Positions 1 to 64,000 of a DNA stretch of 64,000 bases are shown piece after piece. Position 1 is the stretch's first letter, and each line of letters begins with the position of its first letter. A program made the translations under genes and the position numbers. Under the pieces are notes generated by a model, which saw only the letters and a program-made list of their open reading frames with translations, searched no databases and was not told where the DNA came from. The stretch covers positions 23,773 through 87,772 of IMG/VR virus record IMGVR_UViG_3300016484_000447; one strand, written 5' to 3'. Source of the DNA: a virus (Duplodnaviria > Heunggongvirae > Uroviricota > Caudoviricetes).

Positions 1-535
1 ACAACGTCGAGTACGCCTACCGCGCAGAAGCCCTTGGATGGCCTGTCGAGGATGGCTGGTCTGGGAAGATCGGCCCGTACCGGATGGTCGCAAAAGCCAT
101 TCAGATCATAGGGGCAAAATACAAGTGAGCAACGCTGTAATTCGCGTTGCGCTTGAAACCCGGCTGAAGCGTATCGCTTCGACAGTGAATCCAGTCCCTC
201 CAATCGCATTTCAGAACGCGGCTTTTGACAAGCCCACGTCTGGTGTGTGGCTGGAGTGCTTCATGATTCCGTCTGCGACCTTCGACCGCGAGACTCGGGC
301 GCAAGGCAAGACATTCATCGGAATGTTCCAAATCAACGTCTGGCAACAGACGGGCCTAGGCATGAGGGCTTCTGAGTCGGTCAGCGACTCTATCATGGCA
401 GGGTTCCCATCGGCGTTGAAAGACCCGAAGTACCCGAAACTCACAATCACCGGGGTTTCTACTGGTGGGGCGTTGAATGATACGTCTGGCTGGGTAGCAG
501 TTCCGGTGCTAGTCAACTACCGATACGACTCGTAA
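1..535 (+). CDS. phage structural protein (tail-terminator/tail-completion-like); start uncertain, frame is open to window edge
   Basis: 165-aa ORF from ATG 38, but the same frame has no stop back to nt 2, so the gene may begin upstream. Position immediately upstream of the major tail protein module; no recognisable catalytic motifs. Confidence 0.4.
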   Translation, partial: QRRVRLPRRSPWMACRGWLVWEDRPVPDGRKSHSDHRGKIQVSNAVIRVALETRLKRIASTVNPVPPIAFQNAAFDKPTSGVWLECFMIPSATFDRETRAQGKTFIGMFQINVWQQTGLGMRASESVSDSIMAGFPSALKDPKYPKLTITGVSTGGALNDTSGWVAVPVLVNYRYDS

Positions 536-543
536 GGTTTGAA

Positions 544-903
544 GTGGCAGTAATCGTTCAGACTTTCGATGCGAGGCTGTCCAAAGCTCCGGTGAACCTC
601 ACGTTGACAGCGAAGAACAACATCGCTGACACGTTCACGTACTACCCCGGAACCCGGCAAGTGTTTGCAGCGTACAACACGACTGCAAACGACAAGACCG
701 TGACGTTTGTCGGCTCTGCGCCGGTCCCGTTCACACCGGACGGATTCGGGGCTCCAGTAGACACGTCTGCTGGGAAGTCGATCACCGTTCCTGCGAACGG
801 TTGGACAATTCTCGACCTCGATGACATCTGGCCCTACCTAGCAGGTAGCGGCCTGTGCTCGGCAACCGGGGGAAACGGCCTCATGGTTGCGTTGTACAAC
901 TAA
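544..903 (+). CDS. small structural protein, paralog A (ends ...ALYN)
   Basis: GTG start. 119 aa. Clear paralog of the next ORF (shared MAVI..Q, GPVNLT, PANGWT..LDDIW, ALYN-COOH). Position between tail-terminator-like gene and major tail gene. Confidence 0.5.
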   Translation: MAVIVQTFDARLSKAPVNLTLTAKNNIADTFTYYPGTRQVFAAYNTTANDKTVTFVGSAPVPFTPDGFGAPVDTSAGKSITVPANGWTILDLDDIWPYLAGSGLCSATGGNGLMVALYN

Positions 904-920
904 CCTGAAAGACAGAAACA

Positions 921-1283
921 ATGGCAGTCATTGCTCAAAACACTGGCGTCGATGGCAAGGGCTCGAACGGCCCCGTCAACCTGACCCGGACAACCCTGAC
1001 AGCTTCTGACACGCTGACCTTCGTGCAAGGCAGCAACCAGAACCTGCACCTCTACAACACAACCGCTGCCATCGTCAACGTGACGCTGGTTGGCACAGCG
1101 CCTACCACACTGTCCCCGGACGGCTACGGTGGCACTCTCTCGACTGCTGGTGGCAAGGTCATCGCAGTCCCCGCAAACGGCTGGACTGTTGTCGAACTTG
1201 ACGACATCTGGGCCTTCCTGACAGGCACAGGCGTTGTGACCGTGACGAACGGCACTGGCGTTGTGGCTGCTCTCTACAACTGA
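921..1283 (+). CDS. small structural protein, paralog B (tandem duplicate of 544..903)
   Basis: 120 aa. About 45% identity by eye to the upstream ORF over full length, same C-terminal ALYN; T/G/V-rich beta-like composition. Confidence 0.5.
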   Translation: MAVIAQNTGVDGKGSNGPVNLTRTTLTASDTLTFVQGSNQNLHLYNTTAAIVNVTLVGTAPTTLSPDGYGGTLSTAGGKVIAVPANGWTVVELDDIWAFLTGTGVVTVTNGTGVVAALYN

Positions 1284-1303
1284 TTCCCTGAAAGGATACA
1301 CAA

Positions 1304-1741
1304 ATGGCTGTGATGACCACTGCCGGTTCCACCTTCGGTGTGACCGCAACTGCCCCTGGCACCTACAACGCTGCGGGCTTCAACGCCCTCTCCTTCACCT
1401 CTGTCGGCGAAGTGACCGACATGGGCGAGGTGGGACACGAGTACGCCCTGGTGAACCACAACTCCATCGCCGTCCGTCGCGTGCAGAAGCTGAAGGGCTC
1501 CTACGACGCTGGCGCGGTGACTCTGCAATTCGGTCGTGACTACACCGACGCAGGCCAGACCGCTCTGACAACCGCCCTGGCGGCAGACACTTCCGTTTCG
1601 TGCCGCGTCACGCTGCAAAACGGCAAGAAGCTGTACTTCACGGGTCTGGTGACTTCGTTCAAGACGAACGTGGGCCAGAGCGACCAGATCACCGCAGCTT
1701 CCTGCGTGATCGAACTGACCGGCGACGTGCTGGAAGTCTAA
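1304..1741 (+). CDS. major tail (tube) protein, siphovirus/GTA-like small type
   Basis: 145 aa. AAAGGA RBS. Composition and motifs (GEVTD..G.E...AL.N, KLKGSYDAG...F.GLVTS) typical of ~140-aa Phage_tail_2-type major tail proteins. Located directly upstream of the G/GT chaperone pair and tape measure. Confidence 0.65.
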   Translation: MAVMTTAGSTFGVTATAPGTYNAAGFNALSFTSVGEVTDMGEVGHEYALVNHNSIAVRRVQKLKGSYDAGAVTLQFGRDYTDAGQTALTTALAADTSVSCRVTLQNGKKLYFTGLVTSFKTNVGQSDQITAASCVIELTGDVLEV

Positions 1742-1856
1742 TCTCAGCAATGAGAGTGCGCAAGTGGGCGAAAGCCCCTTGCGCTTTTTTCGACTCTGGG
1801 GTACACTAGAGCCTTCAACAACATTCGTCCACCACACAAGCACGAAAGGATACACC

Positions 1857-2300
1857 ATGACCCAATCTCTCGACCTCGCTGCCATCGGCCTCGCCCTGAA
1901 GGACACCTTCGACCTGACGCTGAAGCATCCGATCACCGGCGATGACCTGACCGTCAAGAACAAGGCAGGAGAGCAAGAGCCCGTCAGCATCACCCTGTAC
2001 GGCACCGCGTCGAAGCAGTACCGCAACGCCCTGCAAGCCATGCAGCAACGCGCCCTGCGCCGCAATGCCCGCAAGGAGAAGCCCTCGGTCGAAGTGATGA
2101 CCGAAGAGTCGATCACCCTGCTGACCGCCTGCTCCGCTGGCGCGAAGAACCTGTCCGTCGATGGCGCTGATGTCGGCGTGGGCGAGCCCGAAGCCATCGC
2201 GGCCAGCTTCAAGAAGCTGTACGCCGACCCGCGCTTCTCGTGGGTGAAGGATCAGGTCGATGAGGCCCTGGGGGATCGCGGCAATTTTTTGTCGGCGTAA
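1857..2300 (+). CDS. tail assembly chaperone (lambda gpG analog)
   Basis: Start at MTQSLDL (AAAGGA RBS 8 nt upstream); the longer ORF from 1764 lacks an RBS. ~147 aa acidic protein immediately 5' of the tape measure gene; ends at slippery site. Confidence 0.6.
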   Translation: MTQSLDLAAIGLALKDTFDLTLKHPITGDDLTVKNKAGEQEPVSITLYGTASKQYRNALQAMQQRALRRNARKEKPSVEVMTEESITLLTACSAGAKNLSVDGADVGVGEPEAIAASFKKLYADPRFSWVKDQVDEALGDRGNFLSA

Positions 2301-2743
2301 CTGACCGTCTGAAGCTGTACGTGCGCCACCTCGCGTGGCTGCACGCTACACCTGAAGGCGCGAAGAAGTCCAGGCTGGCCTCATTCAAGGAAGCGGATGC
2401 AGAGCATCCAAGCCTTGAGCTTCCAGACATAGAAGGCGACCACAACGCGACATACGTTGTTGGGCTCCTTCACGAAGCTGGCCTCATGTCTACGAACGGC
2501 ATGGGGCCTGTTCCTCTTTCTTGGCTCGAAATCGAAGCGTGGATGCGGATGACGTGCCGCGACCTCCCTCTGTGGGAGAGGCTCACGATCAGAGAGTTGA
2601 GCGAGGAATACGTCTCCGGGCTGGTGACTGCGAAGGACAAGAACTGTCCAGCGCCGTTTGCCCCTGCACGCGAAGACGTTGACCGCGAAGCGGTTCAAAA
2701 CAAGATCATGTCTATTCTTGGCAAGCGTGTCAAGAAGGGCTGA
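1857..2743 (+). CDS. tail assembly chaperone frameshift fusion (gpGT analog; -1 PRF at 2285-2291)
   Basis: The ORF 2321..2743 is in the -1 frame relative to 1857..2300, has no own RBS or ATG, and is open back to the heptamer T_TTT_TTG (2285-2291) located 7 nt before the gpG-like stop. This is the canonical G/GT arrangement upstream of a tape measure gene. Confidence 0.55.
2285..2291 (+). other. -1 programmed ribosomal frameshift slippery heptamer T_TTT_TTG
   Basis: The X_XXY_YYZ pattern is in the correct zero-frame register (AAT TTT TTG). Downstream -1 frame is open for 150 codons. Confidence 0.55.
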
Positions 2744-2770
2744 TACGTGTAACAGAAAAGGAAGTGTCAA

Positions 2771-5700
2771 ATGACAATGGATGTCTCCAAGCTGGGGATC
2801 ATCGTTGAGTCGCAAGGCATCGACGCGGCCCGGAAGGCCCTGGACGGCGGAAACGGTCGTGGGGGTCTGGTTGGTGCGGCTGACAAGGCTGAACGCACTG
2901 TCACCAAGCTGACTGACTCTCTCGCTAAGATGGTGACGGTGAACGCCACGGGCTCTGCCCAGGCGTGGAACTCTGCCATGTCGCAGCTTGCCGTGACGCT
3001 GACGATGCTGAACGGCAATGTCAACACCCTGGGCAAGAACCTCGCGGCCCTGTCTCCTGAACTGGACAAGGCCACGGCTGCGACCAACAAGGCGGCTGCT
3101 GCGAAGCGTGAGTACAGCACGCACTCCGGGACGGCGCTGACGACTCTGAAGGCGATGACAACTGCGGCGCTGGCCTACGCTAGCGTCAATTTTGCCACGT
3201 CTATCGTCAAGCAAGCCGACTCTTGGCAGATGATGTCTGCCCGCCTGAGCAACGCCACGGGAAGCCTGCACAACGCCCAAGTGGCGCAACAGCAGATGTT
3301 CGACCTGTCGCAACGCCTGCGCGTGCCTCTCGAAGACAGCGTGAAGCTGTACAATCGTCTGGCTCCTGCCGTGCAACGGATGGGCAAGGACAGCGGGTAC
3401 GCGAAGGACATGGTTGAAGGCATTGCCACAGCCCTGCAACTGGGTGGTGCGAACGGGGCTGAAGCTTCGTCCGTCATGCTGCAACTGTCGCAGTCGTTCT
3501 CGTCTGGCGTCCTGAACGGTGCAGAATTCAACGCTGTCGCTGAGAACGGTTCCGTCCTCATGCGTGCGCTGGAGAAGTACACAGGCAAGGCGTCGTGGGA
3601 ACTCAAGAAGATGGGTTCCGAAGGCAAGCTGTCGATGCAGACGGTTGGTGAAGCGATCCAGAAGTTCCTGCCTGAGTGGCGTGAACAGTTCGACAAGCTG
3701 CCCCTGACGTTCGAGGGCGCGATGCAGCGCCTGAGCAACGCCTGGACGAAGGCTGTCGGCGAGATGGGTCAGGACACTGGGTTCAACCAAGAGTTGTCCA
3801 AGGCCCTGCGGGTCATCGAGGACATGATCCCTGCCGTGGCCCGTGGGCTCGGCGAAAGCTTCATCACCGTGATGAAGTGGGTGAGCGAGAACAAGGACAA
3901 GCTGGGCCAAATCTGGGATCAGGTTGTCGGACTCGGGAAGGATGTCTGGCGTCTGGTCGGGCAGTTCTTCGAGATGGTCGGTGTGATCGGCGGTGCTGGT
4001 GAACAGACTAGCGTGCTTGCCGCTGGCATCTTTGGCGTGCGTGCTGTCGTGGCGGCTACTGTCGATGTCGTGAAGGCCCTGGCTGCTGCGTTCGTGCATG
4101 TCGGTCTGGACATCGCTCAAGTCGTCCTGTGGCCGATCACGAAGGGCCTCGAACTGGTGGGCAAACTGGAAGAGAAGTTCGCGGACTTCTTCTCGTTTCT
4201 CGCCAAGGGCGCGGATAATGCCGGTATGCACGATCTGGCCGAAGGGCTGCGTGATGCTGCTGCAAACGCCCGGTTCACTGCGAGCGACAGCAAGGATGTC
4301 GTCAGTGCCATCGACGGCTTCATCCAGAAGTACCGCAACATGGCGGACGGCTGGACTGAAGGGCTGCGCAACGGACGTGGGGAACTGGACAACCTGCTGA
4401 ACGGCGTGAACGATCTGAAGAAGGCGACGGCGACAGTCAAGCCTATCAGCGTCATGGACGAGGAAGCGTGGAACGCCAGCAAGAACCCGAAGAAGCGGCC
4501 TGACACGGCGGCAGAGAAGGCGGCGAAGGCTGAACTCGAAAAGTTCACGAAGGCGATGGAAGACCTGAACGCCAAGTACGAAGAACAGGTCCAACTGCGG
4601 CAGCGGCTGGAGAAGTTCGGTGCTGACGCGGACAAGCTCTCCCCGGCCACCAAGACTGTCATTGCACTGCAAGAGCATCTGAACACGCTCACAGACAAGG
4701 GCATCAAGGGTGCAGCACTCGAACACGCTCAGAAGCTCCTGGCGCGTGCGCGTGAAGTCGAAACGCTTGATCTGCAAAATCGCAAGACCCAGGAAGCTCT
4801 CAAGCTCTCCCAGGCTCTCGTGGATCAGCAGTCGCAGACGACTCACGGGCTCGAAGAAGAAGCCCTGAAGCTCGAACAACAGGTTGCTACCTACGGCATG
4901 GCAAAGGGTGCTGTCGAGGCCCTGGCCCTGGCGGAAGCGAAGCGCCGGTATGCAGAACTCGACGCGACAAGCGACGGGCAACGCACCCCCGAGATGGAAG
5001 CGCGTCTGGCACTGCTCGGACGTGAAATCGTCGCACGGGAGCGCATCGCAGATGCGACAGCGAAGCTCGGCGCGATGCAAGTCTCGGACGAGTTCGACAA
5101 GCTGTTCGACCCGAAGAAGGCTGAGAAGTTCGGAGACGTGCTGGCTGAAGGGTTCGGGAACGTCGGTAAGGCCCTGGGCCAGATGATGAACTCGTTCGAC
5201 AAGTACGAAGCACGTCAGAGCAAGATCAAGAAGGGCTGGGAACTCGTCAACAAGGAAACTGACCCGACCAAGCGGGCGAAGATGACGGAGCGACTGATTG
5301 ACGAAGAGACTCAATCGCGCCTCGCATCCTACGCTGACATGGCGGGTGCGGCAAAGGGCTTCTTCGAGGAAGGCTCCCGTGGCTACAAGGCCCTGGAAGC
5401 TGCCGAAAAGACGTTCCGCCTCTTCCAGATGGCGATGAACATGAAGTCCTTCCTGCAAGAGATTGGTCTGCTGGAAGCGTCCACAGCGGCGACTGTCACT
5501 GCCAACACTACCAAGGCTGCGTCTGACGTGGCAGCGGCTACTGTGTCGGCATCGGCGTCGATGATGGAAGGCACTGCGTCTGCTGCTGCGGGCGTGGCGA
5601 ACCAAGCCAAGGGCGACCCGTACACAGCCTGGGCACGGATGGCAGCGATGGCTGCTGTCATGGCTGCTCTCGGCTTCGCTGTCGGTGGCGTCAGCGGCGG

Positions 5701-7924
5701 GGCAGATGTTGCGAAGCAACGACAAGCGTCTCAAGGCACGGGCACTGTCCTGGGCGATGCGAGCGCGAAGTCGGAGTCGATTAGCAAGTCCCTGGAACGC
5801 CTGTCGGCAAACAGCGACATCGCCCTGCGGTACTCGTCTGGGATGTTGACTTCCCTGCAAGCCATCGAGTACAATCTGACTGGTGCAACAAGCGGCGTCA
5901 TCCGTTCGCAAGGTGTCACCGGACGGGACTTCGAGGCAAGCAAGACAGGCGCAAGCGCACTGCAAGCTGCTGTCGTTGGCGGCGTCGTGGGCCTGCTGGA
6001 TCACTACCTCCTGGGTGGTGCGATCAGCAAGGTTCTCGGTTTCGGCTCTTCGACATCGCTGAAGGACTCGGGCATCGCTGGCTCTAACCAGTCGGTCGGT
6101 GACATCGTGAACAACGGCTTCGACCTGAAGGGATACCAAGACGTTCAGACCAAGAAGAAGGCTTTCTGGATCACGTATTCGGACAAGACCTCGACAAAGT
6201 ACAGCGATCTTGACCCCACAGTGAGCAAGGAGTTCGGCAACATCGTTGGCGGCATGGTGGATACACTGGTGCAAGCTGGGGAGGTGCTGGGCTTTAGCGG
6301 GGACGCTCTGCGTGCGAAGCTCGAAGCGGCGAACATCGACATCGGAAAGATCAGCCTGAAGGGCCTGACTGGTGAAGAGATTCAGAAGCAGCTTGAAGCT
6401 GTCTTCAGCGCCATTGGCGACAACCTGACCTCGCTGGCGCTCCCGTCTGTGGAGAAGTTCCAGAAGGCGGGCGAAGGACTGCTGGAGACAGCAGTGCGTG
6501 TTGCGTCTGGCGTTGAGACTGCGGACTACGAACTGGAGAAGCTCGGACTGACTTCGGTCGGTATCGGCGCCATCGCAAACACTGCGGGGGATGTCGGGGC
6601 GGAACTGGTGCGTCAGTCGATTCTGGTGGCTGAAGCTGGCACAGGAGTTGGCGAAATCGTTGCAACGCTCTCGGGCGAAGCTGGCGACATCGCTGACACC
6701 TACAAGGCTCTCGTCGGCGTGCGTACAAGCCTGCAAGGGCTGCGAATCGCAGATGACGTGTCTCGTGACCTGATTCGTGCTGCTGGGGGCCTTGACGCTC
6801 TGAAGGACGCTATCGACGCCTACACGTCGAACTTCTTCACTGCCGACGAACAGAACGCCATGAAGGCTTCGGCACTCCGCAAGGAGTTCGACAAGCTGGG
6901 TGTGGCAATGCCTGCGTCGAAGGCGGACTTCCGTAGCCTGATTGAAACGCTGTCGGCCTCTGGCACGAGCGGTCAAGAACTGGCTGTGAAGTTGATGGGA
7001 CTGTCTGGCGCATTCGCTGAGATTGCGGACGCTTACGAGACGAAGGTCGCGGACGCCCGGCAAGCTGTGACGGATGCGTATGAGCGGGAATCGCAAGCAC
7101 TGACGGACGTGAAGGACAAGTTCCTTGAGTTCGCTAGCTCGCTGCACGACTTCCGCACGACGCTGCTGACTGGCGATCTGTCCACCCTGGACGTTGCCGG
7201 AAAGTACGCGGCAGAGAAGGCCCACTTTGAAGAGGTGCTGGCGAAGGCGCAAGCTGGGGACACAAACGCCCTGGCCGACTTCGAGACTGTCGCGCAGGCG
7301 TACCTGCAAGCAAGCCGCGAAATGAATGCGTCGGGCACGCAGTACACGTCGGACTTCCAACGTGTGCTGGATGCTACTGCGATGCTTGAAGATGTGGCGG
7401 CAGGCAAGGCGACTGTTGCAGAACAGCAACTCGATGCGCTGAACAAGCAAGTCGATGGCATCATCACGGTCAACGAAAGTGTCCTGACGGTCACTCAAGC
7501 GATTGACGCCTTGAACGCACTCCTGGCCGGGGGCTTTGTCTCCGAGACTGGGCAAGACGGCAAGACGATCATGACACCGATTGACGGCTCGCACCGAAAC
7601 GGACTTGACTACGTTCCGTTTGACGGCTACATCGCAGAACTCCACAAGGGCGAAGCGGTGCTGACGGCATCCGAGAACAAGGCGTATCAGACGATGGATT
7701 ACAGCCAATACGGCAGCGGTTCGTCGGTGGCGCTGGTCGAGGAAATCAAGATGCTGCGCGAAGAGGTGAAGAATCTCCGTGAAGGCCAACGTGAACAAAC
7801 TGGGCAACTGATCGCTGCCAACTACGATGCCAATGAGCGCAACGCTCAGGCTGTCGTGGAAGGTACGCGAGATGCGGCCTCTGTTTCCAACTACGCAGAA
7901 AGGGCGAAAGCTACTCTAGCATGA
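2771..7924 (+). CDS. tail tape measure protein
   Basis: 1717 aa, AAAGGAAG RBS. Ala/Glu/Lys/Gln-rich, long predicted coiled-coil composition. Sits downstream of the G/GT pair; its stop overlaps the next start (ATGA). Confidence 0.85.
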   Translation: MTMDVSKLGIIVESQGIDAARKALDGGNGRGGLVGAADKAERTVTKLTDSLAKMVTVNATGSAQAWNSAMSQLAVTLTMLNGNVNTLGKNLAALSPELDKATAATNKAAAAKREYSTHSGTALTTLKAMTTAALAYASVNFATSIVKQADSWQMMSARLSNATGSLHNAQVAQQQMFDLSQRLRVPLEDSVKLYNRLAPAVQRMGKDSGYAKDMVEGIATALQLGGANGAEASSVMLQLSQSFSSGVLNGAEFNAVAENGSVLMRALEKYTGKASWELKKMGSEGKLSMQTVGEAIQKFLPEWREQFDKLPLTFEGAMQRLSNAWTKAVGEMGQDTGFNQELSKALRVIEDMIPAVARGLGESFITVMKWVSENKDKLGQIWDQVVGLGKDVWRLVGQFFEMVGVIGGAGEQTSVLAAGIFGVRAVVAATVDVVKALAAAFVHVGLDIAQVVLWPITKGLELVGKLEEKFADFFSFLAKGADNAGMHDLAEGLRDAAANARFTASDSKDVVSAIDGFIQKYRNMADGWTEGLRNGRGELDNLLNGVNDLKKATATVKPISVMDEEAWNASKNPKKRPDTAAEKAAKAELEKFTKAMEDLNAKYEEQVQLRQRLEKFGADADKLSPATKTVIALQEHLNTLTDKGIKGAALEHAQKLLARAREVETLDLQNRKTQEALKLSQALVDQQSQTTHGLEEEALKLEQQVATYGMAKGAVEALALAEAKRRYAELDATSDGQRTPEMEARLALLGREIVARERIADATAKLGAMQVSDEFDKLFDPKKAEKFGDVLAEGFGNVGKALGQMMNSFDKYEARQSKIKKGWELVNKETDPTKRAKMTERLIDEETQSRLASYADMAGAAKGFFEEGSRGYKALEAAEKTFRLFQMAMNMKSFLQEIGLLEASTAATVTANTTKAASDVAAATVSASASMMEGTASAAAGVANQAKGDPYTAWARMAAMAAVMAALGFAVGGVSGGADVAKQRQASQGTGTVLGDASAKSESISKSLERLSANSDIALRYSSGMLTSLQAIEYNLTGATSGVIRSQGVTGRDFEASKTGASALQAAVVGGVVGLLDHYLLGGAISKVLGFGSSTSLKDSGIAGSNQSVGDIVNNGFDLKGYQDVQTKKKAFWITYSDKTSTKYSDLDPTVSKEFGNIVGGMVDTLVQAGEVLGFSGDALRAKLEAANIDIGKISLKGLTGEEIQKQLEAVFSAIGDNLTSLALPSVEKFQKAGEGLLETAVRVASGVETADYELEKLGLTSVGIGAIANTAGDVGAELVRQSILVAEAGTGVGEIVATLSGEAGDIADTYKALVGVRTSLQGLRIADDVSRDLIRAAGGLDALKDAIDAYTSNFFTADEQNAMKASALRKEFDKLGVAMPASKADFRSLIETLSASGTSGQELAVKLMGLSGAFAEIADAYETKVADARQAVTDAYERESQALTDVKDKFLEFASSLHDFRTTLLTGDLSTLDVAGKYAAEKAHFEEVLAKAQAGDTNALADFETVAQAYLQASREMNASGTQYTSDFQRVLDATAMLEDVAAGKATVAEQQLDALNKQVDGIITVNESVLTVTQAIDALNALLAGGFVSETGQDGKTIMTPIDGSHRNGLDYVPFDGYIAELHKGEAVLTASENKAYQTMDYSQYGSGSSVALVEEIKMLREEVKNLREGQREQTGQLIAANYDANERNAQAVVEGTRDAASVSNYAERAKATLA

Positions 7925-9987
7925 CTATCTCGGACGCACAATACACCGCTTGGTTGAAAGACCAGAATGCGGTGCGCTGCGTCCTTGTCGAAGTCACGGT
8001 CGGTTTGGCAGGCGGCGGGACAGCAACCCGCTACCTGTCGAACAAGACCTATGTCACCGGGGCATCCGATGTCCCGGCGCATACCCCGTACTCGGCAAGG
8101 ATCACTGGCGGCATCAAGTTCACGAAGAGCCTGTCCCTTGATGGACAGGCTTCTTTGTCGTTTGGAGACATCGAACTCATCAACACCGATGGCTCGATGG
8201 ACTCGTGGCTGGGCGACTTCTGGGTCAACCGCCCGATCACCTTCTACCTGGGCGACCCGTCGTGGCCCCGGGCAGACTTTCGTGTCGCCTTCTCTGGCGT
8301 CACGACTGGCATTGACACGCGCAAGCGTGATCGCATCAACATCAAGCTGAGTGACATGCTCCAGCGTCTGAACAACCCGGTGACAGAAGTCAAGGTTGGC
8401 GGGACTGGTGCGCAAGCAGAATCACTCCTTCCGCTGTGCTTCGGTGAGTGCCACAACATCACGCCTGTCCTTGTCGATGCGACGGTCAACGAGTACCAAG
8501 TGCATCAAGGTGCAATCGAGGGTGTGATCGAGGTCCGCGACAATGGTGTGCCGGTGGCCTTCAGCCAAACCCCTGCTACCGGAAAGTTCCGCCTCTCGGC
8601 GAACCCGGCAGGCACCGTGACGTGCAGCGTCCAGGGGGCACTGATCCCAAGCAGCCAAAGGCTTCTCACTGCGATGGACTTGTCCGCAGCCCCCTGGGTG
8701 CAGACGAACTTGACATCTATCAGTGTCACGACTTCCGCAGGGGCTCCGTACCTTGGGTCCAGTGTCTACGCAATGGTCCCTAACGCGACAAGTGGGCAGC
8801 ACTTCGTCAGGTCCGATGTCACTGTGACCCCGGGTGCGACCACGGTCCATCAGGTGTTCGTGAAGGCTGGGGCGGCGACGAAGTTCGAGGTGTTTGTCCA
8901 GGGCCTTGAATCCTCTGCGACAGCTACCGGCGTGCTGCAATTCTCCAACGGGGACTTCACGGTGTCGGTGGATTCGGCGATGACCACGGCAGGCGGGACT
9001 ATCACAGCAGCCTACGCGACGAAGCTGAGTGGCGGCTGGTGGGCAATCACAATGATTTGCGCGCCGGATTCTACGTCTCCCACGCGCAGGTTCCGGGCGA
9101 AGACCTATTCTTCGGCTGGCGTTGCCAACTTTGCAGGGGATGCTTCGACGGTGTACGCATATTTGGCATCTCCGTTTGCGGCTGTGGGTACATGGCCTGT
9201 GCTCCCTGGACCGAACAACGAGGCTCTCACCGGCCCCGTGTACCGCAACAACGTGGTGGACATCATCCGGTACATCACCGAAACCTATGGAAATGCAACT
9301 CAACGCTTCACAGACCTTGACTTTGACAGGGATGTCATGGTACAATATGGTCTTCAGAACATGCAACCTGTCGGGTTCTACCTGAGCGACCGGCAGAACG
9401 TTCTTGACGTGTGCAACAAGCTGCTCTCGTCTTCTGGCGGGCGGCTGTACGTCACAACGGCTGGCAAGGTCGGTGCGGTCGAGTTGAACTTGCCGCAGGC
9501 GTCTGCCGGTACGGCTGTCAAGAGTACGGACATGGTTGACCGCTCGCTCGAAATCAAGCAGTTGGCACCAGTCGTTGCGTCGGTGAAGATCGGGTACTGC
9601 AAGAACTGGACAGTCCAGACGGGGCTGACAACTGGCATCGTCCCCGAGCATGTGTCGCTGTACGCCGAAGAGTGGTTGACGCAAACAGCCACTGACAGTG
9701 CAGCAGTAACGAACTACAACCTGTACACCGACCCGACGATGATCGAGACGTACCTTCTGACGGCTGCTGACGCGCTGGCTGAAGCGCAGCGTCGGTTGGG
9801 CATGTTCAGCACGCAACGGAAGATCATCAAGTACACGGGGTTCTATCACCTCCTGTACGAGACTCTCGGTGCGCCACAGACGCTGACCCACAGCCGGTTC
9901 GGCTTGAGCGGTGGCGTCACAGGGCAGATCGTTTCAATTTCTGTGGACTTGCTCAGTCCGCACGTAGATTTCGAGGTACTTGTGTAA
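7921..9987 (+). CDS. tail tip/distal tail protein (large)
   Basis: 688 aa. Start overlaps the TMP stop. The N-terminus follows a pattern common to distal-tail proteins that follow tape measures. Stop overlaps next start (TAAATG). Confidence 0.55.
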   Translation: MTISDAQYTAWLKDQNAVRCVLVEVTVGLAGGGTATRYLSNKTYVTGASDVPAHTPYSARITGGIKFTKSLSLDGQASLSFGDIELINTDGSMDSWLGDFWVNRPITFYLGDPSWPRADFRVAFSGVTTGIDTRKRDRINIKLSDMLQRLNNPVTEVKVGGTGAQAESLLPLCFGECHNITPVLVDATVNEYQVHQGAIEGVIEVRDNGVPVAFSQTPATGKFRLSANPAGTVTCSVQGALIPSSQRLLTAMDLSAAPWVQTNLTSISVTTSAGAPYLGSSVYAMVPNATSGQHFVRSDVTVTPGATTVHQVFVKAGAATKFEVFVQGLESSATATGVLQFSNGDFTVSVDSAMTTAGGTITAAYATKLSGGWWAITMICAPDSTSPTRRFRAKTYSSAGVANFAGDASTVYAYLASPFAAVGTWPVLPGPNNEALTGPVYRNNVVDIIRYITETYGNATQRFTDLDFDRDVMVQYGLQNMQPVGFYLSDRQNVLDVCNKLLSSSGGRLYVTTAGKVGAVELNLPQASAGTAVKSTDMVDRSLEIKQLAPVVASVKIGYCKNWTVQTGLTTGIVPEHVSLYAEEWLTQTATDSAAVTNYNLYTDPTMIETYLLTAADALAEAQRRLGMFSTQRKIIKYTGFYHLLYETLGAPQTLTHSRFGLSGGVTGQIVSISVDLLSPHVDFEVLV

Positions 9988-12900
9988 ATGGCAACGGTTG
10001 TCAATACCCGCGACGTTCAAATTCTGGCGACAACCCCTCGGGTGCTGGGCGTCCAGATGAACTCTAACATCCAGATCAGTCAGGATAACGTCACTGGTCT
10101 TGGCATCGTTGTCGATGGCACGAAGCAAATCTGGCTCTCGTCCACGACGCAAGTCTTCCAGATTCCCAAGTCTGGCTCGACTACACCTTCGAGCGTAACG
10201 CTCACTGCCAACGTCCGAAACCTGACTGCAACTCCGACCCTGAGCCTGATTTCAGGTACAATGTCGGTGACGCCAGTCCTTACTGCTGGGGTGTTCACAT
10301 ACACCCCGGATCAGCAGACCTCGGACGTGGTGACTTTCCGCCTGACTCTGACTCAGGACGGGAAGACCTACACAGATGACCTGACGATCATCAAGGTGCG
10401 AGAAGGCATCGACTCGGTGACGGGTCTTCTCACGAACGAGAACTTCTCGCTTCCTGCTGACTATCTCGGCAATGTCACAAGCTACGCCGGTTGCAATGGC
10501 AACTTCAAGGTGTACCAAGGTTCGACGGATGTCACGTCCGTCTGCACGTTCACGATCCCCGCTGGGGGCAACCCTGACTCCCTGACTGTGAGCCTGACTG
10601 GCTCCGGTGCAGGGGCAGGAACGTACAGCATCACGGGCGGCTACCCGACAGCGAAGGACATCACAACGCTGACGATCCGCTGCACCTTCGGCTCGACAGT
10701 CATCGACAAGGTGATGTCGATTGCCAAGGCCAAGGCTGGCGTCAACGGTGCTACTGCCAAGCAACTCGTCATGAACGTGTCGGCTCAGTCCTTCACGTTC
10801 AACGGTGACGGTGTGGCGGTGCCTTCGACGCAGATCATCACGCTGTTTGCCGCAAGCCAGAACCTGTCGGGTTCCCCGACGTTCTCGGCAACGGGCTACA
10901 ACGCCTCTGGAACGTCCATTGGCACGCTGACACTCTCTGGCACTGGGACGACTCGAACAATCGACCTAGCGGCCTTTGGAGCGGCGCAGTACGCCATCGT
11001 GACGGTCACTTGGGACGGCCTGACCGACAACACGACGCTCGTCCGGTTGAAGGACGGCGCATCGAACGTCATCGGCTACCTGACAAACGAAGCGTACACT
11101 GTGGCGACCGCTGCGGACGGCTCCGGTGGCACGTACACTGCTGCGGGCGGGACGTTCAAGGTCTTTGATGGCCTGACTGACATGACCGGCAACGCGGCTG
11201 TCACGTACAGCGTGCAGTCCTCGTCTGGCGTCAGCATCTCGATTGCGGCGACGGGTGTGTACACCGTCACTGGCACGACTGCCGATCAAGGCAATGCCAC
11301 GCTGCGGGCGGTCTACAAGGGCGTGACGGTTGACAAGTCCTACACCATTGCGCGCTCGAAGCAGGGCGCACAGGGTGCGAACGGAAGCAACGGGTCGAAC
11401 GGCCAGCGAGGCTCTCGGACGTTCTACGTGGCTATCGCTGGCTCCACTTGGAGCGACTCGACAGCTACCACAGCGGCATCCACCGATGGTGGCCCGGTCA
11501 TCAACGACATCGTGTGCGAGTTCAACAACGCTGTGAACTTCTCGCAGACGCGGTTCTGGACTGGTAGCTCCTGGACGATCATCAACGCGGTGGTCGATGG
11601 CAACCTGCTCGTCAGCGGCACAGTCGGCGCGAAGGCGCTGACGCTGAACAGCGGCGGTGGCAACAACGTCTGGATCGACTCCAACTACACTGACATCAAT
11701 GCGTGGCAAGTCTCGAACTGGGGCGTGCTCCCGACGCAGGCGACAGTGACGGATGGCATTGCAGGCGGGACAACGCTGCGTTCTCCGACTGGCAGCAACG
11801 CCAGCGCCCGGGGAGCGTTCCGCGTCCCTGTGACTGTTGGCAAGCAGTACCGCATCTCCGCAAAGGTGCGGAAGAGTGCCACAGCAAACGGCACGCTGTA
11901 CATCCGGCTTGACACAGGTACTGCGCGTACCGGAGCTTACGGTGAAGTCACCATCGGCATCGAAGGCGTGTCCACTGTCCCGACAAGCTGGACAGAGTAC
12001 GCTGCGACGTGGACGGCGACGACACCTTTCGTGTCCCCGATGGTGCTTGTGAACCACACAGGTACAGCGGGCTACATGGAAGCCCAGGACATCCGCATCG
12101 AAGAGTTGACGGACAGTGCGCTCATCGTCGTCGGTGGCATCGCTGCTGACAGGATCGACAGCCGTGGCCTGAGCATCAAGGATGCTCTTGGAAACGTCAT
12201 CCTGGCCGCTGGCAGCGCCCTGGACTGGTCGATGGTGGCTGGTCAGCCCCTGGACAAGATGTACTCGGCTGACATTGCATCGCAGTACGGTCTGAACCCG
12301 TCGCTTGTGCTGTGGCCTACCGCTGACGCCTATCCGACTGGTTGGGGCTCTTGGGCGGGCACAGCCCCGACACGAGAGACAGCTATCAACCGGAACGGGC
12401 AGTGGGGTTGTCGATACACGACTACAGGGGTGAACGCCGGATTTGCAGGGATTATCTCGTGGACTGCACCGCTCCCGGCAGACAGCTTCTTCACCGGAAG
12501 CATCGACCTGTACTTGCACAGTGTAACGTCTGGCAAGCCCGGGGCGCTGATTCGGGTCTACACTGCGGCGGACTTGTCAACGTATGTCGATACACAAGTT
12601 GTCCCAGCATCGTCGTCTACTGGATCGTGGCAACGGGTGCCGTTCATTGCCCGCGTTGGCGCTGGGCAGCAAATCTACGGAGTCCGGGTGTACCTCATGG
12701 CTTCGTGGACTGGCTTTGCCACGGGAGCGTTTACCGGGTCTGTGACATACGGGGGCATCGAGTTGAAGCCTGAACTCTCTGGCATGTACGGTGCTGTCAT
12801 TGGCACAAACCTGTCTGGGCAGTTCAACAGTGGAAACATCTCGACGTTCTTCGCTTCGGCTGCAATCGGTCTGGCGCAGATCAACACGGCGACTATCACA

Positions 12901-13038
12901 AACCTGTCTGCACTGTCGGCGACAATCGGCACGCTGCGGACTGCAACATCTGGAGGACGAGTCGAAATCATGGACAACAAAATCTATGTGTATGACACCT
13001 CGAATGCTCTGCGTGTGAAGATCGGGTACTTGCTGTGA
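9988..13038 (+). CDS. tail protein (baseplate hub / central fibre, host-specificity-like)
   Basis: 1016 aa beta-rich protein, T/S/G-rich. Position after distal tail protein. Translationally coupled to neighbours. Confidence 0.5.
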   Translation: MATVVNTRDVQILATTPRVLGVQMNSNIQISQDNVTGLGIVVDGTKQIWLSSTTQVFQIPKSGSTTPSSVTLTANVRNLTATPTLSLISGTMSVTPVLTAGVFTYTPDQQTSDVVTFRLTLTQDGKTYTDDLTIIKVREGIDSVTGLLTNENFSLPADYLGNVTSYAGCNGNFKVYQGSTDVTSVCTFTIPAGGNPDSLTVSLTGSGAGAGTYSITGGYPTAKDITTLTIRCTFGSTVIDKVMSIAKAKAGVNGATAKQLVMNVSAQSFTFNGDGVAVPSTQIITLFAASQNLSGSPTFSATGYNASGTSIGTLTLSGTGTTRTIDLAAFGAAQYAIVTVTWDGLTDNTTLVRLKDGASNVIGYLTNEAYTVATAADGSGGTYTAAGGTFKVFDGLTDMTGNAAVTYSVQSSSGVSISIAATGVYTVTGTTADQGNATLRAVYKGVTVDKSYTIARSKQGAQGANGSNGSNGQRGSRTFYVAIAGSTWSDSTATTAASTDGGPVINDIVCEFNNAVNFSQTRFWTGSSWTIINAVVDGNLLVSGTVGAKALTLNSGGGNNVWIDSNYTDINAWQVSNWGVLPTQATVTDGIAGGTTLRSPTGSNASARGAFRVPVTVGKQYRISAKVRKSATANGTLYIRLDTGTARTGAYGEVTIGIEGVSTVPTSWTEYAATWTATTPFVSPMVLVNHTGTAGYMEAQDIRIEELTDSALIVVGGIAADRIDSRGLSIKDALGNVILAAGSALDWSMVAGQPLDKMYSADIASQYGLNPSLVLWPTADAYPTGWGSWAGTAPTRETAINRNGQWGCRYTTTGVNAGFAGIISWTAPLPADSFFTGSIDLYLHSVTSGKPGALIRVYTAADLSTYVDTQVVPASSSTGSWQRVPFIARVGAGQQIYGVRVYLMASWTGFATGAFTGSVTYGGIELKPELSGMYGAVIGTNLSGQFNSGNISTFFASAAIGLAQINTATITNLSALSATIGTLRTATSGGRVEIMDNKIYVYDTSNALRVKIGYLL

Positions 13039-14135
13039 GTGTTGACTACGGTCTGAAGTGTACACCGGCCTCTGGATCGGCCCTCACGCTGGCAACAGCG
13101 TTGGGGGCTGTATTCGTCGGTGTCGTGGTATGCTCCATCACGTCTGGAACGCAAGTCCTCGACTACGCCAACGTGCCGTTTGGAGGGTTGTACGCCCTCC
13201 AAGTCGGAGAAGGAGTTCACACATGGGCAATCTCGAACAACGGCGGGGCAAGCCGCTTGACCTTCACGTATGCGAAGGCAGCTTACCAATCGTCCCGGAA
13301 CACGACATTGTACCTCTACGCCAACGCGACAACTGAGGGAAGCTACGGCATCAACGCAGTGAATGACCTTGGGCAACGGGTCGTGTCCACGATCTACCCG
13401 AATGCTCGGTTCCTGGGCAAACTGACGCTGACCGGACAGACACCAAGCAAGTACGATACCACGACGACTGTCTCGACGCAATACTCGTGGTACTGCAACA
13501 CGGCGACAATCTCCTACACACCGACAAGTGCTAACCACTCTACGGTCGTGTTTTGGACAATCCCGTCTTCGACTTCGACGGACTACTGGTACTACGGGAA
13601 GCCGACGCTTTCCGGTGTGGCACCGAATATGTACGCGAGGTTGTACTACAGGGGTTTGGCGGGGTTCAATGGCACCCTTCCGGTTCTGCCAGAGGCATTC
13701 GCCTTCGAGGTTGGCCCCTACGTCAATGCCTCAACCAGTTACGGCATCAGGGTCTATGACGCAAGTGGGAACGTCATGTTCGACGGTGCGACACCTCAAC
13801 TCGTCGTGTTGAGCATGATTACGAACGTTGACTACTCGACGGCGGGGACATCGTACACCCTTCCATCGGGGATCACACCGGCAATCTACTTCCCTCAGTA
13901 CATCAATGAGCGGAAGGGGTCTGGCTGCAATATAGACGGGTACGCGAAGCTGTTCGAGTATTTCGGCATGATGCAGCGGAATGGAACTACCTTGAACGCG
14001 GACATCATCACGATGAACGTCGAGGGTGACTTCTACGACTGCCGGGACACGGTGACAAACTACTACTACGGGAACAAGACCGGACTCGTTGTGCCAATCA
14101 TTGACGCCACGCAGTACGGTGGCGCTGCGATCTGA
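13035..14135 (+). CDS. tail-associated protein
   Basis: 366 aa. GTG start overlapping the previous stop. In the tail gene block. Confidence 0.45.
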   Translation: MSVDYGLKCTPASGSALTLATALGAVFVGVVVCSITSGTQVLDYANVPFGGLYALQVGEGVHTWAISNNGGASRLTFTYAKAAYQSSRNTTLYLYANATTEGSYGINAVNDLGQRVVSTIYPNARFLGKLTLTGQTPSKYDTTTTVSTQYSWYCNTATISYTPTSANHSTVVFWTIPSSTSTDYWYYGKPTLSGVAPNMYARLYYRGLAGFNGTLPVLPEAFAFEVGPYVNASTSYGIRVYDASGNVMFDGATPQLVVLSMITNVDYSTAGTSYTLPSGITPAIYFPQYINERKGSGCNIDGYAKLFEYFGMMQRNGTTLNADIITMNVEGDFYDCRDTVTNYYYGNKTGLVVPIIDATQYGGAAI

Positions 14136-14144
14136 AAGGAAATC

Positions 14145-14417
14145 ATGGCTCTCTTGAAAGAGTTCACGACACCTCAAGGTGTCACTGCGACATACCACAA
14201 GCTGCTGAAGGTTGAAATCTCGGTGGCAGAACAGTGCGTGACGCTGGTCATTGCCCTGTACCCTAGCGCAGAGGTGAGGGACAGTGGAGCCCAGGCGCTG
14301 TGGCACGAATACGTTCGAGTACCGTTCGAGGACTTCGTTGTTGACCCTCGACAACCGTTCTACGAACTGGCGGCGACGTATGTCAACTCCTACCTGAAGG
14401 GGGCTGAAGGTGGCTAA
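14145..14417 (+). CDS. hypothetical tail-module protein
   Basis: 90 aa. AAAGGAAATC RBS. Between tail genes. Confidence 0.4.
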   Translation: MALLKEFTTPQGVTATYHKLLKVEISVAEQCVTLVIALYPSAEVRDSGAQALWHEYVRVPFEDFVVDPRQPFYELAATYVNSYLKGAEGG

Positions 14418-15252
14418 CCTGCGAATCCTGTACAACAACGCTGCGAAGCGTGTTGCGTCGATCACGGCTGACACGACTCTCGGCGGGCTTGCAGCAACGA
14501 ACATGCTGTCTGACATCAAGAGCGAGGTCTGGCGTGGGTCGAATGCAACGACTGCCACGTTGACCCTGGCCTGGGCCGCAAACGAACCAGTGGCCTGCGT
14601 GGCGCTCCCGTTCTGCTCGCTGTCTTCGACATCCCAGATGCGCGTCAAGTGCTACTCCGATCAGGCGGCTACTGTCCAAGTCTACGCGACTGGGTGGATC
14701 AACGCAAGCCCTTCCTCCCTGATCGGCTCGGCGAGTGACTGGGGCGTACTGCCGTTCGGTGTGAACGCCTACAACTATGGTGGTAGTGCGAGTGCCGTGG
14801 TGTACTTTCCCGTACAGACGGTGCGAGCGATCAAGGTAGACCTACAAGACACTGCAAACCCGCTCGGGTACATCGAAGCCGGGTGCATCGTCGTCGGATC
14901 GTACTGGAGTCCAGTGTACAACGTCCAGTACGGAGAGGCAACCATCGAGGTGACGGACCAGAGCAAGCACGAACGCTCAGACGCTGGCGACCTGTTCACA
15001 GATCGTGGCCCGACGTTCAAGACGCTGAACCTGACGGTGCAGCACATGCCTGCGACAGACCGGGATGCCGTTTGGCGGATTCTCCGGGGGAATGGTATGG
15101 CGAAGCCTGTGTTCGTTTCCTTGGTGCCGGAATCGACGGACACAATGGACGAACAGATTTTCTCCCTGTACGGCAAGCTGTCGAAGGGGTCTTCCATCCA
15201 GTATCAATTCATGGGCCAGTACATGAGTGCCCTGCAAATCGAGGAACTCTGA
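14410..15252 (+). CDS. tail protein
   Basis: 280 aa. GTG start overlapping previous gene. In tail block. Confidence 0.45.
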   Translation: MANLRILYNNAAKRVASITADTTLGGLAATNMLSDIKSEVWRGSNATTATLTLAWAANEPVACVALPFCSLSSTSQMRVKCYSDQAATVQVYATGWINASPSSLIGSASDWGVLPFGVNAYNYGGSASAVVYFPVQTVRAIKVDLQDTANPLGYIEAGCIVVGSYWSPVYNVQYGEATIEVTDQSKHERSDAGDLFTDRGPTFKTLNLTVQHMPATDRDAVWRILRGNGMAKPVFVSLVPESTDTMDEQIFSLYGKLSKGSSIQYQFMGQYMSALQIEEL

Positions 15253-15253
15253 G

Positions 15254-16123
15254 ATGCCTTTCTACGCTGGGCAAATTGACTACATCGACCAACTGAACGC
15301 TGTCGAAGCGAACGCAAACAGGACGACTTATAGCTCGGCTGTGTTTGCGGTGTACGACTCGACAGACACCACGAAGATTGCCAAGTTCAACCTCTCCGGT
15401 TTCACAACTGGGGTGACGAACACGTACACGCTCCCTAACGGAACGTACACCCTGGCAGTCACCGGCGCCCTGAACCAGACGTTCTCCGGCCAGACCACTT
15501 TCTCGAACGCAACTCTGACGTTCGGTAGCTCGACAGCCACTAGCACAGTCGGCCTCGCGTCCGGGGCAACCACGTCAGGTTCGGTCAAGACAGTGAATAT
15601 CGGCACTGGTGGCGTCAGCGGCTCGACAACCAACATCACGATCGGTTCGACCTTCGGGACGACGATCACTCTCAACGTCGCACCGACAAGTGCGACAGGG
15701 TACAAGATCGGGACAACGACATCGACAGATGTCAACACTCTCGACTACTACCAAGAAGGTACGTTCACGCCCGTCGTGGCAGGCACTACCACTGCCGGTG
15801 CGGGGACGTACACAACGCAGGCTGGCAAGTATACCCGGATCGGAAACCGTGTCTACTTCAACCTGCAAATCGTGCAGACGGCTCACACGGGTACGGGGAA
15901 CATGGTCATCACTGGCCTGCCCTTCACCTCTGAAAGCTCGATGCACATTCCTCTCGACCTCCGCTGTGACAGCTTGACATTCACGGGTCAACTGTCGGCG
16001 TATGTCCAGTCGAACTCGACCCAGATCGTTCTCGAAACGCTGGCGTCTGGTGCGGCTCCGACTGCGCTGGCAATGGACACGGCTTGCTCCATCTGGATCA
16101 GCGGTCAATATCTGGTGCCGTAA
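15254..16123 (+). CDS. tail fibre-like protein (G/T/S-rich repeats)
   Basis: Start at MPFYAG one nt after the previous stop. T/G/S-rich low-complexity beta repeats typical of fibre shafts. Stop overlaps the holin start (TAATG). Confidence 0.45.
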   Translation: MPFYAGQIDYIDQLNAVEANANRTTYSSAVFAVYDSTDTTKIAKFNLSGFTTGVTNTYTLPNGTYTLAVTGALNQTFSGQTTFSNATLTFGSSTATSTVGLASGATTSGSVKTVNIGTGGVSGSTTNITIGSTFGTTITLNVAPTSATGYKIGTTTSTDVNTLDYYQEGTFTPVVAGTTTAGAGTYTTQAGKYTRIGNRVYFNLQIVQTAHTGTGNMVITGLPFTSESSMHIPLDLRCDSLTFTGQLSAYVQSNSTQIVLETLASGAAPTALAMDTACSIWISGQYLVP

Positions 16124-16470
16124 TGCTTGACAACGTGAACATGAACCACAAGGACTCTGGGGTTCTCTTTCACTCGGGCTGGCTGACCTACTTGGGTATC
16201 ATGGCAATCTCGCTCTGGGGCGGGCTTGTCAGCTACTTCGAGAAGCGAAGCACGTTCTCGTGGAAGACGCTGATTGCGCATCTGAGTTCGTCGTCGTTCG
16301 CAGGGATGATGACGTTCTTCGCGTGCGAGTACGCTGGAATCTCTGGCCCTCTGACTGGTGTCCTGTGCGGCGTTGCCGCTCACATGGGGACTCCCGCCTT
16401 GATCCGCTTCGCCATGAAGCTCAAGATCGTGCGTGACGTTCTCGCAGACGAAAAGGGGCAAACAAAGTAA
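16123..16470 (+). CDS. holin (multi-TM small membrane protein)
   Basis: 115 aa with about three hydrophobic helices and a charged C-terminus (KLKIVRDVLADEKGQTK). Immediately upstream of and overlapping the endolysin start. Confidence 0.5.
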   Translation: MLDNVNMNHKDSGVLFHSGWLTYLGIMAISLWGGLVSYFEKRSTFSWKTLIAHLSSSSFAGMMTFFACEYAGISGPLTGVLCGVAAHMGTPALIRFAMKLKIVRDVLADEKGQTK

Positions 16471-16997
16471 TGCAACTCACGCTGCAACAGTTGTGCAGCA
16501 TCATGCCCGAAGCCGCAAAGCTCCGGGCATCTCTCTTCCTCGAACCGCTGAACAAGGCGATGCAGGAGTTTGGGATCGACACCCCAAAACGGGTAGCCGC
16601 ATTCCTGGCTCAAATCGGCCACGAGAGCGGGCGTCTGGTGTACGTCAAGGAGTTGGCCTCGGGCCAAGCCTACGAGGGCCGCAAAGACCTGGGAAACACG
16701 CTCCCTGGGGATGGGGTCAAGTACAAGGGGCGCGGGCTCATCCAGATCACAGGCAAGGCCAACTACGTCGCCCTGGCGATGGCGCTGGACATCGACTGCA
16801 TCGTCCACCCAGAGGTGGTCGAACAGCCGGAAAACGCCTGCCGGTCTGCTGGGTGGTTCTGGAAGAAGCACAACCTCAACCAGTACGCCGACTCTGGTGA
16901 CTTTATCACCTTGACGAAGCGAATCAATGGTGGCACGAACGGGCTAGCCGACAGGCAAGCTCTCTACGCCAAGGCCAAGCAAGTGCTTGGCATCTGA
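16470..16997 (+). CDS. endolysin, glycoside hydrolase family 19 (chitinase-like lysozyme)
   Basis: Carries the GH19 signature AQIGHESG ... YKGRGLIQITGKANY. 175 aa, no signal peptide. Follows the holin. Confidence 0.8.
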   Translation: MQLTLQQLCSIMPEAAKLRASLFLEPLNKAMQEFGIDTPKRVAAFLAQIGHESGRLVYVKELASGQAYEGRKDLGNTLPGDGVKYKGRGLIQITGKANYVALAMALDIDCIVHPEVVEQPENACRSAGWFWKKHNLNQYADSGDFITLTKRINGGTNGLADRQALYAKAKQVLGI

Positions 16998-17014
16998 AGA
17001 ATTGGAGAACAATT

Positions 17015-18367
17015 GTGGCAGATACAATCATCCCGGTGGCGGGCGTTTTCAACACTCCGAGTGGAGCCCTCACAGGGTTGACAGAGGGTGACTACACGTA
17101 CCCCCTTCTCAGCCCCTCCGAGGTTGCGTCAACTCGTTCCTTGGTGTCAGGGGATTGGAATGCCAACCAAGCCGATGTGCTGACCGCTGGCGGTGGCCTC
17201 GTGGTGGCAACCGATGCCGGCGCGCTGTATGGTCCTGGTGGCGCCATCCCAACGGGTGGCGGATCGTCAGAGACCGTGGTGTCGCTCGCCGTCAGCGGCG
17301 CCACGAACGTGGATGCCGCGACCTATGCGCGCAAGACAATTGCGCTCACCATCAGCGGGGCTGCTGCCACCTATCACGCGGTGACGCTGACGGCTGGTGG
17401 CTGGGCAGCCGGTGACTGGGTTCTGTTCCGGCTTGACTCCCTCACGTCGTCTGCCGGCATCCAGGTCATCTCGCTGGCTGGCACCATCGTGCCCACGAGC
17501 GCCCCGAAGTTCGGGATGGTCGGCGGCTGGCTCAAGATCAAGCGCAACGCGGCCAACACGGGTTGGAACATCGAGCAGTCCATGCCTCTGTTCCCGCTCG
17601 GTGGCGGACTTGAAGCATGGCTGCTCTGCTCGACCTACTGCAAAGCCACGGTATTCGGCACGGACCACATCTGGAATCAGGGCTCACACAAGACCCAGCA
17701 CTCCAACAACGGGTCCACTGGCAGTTCGCTGGTCGAAATCGTGTCCGAGGGCACGCTCGACACCAACAACGTCACCGGAACCTATGCGCTGAACAGCTAC
17801 AGCCGCATCGGAACGCAAAACGTCGATTACTCGGGCAACTGGCGAATCAACGTCGAGCTGGCAACGTTCCCGCAGTACAACACGACTGGAGCATTCAGCA
17901 CCGGAATGCCCTCTGGCGTGGCCGGTAAGCGTCACGCCGCAATCCGTCTGGCCTCTACTAGGTACAGCGACTCCAAGCATTGGGGTGGCCTCATCCTGGG
18001 CAGCCAGACGGGCGCGCTCTACAACGGTGTGTGGGCGTGGTGGGACGACTACGGCAACCACATCCAGGCGCGTGGCCGCGGCACCACCAGTGAGCAGCGC
18101 GACACCGGCACTGCCTCGTTCACCGTTGCCGACAACACCGCGCAGGTCGCGCTGGCAGGCAGCGGCACGATCACCGTCACCCTGCCGCAGACCCCGTTCG
18201 ACGGGCAGGACCTGACCTTGTTCCTGGAGACAGGTTACACCGGAATCACCCTGAGCAGCGGCGCGCAGGGCGCCACCATCATCGGCGGCACCGTGGGCAC
18301 CACGGCGGGCAGCTTCGCGCGGTTCAGCTATCGCGCCGCGTCCAACACCTGGCGGCGCTGCGGCTGA
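17015..18367 (+). CDS. tail fibre / receptor-binding-like protein located after lysis cassette
   Basis: 450 aa. GTG start with GGAGAA RBS. G/T/A/S-rich beta composition resembling fibre proteins. Unusual position downstream of the endolysin; higher GC than the tail block. Confidence 0.35.
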   Translation: MADTIIPVAGVFNTPSGALTGLTEGDYTYPLLSPSEVASTRSLVSGDWNANQADVLTAGGGLVVATDAGALYGPGGAIPTGGGSSETVVSLAVSGATNVDAATYARKTIALTISGAAATYHAVTLTAGGWAAGDWVLFRLDSLTSSAGIQVISLAGTIVPTSAPKFGMVGGWLKIKRNAANTGWNIEQSMPLFPLGGGLEAWLLCSTYCKATVFGTDHIWNQGSHKTQHSNNGSTGSSLVEIVSEGTLDTNNVTGTYALNSYSRIGTQNVDYSGNWRINVELATFPQYNTTGAFSTGMPSGVAGKRHAAIRLASTRYSDSKHWGGLILGSQTGALYNGVWAWWDDYGNHIQARGRGTTSEQRDTGTASFTVADNTAQVALAGSGTITVTLPQTPFDGQDLTLFLETGYTGITLSSGAQGATIIGGTVGTTAGSFARFSYRAASNTWRRCG

Positions 18368-18410
18368 TTCCCATCATCTGCCGGTGCACATCAAAATCTG
18401 AAAGGACATC

Positions 18411-18683
18411 ATGAACAAGTTTCTCGCCATCCTCGACCTCTTCCGCAAGGGAGAGGCAGTCGCCAACAAGGAAGCCTGGAAGACGGGCCAGATCACTGCC
18501 ACTGCCCTCGCTGGCGTGGTCATGGCTGGGGCCAACGTGGCTGCGATGTACGGGCACCCGCTGCCTGCTGCAATCGACGCTGACACGGTGACGGCAGTCG
18601 CTGGCGCTGTCATCGGGGTTGTCAACCTCGTCCTGACATACGCGACATCCGAGACAGTCGGCTTCCTCCCCGAAAAGAACTGA
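18411..18683 (+). CDS. small membrane protein (2 TM)
   Basis: 90 aa. AAAGGA RBS. Two hydrophobic segments. Last gene before the convergent terminators. Confidence 0.4.
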   Translation: MNKFLAILDLFRKGEAVANKEAWKTGQITATALAGVVMAGANVAAMYGHPLPAAIDADTVTAVAGAVIGVVNLVLTYATSETVGFLPEKN

Positions 18684-18684
18684 C

Positions 18685-18718
18685 GAACAAAAGCCCGGAA
18701 GGCACAAGACCTCCCGGG
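18685..18718 (-). terminator. rho-independent terminator for leftward operon
   Basis: On the minus strand CCCGGGAGG-TCTTGTG-CCTTCCGGG is followed by CTTTTGTT. It lies just downstream of the last leftward gene (ends 18772). Confidence 0.65.
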
Positions 18719-18747
18719 CTCAAGTATAGTGCCGTGGTGGGCACATT

Positions 18748-18773
18748 GGACGCCTTCGGGCGTCCTTTTTTTT
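18748..18773 (+). terminator. rho-independent terminator of rightward late operon
   Basis: GGACGCCTTCGGGCGTCC hairpin followed by T8. Confidence 0.8.
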
Positions 18774-18954
18774 ATGCCTTCGCTTCCCTTGTGGCTTGCT
18801 GCCACAGGTAGAACATGGAAGAGACAGCAAGGTCTGGGTACGGGAAGATCGACTGGTCGATGTCTTCACGCTCCTTGATGCGATGGATGCACGCCTCGAA
18901 CTGCTGCTTCTCTTCCTCGGTGAAGGCCCGGAAGGGCTCAGGCTGCTGCGACAT
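18772..18954 (-). CDS. hypothetical protein
   Basis: 60 aa acidic ORF, last in the leftward operon. Confidence 0.35.
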   Translation of the reverse strand: MSQQPEPFRAFTEEEKQQFEACIHRIKEREDIDQSIFPYPDLAVSSMFYLWQQATREAKA

Positions 18955-19243
18955 CCAGTTGCTCGAAAGCCTGGGCGAGTTCGCTGGCCTTCTTCGTCTC
19001 GGCCTTGAAGCTGGCCTTCAGCCACTTGGACAGCACGCCCTTGTCGATGCCGAACGTCTCGGACATGGCTTCCACCGCGTCCTTGAAGTTGGTCTTCTCC
19101 TGGGCTTCGGCCTTCAGGTAGCCGAAGGCTTCTTCCTTGTACTTGCGCAGCAGTTCGGGATCGACGTTGACCGTCTCGTCGCCGATGGTGATGGGCTTCA
19201 GGTTCTCGGTGACGTTGCCGTCGTCTTGGTCATTGGGGTTCAT
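18938..19243 (-). CDS. hypothetical protein
   Basis: 101 aa. GGAG RBS 7 nt upstream of ATG. Acidic. Confidence 0.45.
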   Translation of the reverse strand: MNPNDQDDGNVTENLKPITIGDETVNVDPELLRKYKEEAFGYLKAEAQEKTNFKDAVEAMSETFGIDKGVLSKWLKASFKAETKKASELAQAFEQLDVAAA

Positions 19244-19388
19244 TCTTCATCTCCGTGGTTGATGTGGGAAGTCGGGCACGACTCGTTCGGGGCGAGCCAG
19301 ACGAATGTGTGTAGGTCGTGCCCGTGGATGCAGGCTTCGACAATGCGCTGGAACGCAGTCGATCCCGCCTCGCTGTAGACGGGCGACA

Positions 19389-19514
19389 TCACTCGCCCTT
19401 CTTCAGCTTCTTCAGCGCCGCCACGCGCTTCATGCGTTCGGCGGCGATCTTCTTGTGGCTGGCGATGTAGGCGGCGGCGTACTCGGCGTCGGTTTCGCGT
19501 TGCTTGAAATACAT
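19389..19514 (-). CDS. small basic protein
   Basis: 41 aa from MYFKQRE. AAGGAGAA RBS. The upstream part of the listed 66-aa ORF lacks an RBS. Confidence 0.3.
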   Translation of the reverse strand: MYFKQRETDAEYAAAYIASHKKIAAERMKRVAALKKLKKGE

Positions 19515-19717
19515 GGAGTTCTCCTTGTGTTGGTTGTTGTCAGCCCTGGGTCTTACCGGCGTTCGGGATGAAGCCGAGGATCGCCCCAAGGGGGAAGATC
19601 AGCAGGCCCAGGACGCGGATCAGCGAAGTCCAGTCCGGGCCTTTGAAGAGCCAGTACAGGTTCATGATGTAGCCGAGGACGGCCACGATCAGGAGGGCGT
19701 AGGCGATGGCGCCAATG

Positions 19718-19924
19718 TCAGACCTCGTTGAAGCTCTTCAGGTGGATGCCGCCACGGTACATGACAGGAGCGGAGCGGTGGCCCTGGCCGATCAGGAAGT
19801 CACGGGCGTCTTGGTTGCCCTCGACAGAGACTTCGGTGAACGGGATACCGGCCTGCTTCAGCCGGGCCTTCAGCGTGTCGCACTGGGGGCAGTTCTTCTT
19901 GGTGTAGACGATCAGTTCGTCCAT
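19718..19924 (-). CDS. nrdH: NrdH-like glutaredoxin
   Basis: 68 aa with a CPQC active-site motif near the N-terminus and a glutaredoxin-like fold pattern. Directly downstream of nrdB. Confidence 0.7.
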   Translation of the reverse strand: MDELIVYTKKNCPQCDTLKARLKQAGIPFTEVSVEGNQDARDFLIGQGHRSAPVMYRGGIHLKSFNEV

Positions 19925-19938
19925 GTGTGGTTCCTTTC

Positions 19939-21051
19939 TCAGAAGTCGATCACGTCACTGCCCAGGTCATCCTTGACCACGTTCAGTGCGTAGTTGTTGC
20001 CATCGGCCTCTTGCTGGGCGTTCTGGGTCTTGTTCACGTCGATCCAGTTGTCCATCCAGGGCAGCGGGTTGCGGCTCGGAGCGGGCAGTGCAGGTTCGAC
20101 ACCAGCGAGAGTGTAGCACTCTTTCGCGTTCCATGCCGTCCACTCGGCAGCGAGTTGTGGCGTGTAGCCAACAATGCTGCGACCATCGCCCAGCAGGTAC
20201 GGTGCCCACGAAGTCTCCTGCTCGACAACCTCGTCCAGCATCATCTTCACCCAGTCACGGTTGGCTTCCAGCCATGCCTTGCCCCGCTCCGTCGCCATCT
20301 CAACCTTGAGAATCTCGCGGTCGAGTGCAGCGTGGCAGAACAGTTCGTCAAGCATGATCTTCTGCACAGCCTTGCCGATGGACTGGAAGTACCCCTGCTC
20401 CACGATGGCGAAGGTGGCTGCGAAGCTGGACATGAACTGGATGCGCTCCAGGGCGTACAGTGCCCAGATGCCTCGCATGATGGCACCGTAGTACACGTCG
20501 TCGCCCATGACACGGAAGCCAGTCAGGCCGCTTTCCTTGAGGGTCTTCAGGGCGCCCATGACTGCCAGTTCGTCGAACACGACGTTGACGGTTTCAGCCC
20601 GCTTCAGCGTGCGCTCGTTCTCCATGACCATGCTGAAAACCTCGCCCGGGTTTGGCACGCACTGCTGCACGATGTTGGAGTAGGTCTTGGCGTGCGTGAC
20701 TTCCATGTTGGTGTTTTCCAACAGAGCTTCCCACAGTTCGGAGTTGGTCACGAACGGCGCCAGCAGCGGAGCGATTGCCCGGCTTGCTACGGAGTCCGCT
20801 TCCCACTGGTAGGCGATGTTCATGAGCATCACCTTGTAGATCGACTCGGGGCACGTCGTCAGGTCGAGACGGGACTGGTCGTGGTTGAACTCATCGAACA
20901 CCCACCGCTGGCTGACCTGACGCAGCGCGAGAGCTTGAATCGCAGGCGCGGAGACGTTGATGCTGTCGTGGAGGGCAGGGTTCTGCCCCATGAAGAGGGC
21001 GTACTGGCCCGCCTTCCACCCGCCGTTCTCGGGGTTGAAGATTCGACTCAC
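19939..21051 (-). CDS. nrdB: ribonucleotide reductase class Ia beta subunit
   Basis: 370 aa. Carries diiron/tyrosyl-radical subunit motifs (E..H pairs; FYAMLMN-like regions). Operon context with nrdA. Confidence 0.85.
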   Translation of the reverse strand: MSRIFNPENGGWKAGQYALFMGQNPALHDSINVSAPAIQALALRQVSQRWVFDEFNHDQSRLDLTTCPESIYKVMLMNIAYQWEADSVASRAIAPLLAPFVTNSELWEALLENTNMEVTHAKTYSNIVQQCVPNPGEVFSMVMENERTLKRAETVNVVFDELAVMGALKTLKESGLTGFRVMGDDVYYGAIMRGIWALYALERIQFMSSFAATFAIVEQGYFQSIGKAVQKIMLDELFCHAALDREILKVEMATERGKAWLEANRDWVKMMLDEVVEQETSWAPYLLGDGRSIVGYTPQLAAEWTAWNAKECYTLAGVEPALPAPSRNPLPWMDNWIDVNKTQNAQQEADGNNYALNVVKDDLGSDVIDF

Positions 21052-21563
21052 TGGACGGTTGCTCCTTGGAAGAGGTTGTGTTGCAGGTTGACGTGCGTCT
21101 GGGCGATGGTGGCCTCGTAGTCGAAGCCAGCCTTGACCTCGCCGATGGCGATGACTTCATCACTCACGCCGACGACTTCGCCATTGTAGGTCGAAACCTT
21201 CTTCGGCACAAGCAGGCGACCTTCAACGAAGTCCATGCCACGCAGGGTGACGCGCCACATGCCGCTGTGCTTGCTCTTCTTGTCCTCGGGGTCGGGAAGC
21301 TGCCGTTCCACGAGGCCCCACCAGCGCAGGGATGCCAGTTGGTTCGAGCGCAGGACAGCCTTGGGTGCGGTGTTGGGCACGTCGATCCACTCACGCAGGC
21401 CCTTCTCGGTGTTCTGCGAGGCCAGCCACTTCAGGCTGGCGACCATCGTCTTGTTCAGGGCGCGGCTGTAGACCTTGCCGAAACGCTCGCAGCACGGGCA
21501 GACGCCACCGTCACCGTGGATAGTGGCTTTCCAGGCGCTCTTGGCTTCTTGGATGGTCTGCAT
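21048..21563 (-). CDS. hypothetical Cys-rich protein inserted between nrdA and nrdB
   Basis: 171 aa from MQTIQEAK, with a CPCCERFGKV cluster. The upstream part of the 255-aa ORF is Arg/Pro junk overlapping another ORF. Confidence 0.4.
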   Translation of the reverse strand: MQTIQEAKSAWKATIHGDGGVCPCCERFGKVYSRALNKTMVASLKWLASQNTEKGLREWIDVPNTAPKAVLRSNQLASLRWWGLVERQLPDPEDKKSKHSGMWRVTLRGMDFVEGRLLVPKKVSTYNGEVVGVSDEVIAIGEVKAGFDYEATIAQTHVNLQHNLFQGATVQ

Positions 21564-21565
21564 GG

Positions 21566-21772
21566 TCAGATGGTGTGGTAGACGTTGTGGAACAGGCGAC
21601 CCAGGATTCGCTCCCCGTCGCACCCGATCTGGCTGTTCTCGCGGACGATGCTGGGGACGGTAACGTCCAAGCCGAAGAGGGCGCGAACGGCGTCGTACTC
21701 TCCTTTGTTCGAGACTTCGATGGTGAGGTTGAACGGCTTGAAACCATCCGCCTTGGTCTTGGTGACTTTCAT
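21566..21772 (-). CDS. small hypothetical protein
   Basis: 68 aa from MKVTKTK with AGGAGAG RBS 5 nt upstream. Sits between nrdA and the Cys-rich ORF. Confidence 0.35.
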   Translation of the reverse strand: MKVTKTKADGFKPFNLTIEVSNKGEYDAVRALFGLDVTVPSIVRENSQIGCDGERILGRLFHNVYHTI

Positions 21773-21876
21773 TGTACTCTCCTGTGTCGATGGATCGAAA
21801 ACGCCAGTGTACCACAAGTTCTCAGGCATGAGAAGCGTACAGACGAAAAAAAGGGAGCCCGAAGGCTCCCATGCTG

Positions 21877-24129
21877 TTACAGCGAACAGCTATCGCAGGC
21901 AGCAGCTTCCTGCTCTTGCGCCTTTTCCTCGACAATGCCAGTCGCGGAGTTGATGTAGTAGCGGGTCTTCATGCCCAGCTTGACGCGGAGAAGCCACTGT
22001 TCAACCAGTTCCTTCGCCGACACCTTCCGCTCCCCGTTGCCGTACTTGATGTACAGGTCAGCCGAGATAGCCTGTCCGGTGAAGCACTGCACCAGGGCGT
22101 ACACGAGGATCATGTCCTCGGTGGGGACATCCCACGCCATCTCGTACTTGTCCTTCAGTTCATCGTAGTCCGGGCAGATGAACAGGTTCTTGTTCACACC
22201 GGATGTCTTGATGACCTTGAACTCCCGGATGGGGTACAGACCGTTCGTGTGCCCGCCAGCCACAGAGGAAGACTCGCACGGCATGTGGGCTTCGAGAACG
22301 CTGAAACGAAGCCCGCCCAGCGCCATCATCCGCTTCCGAACGCCCTCCCAGTCCCGCTTCAGCTTGTAGCCGATCTTGTCCAGGGCTAGCCGATTCGCCG
22401 TGTCGATGGGAAGCCAGCCTTCCGCGTACTTCGTACTGCTCGCCCAGTCACACGCCCCACGCTCTTCTGCCAGACGCACAGCAGCTTTGTGCAAGCTGTA
22501 GCTGTGAAGTTCCGCCAGTTCTGCGATGTACAGCTTGCCCTCGGTCGAACTGTACTTCAGCCCGCGCTTCGCCATCGCATGAGCGAGGTTGGTGATCCCG
22601 ACGCCGATGGATCGACGCGCCCGTGCTGTGACTTCGAGGTGAGGGAACGGGTACTCCATCAGGTCGATCACGTTGTCGATCATCAGGGCGGCGTAGTACG
22701 CCACGTCCTCGTATTCCTCTTCGGACACTAGACCAGCAGCGATTGCCGCCAGAGAACAGAGCCCGATTTCACCGTCACGCTCGTAGGCCGACTTGTAAGA
22801 GTACAGTGCAGCCACGGACGAGAAGCCCTTCACCGGCAGGCCGATTTCTTGGCACAAGTTGGACAGGTAGATCGTGTCCTTGAACGGGGTGTGGCGGTTC
22901 ATCTCGAACGTGTTGTGTTCGTAGATTCGACCGTTCTCCACGGCTTCCGTCAGGAACGCGATTGCTAGTTCCCGGGCTTGCACCACAGTCTTCGGGATCA
23001 GCGGGTTGGCCTCAACCTTCGAGTATTCCGACAGGAACACTTGAGGGTCAGGATTGTACATCGCTTCGTGAAGCGCCGGGGCGTCCCCGTAGCTCACCAG
23101 CATCCAGGGCTCGTTCCGGGCCACGCGACGGGCAAACTCGGTGTTGTACCCCACGCTGTAGTCGATGTCCTTGATCCGCTTCTCAGGCAGCGTCTGCACG
23201 TTCTTCAGCTTGACCAGATCGAAGAACTCCGGGTCCAGCACGGTGAAGTGCATCGTCAGAGCCCCGCCGCGTCCAGCTTGCAGGTTTGCACCCACAGCCG
23301 CCTGCTGCACCTTGTAGTAGGGCAGCTTGCCCATGTGCTTGATCGCCCCGCGCCGCACCTTGTCACCCTTGCTACGGGTCTTCAGGTGAGAGCCGATGCC
23401 AGCCGATGCACAGGTCATCATGTAGGCAATGTGGTCAGACGCTGCCAGAGACGCCGCCGAGTCGTGGGTTGTCGATGTGCAGCACGATGCGTACTGCCGT
23501 TTCATGGTCCCCAGGTTCAGCGAGAACGGCGACGGCGGGTTGATCTTCTTCAGGCTGAAGTACGTGTACAGGCTCTTCACGTCGTTCATGCGCCGGTAGA
23601 GAGGCATCTTCGCCATGTTGCCCAGTGCCATACGCATGTACACGAACTGCGGCGTCTCGTAGCTCTTTCCGCCCACTCGGTCCACGATGGCGTACTTGTC
23701 CATCGTCTGCTTCGTCTCGGTCAGCGGAGCGTTGATGTCGCGGCTGTGGTCGATGAAGGTCTGGCAGAAGTCGAGTTCCTCGTCAGAGTAGCCCATTTCC
23801 TCCCAGTGACCTTGCGCAACCATCATGCGGTACATCTCCCGGACGGTAGGGATCGTCTCCCAGCTTCCGAAGATTTCCTTGTACAGCTTGCCCATGTACA
23901 GACGCCCAGCCATCTTTTGATGCGCCGTCGTCTCCATGTCCACGCAAGCCGCGATCATTGCCTTGTGCAGATCGTCAGTGGTCACGCCATCGTCACACTT
24001 CTTGGTCGCGGCCAGAACGACGGTAGACCAGTCCACGCCGATACCGCAGGCCCACTCAGCCCACTTGTTCAGCTTGTCAGGGTCGAACCACGCCGGTTGC
24101 CCGTTTCGCTTGATGACGGTACGAATCAT
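21877..24129 (-). CDS. nrdA: ribonucleotide reductase class Ia alpha subunit (with ATP-cone)
   Basis: 750 aa. N-terminal ATP cone (VIKRNG...FD..KL), catalytic-cysteine regions and C-terminal CxxC tail typical of NrdA. Confidence 0.9.
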   Translation of the reverse strand: MIRTVIKRNGQPAWFDPDKLNKWAEWACGIGVDWSTVVLAATKKCDDGVTTDDLHKAMIAACVDMETTAHQKMAGRLYMGKLYKEIFGSWETIPTVREMYRMMVAQGHWEEMGYSDEELDFCQTFIDHSRDINAPLTETKQTMDKYAIVDRVGGKSYETPQFVYMRMALGNMAKMPLYRRMNDVKSLYTYFSLKKINPPSPFSLNLGTMKRQYASCCTSTTHDSAASLAASDHIAYMMTCASAGIGSHLKTRSKGDKVRRGAIKHMGKLPYYKVQQAAVGANLQAGRGGALTMHFTVLDPEFFDLVKLKNVQTLPEKRIKDIDYSVGYNTEFARRVARNEPWMLVSYGDAPALHEAMYNPDPQVFLSEYSKVEANPLIPKTVVQARELAIAFLTEAVENGRIYEHNTFEMNRHTPFKDTIYLSNLCQEIGLPVKGFSSVAALYSYKSAYERDGEIGLCSLAAIAAGLVSEEEYEDVAYYAALMIDNVIDLMEYPFPHLEVTARARRSIGVGITNLAHAMAKRGLKYSSTEGKLYIAELAELHSYSLHKAAVRLAEERGACDWASSTKYAEGWLPIDTANRLALDKIGYKLKRDWEGVRKRMMALGGLRFSVLEAHMPCESSSVAGGHTNGLYPIREFKVIKTSGVNKNLFICPDYDELKDKYEMAWDVPTEDMILVYALVQCFTGQAISADLYIKYGNGERKVSAKELVEQWLLRVKLGMKTRYYINSATGIVEEKAQEQEAAACDSCSL

Positions 24130-24650
24130 GCACGGCCTTTCACGTACTCGCTGGGCAGCTTCAGGGAGCCAGCTTCGTTGTAGGGGCTTCCACGCACCAT
24201 GTCGCGGAAGTCAGTCAGTTCGCGGATGTACCGCTCGTTGCGTTGCCAGTCGGGCTCGACGTACTCGTCTTCGATTTCCTTGACAGGCTCTGCTGCGTAG
24301 TCGTCATCGAGGTCCACCCCGCCACCGATCATCCGGGCCAGTTCGGACGCCAGCGAGGGGTCACGACGGGCAGCGACGATCAGGCGCTCGATCAGGGGGC
24401 ACAGGGGGCTGTTCAGGTACGCGGGGTCTTCGTTGACTTGGCCCACGGCACGGTAGCCGATGGCGACCCGCCCTTGCAGGTCACGGTGAAGCGACGGGAC
24501 GTACAGGATGGGAGCCCGCAGGCTGAAGCCCAGTTGCGACAGGGCTTCGTTCATCAGGTCGTCGCACTCCAGGCGCACCATCTCTCGTTCGGTCTTGTTG
24601 GCGAATTCCGGGATCAGCTTCAGGTCGCGGAAAGAAAAAACTCTCGACAT
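24126..24650 (-). CDS. hypothetical protein
   Basis: 174 aa. Stop overlaps nrdA start. Confidence 0.45.
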   Translation of the reverse strand: MSRVFSFRDLKLIPEFANKTEREMVRLECDDLMNEALSQLGFSLRAPILYVPSLHRDLQGRVAIGYRAVGQVNEDPAYLNSPLCPLIERLIVAARRDPSLASELARMIGGGVDLDDDYAAEPVKEIEDEYVEPDWQRNERYIRELTDFRDMVRGSPYNEAGSLKLPSEYVKGRA

Positions 24651-24653
24651 TTG

Positions 24654-24812
24654 TTACTCCTTTGCCGCTTCCGCTGCGGCGTCTTGTAGTTCGGTGTTGA
24701 TCTTGTCGATCAACGCAGCCTCGCAGGCCGCGTTCGGGCACAGCGGGAGCTTGGGGTTCTCTGCGAAGAAGCCCACAGCCTCTTCACCGCAGATCACGCA
24801 CTCTTGGTTCAT
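24654..24812 (-). CDS. small zinc-ribbon protein
   Basis: 52 aa from MNQECVICGEE...CPNAAC (CxxC...CxxxxC). Confidence 0.35.
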   Translation of the reverse strand: MNQECVICGEEAVGFFAENPKLPLCPNAACEAALIDKINTELQDAAAEAAKE

Positions 24813-25096
24813 TCTTGCATCCTTGGCAGTTGCAGGTTGAGGGACTTCAGCCAAGCCACCAGCAGCGGGTGTTCCCGCAGGGGGTACTGCACTCGATACG
24901 AGTAGTCTTCGACCGTGTATCCATCGGTCGCAATCAGGTAGAACTCGTCGTCAAACAGCACTGCATCGACTTGGCCTGGGTTCTGGTCGAAGATGGCGGA
25001 AATCCCGTGCAGTGGCACAAACACAACGTTGCCATTCGACAACATGACCATCGCAACCGGAAGACCGGCGAGGTTGACTTGGAGTTGATACAGCAC
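24809..25096 (-). CDS. hypothetical protein
   Basis: About 95 aa from a GTG preceded by AAAGGGAA. The first 46 codons of the listed ORF are Arg/Pro/His-rich and overlap the upstream gene. Confidence 0.3.
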   Translation of the reverse strand: MLYQLQVNLAGLPVAMVMLSNGNVVFVPLHGISAIFDQNPGQVDAVLFDDEFYLIATDGYTVEDYSYRVQYPLREHPLLVAWLKSLNLQLPRMQE

Positions 25097-25113
25097 TAGG
25101 ATTCCCTTTCTTC

Positions 25114-25968
25114 TTACAGCGGCATTGCTTCGAGGATGGGCACGCCGTCCACGATGAGGCCCGTGCCGATGATCGGGCGCTTCAGGTTGGTGTTGTTGTA
25201 GGCAAACGCCAGCGAGTCGTCGTTGATGAGGCATCCGGTGTTCATCGCCCAGTACAGCCCGCGAGGGTTGGCCCAGTATTCGATTCCGAACTTCTCATGG
25301 TAGTGACCACACACGAAGGACATTCCCATTGCTTGCGACACGCGGACTGCGCTCGACAGCTTGCCGTGGTGGATGTACACGTCTTGACCATCCGGGAGGG
25401 TGATCGTCATGTCCATGTGCCACTTCCAGCCGTCTCCGACGCCCAGCACCTCGTTGTACGGCTTGATGTACCGTCGCGGGATGCCGTGATGCTTCGCCTT
25501 CCGGTAGACCATCGACCCGTGGTTGGAGTCAACCAGATCGACCACTGGGAACAGTTGCTCGACTTTGGCAATCACGGGGAGTGCCTTTTCGAGTTCCGGC
25601 CCGGCGTTGTCGAGGTCAGGGTCCGTGTCGTGGAAGGACATCGCGTGCTTGTCCAGTTCATCCCCGACGCAGATCACCCGTGTCGGCTCGTACCGCTTCT
25701 TCAGGCCCGCCAGGAACGGCAAGAGGCCGCTGTGGTGGTACGGAATGTGCATGTCCGAGATGAACAGGATGCGGGAGTTGTCATGCTCCTTCAGCACCTC
25801 GCCGATGTCCACCGATGCAGCCGCCGCTTCTGTCGGGATGATACCAACTCGACGGAGGTGGTCGCTGACAGTGGACTTCGGCTTCCTCAGTGCGTCAGCG
25901 ATCTGCCGCCAGGAGAGGTTGCCCGTGCTGGCGAGGACTTCTGCTTTCGCCTGCCATGTTTCATTCAT
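25114..25968 (-). CDS. calcineurin-like metallophosphoesterase with N-terminal HTH
   Basis: Carries the metallophosphoesterase motifs ISDMH, GDELDKH, GNHD-like region and GHYH. N-terminal 50 aa look like a helix-turn-helix domain. Confidence 0.65.
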   Translation of the reverse strand: MNETWQAKAEVLASTGNLSWRQIADALRKPKSTVSDHLRRVGIIPTEAAAASVDIGEVLKEHDNSRILFISDMHIPYHHSGLLPFLAGLKKRYEPTRVICVGDELDKHAMSFHDTDPDLDNAGPELEKALPVIAKVEQLFPVVDLVDSNHGSMVYRKAKHHGIPRRYIKPYNEVLGVGDGWKWHMDMTITLPDGQDVYIHHGKLSSAVRVSQAMGMSFVCGHYHEKFGIEYWANPRGLYWAMNTGCLINDDSLAFAYNNTNLKRPIIGTGLIVDGVPILEAMPL

Positions 25969-26554
25969 TGCTCGTAGCTCCTTTCAACTTCTCCTTCTTG
26001 TAGATTTCCACCAGTGCCTCACGACGTCTCTTGTCGTTCGACAGCGCACCAGAATTGTGCCCGAATTTCTCGCAGTGAGCAAGCACTTCAGATTTTTTGT
26101 GGCGCTTCATGAACGCGATTGCCCACTTCTCAGCAAGGGCATCCTCGAACGGAACACCGGAACGCTCTGCGTAGCTCTTGACCTTGTGGCAAGGCTTGCA
26201 GGCGAGAACCCAGTTACCGTTCGTGTTCAGGAGGTTCTGAAGGAACTTCCCAGCCGTCTCCCACGAGTTGCAGGAGCCAGCCATCTCGACGTGATCCACT
26301 TCGAGAGAGCTAGCAGAGAACATCTCCCCGCAGTAGTGGCACTTGCCCAGGCTCTTCGCCCGGCCCGTGTAGCCGTCAGGGGGCGGAACCATCTGGTCAC
26401 GCTTCCAGTCCAGCTTCGCGGGATACCGCTTCCACACTGCGCCTCGAATTCCGCCTCGCACCCACGCCCAGAAGGCCGCAGGCGTCTTCCAGATGTCCGG
26501 GAAGGCTTCCCAGGGTTCCTTATGTTCCATGTCGTTCGGAGTAACCCGCTCCAC
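25961..26554 (-). CDS. HNH endonuclease
   Basis: Motif CHYCG...EVDHV...N...LAC..CH (HNH with zinc ligands). 197 aa. Confidence 0.7.
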   Translation of the reverse strand: MERVTPNDMEHKEPWEAFPDIWKTPAAFWAWVRGGIRGAVWKRYPAKLDWKRDQMVPPPDGYTGRAKSLGKCHYCGEMFSASSLEVDHVEMAGSCNSWETAGKFLQNLLNTNGNWVLACKPCHKVKSYAERSGVPFEDALAEKWAIAFMKRHKKSEVLAHCEKFGHNSGALSNDKRRREALVEIYKKEKLKGATSNE

Positions 26555-27098
26555 TTCCGTTTAACGCTTTGATGGCATCTTCTCTGGCCTTGATGGCAAG
26601 GGCTTTTGCCAATTCCTCTCCGTACCGGCTTACGGAGAATGACTTACACCCACGCCTACCACTCAAAGTAATCCATACCGCCTTCCATCTCGGAGATTGA
26701 GTATGCTCGGCAACCCTACGAATACCTACCGTACCTGACGAGTTCGTGGCAGGCTTCTTGCGGTTCCTCGTGTTGACGCTCTGCCGCACCACTCTCAAAT
26801 TCTCTATGGTGTTGTTGAATGGGTTTCCGTCGATGTGATCCACAACGTTGGTAGGCTGGATGGTAATGCCGTTGAGGCTCAAGATTATGCGGTGGACGCT
26901 GTAGATTTTACCGTGGAGACGCGCCATCCATGCAGCCGGTGCTCCACTCTGCTTGTACATCTTTCTGCCAGCAGGTTCACCAGCAATTGCCACAAGGCGA
27001 CTCCCCCAAGCCCTGTCAACCTTCCACCGCAACCCGGACGGACTCGTCGGGTCGTAGTAGAACCAATCAGCCCAGTTAGGTGTTTGCTTCTCGGTCAA
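26520..27098 (-). CDS. HNH endonuclease (HNH_3-type, with AP2-like DNA-binding region)
   Basis: VDHIDGNPFNNTIENLRVV is an HNH_3 signature. C-terminal basic region. 192 aa. Confidence 0.6.
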   Translation of the reverse strand: MTEKQTPNWADWFYYDPTSPSGLRWKVDRAWGSRLVAIAGEPAGRKMYKQSGAPAAWMARLHGKIYSVHRIILSLNGITIQPTNVVDHIDGNPFNNTIENLRVVRQSVNTRNRKKPATNSSGTVGIRRVAEHTQSPRWKAVWITLSGRRGCKSFSVSRYGEELAKALAIKAREDAIKALNGSGAGYSERHGT

Positions 27099-28177
27099 TA
27101 CTCTACCCCCAGTCGCTTCATCACGTCCAGCACGTTCACCGGCTCTTCGTCCCGACTGCGCAGCATCCGCGCCAGGGTGAAGTTCTCCTGCATCACGTAC
27201 TTCCAGTCCACTTCGATTTCGTAGTCCTGTGCGTCAGGCTTCGGAATCTTCATGTCCTTCGGGTCTTCATAGCCCCGCCAGCCGATGATCTTCTTCGGCA
27301 AGGGGTACAGGGTTTGGTAGCCCTTGACCATCGCCTCAAAGGCTTCCTTGTCGTTCTTCGCGTCCTTGAGAACGTCGAAGGCGGACTTGTCAGCCCACTT
27401 CATCGCGGGGTTGGCGCTGTTGGCGAAGTAGTTGTCGGCGTCGTCACCGTTCATGACTTGGAAGTACAGCCACGCACGGCCACGTCCAGTCACCTTCTTC
27501 TTCTCCGCATTCCACGCCAGCCAGCCGTAGGCATCACCGTAGGAGTGCATTGTACCGCTGTCGCAGTGGTACAGATGACCCGGGACTTGGAAATAGTCCT
27601 TGTCGGTGAACGCCAGGATCAGCTTGTCCTTGTCGTCGCCGCTGGCCTTCCACTTCTTCCAGCCGTCTCGGGCGTCGATGGAACAGGCGTCGTCGGCCTC
27701 GATGCCTTCGACAATCGTGCAGGCGTGGTTCTTGATGAGGTAGTCCTTCATCGCTTCCAGATGCACGGGTCGCAGGGCACCTTCACGGTTGCCCTTGTAC
27801 TTGACGATGGTCGAGACATGCTCGCGGAAGACGACACCACGGCCAGAGTAGCCGTAGTGAACCTTGGTGCCAGTGGCTTCCTTGGCAGCGTTGATCTGCT
27901 GCTTCAGGGTGTGAAGCACCTTCGGGAGTTCTTCCGGCGTCTGCACGTCGATGATGTCGAACTCTTCCGGCGCCCGGCGCTGGCCCTCGCTCTTGGCAGC
28001 GTTGTACTCTGCCAGCCAGCCACCAGCTTTCTTCTTCCAGTGCCCCCAGAACTCCGTCCGGGTGGCGAACTCGTACTCGTCGCCGCTGGCCCGGTGGATG
28101 GCCTTGATCGTCCGCTCTTCACCGACAGAGCCTGCACTGTACAGCAGCGGGTCATAGTCGAAGCACAGCTTGGTCAT
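27095..28177 (-). CDS. 5'-3' exonuclease (T7 gp6-like / FEN family)
   Basis: Start at MTKLCFDYD (AAGGAG RBS). Segments LAFTDKDYF and GDDADN align with T7 gene 6 exonuclease (LAFTDS, GDDVMG). Confidence 0.55.
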   Translation of the reverse strand: MTKLCFDYDPLLYSAGSVGEERTIKAIHRASGDEYEFATRTEFWGHWKKKAGGWLAEYNAAKSEGQRRAPEEFDIIDVQTPEELPKVLHTLKQQINAAKEATGTKVHYGYSGRGVVFREHVSTIVKYKGNREGALRPVHLEAMKDYLIKNHACTIVEGIEADDACSIDARDGWKKWKASGDDKDKLILAFTDKDYFQVPGHLYHCDSGTMHSYGDAYGWLAWNAEKKKVTGRGRAWLYFQVMNGDDADNYFANSANPAMKWADKSAFDVLKDAKNDKEAFEAMVKGYQTLYPLPKKIIGWRGYEDPKDMKIPKPDAQDYEIEVDWKYVMQENFTLARMLRSRDEEPVNVLDVMKRLGVEY

Positions 28178-28344
28178 CGTTGCTCCTTCAGTTTGACTTC
28201 CCACTCTTCTCGAATGGGGTTCCACCGCCGCATGACCGTTTCAAGCCAGACGAAGTGTTGGCCGTTTGTTGTCGTGGTCGGCGTCCATTGGAAAGCCTCG
28301 TGCCACTCCATCTTGCGACGGTCAACTGTAATGTCGATCTTCAT
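28174..28344 (-). CDS. small hypothetical protein
   Basis: 56-aa ORF (MKIDITVDRRK...) with a strong GGAGGTGCA RBS. Its stop overlaps the exonuclease ATG (ATGA). Not in the supplied ORF list because it is under 60 aa. Confidence 0.3.
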   Translation of the reverse strand: MKIDITVDRRKMEWHEAFQWTPTTTTNGQHFVWLETVMRRWNPIREEWEVKLKEQR

Positions 28345-28389
28345 TGCACCTCCAATGCAAAAACCCCGCCCTTTTGGGCGGGGCCTGTG

Positions 28390-28809
28390 TTAGTGGGCGT
28401 TCAGCCCTTCTCCGTGAATACCGTGCCACGCCTTGTGATGGGCAGGGCATAGCCAGCGAACTTCAAGTGGTTTCAAGTAGTCGTCGTGATGCCCATGCAC
28501 GTCCACTGAGCCGCACTCTTCGCATGGCCCTGGGTTGAGCCTGCCATTCCGCACAGCGTTCCCGACAAGTACGTGTGCAGCACGCTTTACAGGGTTCTTT
28601 TCTCGATACCTGCGATGGTCTTCGAGGGTTTGACGACTGCCCCTCTCCCTATCGAAAGCGCGGTACTGTTCTAGCCTGTCAATTCGGTTGGATTTGACAT
28701 CTGTCTTAGTACATGCTTTGCACTTGTTGAGGTGCCCGTCAGCCATCCGAGGATGGCTGTAGTACTCCGATAGCGTCTTAACCTCTCCGCACTTGAAGCA
28801 CTTCTTCAC
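28390..28809 (-). CDS. HNH endonuclease (zinc-finger N-term)
   Basis: N-terminal CFKCGE...CKAC and C-terminal CEECG..DVHGHHDDY...WLCPAHH HNH motif. Confidence 0.6.
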   Translation of the reverse strand: MKKCFKCGEVKTLSEYYSHPRMADGHLNKCKACTKTDVKSNRIDRLEQYRAFDRERGSRQTLEDHRRYREKNPVKRAAHVLVGNAVRNGRLNPGPCEECGSVDVHGHHDDYLKPLEVRWLCPAHHKAWHGIHGEGLNAH

Positions 28810-28811
28810 GG

Positions 28812-29726
28812 TTAGAAGGGTACGTCAGAGTCGTCCATGTCGTCGGCAGGGGTTTCCTGCTGCGGCTTGGCCTTGCCCTTGGCAGCGGCCTTGGCGGCTT
28901 CCTTGCTCTGGGCAGCGGCCTTGGCGGGCTGTTCCTGCTTGTCGCCGTCCTTGTCGCCGCCGTTCTCAGCCTCGAAGGCTTCGATGGCCTTCTGCATCTG
29001 GGAACCGGCGTAGTTCAGGGCCAGCTTGATCTGCTTGCGCAGGCCAGCGCGGATGAAGCGGATGTCTTCCTTGGTGGCGTTGTCGAACGTGATGCACTTG
29101 GCTTCGCAGTTCAGCGGAGCGACTTCGATGGGGTTGCCGTCGTCGTCCTCGGGCACCTGGGCGGCACCCTTGAAGTTCACGTTCTTGTAGACGATGACGT
29201 TGCCGTCCTTGTCCTTCTTGCCGTCCTTGGCTTCGGTCTGCTTCACCTCGACGGACGCCATGAACGGCAGGTCGAGAAGCTGTTCCACGTCCATCGACTC
29301 GATCACGTCCTCGCGTCCGACTGCCTTGGCGATCTTCGTCAGCAGGTTGGCAGGGTGGAAGCCCCACGGCTTGCCTTGGATCAGGTTGCCCTTGGCGTCC
29401 TTCGGGGGCGTGGCGACGAAGTTGACGCCCTGCACCTTGCCCTGGAACGACTTGTTCAGCAGCAGACGGTAGTGCTGCTTGCCGATGTCGCCACCGTAGT
29501 CCACAGTGTCAGCCACGAGGTCGGCGAACACGGCGACTTGCTGACACGGCTTCTGCTCCTTCATGGTGCCATCGGCTTCCTCGAAGGGTTCACGCTCTTG
29601 CGTGCCCATGTCCACGATCAGCGACAGGCGGGCCTTGCGGCTACCGGCACGCGGGGTCGGGAAGTTGGCGGTGTTCTCGTAGTCGCCACCTTGGGGACGC
29701 GAAGCGTTTGCAGGCTTGAATGCCAT
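28812..29726 (-). CDS. ssDNA-binding protein-like (acidic C-terminal DDMDDSDVPF tail)
   Basis: 304 aa. C-terminal acidic tail ending in aromatic F, as in SSB / T7 gp2.5. Located among replication genes. OB-fold not verifiable by eye. Confidence 0.4.
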   Translation of the reverse strand: MAFKPANASRPQGGDYENTANFPTPRAGSRKARLSLIVDMGTQEREPFEEADGTMKEQKPCQQVAVFADLVADTVDYGGDIGKQHYRLLLNKSFQGKVQGVNFVATPPKDAKGNLIQGKPWGFHPANLLTKIAKAVGREDVIESMDVEQLLDLPFMASVEVKQTEAKDGKKDKDGNVIVYKNVNFKGAAQVPEDDDGNPIEVAPLNCEAKCITFDNATKEDIRFIRAGLRKQIKLALNYAGSQMQKAIEAFEAENGGDKDGDKQEQPAKAAAQSKEAAKAAAKGKAKPQQETPADDMDDSDVPF

Positions 29727-29812
29727 TCTCTTGTTTCCTTTGTAGTTGTGCTGTTTGACAGCCAGTTGATGCGCGATGTTGCGCCAGACACGGGCCTGTC
29801 GGCCCAGTGTTC

Positions 29813-30055
29813 TTACTTGCCGATCAGCTTGCGGATGTTCTCCGCAGCGGATGCGGCAGCGACGATTTCGGCTTCGGCAGCAGCCTTCTTGGCTTGTGCC
29901 TTGGCGATGGCGTCGTCATGCTTCTCGATGTCGCCTTCGTGCTTGGCCTGGAGGGCTTCCAGGGTGGTCGCGGTCTTGGCGAAGGCGCCCAGAACGGAGT
30001 CCACGGTCGGCTTCTTGCCGATCAGCGACAGCAGCAGAAAGATCAGTTGGTTCAC
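29813..30055 (-). CDS. hypothetical protein (N-terminal TM, coiled-coil)
   Basis: 80 aa with hydrophobic N-terminus and Ala/Lys-rich helix. Confidence 0.4.
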   Translation of the reverse strand: MNQLIFLLLSLIGKKPTVDSVLGAFAKTATTLEALQAKHEGDIEKHDDAIAKAQAKKAAAEAEIVAAASAAENIRKLIGK

Positions 30056-30324
30056 GGTTGGATTTCTCCTTGGAGTTTGGTGAAGGCACCGGACGAGTCA
30101 AGGAACTCAGCCTGCTTTTCGAGCATGGCTGTGAACTTGGCGTGTTCGGCTTTCAGGTTGTTGACGGTGACAGGCTTCCCAGTTGCCACCAGATACTCGA
30201 TCATCATGGCATTGACAGCCATGCCAAAACCGTTGATGATCGGGGTGAACGAGTCACTCTCAAACTTCTCGACAGTCTCGGTCAGAGCGAGAGCGACTTG
30301 GACGGAACTCGCGTCGTGCATCAT
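30052..30324 (-). CDS. hypothetical protein
   Basis: 90 aa. Start overlaps previous stop. Confidence 0.4.
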   Translation of the reverse strand: MMHDASSVQVALALTETVEKFESDSFTPIINGFGMAVNAMMIEYLVATGKPVTVNNLKAEHAKFTAMLEKQAEFLDSSGAFTKLQGEIQP

Positions 30325-30348
30325 TGTACCGCGTATGTCAACCGCTTG

Positions 30349-30567
30349 TCAAGCGGGGACGTACAGGGTGTTGCGCGTCTCGAACTGCTCGGTCACTTCG
30401 TCGTAGGCCACGATTTCGGTGGTGGTCGCAGGTTGACCGTTGGTGACGTTTTCGGTGTCGGGGTGATCGACGGGCGTGACAAGCGCACGGTTGCCGATGA
30501 TTGGGCCACCGCAGGCCGGGCCGAAGAATTGAACTTCGGTGTATTGGACGACTTTCTTCTCAGCCAT
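30349..30567 (-). CDS. hypothetical protein
   Basis: 72 aa from MAEKKVVQY with GAGGGGAG RBS. The upstream part of the listed ORF overlaps the dNMP kinase in another frame. Confidence 0.4.
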   Translation of the reverse strand: MAEKKVVQYTEVQFFGPACGGPIIGNRALVTPVDHPDTENVTNGQPATTTEIVAYDEVTEQFETRNTLYVPA

Positions 30568-31219
30568 GAGAACTCCCCTCGAAAGTGTCACACACGATGT
30601 CGAACAGATCATCGAGCGTGCTGTTGTTGTAGATCGTGAAGTCGGTGTCAGCGTTGAACTTGACGCCACCCTCGCTTGCATGGGCGTTGACCTGGGGCGC
30701 AGAATCCCGCACCACATGCCACACTTGTCCGCCCATCTTGCGGATCATCTCCGCTTCGTTCTCGAACCGAACATCGGTGATTGCGACGTTGAATCCGCAG
30801 TCACGCCACTCGTCCACCTTTCGCCGGGCAACCGTGAGCCAGATGTTGTCGTGAACGAGAAGTCGGCCCCATTCTGTGCCCAGCGTCTGAAGCATCTGTC
30901 GGGGACTCTTCGAGAAGTCCTCGATCAGCGTCTCCTTCAGGGCACCGTGGACGTGTTCGTCGGTCAGACCCAGCATCGTCTTCAAGCCCTCCTTCAAGGG
31001 GGCTGCAAACGCAAGGGTCTTGAACTGGAAGGCCGACTGTAGCATCCCTGCCACCGTATCCTTCCCGCTCCGAGCCCGGCCCGTCAGGCCGATCAGCTTC
31101 GGTGTTGGGGAGCCTGTTTCAAGCCCTTCGATGATGGCGCGGTAGTTCCCGCGCTCTTGTGTTGCCGCACCTCCGACTACCTTCAGGAAGTCCTCGGTGT
31201 GGATTGCCAGAACGGTCAT
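30560..31219 (-). CDS. deoxynucleoside monophosphate kinase (T4 gp1-like)
   Basis: P-loop GLTGRARSGKDT and a dNMP-kinase-like fold pattern. The start is placed at the second ATG (RBS AAGGAGAG); 31243 is the alternative. Confidence 0.6.
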   Translation of the reverse strand: MTVLAIHTEDFLKVVGGAATQERGNYRAIIEGLETGSPTPKLIGLTGRARSGKDTVAGMLQSAFQFKTLAFAAPLKEGLKTMLGLTDEHVHGALKETLIEDFSKSPRQMLQTLGTEWGRLLVHDNIWLTVARRKVDEWRDCGFNVAITDVRFENEAEMIRKMGGQVWHVVRDSAPQVNAHASEGGVKFNADTDFTIYNNSTLDDLFDIVCDTFEGSSHG

Positions 31220-31239
31220 TGTCCTCGTTGCTCTCCTTG

Positions 31240-31488
31240 TCAATGTAGTTTGTCATGAAGCCACGTTGCGATGATCGAGCCAAGGCCCGCCCCGACGCCA
31301 ATGACCAGGGCGATGACGCCCCAGCCGTTCTTGGCGACGGTTGACACAACGTAGACCTCGCACAGTGCCATCGCAATACTTGTGGGCAGAATCCACCAGT
31401 ATTTGCGATGCACAACGTTCAGTTGCTGGGCACTCTTCATGCCAACAAACAGAAAAGAAGTCCAGAATGCGATCACGTATTGAATCAT
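31240..31488 (-). CDS. small membrane protein (3 TM)
   Basis: 82 aa, strongly hydrophobic. Confidence 0.45.
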   Translation of the reverse strand: MIQYVIAFWTSFLFVGMKSAQQLNVVHRKYWWILPTSIAMALCEVYVVSTVAKNGWGVIALVIGVGAGLGSIIATWLHDKLH

Positions 31489-31931
31489 CTTGTCAGTAGG
31501 TACTCCTGCATGTTTGAAAGTATTTCAACAGAGTCTTCAACCCTCCCGAGCGTTAAGTTGCATCTTGCGCAAAGCAGCCCGCGTACTCTTCCCGTAGCAT
31601 GGCAGTGATCTATGTGGAGCGACTGCCCAGCCGGGCCATAGCCGTTAGGCTCTTGCTTGCAAATCTCGCATACGCCGTTAGCTCTCTCTAACATCTCTTG
31701 AAGCTCTTCAGGGCGCAGGCCAAGCTTGCGCGCCCTCGTAGCCCGTTGGCTTTGTTTTCTAGCCCTACGGAACTCTGGGTCGTCTGTGTACCGCTTGCGG
31801 CGGGAGGCTTCTTGTCGTGCATTTGTGCATCGCTTGCAGACCCGAGTCCTCCCGCCAGCACACTTTGAGTGCTTCGGGAAGTCCTCCAACGATTTAGACT
31901 CCCCGCAAGAGTTACACAGTCGAGTCAGCAT
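31485..31931 (-). CDS. recombination endonuclease VII (Holliday junction resolvase)
   Basis: N-terminal CxxC..C..C zinc finger plus CEIC...HIDHCH..G.VRGLLCARCN, the Endonuclease_7 signature. Confidence 0.75.
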   Translation of the reverse strand: MLTRLCNSCGESKSLEDFPKHSKCAGGRTRVCKRCTNARQEASRRKRYTDDPEFRRARKQSQRATRARKLGLRPEELQEMLERANGVCEICKQEPNGYGPAGQSLHIDHCHATGRVRGLLCARCNLTLGRVEDSVEILSNMQEYLLTR

Positions 31932-33513
31932 CTTCCTTCTGCACCACGATGTCCTGCACGCGGTTGCGGATCACGTCGAACGGCTCGTCAACCAGCAGCT
32001 TGCCGTCCTTGAAGATGACGCGCAGTTCGCCGCCAGCTTCTTCGTCCGGGGTCACGCTGTCGGACATGACGAACTTGCCGTCCACCAGATCGACACGCAT
32101 CAGGCCACGGGCCGACTTCTTGATGCCGCTGTCGGTCTTCGGGTCTTTGTACAGTTCGACCAGCTTGCCGTCCACCACAGCAGCCGTGGCCTTGACAGCC
32201 AGGGAGAGGGTGTCGCGGGTGACGTACTGGTAGGTGAACGAACCGACGCCGAAGACCACGTTGTTCGACGCAAAGTTGCGCTGTTGCAGGCGAGAGAAGA
32301 TTTCCTCTGCACGGTCCAGGGTGATCGAGTCACCGTAGATCAGGCCGATGGACGGGCTCAGTTCACGGTAGCCGAACTTGTTCACCGTGCCACCGAACTT
32401 CTCCCACAGCACCTCGATGGAGCCCTTGACTTCCTCTTCGGTCAGCGGGCTGACTTCGCCGGGAAGGTGGGGAGCCATCAGCGCCGCCTTGCTGAAGACG
32501 CCCTGCGGGGTGCGGACGATTTCGTCCTCGCGGTAGCCGCAGATGATCCGCACGGGATCGCCGCTGTCGGGGCGGACGACAACCTTGCCCGGCAGGAAGC
32601 CGTTGGGGCCACGCGCCTCGATTTCACCCTTCAGCGCCGGGAGGTACTCGGTCAGCACTTGCCAGTAGTCGATGGTATCGCTCACGATGGAGACGATGCC
32701 AGTCGGGTAGGCTTCGGTGATCCAGTAGCGGATCGTTTCCAGTTCACCATCGACAGCGATGCCCAGCGAGGTGACGCTGTGTTCCGACGCCGGGACACTG
32801 GTGCCGACGAGATAGCCGGTCGGGTAGCCGCTGTAGAACTTGTCCACGAAGCCCAGGGCAGCGATGGTGTCGGTGCCAGAGGACGACAGGAGGTGCCCGT
32901 AGCCAGACGCCGCCGCAGCTTGGCGACCCATGAGGCCGCGAGCCGAGAAGTCGTGGCACTGGAACGGAATGTGGTCACGGTTGCCCACCGTCTCGTCAGC
33001 GAAGCGGCGGCACAGGGTCAGGAACTGGTAGGCGGTGGTCGCCGAGGTGGTCACGCCCCAGCACTCCTGCGACAGCACCGTCTCGATGTACGTCACCAGC
33101 CATGCGAAGTCCTTGTGGGTGTTCTTCCACGTCGCCAGAGGCACCTTGAAGGGCACCTTGGAGCCTTCCGGCAGGGCCTTGATTTCCAGTGGCAGATAGC
33201 CCAGCTTGTGCAGCTTCTCGAAGTGTTCCATCGAGACGGCGCCGACGCCCAGGTAGCCTTCGACACGGGCCTTCCACTCGCCGATCACTTCCTTGAAGGG
33301 GCGCGAGAAGAACTCGTTGTTGAACTCGGCGATGATGAAGCCCTTGATGAAGGCTTGCATCCCGGCCCAGACGACGCGGCGTTCCGCGTCTTGGAACTGG
33401 CAGCGAGCGGCGCTGCGAGCGGTGATGTTGGCGTACAGCATGGTGGTGCCGTCGCGCATGAACTTCTTGTGCGAGAGCTTGTAGCCGTCAGCTTGTTCGA
33501 GGGGCTTGGTCAT
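31912..33513 (-). CDS. nicotinamide phosphoribosyltransferase family protein (NadV/NAMPT-like; candidate Namat)
   Basis: 533 aa with NAMPT family motifs throughout (the DG..M/YG..GT.. pattern, GYRG-like phosphoribosyl-binding regions, C-terminal FGxG). Adjacent to a Prs-like gene. Confidence 0.8.
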   Translation of the reverse strand: MTKPLEQADGYKLSHKKFMRDGTTMLYANITARSAARCQFQDAERRVVWAGMQAFIKGFIIAEFNNEFFSRPFKEVIGEWKARVEGYLGVGAVSMEHFEKLHKLGYLPLEIKALPEGSKVPFKVPLATWKNTHKDFAWLVTYIETVLSQECWGVTTSATTAYQFLTLCRRFADETVGNRDHIPFQCHDFSARGLMGRQAAAASGYGHLLSSSGTDTIAALGFVDKFYSGYPTGYLVGTSVPASEHSVTSLGIAVDGELETIRYWITEAYPTGIVSIVSDTIDYWQVLTEYLPALKGEIEARGPNGFLPGKVVVRPDSGDPVRIICGYREDEIVRTPQGVFSKAALMAPHLPGEVSPLTEEEVKGSIEVLWEKFGGTVNKFGYRELSPSIGLIYGDSITLDRAEEIFSRLQQRNFASNNVVFGVGSFTYQYVTRDTLSLAVKATAAVVDGKLVELYKDPKTDSGIKKSARGLMRVDLVDGKFVMSDSVTPDEEAGGELRVIFKDGKLLVDEPFDVIRNRVQDIVVQKEDADSTV

Positions 33514-33531
33514 TGGTCTGGTTCTCCTTGT

Positions 33532-34359
33532 TCAGATGATTCGGATGCGGGAAGTATAGCACTCCGGGACTTCCGGGGCTGTCATTCCGAGGTTTTGCAC
33601 GAAGATGATGTCGTATTTCGACAACAGTGCGTCGTAGCCCTTGGTGAACATGCCGTGCGTGACGTACAGGTTCAGTTCGCTGGGCCTTGCCGTTGCTCGG
33701 ATGGCATCGGCCACTGCCAGGAACGTCGCCCCGCCGTCGCACAGATCGTCCACGACACAGACTGACTTGTCAGCGATGTCGAACGGTTGGGCAGGAAGCC
33801 GCATACCCGTGATCTTGCCTTCAGGGTCGCGGACCTTGCTTGCACACAGAACCTTGGTCCCGATAGCAGCATCAGCCACTTGGTAGTGCTTGAAGACCTT
33901 CTTCTCGGCACCGGCGTCCGGGGCGACCAGCACGTCATGCACTGGCAGGTTGTAGGCGCACTCTTCCTGCGGCGTCACGCGCAGCTTGTCCACCAGAGCT
34001 TCCAGCACGGAACTGTGGGCGTCGTAGGTCGTGACCAGATCGAAGCCCAGGCTGTTCAGCATGACGCAGAACACCTTCAGTGCGTGGGCCTCGCCGGGTG
34101 AACAGCGGCGGTCTTGGCGGCTGTACGGGAAGTACGGGATCAGCAGCGTCCAGGCGCGGGCGCCAGCGTTCTTCACGATGTCAACCAGTTGAGCCAGAGC
34201 CACCAGATCGTCGTTGCCTTCCCAGCGAAGGATGACTTTCACCACTTCACCGACCAACACCCGCTCCGCGCAGGACTCGATCTTGACACCAGTCTCCCCA
34301 CAAGGGAACTTCCAGACCTTGACGCCGAGGTCGCGGCCAGCAACGCGGGCTGTCAGCAT
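33532..34359 (-). CDS. ribose-phosphate pyrophosphokinase family protein (Prs-like; candidate ADPR-PP synthetase Adps)
   Basis: 275 aa with Prs motifs (PYFPYSRQDR, VVDDLCDGGATF PRPP-binding loop). Confidence 0.8.
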   Translation of the reverse strand: MLTARVAGRDLGVKVWKFPCGETGVKIESCAERVLVGEVVKVILRWEGNDDLVALAQLVDIVKNAGARAWTLLIPYFPYSRQDRRCSPGEAHALKVFCVMLNSLGFDLVTTYDAHSSVLEALVDKLRVTPQEECAYNLPVHDVLVAPDAGAEKKVFKHYQVADAAIGTKVLCASKVRDPEGKITGMRLPAQPFDIADKSVCVVDDLCDGGATFLAVADAIRATARPSELNLYVTHGMFTKGYDALLSKYDIIFVQNLGMTAPEVPECYTSRIRII

Positions 34360-34682
34360 TGGCGCACCTCAACATCGTAGGGGATGTAGCCGTCGCCGAT
34401 CCAGTGCAGCGTGACACTGCCTTCGCCGCTGGCGATGTTCAGGGCGAAGAACGTCTGGCCGTCTTCGTAGTGCGTGGACGACACGGCACTGGTGATGCCG
34501 ACATCCACAAGGTCGGCCAGATCACCGTCGATGCGGTCGAAGCGCGAACGCTCGCTCAGGCTTTCGACACGGATGTTGCCGCCGTCTTGGAACTGGAACT
34601 CGATGAAGTCCCGGACGTGATCGTCACCCATCTCGGCTCCAATGTGGGTCGTGATTCGACCGACGAATTCAGAATGGTTCAA
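34353..34682 (-). CDS. hypothetical protein
   Basis: 109 aa acidic protein. Overlaps neighbours by a few nt. Confidence 0.4.
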   Translation of the reverse strand: MNHSEFVGRITTHIGAEMGDDHVRDFIEFQFQDGGNIRVESLSERSRFDRIDGDLADLVDVGITSAVSSTHYEDGQTFFALNIASGEGSVTLHWIGDGYIPYDVEVRQC

Positions 34683-35046
34683 GCTCTTTCTCCTTGTTCG
34701 TGAACTTCAGTTGGGCGATGCGCAAGTCATCGACTGTCATCGTTGTGTACCCGTGCTTGTTGAGCCATTGTATCACAGGTCTTGGCAGAACCTTGACAAA
34801 ATTTGTCTTCCCGTCGCGTCGAACAGTCGTCACGTTCGGGAAGTCGTCTGGTAGCTTGGTCAGGTACGAGAGCGCCAGTATAACATGCTTTTTCCCCGAA
34901 AGGATAGCCTGCATACAGGCAAGGAGAAGCTTGCTGGCTCCGTCCTCGCCCATCGGGCGCAGAGACGACAGGTACTCTTTCGAGGGCCTTCCGTTTCTCA
35001 CGCTCATTGTAGCACCATCAGTGGCATTCAGCCCAGTTGCGGCCAA
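34669..35046 (-). CDS. hypothetical protein (start uncertain)
   Basis: 125-aa ORF. The first ATG overlaps the DNA polymerase end by 29 nt; alternative start at 35007. Confidence 0.35.
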   Translation of the reverse strand: MAATGLNATDGATMSVRNGRPSKEYLSSLRPMGEDGASKLLLACMQAILSGKKHVILALSYLTKLPDDFPNVTTVRRDGKTNFVKVLPRPVIQWLNKHGYTTMTVDDLRIAQLKFTNKEKELEPF

Positions 35047-38000
35047 GCATGTAGCCTGCCGACAACTCGACGTTCAGCTTGTAGTACCGACCAGCCTCAA
35101 CGACAGCTTCGGTCGCCAGTTCCCCGGCCCGGCAGTAGCCGACGAAGTAGCCCTTCGGCCCCTTCATCACGTCACTCCACCGCTTGCCCGTGGCTTCCTC
35201 TTCAGCAGCCTTGAATGCAGCGGCAGCGGCCTTCGCATCCTTGGCTTCCTTCGAGTCTTCCATCTTCCCCGTCTCTTCGTTCTTGGTCTGCCATTCGCTC
35301 ACAGGGAACGTCTTGAACTTGACCAGTGAACGCTTGACTTCAAGCTGGGCCTCGTCATGGTAGGCGATCAGTTGCTGGCAGAACTCCTTCTCCTTCCAGT
35401 TGTCCCGGAAGAAATCAACTGCCATCCCTTCAGCCTTCAGCTTACGGTCGTGCAACACCATCGCCCGCTTCGCGCAGATCACCCCCGCCGACTGGAAAGC
35501 CGTGTTGATGACGTTACCCTTGCTTCGGATCGGCAGCTTGCGGTTGTCCAGGCCCTTCAGAAACTTCTTCTGGCCCGTCGTCTCCCAATACTGCTGCATC
35601 TTCTCCTTCAGTTCCTTCAGCGGCGCCGCCTGAGTCCAGAAGGTGTCGAAGATGGTCTGAGCATCTTCCAGCGAACAGCCGATGGTCTTGGCGACCCGGG
35701 GCGGCTGTGCATTGTAGCTGCAATTACCAGTCAAAGTCAGAACTCCGCCCTGCCGGATGAAGAACGACTCGCAGGCAGTGGACAGGCAGAATACGTCAGT
35801 CTTACGTGTAGGTGTGAAGTCCCCAGTCTGATACCCGGTGTAAGCAGACCGGCTTCCATTGATAGTTGCCATGCCTTCACCATCAATCCTGACAGTTGTC
35901 TTCATCCCTTCGAGGGCCATAGCTACAGCTATAGCGTCTGCAATGTTTCCAGGCCGCTGGCGGACAACTACTGCATTGATTACCCCTTGGCGACCATCGG
36001 CTTGCCAGAATGCGAGGATGAAGTTCATCCTGCTAACCCCATCTAGGCCGAGAACGTATTGCACCCAGTCGAATTCGTGCTTCCCCTTTCCGTAGAATCC
36101 GTGGCGTTTCGCCATTGCGCGGAAGTCCTCTGGGTCAATTCTGTACTCATTCATGCCACCGTTAGAGTACACAGTGAAGTTGACCCGCGCCATGCGTAGA
36201 GCCACCTCAACATCATCGCAAAACTTCTTCTGTCCCACGTTTGCGATAACACCAAGCTTTTCCCCGTGCCTGTTCTGCCTACATGGCAGAGACTCTGACC
36301 ACTTCCAGTATCCATCTGCCAGCAGCCATCCGATAAGTGCAGCGTCGTTCTGGACAGTGCCCCCGTTTCGCATCGGTGACGAGTTTAGGATAGACGATGC
36401 AGTGTTCAACTCGTCTGTGTACACAAGCCTCACCTCGTCAGAGTAGGCGTTCTTCGCCAGCCACCTGTGGTCTTCCGTTGCTTCGACACTCCAACGCTTA
36501 TTGCCGACTAACCCAACATCCGCGTCAGCGTAGAAGTGGCGCCCTGTAACTTCCGTCCAGTACATCTCCTTGTTTGTAGCATGGTAGCCAAGAACAAAAT
36601 CTCCGACCCCAATCTCGTTGAAAGTCTTCCACCCGTCCCTCGTCAATACATCTGTGTTGTCTACTGGCAAGCACCCATACTTGACGTTCTTCGCAGTCGA
36701 GCGCGGGAATTCCCGGCCCAGAATCTCCGAAATCATCCGCGCCAGCACACTATGGCAGTCGTTTGGCTTTTCAGCCGTCAACGACACCCCGTACTCTGGA
36801 CCGCCCTTGTAGCGGTAGACATAGTGGGCTTCGATCTTCGCTTCCAGGGAGTCGAAGTCATAGCCAAGCTGGACGAAGCCATCATCGACATCGACACCGA
36901 ATTGAGCCCGCATGTTCTTGCCGTACAGCGAAGTCACGCGAGGGATGTTGGCGACTAGCCGATGCTTGAAGCGTGAAGTCCCTGCACCGCAAGAGTCAGC
37001 AGGAGTAGGAATGCGGCCATCTTCTGCGATGCGTTCAGCAGCCAGGAAGCCCTTGCCCGCGAATTCATCATCATCCTCAAGTTCATCAGGGTCAACGCCA
37101 CCGCCAAGGATGGAATTGCGACGGTGAGTATAGGTCAGGTACTCCGAGACAAGCTTGGCGTGGGGGAACTTGTCAGCAAGCTCCAGCAGCGCCGGGTCGA
37201 TTTCCTTCTCCATCCCGACCGTGATCGTCGGGTTCGTGTAGACCTTCAGGGGCCGCTTCAGATCGTGCTTCAGCAGCTTTTCCCGCAGGCGGGAAGGGAC
37301 GGTGTTCAGTTCCTCGCAGCGGTCGCGGCAGAACGGGCTGTTGATCGTCTGCTCGACGTACCGTTCAACCGTCTCTGCGAACTTCTCGGGGGACAGCTTC
37401 TTCTTCTTGCTGTCGCACGTCAGGTCACGCTCCTTGTACTGAGTCGGGCGCCAGCCCATCTCGACAAGCCAGCCCTTGATGTGCGTCGTGTCCTTGACGG
37501 TGGCAGGTTCGTGCGTCTTGACAGGCACGTCAGCCGCCATCGGCAGGCTCCACGCTTTGCCGAAGATGTTGGCAACCCACCTCCCGTCAACCTGCTCCAA
37601 AGTCCCGCCGTGCTTCTCGGCGAACTTCTGCATGTGGCTCGATGGGTTCCCATTCTTGAGAAACTGAATCTTCGGCGGGAGGAATGCCTTCAACTTGGTC
37701 ACGCCCATCGGCTTCTCAGGCAGCAGCGGCTCGACGGTCTGACGGATGGACTCCATCTTCTCGTCAAGGTCGCGGACGTTGGCCTGGGCGAGTTCTTGGT
37801 CGAACCAGAAACCTCGGTGAGAGCCTCGCGTCACGATGTCGCGGACGCATTGCTCCAGGGTAAACGTGTCGCTCCAGTCCCACTCCCCGACTTCCTCCAG
37901 CAACGCCCAGTAGAGCTTGACGTTGACGTGGCAGTCACGCTCGTTGTAGTCGAGCATCTCGGGGTGGTACTGCGCGAACTCAGCACCACGGGGCGCGTTC

Positions 38001-38485
38001 CACGGGATCAGGCCAAGGTCAACGGCCCGCTGGCGCCAGTCGATCTTCTCCAGGCCCAGGCGTTTGCCCCATTCGTCCAGCGAGTGCCCGCCATAGCGGT
38101 CAGGGTTCAGGGCCTTTGACCAGACCAGCGTATCCACGATTTCGACTGGTTGCCCGTCGATGGTGCATTGGTCTGCAATCTCGTAGTCGATGTCGAAGTA
38201 CAGCTTCAGCACCAACAGGTCGTAGTCGATGATGTTGTGGCCGATCACCGTCTTCAGCTTCTTGAAGAGAGGGACGAAGCCAGTTCGCATCTCTTCCTCG
38301 CCAGCAAAGCGATACACCCGACCCGTGTCGATGTCGATGATGACCGCACACCAGACGCGGAAGATAGGCTTCAGCTTGAACGGGGCGGCGCGGTAGTCGA
38401 TGGTTGTGTGGTCGAGAAGCCCGTTGGCTTCCACGTCAAATACGCCCCTCATAGGGTCTTCTACTCCTTCAGGTAGGCGGTGCAA
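35018..38485 (-). CDS. family A DNA polymerase (T7 gp5-like, 3'-5' exo + pol) interrupted by an intein
   Basis: Exo motifs FDVEANGL, YNERDCHV. Pol motifs DFDSLE(A), motif B RSTAKNVKYG|...|CSYNAQ, motif C HDE-like. The 1155 aa include a 317-aa insertion. Confidence 0.85.
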   Translation of the reverse strand: MHRLPEGVEDPMRGVFDVEANGLLDHTTIDYRAAPFKLKPIFRVWCAVIIDIDTGRVYRFAGEEEMRTGFVPLFKKLKTVIGHNIIDYDLLVLKLYFDIDYEIADQCTIDGQPVEIVDTLVWSKALNPDRYGGHSLDEWGKRLGLEKIDWRQRAVDLGLIPWNAPRGAEFAQYHPEMLDYNERDCHVNVKLYWALLEEVGEWDWSDTFTLEQCVRDIVTRGSHRGFWFDQELAQANVRDLDEKMESIRQTVEPLLPEKPMGVTKLKAFLPPKIQFLKNGNPSSHMQKFAEKHGGTLEQVDGRWVANIFGKAWSLPMAADVPVKTHEPATVKDTTHIKGWLVEMGWRPTQYKERDLTCDSKKKKLSPEKFAETVERYVEQTINSPFCRDRCEELNTVPSRLREKLLKHDLKRPLKVYTNPTITVGMEKEIDPALLELADKFPHAKLVSEYLTYTHRRNSILGGGVDPDELEDDDEFAGKGFLAAERIAEDGRIPTPADSCGAGTSRFKHRLVANIPRVTSLYGKNMRAQFGVDVDDGFVQLGYDFDSLEAKIEAHYVYRYKGGPEYGVSLTAEKPNDCHSVLARMISEILGREFPRSTAKNVKYGCLPVDNTDVLTRDGWKTFNEIGVGDFVLGYHATNKEMYWTEVTGRHFYADADVGLVGNKRWSVEATEDHRWLAKNAYSDEVRLVYTDELNTASSILNSSPMRNGGTVQNDAALIGWLLADGYWKWSESLPCRQNRHGEKLGVIANVGQKKFCDDVEVALRMARVNFTVYSNGGMNEYRIDPEDFRAMAKRHGFYGKGKHEFDWVQYVLGLDGVSRMNFILAFWQADGRQGVINAVVVRQRPGNIADAIAVAMALEGMKTTVRIDGEGMATINGSRSAYTGYQTGDFTPTRKTDVFCLSTACESFFIRQGGVLTLTGNCSYNAQPPRVAKTIGCSLEDAQTIFDTFWTQAAPLKELKEKMQQYWETTGQKKFLKGLDNRKLPIRSKGNVINTAFQSAGVICAKRAMVLHDRKLKAEGMAVDFFRDNWKEKEFCQQLIAYHDEAQLEVKRSLVKFKTFPVSEWQTKNEETGKMEDSKEAKDAKAAAAAFKAAEEEATGKRWSDVMKGPKGYFVGYCRAGELATEAVVEAGRYYKLNVELSAGYMLGRNWAECH
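35723..36673 (-). mobile_element. intein with LAGLIDADG homing-endonuclease domain inserted in PolA motif B
   Basis: The insertion begins with Cys right after KYG of motif B (CLPVDNTDVLT...). It contains two LAGLIDADG motifs (LIGWLLADGYW, ILAFWQADGRQG) and ends ...TLTGN followed by Cys (+1). The extein junction restores YG|CSYNAQ, matching polI motif B YG-S...Q. Confidence 0.7.
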
Positions 38486-38646
38486 CGCACCTTCTTCATG
38501 CCGTCAGGGTCAACGCCGATGACGGGCATGGTTTTGAATTCGAGGTCGGAACAGTCCTCCCCAGCCCTGTAGCACGAACAACACATCCGCCCAGAGGGGC
38601 GGTGCGTCATCGGCTCGACTTCACAGTCTAGCACGGGTTCGTTCAT
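38461..38646 (-). CDS. small Cys-rich protein
   Basis: 61 aa from MNEPVLDCE...CCSCY...C. Its ATG overlaps the stop of the HD gene (ATGA). Confidence 0.3.
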   Translation of the reverse strand: MNEPVLDCEVEPMTHRPSGRMCCSCYRAGEDCSDLEFKTMPVIGVDPDGMKKVRCTAYLKE

Positions 38647-39068
38647 GGCGCAGACAGGTAGGCGATGTACTCCGCGTACTTCCTGACACGGCGCATGTCG
38701 TTTCGCTTCATGCTGTTGTGCAGGTTGCTCAAGGAGTCGCACAGCTTGACCTTCAAGGCCAGCGGGTTCGACTTGACTCGGAACAGGTAGTCCGAGCGGC
38801 TCTCGCCTTCTCGCTTGGTCAGAGCCACCACGGCATCCACGATGTCATCATCGAAAAGAGCCCGCAGAACAGGCTCAGTCATCGTCGTGTCTTCGAGGAT
38901 GTCGTGAAGGTTGGCGATGATCTTCAGTCGCTCATCACCCGGGAAGTGGTTTCCGACGCTACCTCGCACATGGGCGATGTGCGTCGTGTAGGGCCACTCC
39001 CCGTACATCTGACCGGCGTGAAACTTCGTTGCGAGATGCTCTGAAAGTTCGAGGTCGGTCATCTGCAT
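38643..39068 (-). CDS. HD-domain phosphohydrolase
   Basis: H..H...HD pattern (TTHIAHV ... NLHDILEDT ... D), 141 aa. Confidence 0.55.
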   Translation of the reverse strand: MQMTDLELSEHLATKFHAGQMYGEWPYTTHIAHVRGSVGNHFPGDERLKIIANLHDILEDTTMTEPVLRALFDDDIVDAVVALTKREGESRSDYLFRVKSNPLALKVKLCDSLSNLHNSMKRNDMRRVRKYAEYIAYLSAP

Positions 39069-39071
39069 CCC

Positions 39072-39401
39072 TTACATGGGCATTTCGGCCAGATCGTCGC
39101 CGGCCATCGTGACCATGAACAGCAGGTCCGCCATGTCGCCGGTCGGACCCCACTGGATGCCACGGGCGGCGGCGTCGTTGGCCTTGGCAGCGCCCGCCAT
39201 GACAGCCAGACGGATCGCGGTCTTGGCCCACTCGGGCGCGGTGACGATCATGTTGTCCACGGCTTGCTCGATGGATTGGCCCGGGGCGGGCTCGATCTTG
39301 CTGCTGGCGGCCAGACCGGCGCTGACCGCGCCGAGAATGGAGAAGACGACGGCTTCGTTCGGGGTGCGGACGGTTGCGGCGTGTTGTTGCAGTGCGTTCA
39401 T
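39072..39401 (-). CDS. hypothetical protein
   Basis: 109 aa Ala-rich. Confidence 0.4.
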   Translation of the reverse strand: MNALQQHAATVRTPNEAVVFSILGAVSAGLAASSKIEPAPGQSIEQAVDNMIVTAPEWAKTAIRLAVMAGAAKANDAAARGIQWGPTGDMADLLFMVTMAGDDLAEMPM

Positions 39402-39457
39402 GTTGCTTTCTCCTTGTCAGTGTTGATGCTTGAATTCTACCTTGAATCGGCTACGTG

Positions 39458-40036
39458 TCAAGCGAAGTTCACGTAATTTTTTAGGCAGCGGTCGAGAGGT
39501 ACATGAACTTTTCGACCTGTGATCTTGTCCCAGGTGTCCTTCGTGCCGCCGTCTGCTGGCTCTTTTCCTTGGCCCCAAGTGTACGCCAGACAGGCGTCAC
39601 TTGCAAGGGCTACTTTCGAGTTTCTTGCGAACATCCCTCCGTACCCTTCGGCAGAGGGCTCCATCTCGACCGTGCATCCCGGCATGGTCATGGCAGTGGC
39701 AATCTCTCTCCGACCGTCGATGCCCGTCTGCTGGGTGAAGCGTTCGTGGTAGTAGTTCGCAGCAGCAGCAGAGCTTGAAGCCGGGCCGACGAACCTGTAG
39801 GTGTGTTGCGCAAACACGGACGGCAGGTATAGGCGAAGCTTGAACTGCTCTGGGTCTGCGAGGAACAGCGAGACGGCGATATGGTCTGCCCACGCCGCTC
39901 CACCGCTTACCAGTTCGACGTTAGAGACGAACCGGCGCCTCGCGTCCTCCCACATAGCACACCAAAGTTCAAGATCGTAGGTCTTGTCTTTGTCTCTTCC
40001 AGCAGTGCCGATGACAGCGACAGATTTTATTGCCAT
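39458..40036 (-). CDS. DprA/Smf-like Rossmann-fold (SLOG) protein
   Basis: VIGTAGRD...; SGGAAWADHIA (matches the DprA GxAxGxDxxAH pattern); FARNSKVALASDACLAYTWG (matches DprA F..RNRiia..sda..vvea). Confidence 0.45.
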   Translation of the reverse strand: MAIKSVAVIGTAGRDKDKTYDLELWCAMWEDARRRFVSNVELVSGGAAWADHIAVSLFLADPEQFKLRLYLPSVFAQHTYRFVGPASSSAAAANYYHERFTQQTGIDGRREIATAMTMPGCTVEMEPSAEGYGGMFARNSKVALASDACLAYTWGQGKEPADGGTKDTWDKITGRKVHVPLDRCLKNYVNFA

Positions 40037-41655
40037 GGGGGCGTGTCCATTTCAAGAGCTTCCATTTCCTGTTGCAAACTGAACAGCGACATATCACCGC
40101 GCAGGGCGAGGCTGTAGTCGAAACAGGCGTCAGGCCGCGCCTTCAACACCTTGACTGTGTTGGTCGGGCGCTCCAAAGCCTTCTCAGCATTGAGGTATTC
40201 TGACACAGTGTTGTTGTACTGCAACTTCTTGATGGCCCGGGTGGCAGCGACGTACAACAGATTCTGCTCTTCGGTGGACAGGCCGACCCACTCACCGTCG
40301 TCATTGTAGCACGACTTGAAATCGTCTTCGATGATGACTTGCTCCCACTCCCGGCCCTTCGACTTGTGCGCGGTGGTGAACGTCACTTGCGGGTTGTCCG
40401 CGTTGACGTGCGTCTCCAGAATCTTGATCCAGCGGTCTGCAAGACCCTCGTTGATGACCTTGCAAATGCGCCCCAGTTCAGCATCGCTCTTGCTCTCGCC
40501 GACCATCTCGTCCCAGTTCTGGTAGGGCAGCAGCTTGTCGTGCTTGACATCCTTCATGGCACCCTCGCGCAGCGCCTTGGCGCTTTGCAGGAGCTTCACG
40601 AAGTCCTTCACGTCGATTTCCAGGCTCACAGCCTTGCCAGCCACGATGTCCTCGACGGCGGCGTACAGCAGGGCGCTGTTGGTACGGAACAGGCGGGTGT
40701 AGGGCAGGGTGGTGTCCACGACATCGCGGGGACGCGCAACGCTCTCGATGGCCTCGTTGCCGGTGATCTGCATGTCGCGTTCGAGAACCGTGGTGGCGAT
40801 GTCAGCGACGGCCTGACCGTAGCGGAAGCTCTTGGTCAGGTGGCGGACATCCGACTGCACCATCTGCATCGCGTTGACAGCGCCGCGCCAGCCGTAGATC
40901 GCTTGACGGGCATCGCCCACCATGACAATCTGCATCCGGCCCTTCTGGTTCATGATGATGTCGAAGACACACGGGGTAGTGTCTTGGAACTCGTCCACGT
41001 ACAGCACCTCGATGCCGCCGAAGACGGGCTTGCTCAGTTGGAAGAGCTTCAGGTAGGTGTCGTGGGTGGCGAGGACGACGCTCGACTCGTTCGTGCGCTC
41101 GTCCCACAGACGACGCGCCAGCTTCGTCACAGCGTCCACGATGAACGCGACGTTCTGGGTGTTGTCGTGAAGCTTCTGCTTCAGTTCCATCGTGGGGACG
41201 TGCTTCGACTCGATGCGCTCGTCAGCCGACTGCTCGAAGCGGGCCACGGTGTCACGCACCAGCAGGCCGATGTACGGTGCAGTGATGACCACGCCATCGC
41301 GGTTCTCGAAGGACTCGATGTTGTAGTAGCGGGCGATTTCGGCGCCAGTGCCAGCGACGTTGACGTAGCGGCCACGGGGGCGGACCAGTTTGTGTTGCAG
41401 ACGCTTGCCGAAAGTGGCGTAGGCGCGGCTGTGGGTGGTCTGGCACTTGACGTAGGGAGGGAACTTCTCAGCAGCCTCGTTGGCAGTGACCTTGTTGAAC
41501 GCGAGGTATAGCGACGGGGCTTCCTTCGCGCCTGCCATCATGGTCAGCGTCGAGGTCTTGCCAGAGCCAGCGCAGGCTTCGACCTTCAGCATCATCACGC
41601 CGCTGACAAGGGCGTCGATGCAGGATTGTTGTTGTTGGGTGGGCTTGCGGCTCAT
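40027..41655 (-). CDS. UvrD/PcrA-like SF1 DNA helicase
   Basis: Walker A ACAGSGKTST, DEFQD (motif II), YGWRGA (motif III-like), C-terminal helicase motifs. Confidence 0.8.
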   Translation of the reverse strand: MSRKPTQQQQSCIDALVSGVMMLKVEACAGSGKTSTLTMMAGAKEAPSLYLAFNKVTANEAAEKFPPYVKCQTTHSRAYATFGKRLQHKLVRPRGRYVNVAGTGAEIARYYNIESFENRDGVVITAPYIGLLVRDTVARFEQSADERIESKHVPTMELKQKLHDNTQNVAFIVDAVTKLARRLWDERTNESSVVLATHDTYLKLFQLSKPVFGGIEVLYVDEFQDTTPCVFDIIMNQKGRMQIVMVGDARQAIYGWRGAVNAMQMVQSDVRHLTKSFRYGQAVADIATTVLERDMQITGNEAIESVARPRDVVDTTLPYTRLFRTNSALLYAAVEDIVAGKAVSLEIDVKDFVKLLQSAKALREGAMKDVKHDKLLPYQNWDEMVGESKSDAELGRICKVINEGLADRWIKILETHVNADNPQVTFTTAHKSKGREWEQVIIEDDFKSCYNDDGEWVGLSTEEQNLLYVAATRAIKKLQYNNTVSEYLNAEKALERPTNTVKVLKARPDACFDYSLALRGDMSLFSLQQEMEALEMDTPPWQ

Positions 41656-41737
41656 GTGTTCTCCGAGGTGTCTGCGTTGCGATGAAATGAATTATGCCCC
41701 ACCCGGCAAAGGATGGGGCACATACCCGACAAAACTG

Positions 41738-42208
41738 TCAGGTTTTCTGAAGCATCCGAATCTCCGAGACGAGATCGGAGAGTTCACGCTCCCACTCGAA
41801 CGGCACGTTCTCATTGTTGAGAGCCGCAGTCGAGATGGCATCAGCGACAGCCGACAGACGCCCTTGCAGCCACGCACGACGGGCCGGAAGGCTCTTGATG
41901 CCGGGAGCCATCGACGGCACTTGAACCTCTGGAAGCGGTTGGATCGAGCCGTCAGACCACAGGAACACCTCCCTCGCTGCTTCCTTCGAGAAAAACTCCG
42001 CGTTCCCACTTGTCGAGTAGGAGAGCGATGCCCCGTATGACCCGTCTCCGTACAGAGCCTCAAAGCCCCTGGAGTCATACACCGTCTGCTCAGGCCCGCT
42101 GAACCTGAACCCGGCACTATTGGCAGCAGCGCGAGCCTTTGCGAAATCGTCGCCAGGGCACCACAGCTTCCACGGGCCAAAGGTCATCAAGTTGAACGTG
42201 TTGCTCAT
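41738..42208 (-). CDS. hypothetical protein
   Basis: 156 aa. Stop-start coupling with the next gene (ATGA). Confidence 0.45.
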   Translation of the reverse strand: MSNTFNLMTFGPWKLWCPGDDFAKARAAANSAGFRFSGPEQTVYDSRGFEALYGDGSYGASLSYSTSGNAEFFSKEAAREVFLWSDGSIQPLPEVQVPSMAPGIKSLPARRAWLQGRLSAVADAISTAALNNENVPFEWERELSDLVSEIRMLQKT

Positions 42209-42720
42209 CAGCGACGACGCCCCACGGAGATGCTCGTGCGACCAGAGGTGGAGCCGAACGTTGACGGGCGCGATGTCACGGTGGAAGTCACGCCACGGCT
42301 ATTCGACCACGACGACGTGGAAGGCGGGGTGTAGCGTTGAGCGGGCGGGGTCGGCGTGGCATAGCGTTGGGCAGGTGCCGTGGTGGTCACAGGGGCTGGC
42401 GCGGTGTGACGCTCCACGACGGTCGTGTGCGTGCTGCGGCCACCGCCGAAGCTGTTGCCGATCATCGAGCCCAGCATCGAGCCAGCGAAGGCGCTTCCGA
42501 AGCCGCTGTCGTGATGCACCACAGCCGGGGCAGGAGCGACGACAACAGGCGCAGCACCGACCACAGCCGGGGCAGTCATCACGGGGGCTTGCTGGACCGG
42601 GGCGTAGCCGACAGCCACTGGGCGTGCGGGGACGCAGGAAGCGATCATCAGCAGCAGGACGATGACGCCGACAATGCCAGCGATCCAGCGTCGGTGTGTG
42701 GGGCGAAAGAATTCAGTCAT
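42208..42720 (-). CDS. putative lipoprotein with long low-complexity (A/P/V/T/S) region
   Basis: N-terminal signal anchor plus an LLMIASC lipobox-like cysteine, followed by 130 aa of proline/alanine/threonine-rich sequence. Confidence 0.4.
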   Translation of the reverse strand: MTEFFRPTHRRWIAGIVGVIVLLLMIASCVPARPVAVGYAPVQQAPVMTAPAVVGAAPVVVAPAPAVVHHDSGFGSAFAGSMLGSMIGNSFGGGRSTHTTVVERHTAPAPVTTTAPAQRYATPTPPAQRYTPPSTSSWSNSRGVTSTVTSRPSTFGSTSGRTSISVGRRR

Positions 42721-42818
42721 TGGGTTTCTCCTTGGGTTGGTTGTGCTTCGTCCCGTAGAACCACGGGAACAAGACCATGAGTGGGACTTGCGCAGCCCAC
42801 ATTGCGTAGAACGGGTTC

Positions 42819-42995
42819 ACTTCACGCGGACGAGGACGGGGTTCGCACCCTCCACGCCCTGCCTGACGAACTCACGCGCCTGACGGTACTCGACCGCAGG
42901 GACGTGGTAGTGTTGAATCTCGCCAGCCACCCGGCAACCGACAAGGAACGTCGGGATCGGGGTGAAGTCGAAGCTCAGTTGCGAATTCTCACTCA
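42819..42995 (-). CDS. small hypothetical protein
   Basis: 58-aa ORF (MSENSQLSFDF...) between the lipoprotein and primase-helicase. Not in the list because it is under 60 aa. Confidence 0.25.
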
Positions 42996-43009
42996 TGGGA
43001 AGCTCCTTG

Positions 43010-44806
43010 TCAATACTCGACAGGCGGTTGCTTTGCGAGCCAATCGTCCTTGTCGTACATGGTGTGGGTCACGTTGTCGTAGTAGTATTCACCAGCAACG
43101 CCTGTGTGGCCCGTCCAGCGGATTTTACTCGCCTTCATCCGCGTCGTGTTGCGCTCAATCGGGTCTTCTGCTTCCTTGTTGCGTGTGAACAACAGGTTGC
43201 AGGCGCCAGACTTGAAGATCGAGCTAGAACCTTGCATGTCCTCTTCAAACAGGTCTGCACCCGTCGAGTTGGCCTGCTTGCCACCTTGGCTCTTGCGGAC
43301 GTGGTTGACGTTGATGAAGATGACATCGTGGCTCTTCACCATGCCCTTCATCCACTTCAGGAACGTCGCCTGCTCTTCGATAGGGAGCCCGTCGAGGATG
43401 TCTTGCAGAGGGTCGAGGATGATGAGTTGGCAACCGCAAGCGATCACCAGTTCTTCGATCTTCGCCTTCATCGACTCCAGGCCACCGTCCCGGTCTTCGA
43501 TCAGGTAGAAGCGTTGCTCCCCGTTCTCCTTGAAGTACAGGTTGCGCTCGGCTTCCATGATGTCAGGCCGCGCCAGGAACTCCAGCTTCTCTTCGACGGA
43601 CTCGATCAGGTCGATCTTCCTGCCGACGTGACGCGACAGTAGCTTCGTGCCGTACTGCCCGACATCCGACTCCAACGTGACGATGCCGGGCTTGTACGGA
43701 CTGTTGAAAATCCAGTAGTACGTGCATTCGTCAACGATGGTGGACTTGCCAGTGCCAGACGCAGACCCCAGGTTGATGATGGTCTTGAGCGGAATGCCGC
43801 CAGCCATCAGCCGCTGAAGTTTGTGCATGAAACGGGGCAGGGGCACCTTCGGAGCCGCCGCAGCTTCACGGATGCGGTTTGCCACTGCGCCAGAGCCGAC
43901 AATTCCGTCAGGCGTCCAGGGTTTCGCGGCCCAGTAATCGCTCAGGAACTCCCGCTCTTTCCCGATGGCGTTGCCAGCCTTGTCCACCACGTAGTCGTCG
44001 GCATCCTTGTAGCGCATCGTCATGATGTACGCCTTCCCCTTGGGAAGCACCTTGGCGATCTTCTCCGCTGCCTCTCGACCGGGGTCGTCACTGTCCATGC
44101 AGACGATGATCTTCTCGAAACGCTCGAAGAATGCGTACTGGGCTTGAACCTGCTTCCACGCACCCCCTTCGCCGAGGGTAGAACACACGACAGCGGGGAC
44201 ATCGTAGTCCTTGCCTCGCCGGGTGATGTCATCCTTCAGCATTTGGTACGTGTTCAGAAGCTTCGTCTCCCCGCCGACGATCAGGCAGACCTTGGCCTGC
44301 GAGGTGAAGCGGAACTGCCCCACCATGTCGCATTCCTTGCCCACCTTGCCGGGGGATTGCGAGAAGTCCTTCGGGAAACGCCGAACTCGGTAGCCCACCA
44401 GTTGCCCGTCGATTGTCGTCGGGAAATACTGGGCGCAGGGCTCGCCAGTCTCGGCATCGTACTCGTACCGGACTCCGAACCAGCGGCTAGTTTCGTCACG
44501 GATTCCACGGTAGCCGTGCCCAGCGAGGCCCGTCATCTCCTTGATTTCTTGCTGCTCTTCAGGCGTTAGTGCCTCTCGTGTCATCAGAACCTCTTCATCT
44601 TGTTGTTCTTGATCGTCCCACCCCATCTCAGCCCTGTGGGCGTCTGAGGGGATGGTGAAGCCGCACGCCCAGCAGTGGGCGCCGTTACCCGGCCCGTACA
44701 CATGCAGGTTGTTCCCAGACGAATCCCCGCCAGCCCTGCGGCAACGCGGGCAGGCAGTCTTGTGTTCGTAGCTTGTGTCGATGCCGTACTTTTCGGCCAG
44801 TGACAT
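43010..44806 (-). CDS. bifunctional primase-helicase (T7 gp4-like)
   Basis: N-terminal Cys4 zinc-binding domain (CPRC...CWAC), TOPRIM region (CMDSDDPGREAA), DnaB-family Walker A GSASGTGKST and Walker B IILDPLQD. Confidence 0.85.
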   Translation of the reverse strand: MSLAEKYGIDTSYEHKTACPRCRRAGGDSSGNNLHVYGPGNGAHCWACGFTIPSDAHRAEMGWDDQEQQDEEVLMTREALTPEEQQEIKEMTGLAGHGYRGIRDETSRWFGVRYEYDAETGEPCAQYFPTTIDGQLVGYRVRRFPKDFSQSPGKVGKECDMVGQFRFTSQAKVCLIVGGETKLLNTYQMLKDDITRRGKDYDVPAVVCSTLGEGGAWKQVQAQYAFFERFEKIIVCMDSDDPGREAAEKIAKVLPKGKAYIMTMRYKDADDYVVDKAGNAIGKEREFLSDYWAAKPWTPDGIVGSGAVANRIREAAAAPKVPLPRFMHKLQRLMAGGIPLKTIINLGSASGTGKSTIVDECTYYWIFNSPYKPGIVTLESDVGQYGTKLLSRHVGRKIDLIESVEEKLEFLARPDIMEAERNLYFKENGEQRFYLIEDRDGGLESMKAKIEELVIACGCQLIILDPLQDILDGLPIEEQATFLKWMKGMVKSHDVIFINVNHVRKSQGGKQANSTGADLFEEDMQGSSSIFKSGACNLLFTRNKEAEDPIERNTTRMKASKIRWTGHTGVAGEYYYDNVTHTMYDKDDWLAKQPPVEY

Positions 44807-45084
44807 CAGGGGAAGATGGTCAGGCCAGCCAGGGTGCAGTTGGTCAGGGCGCGGAACAGTGCGCGATCCAGTTGTTGATCGCGGGCGACACCCTTGATGA
44901 CCTTGCGGCCTTGGAAGATGACCTGACTGACACGCTTGGCGTCCTCCTTCTGGCCGAAGACCCGCAGCGCAGCGCGGACATCCTTCAGGTTGGAAACCTG
45001 GGCTTCGAGTTGGGCAATCGAGCGGCCACGCTTGGCGATGCGTGATTGCAGGGCTCGGGTGGCAGCGACTTGTTTCTCACTCAT
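44806..45084 (-). CDS. hypothetical protein
   Basis: 92 aa from MSEKQVAAT with AGGAGAA RBS. The upstream ATG of the listed ORF lies inside a terminator hairpin. Confidence 0.4.
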   Translation of the reverse strand: MSEKQVAATRALQSRIAKRGRSIAQLEAQVSNLKDVRAALRVFGQKEDAKRVSQVIFQGRKVIKGVARDQQLDRALFRALTNCTLAGLTIFP

Positions 45085-45096
45085 GAGATTCTCCTG

Positions 45097-45121
45097 TTGA
45101 AAAGGCCCCTGCAATGGGGCC
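45097..45121 (-). terminator. rho-independent terminator (leftward)
   Basis: On the minus strand GGCCCC-ATTGCA-GGGGCC is followed by TTTTCAAC. It lies between the SPFH gene stop and the next start. Confidence 0.55.
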
Positions 45122-45142
45122 TTGAGTTGATCTGTCCAGCGA

Positions 45143-45943
45143 TTACTTGCCGGTTCCGACGATGCCCTTGAAGTCGAAGGGCACCAGCACGCTCTGCACC
45201 TTGCCGTTCAGCATGGCCTGGGCCATCATCTGCCGGGTCTGGGCGTCCATGTAGTCAATGGCACCCCGGTTGGAGTTCAGGATGGCGATGCGCTCGGCTT
45301 CCTTGGCGGCAGTCTGGACTTCGACTTCCTTCTTGGCCTTGTCGTTCTTGGCCTTGACGAGTTCGTTGGCGCTCTGCACCACGCTGTCGGCGGGGGTGAT
45401 CGCACGCACCTTGACGTTGGAGACGGTCAGGATGCCTTCCATGCCTTCAGCCTTCAGGGCGGCTTCGATGTCGGCCTTCACGTTGCGCTCGATGGCTTCG
45501 CGGTTGTCGTTCATGACCAGGGCCTCGTACTTGCGGGCTTCCTTGTACACGGCGTTGCGAGCCGTGGTCAGAACCCAGTTGTACATCAGGTAGATGTCGC
45601 CGTCGTGGGCCGCGTGGAACGCCTTGCTCTTCGTGCTGTACAGTTCGGCCACCGCCTGCGGGTTGATCGAGTACAAGACGTTCATGTCGAAGTCCTTCAT
45701 CGTGCTGTTGTCCAGGGCGACAGGGGTCATGTCCAGCACTTCGGCGGTCACGTCCTTGACGGGGAAGGTCAGGATGTCACCGACGAGGGTCTGGTTGAAG
45801 CTGCCGGGCAGCAGTTCGCCCTGCTGGACTTGCTTGTCGAAACCGATGCGGATGCCGACCTCGCCGGTTTCGATCCGCTTCATGCAGCCGGTGGACATGA
45901 CAGCCATCAGCATGATGGCGAAGATGGTGAAGATGCGCTTCAT
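45143..45943 (-). CDS. SPFH/band-7 (prohibitin/stomatin-like) domain lipoprotein
   Basis: Signal peptide with lipobox (LMAVMSTGC). SPFH-like core with Ala/Glu/Lys-rich C-terminal helix. Confidence 0.65.
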   Translation of the reverse strand: MKRIFTIFAIMLMAVMSTGCMKRIETGEVGIRIGFDKQVQQGELLPGSFNQTLVGDILTFPVKDVTAEVLDMTPVALDNSTMKDFDMNVLYSINPQAVAELYSTKSKAFHAAHDGDIYLMYNWVLTTARNAVYKEARKYEALVMNDNREAIERNVKADIEAALKAEGMEGILTVSNVKVRAITPADSVVQSANELVKAKNDKAKKEVEVQTAAKEAERIAILNSNRGAIDYMDAQTRQMMAQAMLNGKVQSVLVPFDFKGIVGTGK

Positions 45944-46143
45944 TGGGTTTTCTCCTTGGGTTGTGCAGCAGATGCGGGCTTTCCTGCTCGCGGAAGCTGC
46001 GTTGGGGTGTGTTGTATCGGCTTGGACTGCTCCCTGGGCTGCTGCACCTTCGGACGGAACAGCAGCAGTTGGATCGCAGGCGGGATAGCGACCGTCGCAA
46101 ACGGCGCCATCGCCAGCGCCAACATGACCAGGGCGCGTTTCAT
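45940..46143 (-). CDS. small secreted/membrane protein
   Basis: 67 aa with N-terminal signal/TM segment, Pro/Gln-rich tail. Confidence 0.35.
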   Translation of the reverse strand: MKRALVMLALAMAPFATVAIPPAIQLLLFRPKVQQPREQSKPIQHTPTQLPRAGKPASAAQPKEKTQ

Positions 46144-46331
46144 CGGCTGCGGCTCTGCATGTAGCTCAGGTTGCGGGCACGCTCGGCCTCGAACTGGACG
46201 CGGGCGTTGGCTTCCTTGCCGATGTTGACTTCCTTCTCGTGTTGGCGAGCGGCCAGCATCTTCGGGTCTTGTTCGACGCTGGCGCAGGCAGTCATGGCGA
46301 GGGCAGCGGCGATCAGGAACAGCTTCTTCAT
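46140..46331 (-). CDS. small lipoprotein
   Basis: 63 aa. Signal peptide with LAMTAC lipobox. Confidence 0.5.
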   Translation of the reverse strand: MKKLFLIAAALAMTACASVEQDPKMLAARQHEKEVNIGKEANARVQFEAERARNLSYMQSRSR

Positions 46332-46367
46332 GGTGGACTCCTTCTCAGGTTGTGCCCTCGCGGGCGG

Positions 46368-46541
46368 TTAGAACATCAGGACAACGAAGGCAAGTGTAGC
46401 CATTGCCACGAACGCTGTCAAGCCAGAAATGAAAAGACCCTTCAGCAGAGTACGCTTTTCAGCCCAGGTCGAGTGCTTCAGGAACAGGTAGCCGACGTAG
46501 ACCAGTGCCCAGGTCAGCAGAAACGAGACGATGATCTTGCC
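46368..46541 (-). CDS. small membrane protein (2 TM)
   Basis: 57 aa from MGKIIVSFLL. The rest of the listed 199-aa ORF is Arg/Pro-rich antisense-type junk. Confidence 0.35.
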   Translation of the reverse strand, partial: GKIIVSFLLTWALVYVGYLFLKHSTWAEKRTLLKGLFISGLTAFVAMATLAFVVLMF

Positions 46542-46546
46542 CATGT

Positions 46547-47539
46547 TCAACCCCCCATGTTCTCGCCGGGGATGGTCTTGCGATTCTGCACCCAGCCGCG
46601 CAGGTTGCCACTCCACAGCTTCATCTTCCTGTCCATGTGCGAGACACCATCTTGCCAAGTGGTCGGCATCTGCGGGACGTTGTAGCCCATGTACCCGGCG
46701 TCGAACATCGGCGTGGCTTGGTGTTCGAGGGCGGAAGCGTGCTTCCGTGCGTCTCCCACCAGCCGCTCGTAGACCGACAGGCTCTTCATGAGGTTGTAGT
46801 CCACGTTGCGGAACGACACAGCCGCAGAGCGGGCGCAGGACACGATGATTGCTTCCTCTTTGGACAGGTACTGCCAACGCTCGACACCGCCTCCGCACTC
46901 GATGACGATGCTGTACGAGACAGTGCCGTCGTCCTCGTACTCCGTGGAGATGTACGGGAGGTGCCACTGGCCCGGCTCCAGGCGCATCGGCACGCTGGCG
47001 TCCTTGGCCTCACGCATGACGCGGGCCAGTTCGCGGATCGTCGGGTCTGCCGCGTCGTCGTCACGGAGCCAGAAGAAGTTGTTCCACTCCGTCCCCGACA
47101 TCACGGTCTTCATCATCTGGAACGGCTCCAGCAGACGGTTGTAGACCTGCTTGTGGTAGCCCGCGTTGTAGAACTGTTCCGCCCACGCAACGGACATATT
47201 CTTTGCCTCGTCCCACGCTTCTTCCGGGGTGAGGTCCGAGCCGTCGAAAGCGTCGATGACCGTGGCGTCGTAGTCCACACCCTTGTCCTGCATCCCCGGA
47301 TTGGCCTGACCGAAGCGGACGGGGCGTGCGGTCAGTTGTTCCAGCATCTTATGGAACGGGATGGCCCGGCTGCTGGCGCTGTTGCGGCTCTTGTCGCGGT
47401 GGGTGTTGAGTTCGGCCAGGATCAGGCGCGGGTACTCCAGTTCGTAGGTCAGCATCTCGATGTCTGCGGGTGAGATGCTGTGCGCCAGGATGGTCGCCTT
47501 GATGCCGAACTTGCCTTCGACTGTGATGAGTTTCTTCAT
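46547..47539 (-). CDS. ThyX-like flavin-dependent thymidylate synthase family protein
   Basis: HRDKSRNSASSR matches the ThyX signature (R)HRxxSxNExSxR. 330 aa, larger than canonical ThyX. Confidence 0.5.
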   Translation of the reverse strand: MKKLITVEGKFGIKATILAHSISPADIEMLTYELEYPRLILAELNTHRDKSRNSASSRAIPFHKMLEQLTARPVRFGQANPGMQDKGVDYDATVIDAFDGSDLTPEEAWDEAKNMSVAWAEQFYNAGYHKQVYNRLLEPFQMMKTVMSGTEWNNFFWLRDDDAADPTIRELARVMREAKDASVPMRLEPGQWHLPYISTEYEDDGTVSYSIVIECGGGVERWQYLSKEEAIIVSCARSAAVSFRNVDYNLMKSLSVYERLVGDARKHASALEHQATPMFDAGYMGYNVPQMPTTWQDGVSHMDRKMKLWSGNLRGWVQNRKTIPGENMGG

Positions 47540-47802
47540 TCGTCCTCCATGAGAATCAGCGGGGCGTACATGAACATGCGCGCCATCATTGTGTTGTACA
47601 GCTTCCAGACCTTCTTGTCAAGGCCGATGCCGGTGAATGCGATCATGCCGTCGAAGGCCGTCTGGCCGATCAGCGAAAGCTCTTCACTCCCCTTGATCCT
47701 GTCGAACCATCGCAGGATTTTGTTGGAGTCCTCTTCGCTGTACAGCTTCAGCAGCGCTTCAAGCGCATCTGTTCGCCATTGGGCGTATTCCCGTTCGTTC
47801 AC
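47536..47802 (-). CDS. hypothetical protein
   Basis: 88 aa. Coupled to ThyX-like gene. Confidence 0.4.
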   Translation of the reverse strand: MNEREYAQWRTDALEALLKLYSEEDSNKILRWFDRIKGSEELSLIGQTAFDGMIAFTGIGLDKKVWKLYNTMMARMFMYAPLILMEDE

Positions 47803-47975
47803 AGCTTTCCGTACTTGGCTACGAAGTCCGCGACAGTTTTCTCGTCACGGTCCTTGAAGCCAGATTCCGAGTATACGCGAGACGCTGTGAAATGCTCAAG
47901 CCTGCTCTTTGCACGGGCTGCGGCTTCCACTTCGTACTTGTACTTGAGGAATTTGTAGTGCTTCGCTTCGTCCAT
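47799..47975 (-). CDS. small hypothetical protein
   Basis: 58-aa ORF MDEAKHYKFLKYKYEV... Weak RBS. Confidence 0.2.
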   Translation of the reverse strand: MDEAKHYKFLKYKYEVEAAARAKSRLEHFTASRVYSESGFKDRDEKTVADFVAKYGKL

Positions 47976-47989
47976 ATAAGTGAGAACCT

Positions 47990-48148
47990 TTACGGATGAA
48001 CGTGAAGCTTAGAAATGGATTCGACCTGACTCAGCAAGAACCATTCACGGCCATGCCGCTTCAGTCCGACCCCTCCTTTCAAGGGCTTGTACCCAAGCTT
48101 CAGCCATTCGGCAGTGGTCTTGCGGTCGATGTGTGCAAAAACGCTCAT
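47990..48148 (-). CDS. small hypothetical protein
   Basis: 52-aa ORF MSVFAHIDRK... with AAGGAG RBS. Its ATG is 3 nt after the SleB-like stop. Confidence 0.3.
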   Translation of the reverse strand: MSVFAHIDRKTTAEWLKLGYKPLKGGVGLKRHGREWFLLSQVESISKLHVHP

Positions 48149-48150
48149 CT

Positions 48151-48594
48151 TTACTCCTTGCAGAATGTGTGGTTTCCGATGCGCTTGCAGGCAGTACCTG
48201 GGGGCTTGACTCCGTTGAAGAAGATGTACTTCTCGTCAGTGAGAACCCTGGGGTGCATGATGGCCGCATTGTAGTAGCTCTCGCTCTCGTCTGTCAACGC
48301 CACCAGACCCTTTTTCTTGTACCACGGGAACTGTTGCTTCTGTGCAACAACCTCGCAGACTGACTTCCCCGTCTTTGCAGACCTGTGGAAGATTACGTCA
48401 AGCACTGCCCGTCTTCCCTTGTCGGGCTCTCCACGGGCTTCGTGGTAGACGGCGCTGACGAGGCACCTGTACTGGGATTCGTCGTACTCGACTCCAACAT
48501 TCGACACTGGCTTGGCAAACGACAGCAGCAAGGCAATGGCGACGATGGGGTAGGTCAGGAGCTTGATTGTTTTTCGCATGATCGGAGTGTACAT
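48151..48594 (-). CDS. SleB/CwlJ-type cell-wall hydrolase with signal peptide
   Basis: N-terminal signal/TM segment. AVYHEARGE...VIFHR...KQQFPWY matches the Hydrolase_2 (SleB) signature. Confidence 0.6.
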   Translation of the reverse strand: MYTPIMRKTIKLLTYPIVAIALLLSFAKPVSNVGVEYDESQYRCLVSAVYHEARGEPDKGRRAVLDVIFHRSAKTGKSVCEVVAQKQQFPWYKKKGLVALTDESESYYNAAIMHPRVLTDEKYIFFNGVKPPGTACKRIGNHTFCKE

Positions 48595-48644
48595 GAAAAA
48601 AGCCCGCCACAGGGGCGGGCTTCTAGGGCTGTTGCACGGAAGCG

Positions 48645-49343
48645 TCAGTGGGCGCCGACCGGGGCCAGCACCGGCAGTTGCATCTGCGTCTTGGCGAAGG
48701 TCATCAGTTCCATCGCAATCTGCACCACGTCGTCGTAGGTCGCCTCGAAAGGGACGACGACAGACATCGTGCCGTGCGTGAACACGCGACCGCTGGGGAT
48801 GCCCTTGCCCTCGGCTTCGCGGCGGGCTTCCAGAGCCCTGTTCGCGGCGTCCGCGACCCGGCGCTCTTCCTCGGTCATGGTGGGCTGCTTCGGGGCTTCC
48901 GGGGCCTTGGTGGGGCCTTCGGTGTCCCGTTGCCGCTTGACCTGCACCGGCTTGCCGATGTAGGCCAGGACGCTGTTGATGCCCGTGAAGTTGTACTCCT
49001 TGAGCTTCTCGGCGATCACGTTGACCTGTTGCTTCGGCGGGGCGTCACCCACCCAGTCGATCAGCGTCTCGCGGCCACCGATGAACACGAACAGGTCAGC
49101 CGCCACGCCGACGCGACGGGCCACGGTCTTGTAGTCCTCGCCGACCGGGGTCTTGCAGGCGTAGCCCGCCTTCTCGTAGACCTCGCGCAGCGCACGCTTG
49201 GCCTCGATGCCGACCTTGGCCGGTTCCGCCTTGACGCCGAACAGGGACAGGCCGACAGCCAGTTCCAGTTGCAGCGCATCGCGGTGGAAGCTGCCCGCGT
49301 CCGCCAGCGCACCGATCCACATGGACTCGGTGGGCTTCAGCAT
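48645..49343 (-). CDS. hypothetical protein
   Basis: 232 aa, mixed composition, no recognisable motif. Confidence 0.45.
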   Translation of the reverse strand: MLKPTESMWIGALADAGSFHRDALQLELAVGLSLFGVKAEPAKVGIEAKRALREVYEKAGYACKTPVGEDYKTVARRVGVAADLFVFIGGRETLIDWVGDAPPKQQVNVIAEKLKEYNFTGINSVLAYIGKPVQVKRQRDTEGPTKAPEAPKQPTMTEEERRVADAANRALEARREAEGKGIPSGRVFTHGTMSVVVPFEATYDDVVQIAMELMTFAKTQMQLPVLAPVGAH

Positions 49344-49600
49344 GGTGGGCTTGTTGATGGCTTCCTCGACGGCCTTTTGCTAGGCCTTGATCGATGGACG
49401 GGCACCGTGCATGGCAGCGGCGGAAGCAGTGCGGCGAGCGCGGGTGGTGGTAGCAGTCTTGGTCATGATGAACCCTCCTGTGAAAAGGTGAACTACTCTA
49501 GGCCACTCGGTCAGCGCCCATCGCCAACCGATGTCTATATCATCGTCACCTTCCAACCCACAGTCAAGCACTTTCTGCAATACCCGACAAAACTGTCAGG

Positions 49601-49795
49601 TCATTTCGTGCATTTCACAGGGCGACCGTCGTCACCGATGACTTGGTGCAGGGTGCCATTGGCATCCATGACCCACTCGTAGCCTGCGTGGCACTGGTGG
49701 GTGTCCAAGCTGCCGCCGAAGATGATGGCGCCGATGATGCCGACAAAGGCCAGCGCGATCAGCAGTTCGAGAGGGGTGAATCCGTTGCGCTTCAT
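49601..49795 (-). CDS. type IV pilin-like mini-protein (prepilin-type N-terminus)
   Basis: MKRNG|FTPLELLIALAFVGIIGAII carries a class-III signal (G-F...E5). Mature part ~55 aa with two Cys (C-terminal disulfide loop). The ATG overlaps the ligase stop (ATGA). Confidence 0.5.
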   Translation of the reverse strand: MKRNGFTPLELLIALAFVGIIGAIIFGGSLDTHQCHAGYEWVMDANGTLHQVIGDDGRPVKCTK

Positions 49796-50781
49796 TCGCT
49801 CATGTCCTCTTCGCTTCGGATGCCGACGAACGTCGGGAACCGGGGTTTGTCCTTCTGGCCTTTCGGGAAGAACTTGGCCTTGCCGATCTGGCCGACGAGG
49901 TTGTCTTCGGTCTTGTTCACGAAGTCCTCCCACGCCTTGACCCGTTGGTCATGCAGCATGTTGCCAGGGCCGACATCGACCAGTTGACCCTTGGCGATCA
50001 GCACCTTGCCGTTGTGGATGACATCCGCCAGGGCACGCATCTGGATCATGCCGACCATACCCTTCGGCACCATGTTCTCTTGGTGCGTGCTGCGCTCGGT
50101 GCGACCCAGTTCGTTGACCTTGGCCTCGTTCTGGTTTTCCTTGGCTTCGATCAGGTTCTCGATCACACCCTCGAAGTCGATGAACCGCTTGATGCGCAGG
50201 TACGTGCCGCCGCGCACCGTTGCCCGGCCCGACTTGTGAAGCCCTTGAGGATCGCGCACGATGACTCCTTCAAACCCGGCGTCCAGGCACTCGTCCTCGA
50301 AAGCCAGAAGTTCCTCCAGCGAATGCACCAGCTTCCAGGGCACCAGGGAGACGTTGAACAGCTTCCGCCAGTCGCCGACTTGGTGGGCAACGGTCAGAGC
50401 TTCCAGGCGCTCGATGTAGGGCAGATGAACGGTTGCCGGGCCGATGTAGTCGAAGGCCCACCACACCAGATCGTTGCTGCGGGTGGGCTTGCCCTCCTTC
50501 GCCGTCTTGCGGTTGACGAAGCCAGTCGTGTTGCTGCACAGCCGGGCATCCGTCCAGTCGCCCAAGGCCAGTTCCCCGTCCACGCCCAACAGCGCCTCGT
50601 TGCTGAAGCACTCGGCGATGAAGTTGTTCTTGAACGGCTTCAGGCTGCGGCCCGTGATGTCTCCCGCCAAGTTGAGGCCACGCACACCGTCGATCTTCGG
50701 CATGGCGACAACCGGGAACTTCACCTTGTCTTCCTCAAGGTCGCAGGCCAGATGCGGTTTCATGTCTGTCTTCTTCGTCAC
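49792..50781 (-). CDS. ATP-dependent DNA ligase (T7-like)
   Basis: KIDGVRG adenylation motif (KxDG), EGVIVR (motif IV-like), LIAKGQ. The start is placed at GTG 7 nt after the GGAG RBS. Confidence 0.75.
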   Translation of the reverse strand: MTKKTDMKPHLACDLEEDKVKFPVVAMPKIDGVRGLNLAGDITGRSLKPFKNNFIAECFSNEALLGVDGELALGDWTDARLCSNTTGFVNRKTAKEGKPTRSNDLVWWAFDYIGPATVHLPYIERLEALTVAHQVGDWRKLFNVSLVPWKLVHSLEELLAFEDECLDAGFEGVIVRDPQGLHKSGRATVRGGTYLRIKRFIDFEGVIENLIEAKENQNEAKVNELGRTERSTHQENMVPKGMVGMIQMRALADVIHNGKVLIAKGQLVDVGPGNMLHDQRVKAWEDFVNKTEDNLVGQIGKAKFFPKGQKDKPRFPTFVGIRSEEDMSE

Positions 50782-50813
50782 TCGTTTCTCCTTTGTTTTG
50801 TGTCGAAGCCAGG

Positions 50814-50842
50814 ACTGTAGCACGCACACTGACGGATGTCAA
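50814..50842 (-). promoter_or_regulatory. sigma70-type promoter for the leftward early/replication operon (TTGACA-17-TACAGT)
   Basis: On the minus strand TTGACA (50842-50837), 17-nt spacer, TACAGT (50819-50814). Then GGAG RBS and the ligase GTG. A GCCCTG-GA-CAGGGC dyad sits immediately upstream of the -35. Confidence 0.65.
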
Positions 50843-51060
50843 GCCCTGTCCAGGGCCAGTCCTCGCACACAAGACAGTCCTATACATGCTCTGGAAGAGC
50901 CTTATAACTAGAACTTATAAGACTGCCGGTAGGCAGTCATCATGTACTTAGACAATATGTTAGTGAGTGTCTACTAACGTACTATATAGATTAAAATAGC
51001 ATAGTTCTGGCTGTCGTGCAAGTAGGGTTTACCCCTATCAAAAAGTTTTAGGGATGCCGA
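50843..51060. promoter_or_regulatory. AT-rich divergent control region (possible operators / origin-like features)
   Basis: About 200 bp of ~35-40% GC in a 60-65% GC genome. Contains GACTGCC-GGTAG-GCAGTC hairpin, CTTATAA direct repeats, TTAGT..ACTAA dyad and T/A tracts. Lies between the leftward promoter and the first rightward genes. Confidence 0.4.
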
Positions 51061-51128
51061 AAACCACAGCTTTTTCATGTACACTCCCGTTCACCGTCGA
51101 AACACAAACGCAAGGAAGGAGAAGCAAG

Positions 51129-51371
51129 TTGGGTACTGTCAACACGTTCGCTGTCTACCAAGAGGCCAAGGCCCGCATTGCGGCGAAGACGCACGACATC
51201 AAGGACGAGGTGATCGTCGCTCTCTGGGACGTGACCACGCAGGCGACTGCGATGGCTGCGAACAAGGCCCTGGAAGCTGACGCCGCCCGCAAGACCGTCG
51301 CCGAGTACGCGCACCAGAACGAACTCCTTGCGAGTCGTCTGGCCGGTCAAGCTTCCAAGGCAGTCAACTGA
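51129..51371 (+). CDS. hypothetical protein
   Basis: TTG start 6 nt after GGAAGGAGA. 80 aa Ala-rich. Confidence 0.35.
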   Translation: MGTVNTFAVYQEAKARIAAKTHDIKDEVIVALWDVTTQATAMAANKALEADAARKTVAEYAHQNELLASRLAGQASKAVN

Positions 51372-51372
51372 C

Positions 51373-51528
51373 ATGCCGAAGCTCCACACCGTCGTTTCTG
51401 GCCCGGTTGAAGTGGCGGAGTCCATGTTCAACTCGAAGTTCCTTGCGGCGTGGCTGCTGACGCCGTGCGTCAACGGTGCCGACCACCAAGACGATTTCGG
51501 CCTGTTCATCGCAGGCGGGGAACTCTGA
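51373..51528 (+). CDS. small hypothetical protein
   Basis: 51 aa from MPKLHTV. ATG overlaps previous stop (TGACATG). Confidence 0.3.
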   Translation: MPKLHTVVSGPVEVAESMFNSKFLAAWLLTPCVNGADHQDDFGLFIAGGEL

Positions 51529-51672
51529 CACAGCCCTGGAAGATTTCCGGGACATCTCCCAGAAATGGGAAGTTTTCCAGAACATTTTCCAGGATTTGTG
51601 GCATTTTTACAACACATCTCACACGAAGGAGAGAGCCATCAACATCCCGACCCCACTCCAGCGCATCGCTGC

Positions 51673-52381
51673 CATGAACGAAGCTTTCGGCAATCCTGCC
51701 GGTGACTTCGACAACATTGATCCCCGCGCCCTGCTGAACCAGTGCCGCAACATCTTCGATGAGTACGTCGAACTGCTGCACGCCTTCGGTGTGAGCCCCG
51801 ATGTCCTGCACTCGTTCAAGGTCATCCACAACAACACCCTGTACGGCTTCGAGCCAACCGTGGACAAGATGGACGTGACCGAAGTCCGTGACGCCCTGTG
51901 CGACATCCAAGTCTTCGCAGGCGGCGCCCAACACCTCATGGGCGTCGATGCCGACGTGGACATGCACTCCGTCATCAACGGTGTCATGTCGCGCTTCATC
52001 AAGGACGAAGAAGACAAGCAGGCCACCATCGCCCTGCACGCTGCCAAGGGTGTCACCGATGTCTACTTCGAGGGGGAGTTCCCGCGCATGGTCATGAAGT
52101 CCGCCAGCGACCAGCCCGACGCCCCCAGGGGCAAGTTCCTGAAGTCCGCCAGCTACATGCCGACACGCTTCTACGCTCCCTTGGATGTCCGCTACGCGAA
52201 GGCCCTCGGTGCGAACGATGGTCAGGCAATGGCCTATGCCGGGACTGCTGAGATTGCGCGGGCCAGCGGGAACTCTGTCGATGCAGTGTTCTCTGGCGGC
52301 TCGATGTCGCTGAAGGTCATCGTTCCGACCGTCCCGGTGACTGTGTGCGGGACCGGCATCGTCGGTGCTGCTGACTGCTGA
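51673..52381 (+). CDS. hypothetical protein, possible MazG-like all-alpha NTP-pyrophosphohydrolase N-domain; start uncertain
   Basis: EYVE...EVRD spacing is reminiscent of the MazG ExxE/ExxD motifs. AAGGAGAG RBS at 51626 suggests a non-ATG start near 51644. C-terminal 100 aa Gly/Ala-rich. Confidence 0.35.
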
Positions 52382-52406
52382 CCAAACGCTGCTAGCCTGG
52401 ATTCAA

Positions 52407-52449
52407 GGCCGACTCGGAAATGGTTTCAACTTCGAGTCGGCCAGTTTTT
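52407..52449 (+). terminator. rho-independent terminator
   Basis: GGCCGACTCG...CGAGTCGGCC 10-bp stem followed by AGTTTTT. Confidence 0.75.
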
Positions 52450-52539
52450 CGCTGGGAAAAATGCAGTTTTGCTTGAATAGGTAAGCCCGCCCGCCCCACC
52501 CCAGCCGCCTCGCCGCCCCCGGGCGACCCCACCTGTTGC

Positions 52540-52660
52540 GCGGACGCCACACTTTTCGCATGGCGCAATGGCGCACCGCATGGCGGAACGTTCTGCATGG
52601 TGGCGCGGCGTTTCGCAATGTGGAATTTCACAGGATGGGATGGCGTTTCGCTATGTGGGG
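52540..52660. repeat. iteron-like repeat tract (GCATGGCG x3; TTTCGC[A/T][A/T]TG[G/T]GG x3)
   Basis: ttttcGCATGGCGcaatggcgcaccGCATGGCGgaacgttctGCATGGTGGCG...ggcgTTTCGCAATGTGGaatttcacaggatgggatggcgTTTCGCTATGTGGg. Non-coding 570-bp gap. Confidence 0.4.
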
Positions 52661-52903
52661 GCGGCGGGCTCCAAAAAGTTACGGGCGCAGACGGCCCTTC
52701 AGTCGATTTAGACCGAATGGCGCGATTGTAGCGGGGCGCCCGGCCCCGTCAAGCGGATTTTGGAATACCCGACCACACTGCCGGGTTATTTTTCGAGCGG
52801 GCAGGGGCGGATTACACACCCGGGGGACCGCCTGCGCCGATGCTGTGCCCACAGCATACCACAGAAAATCCCATTAGTGAGAAACCCCGCGAGCTTGTCG
52901 GGT

Positions 52904-52934
52904 TTGACACTTTCCGCGCTGGGTCTGCTATAGT
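52904..52934 (+). promoter_or_regulatory. repeated promoter unit P1 (TTGACA-19-TGcTATAGT + conserved leader GGGAACCACTGCAACACA)
   Basis: Perfect TTGACA. TGn-extended TATAGT 19 bp downstream. 32-nt leader with GGAG RBS to ATG 52967. Confidence 0.55.
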
Positions 52935-52966
52935 GGGAACCACTGCAACACACCGGAGCCCCGGAC

Positions 52967-53152
52967 ATGAAGACCCCCGCCGAACTGGCCCGCCTGTATG
53001 ATGCGGGCGCCCTGGATGAAGTAGCCCGCGAAGCCCTGCGCTATGGCGCAATCCTCGCCGACACTGAGGACCCCGAGAGCCTGACCCGCTGGCGTCATGT
53101 CTGGCAACGCCCGGCGCACATCGCCGACATTCTGGGGCTTCCCGTGGCCTGA
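52967..53152 (+). CDS. small hypothetical protein (array gene a)
   Basis: 61 aa. GGAG RBS. Follows P1. Confidence 0.45.
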   Translation: MKTPAELARLYDAGALDEVAREALRYGAILADTEDPESLTRWRHVWQRPAHIADILGLPVA

Positions 53153-53219
53153 GTCTGGTCTATCACCTGGGGCGCCTACACGTTCCCGGCGAGCTAATAC
53201 CCGACAAAACCGAAGGGGC

Positions 53220-53250
53220 TTGACACCAAGCCCAAAACGTGACACACTGC
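53220..53250 (+). promoter_or_regulatory. repeated promoter unit P13 (GGGGCTTGACACCAAGCCC dyad; -10-like CACTGC/ACACTG)
   Basis: TTGACA sits in a perfect 8-bp-stem dyad. Only ~5 nt separate the hexamer from ATG 53256, so the mRNA may be leaderless. Confidence 0.35.
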
Positions 53251-53255
53251 GAAGC

Positions 53256-53465
53256 ATGGAACAAAAATTTTTCACCGTCAACGTTTCGAGGCAAACGGCA
53301 CACACCGTAAAGCCTGGAAGCAAGACCCATGCAACCATCGCCGCCGCGTGGAAGGGGCAACCCTTTAACATGCGGATTGGCGGGGAGGTTCACCGCATTT
53401 TCAACCATGCCGGGGACGCTGGCCGGTGGCTTGTGTTCCTGCAACTTGACGCCCCCCAAACCTAA
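53256..53465 (+). CDS. small hypothetical protein (array gene b)
   Basis: 69 aa from MEQKFF. Upstream part of the listed ORF contains the promoter. Confidence 0.35.
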   Translation: MEQKFFTVNVSRQTAHTVKPGSKTHATIAAAWKGQPFNMRIGGEVHRIFNHAGDAGRWLVFLQLDAPQT

Positions 53466-53480
53466 ACCGGAGCCCAAACC

Positions 53481-53771
53481 GTGAAGACATCCCACACCAT
53501 CGCCCCCGCTGGCTTCGCCGCCGCCCTGTCTGACCTGGGCAAAGCCTGCGACACCCTGGCGCCCCTGGCCCATGAAAGCCGCGAAGCTTCCGCCGCTCAT
53601 GGTGGCATTCTGGCTGCTGTGGCCGAACTCATCGCAAACGCTGGCCCCGTGGGGGGCGTGAAGATGTCCCGCGCAATGGATGCCGCGACCCGCGCCGGGT
53701 TCGAGGTGGAATTCTACCCGGGTAGCATCCGCGTTTCCCGCAATGCTTCCGCCGCTGGTCAAACCCTGTAA
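53481..53771 (+). CDS. small hypothetical protein (array gene c)
   Basis: 96 aa. GTG start 8 nt after GGAG. Confidence 0.4.
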   Translation: MKTSHTIAPAGFAAALSDLGKACDTLAPLAHESREASAAHGGILAAVAELIANAGPVGGVKMSRAMDAATRAGFEVEFYPGSIRVSRNASAAGQTL

Positions 53772-53785
53772 CCGGAGTCCCGAAC

Positions 53786-54184
53786 ATGGCCCAAAAATTC
53801 CACGCTGACCCCCGAACCCGTTTTGTGCATCCGAACGGGGCGGAGGCTTTCGGGCCTGGGGGTCCGATGGACTGCCTGGGCACCTGGGCGAAGGTGCGAA
53901 AATGCCCGGTCTACCTGGGCGGGGAAGACACCGGGCACCGCCTGACCTGCTACGCCACGGGCTACGCTGACACCGCGTTTTCTGTCCCTGCCTGCACCCG
54001 GTACAAGGGGCAACACATCGGGGGGTTTTTCACCCTGGACGAAAGCAAGGGGGGCGCAGTGTTTCGCGTGGTGGACCGCTACGCCGACAAGCTGCGAGCC
54101 CTGAGCCTGGGCGAAGCCCCGCCCGCAGTGCCCACCCTGGCAGGGCAACGCGCCCGGCTGGAAGCTGGCAAGGGGCAAGCATGA
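53786..54184 (+). CDS. hypothetical protein (array gene d), Cys-containing
   Basis: 132 aa. GGAG RBS. C..C..C..C spacing suggests a zinc-binding region. Confidence 0.45.
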   Translation: MAQKFHADPRTRFVHPNGAEAFGPGGPMDCLGTWAKVRKCPVYLGGEDTGHRLTCYATGYADTAFSVPACTRYKGQHIGGFFTLDESKGGAVFRVVDRYADKLRALSLGEAPPAVPTLAGQRARLEAGKGQA

Positions 54185-54558
54185 CGCCCGGACAAGTCGC
54201 CCGCGCCCTGGAAGCCGCAGAGGCCCGATACTGGGCAGAGGTGGACCGCATCGCCGAAGCTGTCACCCGCGAGAACGTCGCCCCATTCTGCGACCGGCAC
54301 GGGGTCAGATTCCGCCCGGGGATGGGTTCATGGGATTTTGACGGGGCCGCAGCGGAAGACACCCCGCGCCGCCCCGCCCGCGCCTGGGCTAGCTGGGATT
54401 TTTCCGAACTCCCCGCGAAGCTTGCCAAAGTGCTAGACGCCCGGACCATCGGGGGGCATTCCCTGGGGGGCAATCGCCCCGGACTACACCCCGCCGAACT
54501 TCAAAGCCTGAGCGTTTTTGTCGGGCTTGACACTTCCCCCGGGCTTGCTGTGCTATAG
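54181..54558 (+). CDS. hypothetical protein (array gene e)
   Basis: 125 aa. ATGA overlap with gene d. Its 3' end runs through promoter unit P2. Confidence 0.4.
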   Translation: MTPGQVARALEAAEARYWAEVDRIAEAVTRENVAPFCDRHGVRFRPGMGSWDFDGAAAEDTPRRPARAWASWDFSELPAKLAKVLDARTIGGHSLGGNRPGLHPAELQSLSVFVGLDTSPGLAVL

Positions 54559-54559
54559 T
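54527..54559 (+). promoter_or_regulatory. repeated promoter unit P2 (TTGACA-21-TGcTATAGT + GGGAACCACTGCAACACA)
   Basis: Preceded by TTTTTGTCGGG motif. Conserved 18-nt leader identical to P1. GGAG then ATG 54596. Confidence 0.5.
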
Positions 54560-54595
54560 GGGAACCACTGCAACACACAACCCGGAGCAAACGCA

Positions 54596-54799
54596 ATGCC
54601 CTACATTCTGGACGCCCATAACGGCTACTGGTCGCAAGTCATCCGCGCCGACATGGCAAAGGGGCGCACCGCTCAACGGGCGTGCAATGACACCTTTCGG
54701 GCCATTCTTATGATGGGCCGGGGCAAAGCTGAAGCCCTGCGGGTGACGCAAGCCGCTGCACACTTCGCCGGGGTTGCCCCGGAGTCTGTCAACTGGTGA
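54596..54799 (+). CDS. small hypothetical protein (array gene f)
   Basis: 67 aa from MPYILDAH. Confidence 0.45.
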   Translation: MPYILDAHNGYWSQVIRADMAKGRTAQRACNDTFRAILMMGRGKAEALRVTQAAAHFAGVAPESVNW

Positions 54800-54849
54800 A
54801 CCACAGAGCCCCGGAAACGGGGCTACAATCAACGAACGGAGCCCGACAC

Positions 54850-55110
54850 ATGGCGACCTCTTACCGCTTCAAACTGAACGCCCAAAAGGCCGAATTCTAC
54901 CCCTGGGGCTGCGCCGTGGCCTATGGCCTGGACTGCACCCTGAAGGCTGAAGAATTCACCGGCACGCTACCCGAAGCCCTGGCCCGCCTGGAAGCTTTCG
55001 CCGCTGAAGCCCCCGCCCCTTCCCGCTCGTTTCTGCGGGTGGCACCTGGGGAGCGCACGCCCCGGGGCTTCAAGCAAGCGACCACGCACGCCGACCACCG
55101 GAGCGAATAA
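54850..55110 (+). CDS. small hypothetical protein (array gene g)
   Basis: 86 aa from MATSYRF. Upstream AGCCCCGGAAACGGGGCT hairpin, then TACAAT, then GGAG. Confidence 0.45.
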   Translation: MATSYRFKLNAQKAEFYPWGCAVAYGLDCTLKAEEFTGTLPEALARLEAFAAEAPAPSRSFLRVAPGERTPRGFKQATTHADHRSE

Positions 55111-55129
55111 CCCCACAGCCTAAAGGGGC

Positions 55130-55160
55130 TTGACACTGGCCCCGAAAACTGCGACACTGC
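55130..55160 (+). promoter_or_regulatory. repeated promoter unit P3 (GGGGCTTGACACTGGCCCC; -10-like CACTGC; leader GCAAGCACTG)
   Basis: Same architecture. 70-nt leader containing GCCCCGCAAGGGGC GNRA-type hairpin. GGAG then ATG 55232. Confidence 0.4.
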
Positions 55161-55231
55161 AAGCACTGAAGGCGATCCCCGCCGACCTGAAACACAACCC
55201 GCCCCGCAAGGGGCAACCCGGAGCCCCGAAC

Positions 55232-55648
55232 ATGGCACACCCCCTGCAACTCTGCACCGCAAAAGGTGCCGCACACGTCATCGGCCCCGCCAAAGGTGGC
55301 AAAATGTTGGACGAAAAAAAGCTGTCCCGCTCGTTTTCGTTCCTGGCAATCACGCCCGAAGGCGCACCCGAGGAAGTCGCCCGAATTCTGGTCTGGGGCA
55401 CTGCTGCCCGGTCTTACGCCTCCGTTTGGCTGAAGGTTCCCGGGGATTGGCGAGGTGGGCACGCCCACGCCGGGGGCTACGGCTACCACCGGGGGAGCGC
55501 CGCAGTCAATCGCGCCCTGAAGTCTGCCGGGGTGCTGCTGGATTATGACATCGAGGGCCGTGGCGAAACCGCCTATCCTGGCGCAATCGCCGCCGCGCTG
55601 CTGGCCCTGGACGAGTACCGCCCGGTCTACATGCTGCAAGCCTACTAA
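55232..55648 (+). CDS. hypothetical protein (array gene h)
   Basis: 138 aa from MAHPLQL. Confidence 0.45.
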   Translation: MAHPLQLCTAKGAAHVIGPAKGGKMLDEKKLSRSFSFLAITPEGAPEEVARILVWGTAARSYASVWLKVPGDWRGGHAHAGGYGYHRGSAAVNRALKSAGVLLDYDIEGRGETAYPGAIAAALLALDEYRPVYMLQAY

Positions 55649-55670
55649 AGACCCCGCCCCGTGTAGGGGC

Positions 55671-55702
55671 TTGACACTGCCCGGGGAAACCGGGCACAAT
55701 GC
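55671..55702 (+). promoter_or_regulatory. repeated promoter unit P4 (TTGACA ... TGCACAATGC; leader CAAAGCATCGAAACACA)
   Basis: Spacer hairpin GCCCGG-ggaaa-CCGGGC. Leader identical to P7. GGAG then ATG 55734. Confidence 0.4.
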
Positions 55703-55733
55703 AAAGCATCGAAACACACCGGAGCCGCAGAAA

Positions 55734-56111
55734 ATGCCCCGCTACATCCTGACCACCGCCCGCCCCCTGGACAAGACCGACATTAACGAGGTTCTCTCCC
55801 GCCTGCCTGTGGCTGGCCCTGCAACCCTTGAAGATGTCCGCCCCCGCCTGGAAGTGTACGGGCGCCGCTGGTGGCAACAGTCTTACGGCAACACCTACCA
55901 TAGTGTGCGGGTTTTGCTGGATGGCGTCGAGGTGGCACACTGCCCCTATGCCTACGGCTACGGGTCCGCGTACAGTCAAACCGCCGTGAAACTGCTGAAG
56001 CAAGCCGGGATTGTTCCGAGCGATCACCGCGCCGTCGGTGCCTGGGGCCTGTCCGACCTTTTCGACGTGGTGGAAAACGTGGAAGACGTGCAACGGAAGA
56101 AAGACCTTTGA
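55734..56111 (+). CDS. hypothetical protein (array gene i)
   Basis: 125 aa from MPRYILTT. Confidence 0.45.
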   Translation: MPRYILTTARPLDKTDINEVLSRLPVAGPATLEDVRPRLEVYGRRWWQQSYGNTYHSVRVLLDGVEVAHCPYAYGYGSAYSQTAVKLLKQAGIVPSDHRAVGAWGLSDLFDVVENVEDVQRKKDL

Positions 56112-56123
56112 AGCTGTGGGGGC

Positions 56124-56153
56124 TTGACAAGTCCCCCGCAATTCTCAACAATG
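56124..56153 (+). promoter_or_regulatory. repeated promoter unit P5 (GGGGGCTTGACAAGTCCCCC; ...CAATGG + GAACCACTG)
   Basis: TTGACA embedded in G5/C5 dyad. Leader variant of P1. Confidence 0.4.
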
Positions 56154-56205
56154 GGAACCACTGGAAGGCAACCCGCCGACCTGCAACACGTCAACACCTG
56201 ACACC

Positions 56206-56616
56206 ATGAACGCCGAAAACCTGACCCCAGCCGCCCGATTCTTCTACGATCACGCCGGGTATTCCTACAGCCCCGCCACGGAAACAGCGGAAGCCGGGCG
56301 CATCCGCTGCGCCCTTGCCCTGGCTGAAGCTGAAGAGAAGGGCGAAGCCCTGGGCTATTGCGTCCGCTGGGGCGTTGACCCTGACGTGACATCTGCCGAT
56401 TGGGTGGAAGCCGGGCAACCGGGAAGCAAGGGGCACCGCCCGTGGGCGACGTGGCAAGCGACGTGCTACGGGCCGACCCCTGAAGACGAAACCGAAGAGG
56501 CCCCGATTCTGGCAAGCCTGGGCGGGGTTGATTTTGGCCGCAATGGTTCGCCGTTTGGCGACGATTACGCCCGTGTCGTCCGCGCCGAACTCTTCGCCGA
56601 AGCCCTGGAAACCTGA
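56206..56616 (+). CDS. hypothetical acidic protein (array gene j)
   Basis: 136 aa. Confidence 0.45.
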   Translation: MNAENLTPAARFFYDHAGYSYSPATETAEAGRIRCALALAEAEEKGEALGYCVRWGVDPDVTSADWVEAGQPGSKGHRPWATWQATCYGPTPEDETEEAPILASLGGVDFGRNGSPFGDDYARVVRAELFAEALET

Positions 56617-56638
56617 ACCCGCCCGCAAGGGCTGCACA

Positions 56639-56764
56639 ATGTACACCATCAAGAAAACCGGCGCCCTGTGGCAAGTCCTGAGCCCTTCCGGGCTTGTCCA
56701 ATTCCAAAGCCTGCGCCGCATCAACTGCACCGATTGGGTGCGCCAACAATCCCCGACGAACTGA
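56639..56764 (+). CDS. very small ORF (array gene k)
   Basis: 41 aa from MYTIKK. No clear RBS. Confidence 0.2.
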   Translation: MYTIKKTGALWQVLSPSGLVQFQSLRRINCTDWVRQQSPTN

Positions 56765-56781
56765 CCAAAGGAACCGACACC

Positions 56782-56913
56782 ATGCAAGGCAACGCCCACA
56801 CCATCAAGACCCGCAAGACGCAAGCCCCGCAGCGCCCGCGCCTGTCCGAAGAGGCCCGCGCCCGCCGTGCGAAGGCGAAAACCTGGGAGCGAGCCCCCCG
56901 CGCCTGGGCCTAA
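56782..56913 (+). CDS. very small basic ORF (array gene l)
   Basis: 43 aa from MQGNAH. AAAGGAA RBS. Confidence 0.3.
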   Translation: MQGNAHTIKTRKTQAPQRPRLSEEARARRAKAKTWERAPRAWA

Positions 56914-57018
56914 ACGCCCCGCAGAAGCCCGAACGCCTGCCAGTCTAGGCTACCCCACAGCCCCGCCCGCCCCGGGGCTTCTAGAGGCTTACAGCAAAGA
57001 CCCCACAACCCGCTAAGG

Positions 57019-57049
57019 TTGACACCCGGGCGGGTTTTGGTGCTATAGT
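57019..57049 (+). promoter_or_regulatory. repeated promoter unit P6 (TTGACA-19-TGcTATAGT in loop of GGTGC...GCACC hairpin)
   Basis: Spacer contains ACCCG-G-CGGGT-TTTT. The -10 TATAGT lies in the loop of a 5-bp-stem hairpin. GGAG then ATG 57095. Confidence 0.5.
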
Positions 57050-57094
57050 TGCACCATCGCAACCCGCCGCAAGGCACACCACGGAGCCCGCAAC

Positions 57095-57304
57095 ATGGCG
57101 AACTTTATCAAGACCCTGCAAGCCGAAAAGGCCGAAGCCGAAGCCCGCACCGCTGCGACCCTGGAAGCCCTGGAAGAATTCCGCGCCCTGCTGCTGTCGC
57201 CGAAGCATCAAGGGACTGCCCCGGATGGCACCCGTAATGACTGGATCAGCACGGGCGACGTGCTGCGCCGCCTGGAAATGATCCGGCAAGCGTTGACGGG
57301 ATAA
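57095..57304 (+). CDS. small hypothetical protein, coiled-coil (array gene m)
   Basis: 69 aa. Confidence 0.45.
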   Translation: MANFIKTLQAEKAEAEARTAATLEALEEFRALLLSPKHQGTAPDGTRNDWISTGDVLRRLEMIRQALTG

Positions 57305-57323
57305 CCCCGAAACGTGTAGGGGC

Positions 57324-57353
57324 TTGACACCAAGCCCCGAAGCCTGCACAATG
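57324..57353 (+). promoter_or_regulatory. repeated promoter unit P7 (perfect dyad GGGGCTTG-ACAC-CAAGCCCC; TGCACAATGC; leader as P4)
   Basis: TTGACA in 8-bp perfect dyad. The 24-nt leader is identical to P4's. Confidence 0.4.
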
Positions 57354-57389
57354 CAAAGCATCGAAACACAGCGCCACGGAGCCGACACA

Positions 57390-57617
57390 ATGAACCAAGC
57401 CGCCGCCCTTCAAGTCATCGCCATTGCAACCCGCGTGCAAAGCATCGCCAGCATGGCCGATTCTTCCGCGCTGTGCCTGAAGGATGCCCGCGCCCTGGCT
57501 GACCGCAGCGCCTGGAAGTATGCGACCGAACGCGCCCTGAAGGCGATTTTGTACGCTGTGGGGGTGTATGGTCCCGCCTACCGCGAAGCCTGCGCCGTGC
57601 TGGCTTCCCACGCCTGA
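57390..57617 (+). CDS. small hypothetical protein (array gene n)
   Basis: 75 aa from MNQAAAL. Confidence 0.45.
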   Translation: MNQAAALQVIAIATRVQSIASMADSSALCLKDARALADRSAWKYATERALKAILYAVGVYGPAYREACAVLASHA

Positions 57618-57659
57618 GAATGCAACCCGCCCCGCAAGGGGCGCCCCGGAGCCCATGCC

Positions 57660-57860
57660 ATGATCTACATTCAACGCAAGCAAGGCCGCGACCTTGAAAC
57701 CGTGGACGAATTCCCGACCCGAAAGGAAGCCCGCGCCATGCTGGCAGAGTACCGCATGAGCGACCCGGGCGCCCATTTCTACACGTCGGGCCGGGCCTGT
57801 CGCGCCTGGGCTGAAAAGACCGCAGCGCCAGCAAAGCCCGACAAAAACGCTAAGGCTTGA
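57660..57860 (+). CDS. small hypothetical protein (array gene o)
   Basis: 66 aa. Preceded by GCCCCGCAAGGGGCGCC hairpin and GGAG. Confidence 0.4.
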   Translation: MIYIQRKQGRDLETVDEFPTRKEARAMLAEYRMSDPGAHFYTSGRACRAWAEKTAAPAKPDKNAKA

Positions 57861-57887
57861 CACTTCGCCCCGCCCGTGTGCTACACT
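57857..57887 (+). promoter_or_regulatory. repeated promoter unit P8 (TTGACA-19-TGcTACACT; leader GCAAGCACTGCAAC)
   Basis: Overlaps the stop of gene o. ATG 57920. Confidence 0.45.
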
Positions 57888-57919
57888 GCAAGCACTGCAA
57901 CGAACAAAGGCCCGATGCC

Positions 57920-58078
57920 ATGACCGAAAACCAAAAGTTTGCCCTTGAACTGCTGGGCTACCTGCCTGCGGGTTACGTGCTGGTCTGCGAACTGATGAAC
58001 CACCGGGCCTGCGATCTTTGGGGCCGGGCTGGCGCCATTTGCGTCAACGGGCGCACCGTGTACATTTTCAAAATCTGA
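57920..58078 (+). CDS. small Cys-containing ORF (array gene p)
   Basis: 52 aa from MTENQKF. Confidence 0.35.
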   Translation: MTENQKFALELLGYLPAGYVLVCELMNHRACDLWGRAGAICVNGRTVYIFKI

Positions 58079-58087
58079 GGCCACACC

Positions 58088-58729
58088 ATGACCGCACCGC
58101 ACTACACCCCCGCCCGCTACATCGTCCAATTCACCGCAAACCCTGCCACGGGTAAGGGTTCTGTCTGCTGTATCGTGGACACCTGGGGAGTGTATCCCCA
58201 GACGAAGGCCGGGGGTTTGAACGCCCACCGCATCGCCGCCGACTGGAACGCCGGACGCCTGAACCGACACGAAGCCGCAGCAATCGCCCGGCATTTCATG
58301 ATCGCCGCAATCTTCGCCGATGCCCCCGAAGGCACCGCGCCCCGACCGACTGCCCGCGCCCTGGAAGTCGCCGAAGAACTGGCCCGCGAGTTTGTCGCCG
58401 CCCTGGGCCTGCCCCTGTTCCGCGCCTGCCTGGACGCCTACACCGCCGAAGGGCTGCACCCCGACTGCCATGGGGACGCCTGCGCCGCTTTCGGGCATGA
58501 CCTTTATCTGACCCTGGACGGACACGGGGCCGGATTCTGGGACCGGGACGCCCTGGCATGGGACCACAACCCCGAAGAATGCGCCCGCCTGGGGCTTGCG
58601 AAGGGGCAGACCATCGGGGAGAAAATCACCGAAGCGTGCGAGGCTTCCCGCTGGCGTGACGTTGACGGGCTGGAATTTTACCGGGGCTGGGTCTACCTGC
58701 GCGAGCCGATGAAGCCCGCCAATACCTGA
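58088..58729 (+). CDS. hypothetical protein (array gene q), largest in array
   Basis: 213 aa. GAGG RBS. Cys/His-containing (CHGDAC). Confidence 0.5.
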   Translation: MTAPHYTPARYIVQFTANPATGKGSVCCIVDTWGVYPQTKAGGLNAHRIAADWNAGRLNRHEAAAIARHFMIAAIFADAPEGTAPRPTARALEVAEELAREFVAALGLPLFRACLDAYTAEGLHPDCHGDACAAFGHDLYLTLDGHGAGFWDRDALAWDHNPEECARLGLAKGQTIGEKITEACEASRWRDVDGLEFYRGWVYLREPMKPANT

Positions 58730-58744
58730 CAGAACCAAAGGGGC

Positions 58745-58774
58745 TTGACACCTGGGGCGAAAGTCTGCACAATG
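58745..58774 (+). promoter_or_regulatory. repeated promoter unit P9 (TTGACA ... TGCACAATGG + GGGAACCACTGCAACACA)
   Basis: Leader identical to P1/P2. GGAG then ATG 58810. Confidence 0.45.
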
Positions 58775-58809
58775 GGAACCACTGCAACACACAACCCGGA
58801 GCGCACACC

Positions 58810-58998
58810 ATGACCAAGAGCCCGCAAAACATCGGCGACACCCTGAGCTTCAAGACCCCGAAGGGCGAAGCCCTGACGGGCACCATTGAAGGCCGGGCAT
58901 GGTTTGGCGACTGGGTGCAATCCTACGATGTCCGCACCCCCGAGGGGCACCGCTACACTGTCAACACGTCCGGGGAATCCGGGCACCGCTACGCCTGA
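58810..58998 (+). CDS. small hypothetical protein (array gene r)
   Basis: 62 aa. Confidence 0.45.
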   Translation: MTKSPQNIGDTLSFKTPKGEALTGTIEGRAWFGDWVQSYDVRTPEGHRYTVNTSGESGHRYA

Positions 58999-59110
58999 CC
59001 CCACGGCAAAGCCCCTACAAACAATGGGGGCTTTCCTGTGGAGCCTGAAACTCCGCTACACTGTGACCACCACAACCCGCCACAATGGCAACTGAAAGGA
59101 AACCGACACC

Positions 59111-59293
59111 ATGAACGCCGCTCAACGTCGCACCGCCCGCCGCACCATCGCCCGCGCTTTCCCGACCGGCGCCAGCGTGACCACCCCGAAGGGCACCGCC
59201 GCCACCGTGACGGGGCACACCCCCGCCGCCGTGCTGGTGAAGCTGCGCAACGGCCACCGCGCCGCGTACCGTCCCGCCGTGCTGGGCCTGTAA
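59111..59293 (+). CDS. small basic protein (array gene s)
   Basis: 60 aa. AAAGGAAA RBS. TACACT -10-like upstream without a clear -35. Confidence 0.4.
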   Translation: MNAAQRRTARRTIARAFPTGASVTTPKGTAATVTGHTPAAVLVKLRNGHRAAYRPAVLGL

Positions 59294-59382
59294 GCCCGCA
59301 CACAAGCCCGCTAGGGGCTTGCGGAAGGGGCCGACACCCTGACCCCTTCCGCCAATCCCTGCAACGCTAGAAAGCCCCGACA

Positions 59383-59565
59383 ATGGCCCGCATAACGCCC
59401 CGTTTCCTGACCCGCCGCACCGCTGCGAGCTATCGCCACACAGACGAAGTGCCCGCAGAGTTTGGCGCCTGCATGAGTGGGCACCGTGACCGGGGCGAGG
59501 TGGGATTTTCCCTGACCCGCGACGAACCCGGGGAGCCGCTGCCCGAGGGTTCCCGCTGGCTTTGA
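59383..59565 (+). CDS. small hypothetical protein (array gene t)
   Basis: 60 aa. Preceded by 8-bp-stem hairpin GGAAGGGG...CCCCTTCC and a degenerate GGGGCTTGCGG unit. Confidence 0.35.
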   Translation: MARITPRFLTRRTAASYRHTDEVPAEFGACMSGHRDRGEVGFSLTRDEPGEPLPEGSRWL

Positions 59566-59572
59566 AAAACTG

Positions 59573-59603
59573 TTGACCGCTGGCGCCTGTGCTGTGCTAT
59601 GAT
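59573..59603 (+). promoter_or_regulatory. orphan promoter unit P14 (TTGACC-19-TGcTATGAT, -10 in loop of GCTGTGC...GCACAGC hairpin) with no ORF before P10
   Basis: Good extended -10. About 100 nt follow to the next promoter with no ORF, so it may drive a small non-coding RNA. Confidence 0.4.
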
Positions 59604-59705
59604 GTAGGCACAGCATCGGGAACCGGCGCCGGGTGCATAATCCACCCCTGCGCGTTTGCTTTTCACTCTCACATTGCGGAAAGCCCCCCCCACAGAAGAT
59701 AGGAT

Positions 59706-59735
59706 TTGACACCACCCGCAGACATCGCCACAATG
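59706..59735 (+). promoter_or_regulatory. repeated promoter unit P10 (TTGACA ... CACAATGG + GGGAACCACTGCAACACA)
   Basis: Leader as P1. GGAG then ATG 59775. Confidence 0.45.
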
Positions 59736-59774
59736 GGAACCACTGCAACACACCACCGCAACGGAGCAAACACC

Positions 59775-60113
59775 ATGCAAAACGCCATCGCCGAAATCAT
59801 CTCCACCATGACCGAGAATGTGCAAGCCCTGGAAGCCCTGGGCGAGTCCCTGAAGGGTCAAGACCTGGGCGCCGTGTACGTGCTGGAAAATCAGGGGTTT
59901 TTCGTCTGTGTCGAGTCTGGCAAGGCTTCCGCCTGTGGCCTGATTGGTGCGAGCCGCCACACTCAAGCCGAAGCCCTGAAGCTGGCCCGCATCGTCAAGA
60001 ATGGCAACAATCACCCCGCCCGCGCCCTGCCCCTGGGTGAAGCCCTGGCGCACGAACTGGCGCAAGCCCGCGAAACCCTGGCCGACATCGAAGCCCGCGC
60101 CGCCTCCCTGTGA
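59775..60113 (+). CDS. hypothetical protein (array gene u)
   Basis: 112 aa from MQNAIAEI. Confidence 0.45.
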   Translation: MQNAIAEIISTMTENVQALEALGESLKGQDLGAVYVLENQGFFVCVESGKASACGLIGASRHTQAEALKLARIVKNGNNHPARALPLGEALAHELAQARETLADIEARAASL

Positions 60114-60145
60114 ACTGAGGCAAAGCCCCTGCGAATTGTAGGGGC

Positions 60146-60176
60146 TTGACACCTAGCCCCGCTTCCGTGCCATAAT
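60146..60176 (+). promoter_or_regulatory. repeated promoter unit P11 (AAGCCCCT...AGGGGCTTGACAC; TGcCATAAT in GCCAT-A-ATGGC hairpin)
   Basis: Upstream hairpin shares its 3' arm with the -35. Extended -10 CATAAT. GGAG then ATG 60221. Confidence 0.5.
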
Positions 60177-60220
60177 GGCATCACTGCGAACGAAACGCAG
60201 CAATCAACGGAGTGCAGACC

Positions 60221-60403
60221 ATGCGCAAGATTCACGAAGTCACCGGCCCGAAGGGCACCGCCAAAATCTACCGCGATGCCGAGTGGCAAGAGTACCGCGT
60301 GAAGTTTTTCACGCCCGAGGGTGAACACCTGAAGGAAGCCGACCACCACACCGACGACAAGGGCGACGCGAAGCAAACCGCCGAAACCTGGGCGAACTCC
60401 TAA
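60221..60403 (+). CDS. small hypothetical protein (array gene v)
   Basis: 60 aa from MRKIHEV. His/Asp-rich C-terminus. Confidence 0.4.
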   Translation: MRKIHEVTGPKGTAKIYRDAEWQEYRVKFFTPEGEHLKEADHHTDDKGDAKQTAETWANS

Positions 60404-60460
60404 GCAAGCCGAAGCCCCGGGGAAGCCCGGGGCATTCTCAACTCTGAGACAGTCCACGCC

Positions 60461-60811
60461 ATGACCTACACCAGCAAAGGCGCCCGCGCCCTTCAAGCCC
60501 TGACCGCAAAGCATGGGCGCCCCGTTGACTGGCCCGAAGTGGCCCCCGCCCTGTCCCCGCTCATCCTGCGCCGCTTGCGTACCCTGCGGGCTGACAATGC
60601 CCACGGTATCGCCTACGCCGTGGCCGCTGAAGCCCTGGGGCTTGATGCCCTGCGGGTGAAGCTGGAAGACATCAACGCGCAACACCACCGGCGCGGCTGG
60701 CTGACCCCTGAACTGTCCACCGCCCGCAATGCCGCGTATGACGAACTTTTGACCGAAGCCCGGCGCCTGCTGTCCGCTGACGAATTCGCCGCCCTTTACG
60801 CCTGTTTCTGA
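60461..60811 (+). CDS. hypothetical protein (array gene w)
   Basis: 116 aa. Preceded by CCCCGGGG-containing hairpin. Confidence 0.4.
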   Translation: MTYTSKGARALQALTAKHGRPVDWPEVAPALSPLILRRLRTLRADNAHGIAYAVAAEALGLDALRVKLEDINAQHHRRGWLTPELSTARNAAYDELLTEARRLLSADEFAALYACF

Positions 60812-60818
60812 CCCTACC

Positions 60819-61196
60819 ATGACCACAGCCACCGCCCCCGCCGTTTTCTATGTCTCGACCCTGGGCACCCCCGAAGGGGGGCCGGGCGATTACCTGGGCG
60901 AAGCCCCCACAGCCGCCGAAGCCCTGGCCCTGTGCCGCCTGTCCTGCGAGATTCGCAAAGGCCCGCCCGCTGACACCACCACCCGGGCCGGGTCTGCCCG
61001 CCTGACGTTTCAACCCTGGCGCCTGACCCTGGGAACCCGCGAGAAAGTCGCGCAGCGCAAGCCCTGGGCGCTGTTTGTGGGCGGGTCTGCTGTCAACGCC
61101 TACGCCACGCAAGCCGAAGCCCTGGGGCACTGTCTGGCCCGCTATAGCGTGGCCCTGCCCGCCCTGGTTGACGAGTCCGGGAAGCTGTACCGCTGA
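60819..61196 (+). CDS. hypothetical protein (array gene x)
   Basis: 125 aa. 7-nt gap after gene w. Confidence 0.4.
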   Translation: MTTATAPAVFYVSTLGTPEGGPGDYLGEAPTAAEALALCRLSCEIRKGPPADTTTRAGSARLTFQPWRLTLGTREKVAQRKPWALFVGGSAVNAYATQAEALGHCLARYSVALPALVDESGKLYR

Positions 61197-61226
61197 CCAC
61201 AGAAAGACCCCGCCCCGTGTAGGGGC

Positions 61227-61257
61227 TTGACACTTTCGGGCGCCCTGGTGTTATGAT
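61227..61257 (+). promoter_or_regulatory. repeated promoter unit P12 (TTGACA-19-TGtTATGAT in loop of GGTGT...ACACC hairpin)
   Basis: GGGCGCCC palindrome in spacer. GGAG then ATG 61290. Confidence 0.5.
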
Positions 61258-61289
61258 GACACCACACCAAACGCAACGGAGCCCGAAAC

Positions 61290-61646
61290 ATGCACACCCC
61301 CGCAATCACCGTTTACGCTGACCTCTGGCTGACCGCTGACGCCTACAATCCGCGCCTGCGTGCCACTGTCCCGGGTTCCTGGGTTCTGCGCCTGTGGGAT
61401 CGCCTGCCGGGTCAATTCCTGTCGGCCCCTGTGCCTGAATTCTACGGGAACACTCCCGACGAAGCGAAGCGCAACGCCGTGCAAGCCCTGAAGGGCTACG
61501 GGGTGCGGGGAGTGCTGAAGGTTACGCGCTGCGACGGTGACGCCCGCGAAGCCGCAGAGTCCGCAGAGTGGGAGCGGGAGCAGCGTCAAACCCTATGGGC
61601 TGAAATGGGGGGCTATGCTGCGGGTATCCCCCGCCCGTGCCACTGA
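61290..61646 (+). CDS. hypothetical protein (array gene y)
   Basis: 118 aa. Last gene of array, followed by terminators. Confidence 0.45.
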   Translation: MHTPAITVYADLWLTADAYNPRLRATVPGSWVLRLWDRLPGQFLSAPVPEFYGNTPDEAKRNAVQALKGYGVRGVLKVTRCDGDAREAAESAEWEREQRQTLWAEMGGYAAGIPRPCH

Positions 61647-61710
61647 CCACGGCAGACCCTTATTAGCCCTGTACAGGGCCAGCAAAACCGGCCCCAAACG
61701 GGGCCATTCT

Positions 61711-61731
61711 GGGGCCTTTTGGCCCCTTTTT
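61711..61731 (+). terminator. rho-independent terminator
   Basis: GGGGCC-TTTT-GGCCCC followed by TTTTTG. Confidence 0.6.
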
Positions 61732-61752
61732 GCGCCTGGGCGCCAGCACTGC

Positions 61753-62040
61753 CACAAGCCCAAAGCACAAGCAAGGGCGAAGCCCTGGGCGCCCCTGGCG
61801 CAAGCCGGGAAAGACCACAAGCACAACCACAAGCACGGGGCGAGCCGCTACCCGCGCCCCGCCCCAAAGTCTCAGAAAACCGGCCCCGAATGGGGCTTTT
61901 TGTGCTGGCCCCGTCCGGGGCTATACGTGCCCACAAGCGAAAGCCCACAAGCGAAAAAGTGTTGCGCAGCAACAACATAGGGCAATGCCTGCGCCTGGGG
62001 CGCCATACAGCACACAAGCACAAACCCACAGAAAAGCACA
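61753..62040. repeat. CACAAGC direct-repeat tract (>=7 exact copies plus variants; includes 14-bp tandem CCCACAAGCGAAAG x2)
   Basis: Exact CACAAGC at 61753, 61766, 61816, 61828, 61932, 61946, 62013. Variants CACAACC and CACAAAC. Non-coding (no RBS-led ORF). Confidence 0.5.
61881..61901 (+). terminator. rho-independent terminator (second)
   Basis: CCGGCCCC-GAAT-GGGGC followed by TTTTTG. Confidence 0.5.
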
Positions 62041-62218
62041 CAGCACCGGGAAGGGCTTAAATCAGCCCTGGAAGGGCCTAATGCACTGCCCCGAAGGGGC
62101 AGGGCTTGCCCGCGCCCTGGGGCGCCTGTAGGGGCTAAAAAGGGGCTTCATGGGGCGATAGCTTGGGGCTATGCTCTATGGGCTTGCGATAGTGAAGGGA
62201 GGGGGTTTGCTTGATCGC

Positions 62219-62251
62219 AGTTTGCGAAGAACACCAAACGTGGCGTTTTCG
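62219..62251. other. imperfect dyad TTGCGAAGAACAC-N7-GGCGTTTTCGCAA, candidate recombinase site
   Basis: 7-bp perfect inverted ends (TTGCGAA / TTCGCAA), ~33 bp overall, 44 bp downstream of the serine recombinase stop. Shares GGCGTTT(T)CGCAA with the 52.6-kb repeat tract. Confidence 0.3.
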
Positions 62252-62294
62252 CAACAAAGTGGGGCCATTACAGCCTCTGGCCCCGTGGCCCGGG

Positions 62295-62990
62295 TTATCC
62301 CTGCACTCCGAGGGCCTGAAGCCGCTTTAGAACCCCGTGAACCGTGCTAGCGTGCCATTGTCCACCCCTGGCTGTCCTGTTGCCCTGTGCGTTTAGCTCT
62401 GCTGCCATCTGGGCGCACGTCATACCCGCCGACCTCATCCGCAACACCACCGGGGCAAGGTGAAGGGCGAAGCTGTCCGCCTCTGCCTTGATCGCCTGCA
62501 CTGCCGCTGCCCGTGCCCTGGGGCCGCTTTCCTCTGGCGCCCTATGGGACGCTATGCCTAGGGCCTGTCCCCGTGCCTGGAGGGCCTTTAATGCTGCCCT
62601 GGTGCGTTCCCCGATGGTGCGCCGCTCATGCTCTGCCAGCATCGCCTTTAGGTGAAGCTGGAAGGGCTGAACCTCTAGCCCATCCTCTACCGTGGCAAAG
62701 CTGGCCCCTTGGTTCATCAGGGCCGCGACGAACTCAACCGACCGCGATAGTCGGTCAAGCTTGGACACCAGCAAGACGGCCCGCCCCTGGCGTGCCTGTG
62801 CCAGTGCCTGACGTAGACCGGGGCGCCTGTCTAGGCCATAGCCGCCTGACGCTACCTCTTCGACGTGCCCCACCTCTTCCCCTTGGTGCGACTGAATGAA
62901 GCGACGAAGGGCCGCTAGCTGGGCCTCTAACCCATTCCGGCTGTCGCCCTGTTCCTGCGTGCTTACCCTGGTGTAGAGAACGAACCGCAT
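62295..62990 (-). CDS. serine recombinase (resolvase/invertase family) with C-terminal HTH
   Basis: MRFVLYTRVSTQEQ places catalytic Ser at position 10 as in gamma-delta resolvase. Also LVSKLDRLSR and a C-terminal helix-turn-helix. Start placed at second ATG, downstream of a TATAAT. Confidence 0.75.
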   Translation of the reverse strand: MRFVLYTRVSTQEQGDSRNGLEAQLAALRRFIQSHQGEEVGHVEEVASGGYGLDRRPGLRQALAQARQGRAVLLVSKLDRLSRSVEFVAALMNQGASFATVEDGLEVQPFQLHLKAMLAEHERRTIGERTRAALKALQARGQALGIASHRAPEESGPRARAAAVQAIKAEADSFALHLAPVVLRMRSAGMTCAQMAAELNAQGNRTARGGQWHASTVHGVLKRLQALGVQG

Positions 62991-63026
62991 ACGCTGGCCC
63001 CTGTGGAAGTGATCGAAGCCCCGATT

Positions 63027-63055
63027 ATACACGATCTAGACGCCCCTCTAGATTC
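63027..63055 (-). promoter_or_regulatory. putative recombinase promoter (TATAAT) with TCTAGA-N6-TCTAGA palindromic repeats over the -35 region
   Basis: On the minus strand TCTAGAGGGGCGTCTAGATCGTG-TATAAT, 32 nt upstream of ATG 62990. Confidence 0.35.
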
Positions 63056-63313
63056 CTGAATGGGGGCTGTTGCGTGCTGTTCGAGGCAGACGGGAAGGGC
63101 TGGACGGGGCCGGGGCTGTCATATTTTCAGGGCTTGGCACGGGCGAGAAGGGGGAATAGGCCGCCGTTAAGCAACGCACTCACGTATGCCCCACATTCCA
63201 AAATAGCCCCACTCGCGCCTGCATAGGATTTGCATATCGACCCTGCCCTGGTCATATATTCTGGCTATGCCTGCAAGCACTATGCCAAAGTCGGGCTACC
63301 CACCAAATTTTTT

Positions 63314-63812
63314 TTACGCAGATTTTGGAACGAAATTTACAAGGGCGTCGTAAACTCCATCTCTCAGGTTTGGCCTGTGCTTATCTGCGAGAGTCAGAAT
63401 GGTAGCCCTCTTCTCCGCGTAGTACGCAGCGGGCCTCTCATGCTTGTATGGGAGCCTCAAGGCATTGTTCAACTCTGTAGGCAGTAGGCAGCAGGTGTCG
63501 GGACTGTAGACTTTGGCGCCAGTGCTGAGAAGGTCTTTGTCTACCTGCCAGTCCCTGTCCCACCACATAGGTTGGACGATCAAGAATTCGCAGAACTCTT
63601 GAAAGTTGGCGAAACCGAATTCGACACCTGTGTAGGCCCTACCGCCAGGGTAACGCTGTGAAGACCCACCAACGGTAGTCCTCGCTTTGATCTGGTGCCA
63701 CAGCCTTCCAAATCTGGTGAGAGTGGACTTGCCGTTGAGCTTAAAGCTCTGGACATATCCTTCATCACCGACTGCCCAAAAGTCTAAGTAGTGCATGGAG
63801 ACTTTGTTTGTC
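63314..63812 (-). CDS. hypothetical protein in lower-GC segment
   Basis: 166 aa from MTNKVSMHY. GAAGGAAG RBS. Preceded by GCCGCCCTTGAGGCGGC hairpin. ~50% GC versus ~63% elsewhere. Confidence 0.4.
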
Positions 63813-63849
63813 ATAGCTTCCTTCAAGTATAAAGCCGCCTCAAGGGCGG

Positions 63850-64000
63850 CTGTCGTCACTCTGCGTAGTGCTTCCTGTATCGCTCTTCGGCGCACTCCAC
63901 GCACACTCTGCAACGCTTGGCAACGTTGAACATCGTGTTCTTGCAGTCGGAACAGGTGTTCATGTACTTTCCAGGGGCATACCCGAAGTCCTTCAAAGTT
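63850..64000 (-). CDS. partial gene (3' end), C-terminal zinc ribbon; start beyond window
   Basis: Frame open to the window edge. C-terminus ...YMNTCSDCKNTMFNVAKRCRVCVECAEERYRKHYAE* (CxxC...CxxC). Confidence 0.35.

Follow-up and report, generated by a model that had tools for sequence, protein, structure and literature searches.

The closest described systems to the locus treated here are the promoter-early stem-loops (PeSLs) of the T4-type myoviruses RB49/phi1, PST and nt-1 (Arbiol et al. 2010, PMC2839356; Comeau et al. 2014, PMC4122927), and PeSLs have so far been described only in T4-type myoviruses. Their stem-loops fall into five positional subclasses, overlap with the −10 being among the commonest, and the one that was tested in vivo terminated transcription about as well as rrnB T1 (PMC2839356). 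The stems are of the form G(n)-loop-C(n) (PMC4122927). Further traits of the class are a strong sigma70-like early promoter (TTGACA-N17-TATAAT or a near variant), termination or attenuation by the stem-loop of transcription arriving from upstream, and mini-circles produced by cassette-to-cassette recombination, which in RB49/phi1 were examined by inverse PCR. Short hairpins also mark the early promoters of phage N4, where a stem of 5-7 bp closes a loop of 3 nt and bases in both are conserved; these promoters possess neither a −35 nor a −10 box and are read as single-stranded DNA by a 3,500-aa virion RNA polymerase (vRNAP). Stable DNA mini-hairpins with GNA-type triloops are used by the N4 mini-vRNAP (PMC13037366).

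The −10 hairpins described below fit the known PeSL cassettes rather than a new type of promoter. Since the phage encodes a tape-measure protein and has no close cultured relative, they are filed as a PeSL-like cassette in a new lineage rather than as a PeSL homologue.

The early promoter cassettes and their genome

The window, by which we mean the whole 64,000-nt stretch of DNA that was analysed, comes from the genome of an uncultured, GC-rich (0.60) phage of ~88 kb. Its largest real ORFs encode the tape-measure protein (1,717 aa) and a DNA polymerase (1,155 aa). A near-identity search against cultured phages gave no match, and protein identity to the nearest cultured relatives is no more than 44-55%.

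Fourteen sigma70-like early promoter cassettes, all co-oriented, are found at 52,900-61,300 on the + strand (array 52860-61300). The −35 hexamers begin at 52904, 53220, 54527, 55130, 55671, 56124, 57019, 57324, 57857, 58745, 59573, 59706, 60146 and 61227. Each cassette is intergenic, 70-120 nt in size, and starts at the upstream stop codon and proceeds through (GGGGC)TTGACA, a spacer of 17-21 nt, the −10 box, CAYYGNAAC and a Shine-Dalgarno (SD) sequence to the ATG, the flanks common to the 14 being TAA/TGA-AGACCCC...GGGGCTTGACA...GGAGCC-ATG. The −35 box is perfect (TTGACA) in 13 of the 14. Two promoter classes can be distinguished, one having CACAAT or GACACT as its −10 behind a 17-18 nt spacer, the other a TGn-extended −10 (TATAGT, TATGAT or CATAAT) spaced at 19-21 nt. 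Scanning with the consensus returned nine putative promoter sites against 2.3 expected. The 30 nt 5′ of the −35 are weakly A-rich, with an AT content of 0.41 against 0.36 for the region.

A small ORFan gene lies 3′ of most cassettes, the 59573 cassette having no clear downstream ORF. No Pfam family was found for the early proteins of the array, and a search of IMG/VR with these proteins gave no matches; scanning IMG/VR with the promoter pattern returned 14 loci, 13 of them attributable to chance and one (L014) a possible distant cassette. Rfam yielded nothing above noise between 50,500 and 64,000. Canonical intrinsic terminators are present elsewhere in the window, at 61689-61726.

Interleaved with the promoter elements are short GC-rich inverted repeats, one or more per cassette, whose arms fill the sequence-free positions beside the constrained hexamers, so that the −35 or the −10 ends up in a loop. 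Stems were seen 5′ of the −35, around it, within the spacer and around the −10. The first-pass annotation had drawn attention to hairpins at the −10; it overlooked the composite promoter/stem-loop cassettes between ORFan early genes, and the fact that the −35 is bracketed too.

Like PeSLs, these are repeated intergenic cassettes of ~100 nt that extend from an upstream stop codon to an SD and ATG, carry a putative near-consensus sigma70 promoter and a short stem-loop in variable position (upstream, over the −35, in the spacer, over the −10 or just downstream), and are sited between small ORFan early genes. The G(n)-loop-C(n) form is common to PeSL stems and to the GGGGC-TTGACAnnnn-GCCCC stems found here. 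Again as with PeSLs, the joints of the indels or replacements that distinguish close relatives fall at cassettes: alignment of the window with its closest relative, contig L105, gives a mosaic of blocks of 81-95% identity, and about half of the block boundaries lie inside cassettes or at their edges (56209, 57866, 58737-58752, 59537). In place of the single window cassette 58745, L105 has two, 10673 and 10998, with an additional 81-aa gene between them.

The differences concern the host genome and the details of the promoter. Unlike the PeSL hosts, this GC-rich phage with its tape-measure protein is no T4-type myovirus. The upstream AT-richness is marginal here, whereas an AT-rich tract is typical of PeSLs, and the −10 is either degenerate (CACAAT) or an extended −10 behind a 19-21 nt spacer. 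A further difference from PeSLs is that the U-tract is absent after most −10 stems, the −35 stem of the cassette called P6 being followed by a T-run.

Inverted repeats around the −10 and −35 hexamers

Inverted repeats bracketing the −10 in some cassettes are real and commoner than chance. Dinucleotide-shuffle z-scores alone were judged to be skewed, the centre being AT-rich and the flanks GC-rich, and segment shuffles and cross-promoter chimeras, the latter preserving the composition at each position, were used as null models instead; for the larger sample, 167 candidate promoters were pooled from the window and some 90 related contigs. Of the window cassettes 36%, against 9% of chimeras, have the hexamer enclosed by a stem of 5 bp or more (p 0.006). 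In the larger sample the hexamer is enclosed by 6 bp or more in 9.6% of candidates against 2.1% of chimeras (p 6e-7), and by 7 bp or more in 5.4% against 0.6%; stems centred on the −35 are enriched as well (7.8% against 2.3%). The frequency of stems of 6 bp or longer is highest between about −24 and +6, a spread in line with the variable siting of PeSL stem-loops, and the hairpin centres have their maximum at the −10 hexamer. The longest stems in the sample (11, 9, 9, 8 and 8 bp) have no TGn motif and enclose loops of 4-14 nt. All seven window promoters of the 19-21 nt spacer/extended −10 class have a stem of 5 bp or more, and none of the seven of the other class does. The earlier observation that a structure recurs with differing stem sequences is thus upheld statistically, both by the enrichment over chimeras and by the centring on the −10.

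Watson-Crick stems of 5-8 bp lie around or through the −10 in four cassettes, P6, P12, P14 and P11. In P6 (the 57019 cassette) the −35 hexamer TTGACA occupies 57019-57024 (+) and the −10 hairpin 57038-57056 (+), with TGGTGC (57038-57043) and GCACCA (57051-57056) closing the loop TATAGTT (57044-57050); the −10 box is TATAGT (57044-57049), the TGn of the extended −10 lies directly 5′ of it, and the DNA fold gives z = −3.39 against dinucleotide shuffles. The interval originally annotated, 57019-57049, ends short of the 3′ arm. The P12 hairpin (61246-61264, +; z −1.79), in which TGGTGT (61246-61251) and ACACCA (61259-61264) flank the loop TATGATG, shows one two-sided difference from P6 (C-G to T-A). 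In P14, where the −35 box is TTGACC (59573-59578) and the spacer 19 nt, TGCTGTGC (59590-59597) pairs with GCACAGCA (59608-59615) around the loop TATGATGTAG (hairpin 59590-59615, +; z −3.73). The P11 palindrome TGCCATAATGGCA (60168-60180, +; z −1.82) folds as TGCCA-TAA-TGGCA with most of the hexamer within the stem, and it reads as a symmetric extended −10 from either strand.

P1/P3 and P4/P7 have only mini-palindromes of 4-5 bp, located directly 3′ of the −10. AGTGG-GAA-CCACT is found at 52932-52944 (+; z −1.24) in P1, where it overlaps the final 3 nt of the −10, and at 54557-54569 (+) in the P1 paralogue of the 54527 cassette. ATGC-AAA-GCAT is found at 55699-55709 (+; z −1.78) in P4, within the conserved motif CACAATGCRAAGCATC, and at 57351-57361 (+; z −2.22) in P7. 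Beyond these and the four hairpins, the remaining cassettes are at chance level save for the weak 5-bp stem of the 57857 cassette (57878-57895, +; GTGCT, loop ACACTGCA, AGCAC; z −0.55); five of the 14 (53220, 55130, 56124, 58745 and 59706) have stems of merely 3-4 bp, as expected by chance.

All of the sequences quoted in the first-pass annotation for P6, P12, P11, P14, P1 and P4/P7 are present in the window. P6, P12 and P14 are the only cassettes in which the hexamer is entirely in the loop; in P11 it is mostly in the stem, and in P1, P4 and P7 the palindromes are, as annotated, just 3′ of the −10. For P11, the proposed GCCAT-A-ATGGC, with a 1-nt loop, is sterically impossible. The "compensatory-type variation" is restricted to GGTGC/GCACC of P6 versus GGTGT/ACACC of P12; the other stems are unrelated to each other and do not represent changes at homologous positions.

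A second P6 stem surrounds the −35 box (57007-57036, +): AACCCGC (57007-57013) and GCGGGTT (57030-57036) form its arms, a T-run comes next, and the whole looks like a terminator. L105 has AGCCCGC/GCGGGCT here, a two-sided change (A>G / T>C) that keeps the pairing and is the sole compensatory change at P6, the sequence of the −10 hairpin being identical in L105 (at 8214). Another AACCCGC at 57061-57067 (+) is an alternative outer partner of GCGGGTT and would, on pairing, enclose the −10 hairpin; a C.A mismatch in L105 weakens this case.

Judged from sequence comparison, evolutionary support for the stems is mixed. The hairpin is kept in altered form in some orthologues and lost in others. In L105 the AGTGG/CCACT of P1 is replaced by GGCCT-N10-AGGCC, a new 5-bp stem changed on both sides, within a block otherwise about 95% identical to the window. 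The L016 orthologue of P11 has lost its palindrome and that of P6 its stem, the promoter being present in both, and the P14 stem, 8 bp in the window, is 4 bp in L016; two L105 paralogues of P6, at 9687 and 12149, have no stem. Three substitutions in retained stems give a sense-strand G.T (G.U in RNA), namely CCGCT in L016, GCTGC/GCCGC between L023 and L027, and one in P14 of L016.

Possible roles of the stems

We put at about even the chance that the array consists of composite promoter/stem-loop cassettes, a siphovirus-like, GC-rich counterpart of the T4-type PeSLs that would attenuate, insulate or stabilise read-through RNA. The stems would act mainly as RNA stem-loops within read-through transcripts arriving from co-oriented upstream cassettes, where they might cause attenuation, insulation or 3′-end stabilisation, and the conserved cassettes may double as recombination joints by which ORFan modules are shuffled. 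In favour of this reading are the anatomy of the cassettes, their ORFan setting, the mosaic boundaries shared with L105, the two-sided change that preserves the −35 stem of P6 with its T-run, and the three substitutions to sense-strand G.T. The short 3′ palindromes ATGC-RAA-GCAT and TGG-GAA-CCA are best read as conserved discriminator or start-site sequence motifs.

Against this PeSL-type role, no strand asymmetry was detected, the association with co-directional genes is not significant, and most −10 stems have no U-tract. When G.T or A.C pairs were allowed among the 167 candidates the enrichment was similar without strand asymmetry, a comparison that does not separate the RNA from the DNA level. 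Hairpin promoters follow a co-directional gene in 14 of 16 cases and other promoters in 109 of 151 (p 0.24), which is not a significant association. The 8 nt past the 3′ arm contain 0-2 Ts in P6, P12, P14 and P11; with a U-tract absent from most of them, the −10-enclosing stems are therefore not canonical intrinsic terminators, in which a GC-rich stem with a loop of 3-8 nt precedes a U-tract. Fold energies of sense versus antisense RNA were discarded as a discriminator between RNA and DNA action, being dominated by the A/C-rich composition of the sense strand. A connection with the mechanics of the promoter is hinted at by the peak on the −10 and by the restriction to promoters with an extended −10, neither of which is predicted by a model in which stems simply arise wherever the sequence is free.

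It is rather unlikely that the hairpins have no function and are a by-product of two motifs conserved independently of each other, the TGn-extended −10 (G)GTGC and the start-site GCAC, CCAC or GCAT, with contributions from the symmetry of the −10, which may make extended −10 promoters such as TGCCATAATGGCA bidirectional, and from cassette duplication. In the window, 4-bp stems are equally common in chimeras (48%) and in real promoters (50%), stems are missing from several orthologues, and the "hairpins" of P1 and P4/P7 collapse into two families of conserved sequence motifs, CACAATGGGAACC and CACAATGCRAAGCAT. The spacing in P6, P12 and P11 (7-nt or palindromic) is also the one expected if each strand had its own −10 and TGn, the two hexamers being 1 nt out of register. 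Warman et al., in 2021, reportedly described divergent transcription from symmetric, bidirectional sigma70 −10 sequences, and like such promoters P11 and P6/P12 (TGn-N7-nCA) have −10-like hexamers plus TGn on the two strands with a 1-nt offset. Unlike them, however, these stems reach 2-3 bp past the TGn, with antisense hexamers that are predicted ones, and the longer stems of the relatives have no TGn and loops of 4-14 nt. The lack of TGn in the longest stems argues equally against a by-product, as does the L105 version of P1, in which both arms have changed to a new stem in an otherwise conserved block; moreover, the motifs are kept in the chimeras, yet real promoters are 4-9 times richer in stems of at least 6-7 bp.

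We think it quite unlikely that the repeats act in the promoter DNA itself, extruding as small cruciforms under negative supercoiling with nucleation at the AT-rich −10. The −10 would then be presented single-stranded, or occluded, and a subset of the early promoters would be supercoil-gated. Consistent with this, enrichment is clear only for perfect Watson-Crick stems, with no preference for G.T, the stem peak falls exactly at the hexamer, and the window stems are limited to the extended −10, 19-21 nt spacer class, which is suboptimal for use of the −35. The repeats have an AT-rich centre and GC-rich arms, a geometry that favours central opening in cruciform extrusion. On the other hand, cruciforms with 5-8 bp arms and 7-14 nt loops, as here, are energetically poor, and the repeats also bracket the −35 box, an element that is read in duplex form by sigma region 4. 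The promoters that persist after loss of the stem in L016 (P11 and P6), the shortening of the P14 stem and the stemless P6 paralogues of L105 also speak against a cruciform.

There is only a slight chance that in an uncultured clade of ~80-95 kb phages some of the host-dependent promoters have been selected to have the −10 at the centre of a repeat that changes freely in sequence and that acts at the DNA level, its extrusion or breathing offering sigma70 a pre-melted −10. P1, with AGTGG/CCACT in the window and GGCCT/AGGCC in L105, is an example of such repeat turnover. Were the −10 pre-melted in this way, these would be supercoil-gated extended −10 promoters with no need of a correctly spaced −35. 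Stems of at least 6 bp, at ~4-5 times the chimera frequency and peaking on the −10, offer a handle for telling action in RNA from action in promoter DNA.

We give little credence to operators, in which ATGC-N3-GCAT and AGTGG-N3-CCACT, lying over the −10/+1 region, would bind a dimeric regulator, from phage or host, by which the early promoters are shut off. The sequence is conserved beyond what pairing requires: AATGCRAAGCAT is found again in promoters of L016, L023, L027, L029 and L105, 20 of 91 promoters have the palindrome in register, compared with 1-5 in slid controls, and variants with a 2-nt centre, TGCAAGCA and TGGCACCA, retain the half-sites although a hairpin is impossible. Against operators, the long stems (P6, P12, P14 and the longest of the relatives) all differ in sequence, L029 conserves GGGAACC alone and not the outer half-site, and the proteins searched against Pfam included no candidate regulator. 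A scan of the window found no further copies of GGTGY-N7-RCACC, the P6/P12 palindrome, which makes an operator common to that class unlikely. That P1 and P4/P7 are conserved sequence motifs was missed at first pass. GAA and AAA loops swap between orthologues. The stability of the d(GCGAAGC) mini-hairpin was rejected as a specific signal, the heptamer being enriched all over the window, mostly in coding sequence (42 versus 16 expected), and the two loops being interchangeable.

An N4-type hairpin promoter on extruded single-stranded DNA, served by a phage RNA polymerase, or a 5′-terminal RNA stem-loop of the promoter's own transcript, both suggested at first pass, is hardly credible: a short hairpin at the promoter and GAA/GNA-type triloops in some mini-palindromes (TGC-GAA-GCA, TGG-GAA-CCA) do recall N4 and the mini-hairpins of its mini-vRNAP (PMC13037366), but all cassettes have sigma70 −35 (the perfect TTGACA included) and −10 or extended −10 boxes, the significant hairpins have loops of 7-10 rather than 3 nt, GAA and AAA interchange among orthologues, the 64 kb window (~24 kb of the genome lies outside it) contains no ORF above 1,808 aa and none resembling vRNAP, T7 RNAP or another RNA polymerase, and in P6, P12, P14 and P11 the own-transcript stem-loop is excluded by geometry, the position of the 5′ arm being within the −10 or 5′ of it, hence upstream of the start predicted from standard −10 to +1 spacing, and would not be transcribed.

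If the array is indeed a counterpart of the PeSLs, cassettes that regulate and shuffle ORFan early genes would not be peculiar to T4-type phages, and those seen here would represent a convergent solution in an unrelated lineage of GC-rich, uncultured phages. Such cassettes would also be useful in metagenomic phage genomes for marking early regions and recombination joints.

Early-promoter cassettes and their hairpins

The phage has a GC content of about 0.60 in the window and no near relative that we could find among cultured phages; an 87.9 kb contig carries an early protein identical to the window's. Encoded in the window are a 1,717-aa tape-measure protein, a tail fibre, NrdA, DNA polymerase, helicases, a primase/helicase, NAMPT and an ATP-dependent ligase; no tRNA genes were found there. 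From about 52,900 to 61,300 (+ strand) lie many small genes without a Pfam family, and most of the gaps between them are filled by the same kind of promoter element. These cassettes, of which the window has 14, consist of the upstream stop codon (usually within TAA/TGA-AGACCCC), (GGGGC)TTGACA, a spacer, a -10-like hexamer, the conserved start region CAYYGNAAC, GGAGCC and ATG. Seven have a spacer of 17-18 nt and a weak hexamer (CACAAT, AACAAT, GACACT, CACACT), and the other seven a spacer of 19-21 nt and a TGn-extended -10 box (TATAGT, TATGAT, CATAAT, TACACT). A consensus scan finds nine sigma70-like sites in 50-64 kb, where 2.3 are expected.

The first-pass annotation held that the -10 hexamer is repeatedly presented in the loop of a short hairpin. 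The sequences it quoted (from cassettes P6, P12, P14, P11, P1, P4 and P7) are present in the window, and the description fits three cassettes; elsewhere the hexamer lies inside a palindrome (one cassette) or beside a mini-palindrome (four). The P6 hairpin (+) is TGGTGC (57038-57043), TATAGTT, GCACCA (57051-57056), with a z-score of -3.39 (DNA fold against dinucleotide shuffles); the interval originally flagged, 57019-57049, spans the -35 to -10 box and leaves out the 3′ arm. The remaining hairpins, also on the + strand, are TGGTGT-TATGATG-ACACCA in P12 (z -1.79), TGCTGTGC-TATGATGTAG-GCACAGCA in P14, whose -35 box starts at 59573 (z -3.73), AGTGG-GAA-CCACT in P1 and its paralogue at 54527 (P1 z -1.24), and ATGC-AAA-GCAT in P4 and P7 (z -1.78 and -2.22). 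P11 contains the palindrome TGCCATAATGGCA (+, z -1.82); the one-nucleotide loop first drawn for it is impossible, the hairpin form being TGCCA-TAA-TGGCA with the hexamer mostly in the stem. The cassette at 57857 (+) scores -0.55, and five others have stems of only 3-4 bp. Within the window the stems are restricted to cassettes that have an extended -10 box and a 19-21 nt spacer (7/7 versus 0/7, p 6e-4).

The -35 box also lies within inverted repeats, GGGGC-TTGACAnnnn-GCCCC or GGGGG.../CCCCC (53175-61260, +; for example 57316-57343), and that of P6 is bracketed by AACCCGC...GCGGGTT. The GGGGC arm can alternatively pair with an upstream CCCC(N10) segment, giving mutually exclusive hairpins.

Several neighbouring elements were observed as well. 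In the cassette at 53220 (53243-53267, +) the first in-frame ATG (53265) lies 16 nt past the -10 hexamer CACACT (gcgaagcATGgaac) without a Shine-Dalgarno sequence (SD), and the transcript may have no leader or almost none; the orthologue in L105, the closest related contig, retains gcgaagcATGgaac and then runs into a different 5′ UTR with an SD. Downstream of P14 (59598-59668, +) there is no clear ORF. A hairpin, GCGCCGGGTG-CATAATC-CACCCCTGCGC (59626-59653, +), begins about 15 nt past the predicted P14 start and is followed by GTTTGCTTTTC. Its loop again holds a -10-like hexamer, which reads CATAAT in the window and TATAAT in the related contig L016; there the block is kept, and its outer stem carries a compensatory change (GCGC/GCGC to GCCC/GGGC). 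We regard this block as a candidate non-coding RNA (about 55 nt). The early array is separated from the minus-strand genes by a non-coding stretch of about 640 nt (61650-62290, +) with back-to-back canonical terminators (61689-61726) and 7 of the window's 20 copies of the heptamer CACAAGC, clustered at 61753-62019 and all on the + strand. The cluster looks iteron-like, and the stretch could be an origin or regulatory region.

Tests against chance

Dinucleotide shuffling is biased here because it destroys the AT-rich centre between GC-rich flanks; nulls that retain position-specific composition were therefore used, in which either the upstream and downstream segments were shuffled separately or the upstream half of one promoter was joined to the downstream half of another (chimeras). 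The window mean Z was -1.30 against the segment shuffles (p 0.006) and -0.75 against the chimeras (p 0.06). The hexamer is surrounded by an uninterrupted Watson-Crick stem of 5 bp or more in 36% of window cassettes versus 9% of chimeras (p 0.006); 4-bp stems show no excess in the window (50% versus 48%).

For a clade-wide test, about 90 related loci were gathered via the ligase from IMG/VR, Logan, ENA and JGI, and promoter candidates were called blind to pairing (TTGAC[ACT], 16-21 nt, an A2/T6 hexamer, an SD and ORF downstream, not within a long ORF), yielding 167 non-identical sequences. Stems around the hexamer of at least 6 bp occur in 9.6% of these versus 2.1% of chimeras (p 6e-7), of at least 7 bp in 5.4% versus 0.6%, and of at least 8 bp in 3.6% versus 0.2%. 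At a control position, +45, the figures are 4.2% versus 1.8% at 6 bp, with nothing at 7 bp. When all stems of 6 bp or more are sorted by loop centre into 6-nt bins, the bin on the hexamer is the fullest, with 14, and the others average about 4. Of the candidates, 7.8% have a stem of 6 bp or longer centred on the -35 box, versus 2.3% of chimeras. The enriched stems around the -10 box are unrelated in sequence to one another, as in GCCGAAGCCGC-ATACAATA-GCGGCTTCGGC, TGATGTGAG-TTAATATT-CTCACATCA, AAGCCGGG-TAAAAT-CCCGGCTT and GATGGCC-TACAATG-GGCCATC, and after allowing for doubly counted orthologues they represent about 13 independent cases. The hairpin tendency around the -10 box is thus genuine but confined to a minority, about 10% of clade promoters and 4-7 of the 14 in the window.

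The strongest case among the relatives is an 11-bp stem, GCCGAAGC(C/T)GC-ATACAATA-GCGGCTTCGGC, in the contigs L027 (14662, +) and L023 (3324, -), which differ by C/T opposite a G. It encloses a TACAAT -10 box placed 16 nt downstream of TTGACA, and after it comes a conserved small gene beside the primase module.

The short palindromes 3′ of the hexamer were aligned in register. The pattern T6-G7-N8 / N12-C13-A14 with a 3-nt centre is found in 20 of 91 promoters versus 1-5 in slid controls, with position 8/12 being G-C in 19 and C-G in 16. They reduce to two conserved motifs, CACAATGGGAACC and CACAATGCRAAGCAT, the latter also present in L016, L023, L027, L029 and L105, genomes of quite different GC content; in L029 conservation is limited to GGGAACC. 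In some variants the centre is 2 nt long (TGCAAGCA, TGGCACCA), and orthologues have either G or A as first base of the loop. We read these palindromes as a conserved discriminator/start-site sequence, or perhaps a site bound by a protein, and not as evidence of selected pairing. GCGAAGC is well known for forming a very stable DNA mini-hairpin (PMC13037366); its stability was rejected as a sign of selected pairing, the heptamer being enriched throughout the window (42 versus 16 expected from dinucleotide shuffles), mostly in coding sequence and on the coding strand, with codon or dipeptide usage the likely cause.

Turnover in related genomes

L105 (ENA ERZ4198739; 70 kb, GC 0.62) has about 22 cassettes. 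Most of its -10 regions match their window orthologues exactly, the inner P6 hairpin among them, and are hence uninformative. The sole informative change in P6 is two-sided, AACCCGC/GCGGGTT to AGCCCGC/GCGGGCT; it keeps the -35 stem, with the T-run after it, and gives a C.A mismatch in the outer stem, the one that would surround the -10 hairpin. In P1 both flanks of the -10 box have changed within a block of about 95% identity, from AGTGG-GAA-CCACT in the window to GGCCT-GCTATAGTGA-AGGCC. P6-type paralogues at 9687 and 12149 of L105 are without the stem.

L016 is further off (ligase 73% identical, GC 0.51). At its P6 orthologue a canonical terminator precedes TATACT and there is no -10 hairpin; the P11 palindrome is lost, the P4 stem is broken (ATCC-AAA-GCAT), and the P14 stem falls from 8 bp to 4 bp. 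The orthologues of P7 and the 57857 cassette have different stems around the hexamer (TGCC...GGCA and GGGC...GCCC), which at 4 bp are within chance. Downstream of P11, a 5′-UTR hairpin, CTGCG-AACGAAA-CGCAG (60184-60200, +), is verbatim in L016 despite the loss of the -10 palindrome.

The covariation check thus gave turnover with some re-creation, several losses, and one clean covariation that favours the -35 stem, and the evolutionary evidence is therefore mixed. The earlier proposal that structure rather than sequence is retained is partly supported: the unrelated stems and their excess over chimeras speak for it as a statistical tendency, and the orthologues bear it out only in part.

Window 50001-63315 and L105 are mosaic, with blocks at 81-95% identity and replaced or inserted ORFan genes between them. 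About half of the block ends lie within cassettes or at their edges (56209, 57866, 58737-58752, 59537). In L105 an additional gene of 81 aa is flanked by two cassettes, at 10673 and 10998, and at the corresponding place the window has just one, cassette 58745.

Promoter/stem-loop cassettes and possible mechanisms

In T4-type phages, the cassettes known as promoter-early stem-loops (PeSLs) lie in the gaps between ORFan early genes and pair a strong sigma70 promoter with a stem-loop. In vivo, one of these stem-loops was a terminator comparable to rrnB T1, and the genes flanked by PeSLs are shuffled when the cassettes recombine with one another (PMC2839356). PeSL stems have the form G(n)-loop-C(n) (PMC4122927). 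The window cassettes have the same anatomy, G(n)-loop-C(n) stems included, and the window and L105 carry the same evolutionary signature, with block ends at cassettes and an extra flanked gene; PeSLs appear to be the best-fitting framework. From this anatomy and signature we propose that the stems would act mainly on read-through RNA from upstream cassettes, by attenuation, insulation or 3′-end stabilisation. With so little intergenic space, the arms would fall on the free positions to either side of the constrained hexamers. Weak hints of such an RNA role come from three G.U-compatible substitutions in retained stems and from the T-run after the P6 -35 stem. Counting against it, a U-tract is absent after most stems around the -10 box, no G.T versus A.C asymmetry was seen in the stems, and promoters with hairpins do not follow a co-directional gene significantly more often than others.

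A role at the DNA level, with promoters gated by cruciform extrusion or supercoiling, would account for the limitation of the enrichment to perfect stems and for their confinement in the window to one promoter class. The arms are short and the loops long, however, the -35 box, which is read as duplex, is equally bracketed, and the stem is lost in orthologues. We consider this role improbable; it stays alive because the stems centre sharply on the AT-rich -10 box and associate with extended -10 elements and over-long spacers. A 5′-terminal RNA stem-loop would be ruled out for P6, P12, P14 and P11, since the predicted +1 lies about 7 nt after the hexamer and leaves their 5′ arms untranscribed from their own promoters. 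Promoters of the N4 type have 3-nt loops, lack sigma70 boxes and need a giant virion RNAP, and none of these features holds for the window.

The most fitting label for these elements is probably PeSL-like promoter/stem-loop cassettes, in a phage lineage that is new, uncultured and GC-rich. What would remain novel is the sharp centring of the stems on the -10 box and their tie to extended -10 promoters with over-long spacers.

Follow-up and report, generated by a model that had tools for sequence, protein, structure and literature searches.

The window, by which we mean the whole stretch of 64,000 nucleotides analysed here, comes from the ~88 kb genome of an uncultured phage of the virulent type, as also seen in its gene content (PHROGs), which is a distant relation of the Pseudomonas phage genera Otagovirus and Pakpunavirus. 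The locus described here is a non-coding gap of 648 bp towards which two sets of genes converge (Table 1): on the left an array of ~25 small early genes on the + strand, covering ~10 kb and containing repeated strong σ70-type promoters, and on the right a − strand operon which terminates with the gene for a small serine recombinase. The last array gene forms the left border of the junction, with a σ70-like promoter (TTGACA...TATGAT, 61228-61268) ahead of it, and one of the array proteins is homologous to early genes from the left end of T7-like Pseudomonas phages. On the far side of the recombinase gene and its upstream region lies an HNH-endonuclease-like gene in a patch of lower GC content, the product of which is weakly similar to gp157 of phage PaP1, a gene of the PaP1 terminal region; this slot is variable, as several relatives have an unrelated gene of ~190 aa there (two unrelated protein types in the alignment). 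The layout of a recombinase gene followed by 450–990 bp of non-coding DNA was found in at least nine related lineages, mostly 80–93 kb phage contigs from metagenomes, with recombinase identities of 48-100%, and the convergent small-gene array was seen in eight of these. The position of the recombinase is kept across this deep clade, and conserved non-coding blocks specific to the locus are present on both flanks of its gene.

Table 1. Features of the convergent junction and its borders (positions counted from the first nucleotide of the window; L043 is a related lineage).
Feature	Position	Strand	Basis
Last gene of the array, 118 aa	61290..61646	+	ORF list and gene calls, identical ENA/Logan contigs
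Terminator cluster at array end	61664..61731	.	Terminator scan and hairpin list
Polar repeat tract: 7 exact CACAAGC plus variants CCCACAG, CACACAGC	61753..62043	+	
Bidirectional terminator-like hairpin GGCCCCGAATGGGGC, T-runs on both strands	61882..61902	.	Terminator scan
Hairpin TGTTGCTGCGCAACA, then CTTTTTCG on − strand	61960..61974	−	Terminator scan
Conserved block AGGCCCTTCCAGGGCTGATTTAAGCCCTTCCC (recombinase-sense strand)	62046..62081	−	Identical in L043
Conserved asymmetric core AAACTGCGATCAAGCAAACC	62204-62223 within 62187..62223	−	Comparison of relatives
33-bp imperfect dyad	62222..62254	.	Sequence and RNAfold
Small serine recombinase, 231 aa	62295..62990	−	Pfam, PHROGs, alignment, AlphaFold2, Foldseek, phmmer
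Recombinase promoter: -10 TATAAT (63024-63029), dyad ATCTAGAGGGGCGTCTAGAT (63034-63053)	63024..63053	−	Sequence and alignment
Conserved upstream non-coding region	63054..63313	−	Alignment of 11 lineages
HNH-endonuclease-like gene, 166 aa from ATG	63314..63814	−	PHROGs phrog_953, E = 3e-18

An earlier reading, made from the sequence only, had recognised the small serine recombinase with its Ser10 (YTRVSTQEQ), and this was borne out by all searches. The protein begins MRFVLYTRVSTQEQ, and its match to Pfam PF00239 (E = 5e-27, residues 4–142) places it in the serine recombinase superfamily, with a weaker match of residues 183–228 to the first part of the Pfam 'Recombinase' domain (PF07508). In the alignment of 23 family members the residues Y6, R8, S10, T11 and Q14 are invariant, as are D79, R80 and R83 of the KLDRLSR motif and E120, E122 and R123. 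The AlphaFold2 model (mean pLDDT 91) consists of a catalytic domain with a long E-helix (residues 109–139; in this superfamily the interface of dimers and tetramers), an extra long helix (152–187) and a C-terminal helix-turn-helix (192–226), where it ends; assignment to the large serine integrases was discarded on these grounds and on length (231 versus >400 aa). PHROGs labels the protein as a DNA invertase and the best phmmer match among solved structures is the Gin invertase (E = 3e-9), and Foldseek searches against solved structures returned the catalytic domains of Sin, TP901-1, Bxb1 and IS607-type TnpA. The recombinase belongs to an uncharacterised phage-associated family.

The gene also has the promoter of its own that had been noticed before, with the TCTAGA-N6-TCTAGA palindromes at 63035-63040 and 63047-63052 forming part of a dyad which lies over the −35 position; the promoter was missed by a strict σ70 scan because of its weak −35 sequence. 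A TAnnnT −10 box aligns in 11/11 relatives. The dyad, as ATCTAR-N8-YTAGAT, has been retained by the window, L043 and L331, the closest three lineages, an arrangement suggesting that the recombinase is probably self-regulated. Ahead of the gene there is a conserved stretch of ~280 bp, absent from the list of the sequence-only reading, which contains AAAATATGAC (core at 63121-63127), a G-rich repeat ending in GCTTAACGG (63164-63177), GAATATATGACC (63250-63261) and an A8T3 tract (63296-63306). Its TTAA and A(A)TAT blocks are invariant across 11 lineages, even at recombinase identities of 48–53%, the motif RAAATAT is confined to this region within the whole window, and two AATAT(AT)GAC motifs are found ~125 bp apart. 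In the upstream alignment of these 11 lineages no set of res-type subsites with a common half-site could be defined.

The gap itself is dominated by hairpins. Thirteen perfect GC-rich hairpins lie between 61660 and 62125, corresponding to ~14 per kb versus ~3 per kb elsewhere, and with looser settings the density is 24.7 per kb in the gap versus 5–7 per kb elsewhere in the window. Terminator-like sites on both strands number nine, versus 3.5 expected, and as a strict scan of the 10-kb array gave just one other + strand terminator-like site (at 54383), the main stops of the array would lie in the junction. The cluster directly behind the array comprises a palindrome (GCCCTGTACAGGGC, 61666-61679) which recurs in L043, L333 and L416, a hairpin at 61689-61706 whose T-run is on the − strand, and another at 61711-61726 that runs into TTTTTG on the + strand; the cluster is nearly identical in L043, with a handful of mismatches in roughly the last 110 aligned bases, in a lineage of which the recombinase is only 72% identical to that of the window. 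Further inwards, the bidirectional hairpin is part of a 42-nt inverted repeat together with 61664-61705, the hairpin at 61960 is a candidate terminator for transcripts from the recombinase side, and the conserved block at 62046 consists of the hairpin GCCCT-TCC-AGGGC and a U-rich tail, with hairpins of this type with a T-rich tail also present in L047, L335 and L333. The 33-bp imperfect dyad (TTGCGAAGAACACCAAACGTGGCGTTTTCGCAA) was found as previously reported and is paired by RNAfold on both strands. A hairpin of different sequence occupies the same place, between stop codon and conserved core, in every relative (GTTGCGAAAACGCAAC in L043, CTGCGGC..GCCGCAG in L047 and L335, and CCCCTGTACCGGGG in L333); in the recombinase mRNA the dyad probably folds into a 3'-terminal stem-loop.

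Interspersed with the hairpins are the CACAAGC heptamers, of which the seven exact copies counted before are at 61753, 61766, 61816, 61828, 61932, 61946 and 62013. All seven are on the + strand within 267 bp, compared to 13 copies on both strands in the remainder of the 64-kb window (~13.7 expected for the whole window), and nowhere in the 73 kb examined does a 7-mer cluster as strongly; the clustering is significant. The CACAAGC-type repeats come in pairs 12–14 bp apart, with 63–130 bp between pairs, and the pairs alternate with GCGCC..GGCGC and GCCCC..GGGGC hairpins. The tandem 14-mer described earlier is present at 61930-61943 (CCCACAAGCGAAAG) and 61944-61957 (CCCACAAGCGAAAA), but these are not two exact copies, as they match in 13/14 positions. 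Between lineages the repeat changes in concert (CACAAGC, CACAGAC or CACAAAC) with its polarity kept: at homologous positions on the recombinase-sense strand L043 has GTCTGTGG and the window GCTTGTGG, and the repeat in L047 and L335 is GTTTGTG. Counted over 10 lineages, YTGTG occurs 52 times on the recombinase-sense strand versus 12 times on the other strand. The concerted change and the kept polarity indicate that the repeat tract behaves as a functional cis element, although gene conversion among the copies, rather than co-evolution with a protein, could be the source of the concerted change.

Another element that had gone unlisted is a 20-bp core, AAACTGCRATYAAGCAAACC, located 72–151 bp beyond the recombinase stop codon, with a pyrimidine-rich spacer and then CTATCGC behind it on the − strand. 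The core occurs once in the window even with up to three mismatches allowed (0.02 expected by chance), and was found at this distance in L043, L331, L333, L047, L335 and L048, and partially in L416 and L417. The core has AAACTGCAA in common with a palindrome (CAAACTGCAAAC-GGTG-GTTTGCAGTTTG) located at −27 to −50 of the start codons of distant homologues, where ACTGCAA is ~9-fold enriched. The stretch from 62187 to 62223 is a candidate for recombinase binding or for recombination itself, or else a weak promoter (TCAAGC-N17-TATCGC) directed into the hairpin tract. An AAACC-NN-GGTTT dyad is present in L043, L333 and L047, but absent in the window, L331, L416 and L417, and since the core is asymmetric and the window lacks this dyad, it does not resemble a classical dyad crossover site and could just be a promoter.

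Taken together, we tentatively interpret the locus as a junction of terminators and genome ends where a single-site and probably self-regulated recombinase resides, and hold this with somewhat less than even confidence; that it serves as genome end and transcription stop and houses a recombinase, rather than being a switch for the array, is probable. The genome-end reading is based on the physical ends of cultured relatives, which are at the equivalent spot. Phage phiPsa374 (Otagovirus) is annotated with direct terminal repeats of 526 bp, and PaP1 (Pakpunavirus) is a linear record for which the literature reports terminal redundancy; both records end inside a non-coding junction that separates small genes of the + strand from small genes of the − strand, with 9–13 hairpins per kb versus 2–7 per kb in the flanks. 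The array protein encoded at 60212-60403 is homologous to phiPsa374 gp168 (47% identity, E = 4e-9), and its homologues in several Otagovirus records, including gp168, are located ~1.3–1.7 kb from the right genome end. What is seen at junctions with direct terminal repeats, namely non-coding convergent DNA, small early genes and a wealth of hairpins, is also seen here. The assignment of a terminal repeat to the window is by positional analogy with relatives of ~55% primase-helicase identity; there is no DNA similarity between the window and the phiPsa374/PaP1-type relatives, and elsewhere in the genome the gene order differs. Moreover, no terminal-repeat phage is known to require a site-specific recombinase.

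On this genome-end interpretation the junction would be the cis-acting meeting point of two early transcription units, where the chain of GC hairpins, several of which have T-runs on one strand or on both, would stop transcription from both the strongly promoted array and the recombinase operon; termination is what we infer from the hairpins and T-runs observed. The junction is the positional counterpart of the hairpin-dense non-coding region that bears the ends of phiPsa374 and PaP1, a correspondence which points to a genome-end function, and the polar CACAAGC-type repeats would most likely be signals for the genome ends, for concatemer junctions or for packaging, which a lineage-specific phage protein would read in one direction. 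The 231-aa recombinase is a constant presence at the border of this region, with its own promoter and conserved dyad operator, and its target would most likely be a single site in the junction, for which the conserved core is the candidate. The reaction would pair one genome copy, or one terminal repeat, with another, and would cyclize the DNA or resolve multimers rather than invert or excise the array. Rather improbable to us is a virulent phage with a Cre/lox-like module for cyclization, in which the single recombinase site would lie inside the direct terminal repeat. Injected linear DNA or concatemers would in that case bear two directly repeated sites, and a recombinase resembling a truncated large serine recombinase would produce unit-length circles, or packageable multimers from circles; if true, a whole clade of 80–93 kb virulent phages would be independent of host recombination, with DNA ends sheltered from RecBCD. 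A bolder variant would have the recombinase also bind ACTGCAA at the transcription start of ~10 early promoters, shutting the array off.

The second option of the sequence-only reading, a replication origin, here taken with an adjacent multimer resolvase, is in our view unlikely. The polar heptamers would be the sites of a lineage-specific initiator, swapped for host DnaA boxes in some lineages, unwinding would take place at the AT-rich core or at the A8T3 tract, and the recombinase would resolve replication dimers, as in plasmid ori-res modules. Consistent with this, three more distant family members have clusters of two to three perfect DnaA boxes within ~400 bp of the recombinase gene (downstream in L007 and L174, upstream in L208, which has three), the repeats are lineage-specific and change in concert, AT-rich tracts are conserved in DNA which is otherwise 62% GC, tandem G-rich repeats of 16–28 bp are found upstream of the gene in several lineages, and in a bacterial prophage the homologue comes after the replication module. 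However, there is no DnaA box (≤1 mismatch) anywhere near the tract in the window, GC and AT skew follow transcription alone, and the ORF list contains no adjacent initiator gene. The repeats do not fit the usual iteron pattern: they are 7–8 bp long, in irregularly spaced pairs and interleaved with GC hairpins, unlike the phased iterons of 17–22 bp. The comparable DnaA boxes of T5, which lie in its terminal repeat, have been argued not to be an origin (bioRxiv 10.1101/866236). The recombinase had further been linked to partition, but no partition genes were present among the genes listed and checked around the locus.

We consider it rather unlikely that the region is an insulator only, i.e. 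a stack of bidirectional intrinsic terminators, with the recombinase as an unrelated and possibly selfish passenger like the HNH gene. In its favour, genes converge on the junction and those on one side are strongly promoted, T-run hairpins are found on each strand, either strand gives better folds than shuffled controls with neither being preferred, and the neighbouring HNH slot is variable; C-rich, G-poor stretches would load Rho on read-through array transcripts, and the + strand linkers that separate the hairpins are rich in C and A and poor in G, with motifs spaced 12–14 nt apart. This does not sit well with a recombinase position held across a deep clade between conserved non-coding blocks, nor with the replacement of the exact heptamers in concert, something that base composition alone would not demand, and 450–990 bp with at least 13 hairpins goes far beyond the needs of a terminator.

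Decidedly unlikely, we think, is an injection-stop or first-step-transfer boundary as in T5, where the array would be a pre-early block entering first, possibly on a long terminal repeat as in T5 and SPO1, and the tract of repeats and palindromes would halt DNA entry until pre-early proteins act. The ~25 small genes with their repeated strong promoters, the array protein related to left-end early genes of T7-like Pseudomonas phages, and a conserved untranslated region of repeats and palindromes at the end of a pre-early-type gene block agree with this, as does the similar end architecture of the T5 transfer region (repeats, palindromes, DnaA boxes and HNH gene), with the DnaA boxes present in relatives. 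Against it, transcription of the array runs towards the junction instead of starting from an end, the terminal repeat of the nearest cultured relative for which ends are annotated measures 526 bp rather than 10 kb, there are no fixed paired DnaA boxes near the tract in the window, and T5-like phages are the only ones for which two-step injection is known.

It is very unlikely that the core, as a promoter, gives rise to one or more non-coding RNAs of the recombinase-sense strand, read through the hairpins and the GU-rich repeats. In nine lineages boxes of the −35 and −10 type (TTAAAC or TCAAGC, N15-17, TATnnn) are conserved with a spacing of 15–17, a conserved U-tailed hairpin follows ~110–130 nt downstream, YTGTG is strand-biased and the folding z-score is −3.7, but there was no Rfam family (best hit E = 0.13, below threshold), the distance from core to hairpin ranges from ~85 to 290 nt between lineages, most lineages lack the conserved final T of the −10 box, and the hairpins are palindromic and so give no information on which strand matters.

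Finally, the sequence-only reading had proposed that the locus governs rearrangement or excision of the adjacent array, or is of the att type. The recombinase, which appears active from its residues, the conserved DNA elements beside its gene, the PHROGs label and the Gin match would agree with an inversion or excision switch, or with an attP and integrase module of a temperate phage. There is, however, no second copy of any junction element, inverted or direct, in 73 kb of the ~88 kb genome (blastn-short of 61600-63350 against the other 71 kb gave chance-level matches only), and the array is convergent in 8/8 lineages of which the contig reaches it and in two independent assemblies of the same phage. 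Array inversion or excision is consequently not supported, and this fixed orientation approaches the fixed arrangement in all relatives which that reading itself had named as evidence against its proposal. A 30-bp repeat in the promoters, rather than rearrangement at the core, accounts for the assembly breaks. An integrase role is also unlikely for a protein of 231 aa without zinc-ribbon and coiled-coil domains, i.e. the C-terminal domains of large serine integrases, in a phage with virulent gene content: no att-like pair or element ends were found, and the homologue in one bacterial prophage is mid-element, between the replication and terminase genes, rather than at an end. Among the matches listed, close relatives (60–94% identity) are from metagenome-type sources, many on contigs of 75–93 kb, and homologues in bacterial genomes have at most 49% identity. 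We give next to no credence to either the switch or the att module.

With regard to known recombination systems, the best structural matches to the catalytic domain are from Bxb1, phiC31, TP901-1 and IS607-type TnpA, and the weak PF07508 match is a further likeness to large serine recombinases, whereas the length of 231 aa and the lack of zinc-ribbon, coiled-coil and N-terminal MerR-type domains set the protein apart. The catalytic domain is likewise homologous to that of the invertases Hin, Gin, Cin and Pin, for which the crossover site (Hin/Gin) is a 26-bp dyad with 12-bp half-sites and a 2-bp centre, and the AAACC-NN-GGTTT centre in three relatives is reminiscent of hix and gix. It differs in that this dyad is absent from the window and several relatives, that the 73 kb covered contain neither another, inverted site nor a segment that could be inverted, and that the protein has an extra helix of 35 residues and a C-terminal domain matching the start of Pfam 'Recombinase'. 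With Cre/lox of P1 and the res-resolvase systems (Tn3, γδ, Sin, β and ParA) the locus shares a recombinase gene beside a cis site (here a candidate), a recombinase promoter overlapping a dyad, which suits autoregulation, and one site per genome copy, suiting cyclization or dimer resolution. Cre, however, is a tyrosine recombinase, and res consists of two or three dyad subsites upstream of the gene, whereas the candidate site here is asymmetric and downstream and the upstream conserved blocks form no recognisable dyad subsites; the plasmid modules also differ from a genome of the virulent phage type.

In T5 the region transferred in the first step ends in conserved untranslated DNA which is crowded with direct repeats, palindromes and DnaA boxes and is split by an HNH gene (Davison, bioRxiv 10.1101/866236). 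Similarly, the small-gene block described here is followed by conserved untranslated DNA with many direct repeats and palindromes, relatives have DnaA boxes, the repeat regions host an inserted HNH endonuclease gene, and the non-coding DNA is better conserved than the adjacent ORFs. The T5 elements differ in being part of a 10-kb terminal repeat, with eight DnaA boxes in fixed pairs where the window has none near the tract, and without a recombinase; there is no homology between the two. With regard to phiPsa374 and PaP1, these have no recombinase at their junction and no DNA similarity to the window, and overall gene order differs; the comparison of the junctions is one of position. The likeness to both lies in a long non-coding region (1.1–2.3 kb in these phages) on which + and − strand small genes converge, a raised hairpin density, a CA-rich stretch and terminator directly after the last + strand gene and, counted as a further likeness, tandem repeats inside the terminal repeat, while in phiPsa374 the gene adjoining the right end, gp168, is the homologue of an array protein of the window.

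The locus at the right boundary of the small-gene array is tentatively read as a genome-end or transcription-termination junction that also carries a small serine recombinase from an unstudied family, and it is conserved in an uncultured clade of virulent-type phages. The recombinase is encoded by the last gene of a − strand operon and is, as the sequence-only reading had proposed, a small serine recombinase with Ser10 within YTRVSTQEQ; the protein has 231 aa, matches PF00239 (E = 5e-27) and, weakly, PF07508 (residues 183-228), and the catalytic residues are all invariant in the family alignment. The AlphaFold2 model (pLDDT 91) consists of a catalytic domain, an E-helix, an extra 36-residue helix and a C-terminal helix-turn-helix, and has IS607-type TnpA, Bxb1, TP901-1, phiC31 and Sin as its top structural matches; Gin was the top sequence match among solved structures, and no NCBIfam equivalog fits the protein. 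Family searches returned 1,874 proteins at E <= 1e-10, many of the closest ones on contigs of 75-93 kb, and the recombinase belongs to a large, uncharacterised family. Scans of metagenomes (with the family alignment) and of bacterial genomes gave only homologues of <=49% identity among the matches listed. Homologues of 40-49% identity are common and often multicopy in alphaproteobacterial, Massilia and Duganella genomes, for example on one alphaproteobacterial contig (L339, L342 and L347) and in one Azospirillaceae MAG (L344, L348, L351 and L381), and another (L371) adjoins a CBASS-like SMODS and S_4TM pair. No inverted repeats, as a sign of invertible segments, were found flanking the bacterial homologues.

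The window encodes its own DNA polymerase, primase-helicase, ribonucleotide reductase and NAMPT, and by this gene content its source is a virulent-type phage. An identical sequence is present on an 87,915-bp ENA contig and, as two pieces of 82,244 and 5,587 bp, in the Logan assembly, the latter split being due to a 30-bp exact direct repeat (AGACCCCGCCCCGTGTAGGGGCTTGACACT) which forms the hairpin and -35 box of two array promoters. Contig ends were thus rejected as a sign of physical ends or inversion, and other contigs with an end close to the recombinase come from phages of unrelated types. Neither megablast nor a sensitive blastn search matched the locus to any of 50,697 cultured phage records, and the nearest cultured relatives by protein are Pseudomonas phages of the Otagovirus/Pakpunavirus group (primase-helicase ~55% identity). 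The − strand operon continues past the right end of the window with genes for an RNA ligase (PF09414), RtcB, a Macro-domain protein, a DUF4031 protein and an RMF-like peptide, and looks like an RNA-repair and anti-defence set. An HNH-endonuclease-like gene near the recombinase lies in a patch of lower GC content (0.53 vs ~0.60) and is weakly similar to gp157 of the Pseudomonas phage PaP1, a gene of that phage's terminal region; the slot holds an unrelated gene of ~190 aa in relatives, and the HNH-like protein was therefore rejected as a partner of the recombinase.

The + strand array comprises ~25 small genes, and a strict scan of its region detected seven + strand σ70-type promoters, compared with 1.5 promoter-like sites expected on both strands. 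Their consensus is GGGGCTTGACAC-N17-CACAAT..ACTGCAAC, and the full early-promoter cassette, which is also found in the related contigs L047 and L335, reads GGGGCTTGACAC-N17-(C/T)A(C/T)AAT-GGGAACC-ACTGCAAC-CA-rich leader-GGAG. The motif ACTGCRA is present in ten sense-strand copies at the predicted transcription starts of the array promoters (~1 expected, none antisense), which may be coincidence or a pointer to a regulatory role; the same 7-mer also occurs within the conserved core element downstream of the recombinase gene and within palindromes upstream of distant recombinase homologues. One 63-aa array protein is homologous to gp168 of the cultured Pseudomonas phage phiPsa374 (47% identity, E = 4e-9); in several Otagovirus records the homologues, gp168 included, are found ~1.3-1.7 kb short of the right genome end, while others are left-end early genes of T7-like Pseudomonas phages. 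As all 55 of its 55 cultured-phage matches are from Pseudomonas phages, its homologues suggest a Pseudomonas-like host, and probably an early, host-takeover role for the protein. The left border of the array, which is divergent, has a 585-bp non-coding region with several (C)ATGGCG(C/G) repeats and GCGTTTCGC(A/T)ATGTGG repeats, which may be a second cis-acting region.

Positions of features in the window and in related contigs
Feature	Position	Strand	Remarks
14-bp perfect palindrome GCCCTGTACAGGGC (variant GCCCTGTCCAGGGC)	61666-61679 and 50843-50856		
Non-coding region left of array	52380-52964		
Early-promoter cassettes	intergenic regions, 52940-60190	+	
30-bp direct repeat	55645-55674 and 61205-61234		
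Gene of 63-aa array protein	60212-60403	+	
Repeat tract (non-coding)	61647-62294		
CACAAGC heptamers	61753-62019	+	7 copies
Tandem 14-mer	61930-61957		
Core AAACTGCRATYAAGCAAACC (downstream feature 2)	62187-62223 (20-bp part 62204-62223)		72-151 bp past stop codon; followed by pyrimidine-rich spacer and CTAT
Variable hairpin (downstream feature 1)	62222-62254		sequence varies between lineages; window version is the 33-bp dyad
Conserved hairpin GCCCTTCCAGGGC (downstream feature 3)			T-rich tail
Hairpin chain (downstream feature 4)			short repeats in between
Recombinase gene	62295-62990	−	
TATAAT	63024-63029	−	
TCTAGA	63035-63040 and 63047-63052		
Lower-GC patch	63001-64000		
HNH-endonuclease-like gene	63314-63814		
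− strand operon past right end of window	L001:1-9700	−	
Tandem units after core	L047:6824-7000		
DnaA boxes, L007	16916-16965		
DnaA boxes, L208	~-410 to -283 from start codon		
DnaA boxes, L174	+292 and +321 from stop codon		

The locus was compared with eight further lineages of 48-73% recombinase identity (L043, L331, L333, L047, L335, L048, L416/L417 and L007), in all of which a conserved non-coding region of ~280-780 bp is followed by the recombinase gene and then by 450-990 bp of non-coding DNA, with a convergent small-gene array next wherever the contig extends far enough; the upstream region is also conserved in L208 (53% identity). The TATAAT and paired TCTAGA sequences reported upstream of the gene are present, and upstream blocks could be aligned in all 11 lineages, consisting of an A/T tract, AATATAT, a G-rich repeat ending in CTTAAC, AAATAT(C/G) and a TAnnnT -10 box, while a dyad (ATCTAR-N8-YTAGAT) over the -35 position is retained in the three closest lineages. 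Downstream of the gene four features follow, of which the core can be read as a candidate recombinase site or alternatively as a weak promoter. It is asymmetric in the window, and an AAACC-NN-GGTTT centre is seen in three relatives and is not general; a hix/gix-like dyad was rejected as the defining site because the GGTTT half is absent from the window and from three relatives. After the core, L047 has three to four tandem units of ~47 bp (AAACAA..CTAG..TCTATTGTTC..CTATAGAACACC), which look like a binding-site array. The TARGGxW..STV segment of the helix-turn-helix hardly varies within the family, and a family-wide DNA motif is therefore expected. A motif of this kind is indeed seen. A distant subclade (42-45% identity) has a palindrome, CAAACTGCAAAC-GGTG-GTTTGCAGTTTG, between -27 and -50 relative to the start codon, which shares AAACTGCAA with the core, and ACTGCAA is enriched ~9-fold within 100 bp upstream of the genes of family members. 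When IMG/VR was scanned for exact matches to a degenerate core, the 120 matches were due to chance and none had a recombinase, the pattern being too loose.

The tract between gene and array is the gap where the + strand array and the − strand operon converge, and the repeats noticed there in the sequence-only reading hold up. The heptamers always read on the + strand, compared with 13 copies on both strands in the other 63.7 kb of the window (whole-window expectation ~13.7), and form the strongest local 7-mer cluster across the 73 kb of genome examined; the tandem 14-mer and the dyad are likewise as described. When the window is aligned with L043, each GCTTGTGG (recombinase-sense strand) faces GTCTGTGG at the same position, and L047 and L335 have GTTTGTG as the repeat, so the tract repeats change in concert between lineages. 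Their polarity is conserved as well, with YTGTG found 52 times on the recombinase-sense strand vs 12 on the opposite strand across 10 lineages. The Chi sequence of E. coli is GCTGGTGG, to which GCTTGTGG has a 7/8 match, but a Chi-like reading was set aside because sister lineages, probably with similar hosts, carry other heptamers, and because there is no enrichment elsewhere in the genome. Primase recognition triplets, CRP half-sites and Hfq or Crc CA-motifs do not fit the heptamers either, and TGTGG alone is in common with a DnaA box. The 14-bp palindrome in the tract also occurs in non-coding regions of related phages (three copies in L043, four in L416 and one in L333).

That the junction serves as a replication origin is possible though rather unlikely: two or three perfect DnaA boxes (TTATCCACA or TGTGGATAA) cluster next to the recombinase gene in each of L007, L208 and L174, and AT-rich tracts are conserved, whereas the window is without a DnaA box and its heptamers are not only short but also spaced irregularly. 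GC skew was discarded as an origin marker, as it tracks transcription only. Within 470 bp of the gap there are 13 perfect GC hairpins (~5-fold background), with terminator-like sites on both strands, and the tract could do no more than insulate, as a stack of terminators and Rho-loading stretches next to a passenger recombinase; we consider this unlikely, and it would make the locus an ordinary finding. The layout is also strikingly similar to the first-step-transfer region of T5, in which pre-early genes occur together with conserved repeats in untranslated DNA, palindromes, DnaA boxes and an inserted HNH gene (bioRxiv 10.1101/866236). We give a T5-like injection stop a slim chance of being the explanation. 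Folding of the tract is significant on both strands (z-scores -3.8 and -3.7) and hence does not discriminate among the readings; with no Rfam family above threshold in a search of the locus, a non-coding RNA from the tract seems improbable.

The sequence-only reading had also suggested that the recombinase rearranges or excises the array, or acts at an att site. The core has no second copy in the window with up to three mismatches allowed, a sensitive search with 61600-63350 gave nothing above chance in the other 71 kb of the 73 kb covered, out of a genome of ~88 kb, and none of the assembly breaks matches a recombination event. Every lineage showing the array has it in the same orientation, which in assemblies comes close to the fixed arrangement named beforehand as speaking against a switch, and for these reasons it is highly improbable that the array is inverted or excised by a switch. 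An integrase is unlikely given the lack of a zinc-ribbon or coiled-coil, the virulent gene content, the <=49% identity of the bacterial homologues listed, and a homologue in mid-prophage (L355, between an AAA_25 replication gene and a terminase gene, away from the element end). What survives of the earlier interpretation is a recombinase with cognate cis DNA, with the origin retaining some probability.

To our knowledge, conserved site-specific recombinases are unexpected in virulent phages with their own replication machinery, whereas here the recombinase is a fixed resident throughout a large uncultured clade and is flanked by conserved DNA on either side. A Cre/lox-like role in cyclization is a speculative proposal which we hold to be unlikely. 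If the recombinase does cyclize or resolve genomes at a terminal junction, this would be a new solution to the handling of DNA ends after injection, and a compact 231-aa serine recombinase with a short candidate site could have value as a tool. The junction also provides a concrete candidate, open to testing, for where phages known from metagenomes only have their termini and packaging signals.

The most informative comparison is with cultured relatives whose genome ends are known or recorded, of which phiPsa374 has direct terminal repeats of 526 bp (PMC9796965). Like the ends of the linear PaP1 record, the repeats are located in a non-coding junction between + strand and − strand small genes, which read towards the ends, and the two junctions contain 9-13 hairpins per kb, compared with 2-7 per kb in their flanks. 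In phiPsa374 a CA-rich stretch and a terminator come first in the junction, which has tandem repeats inside, and by position the tract would thus correspond to the terminal-repeat junction of these cultured relatives.
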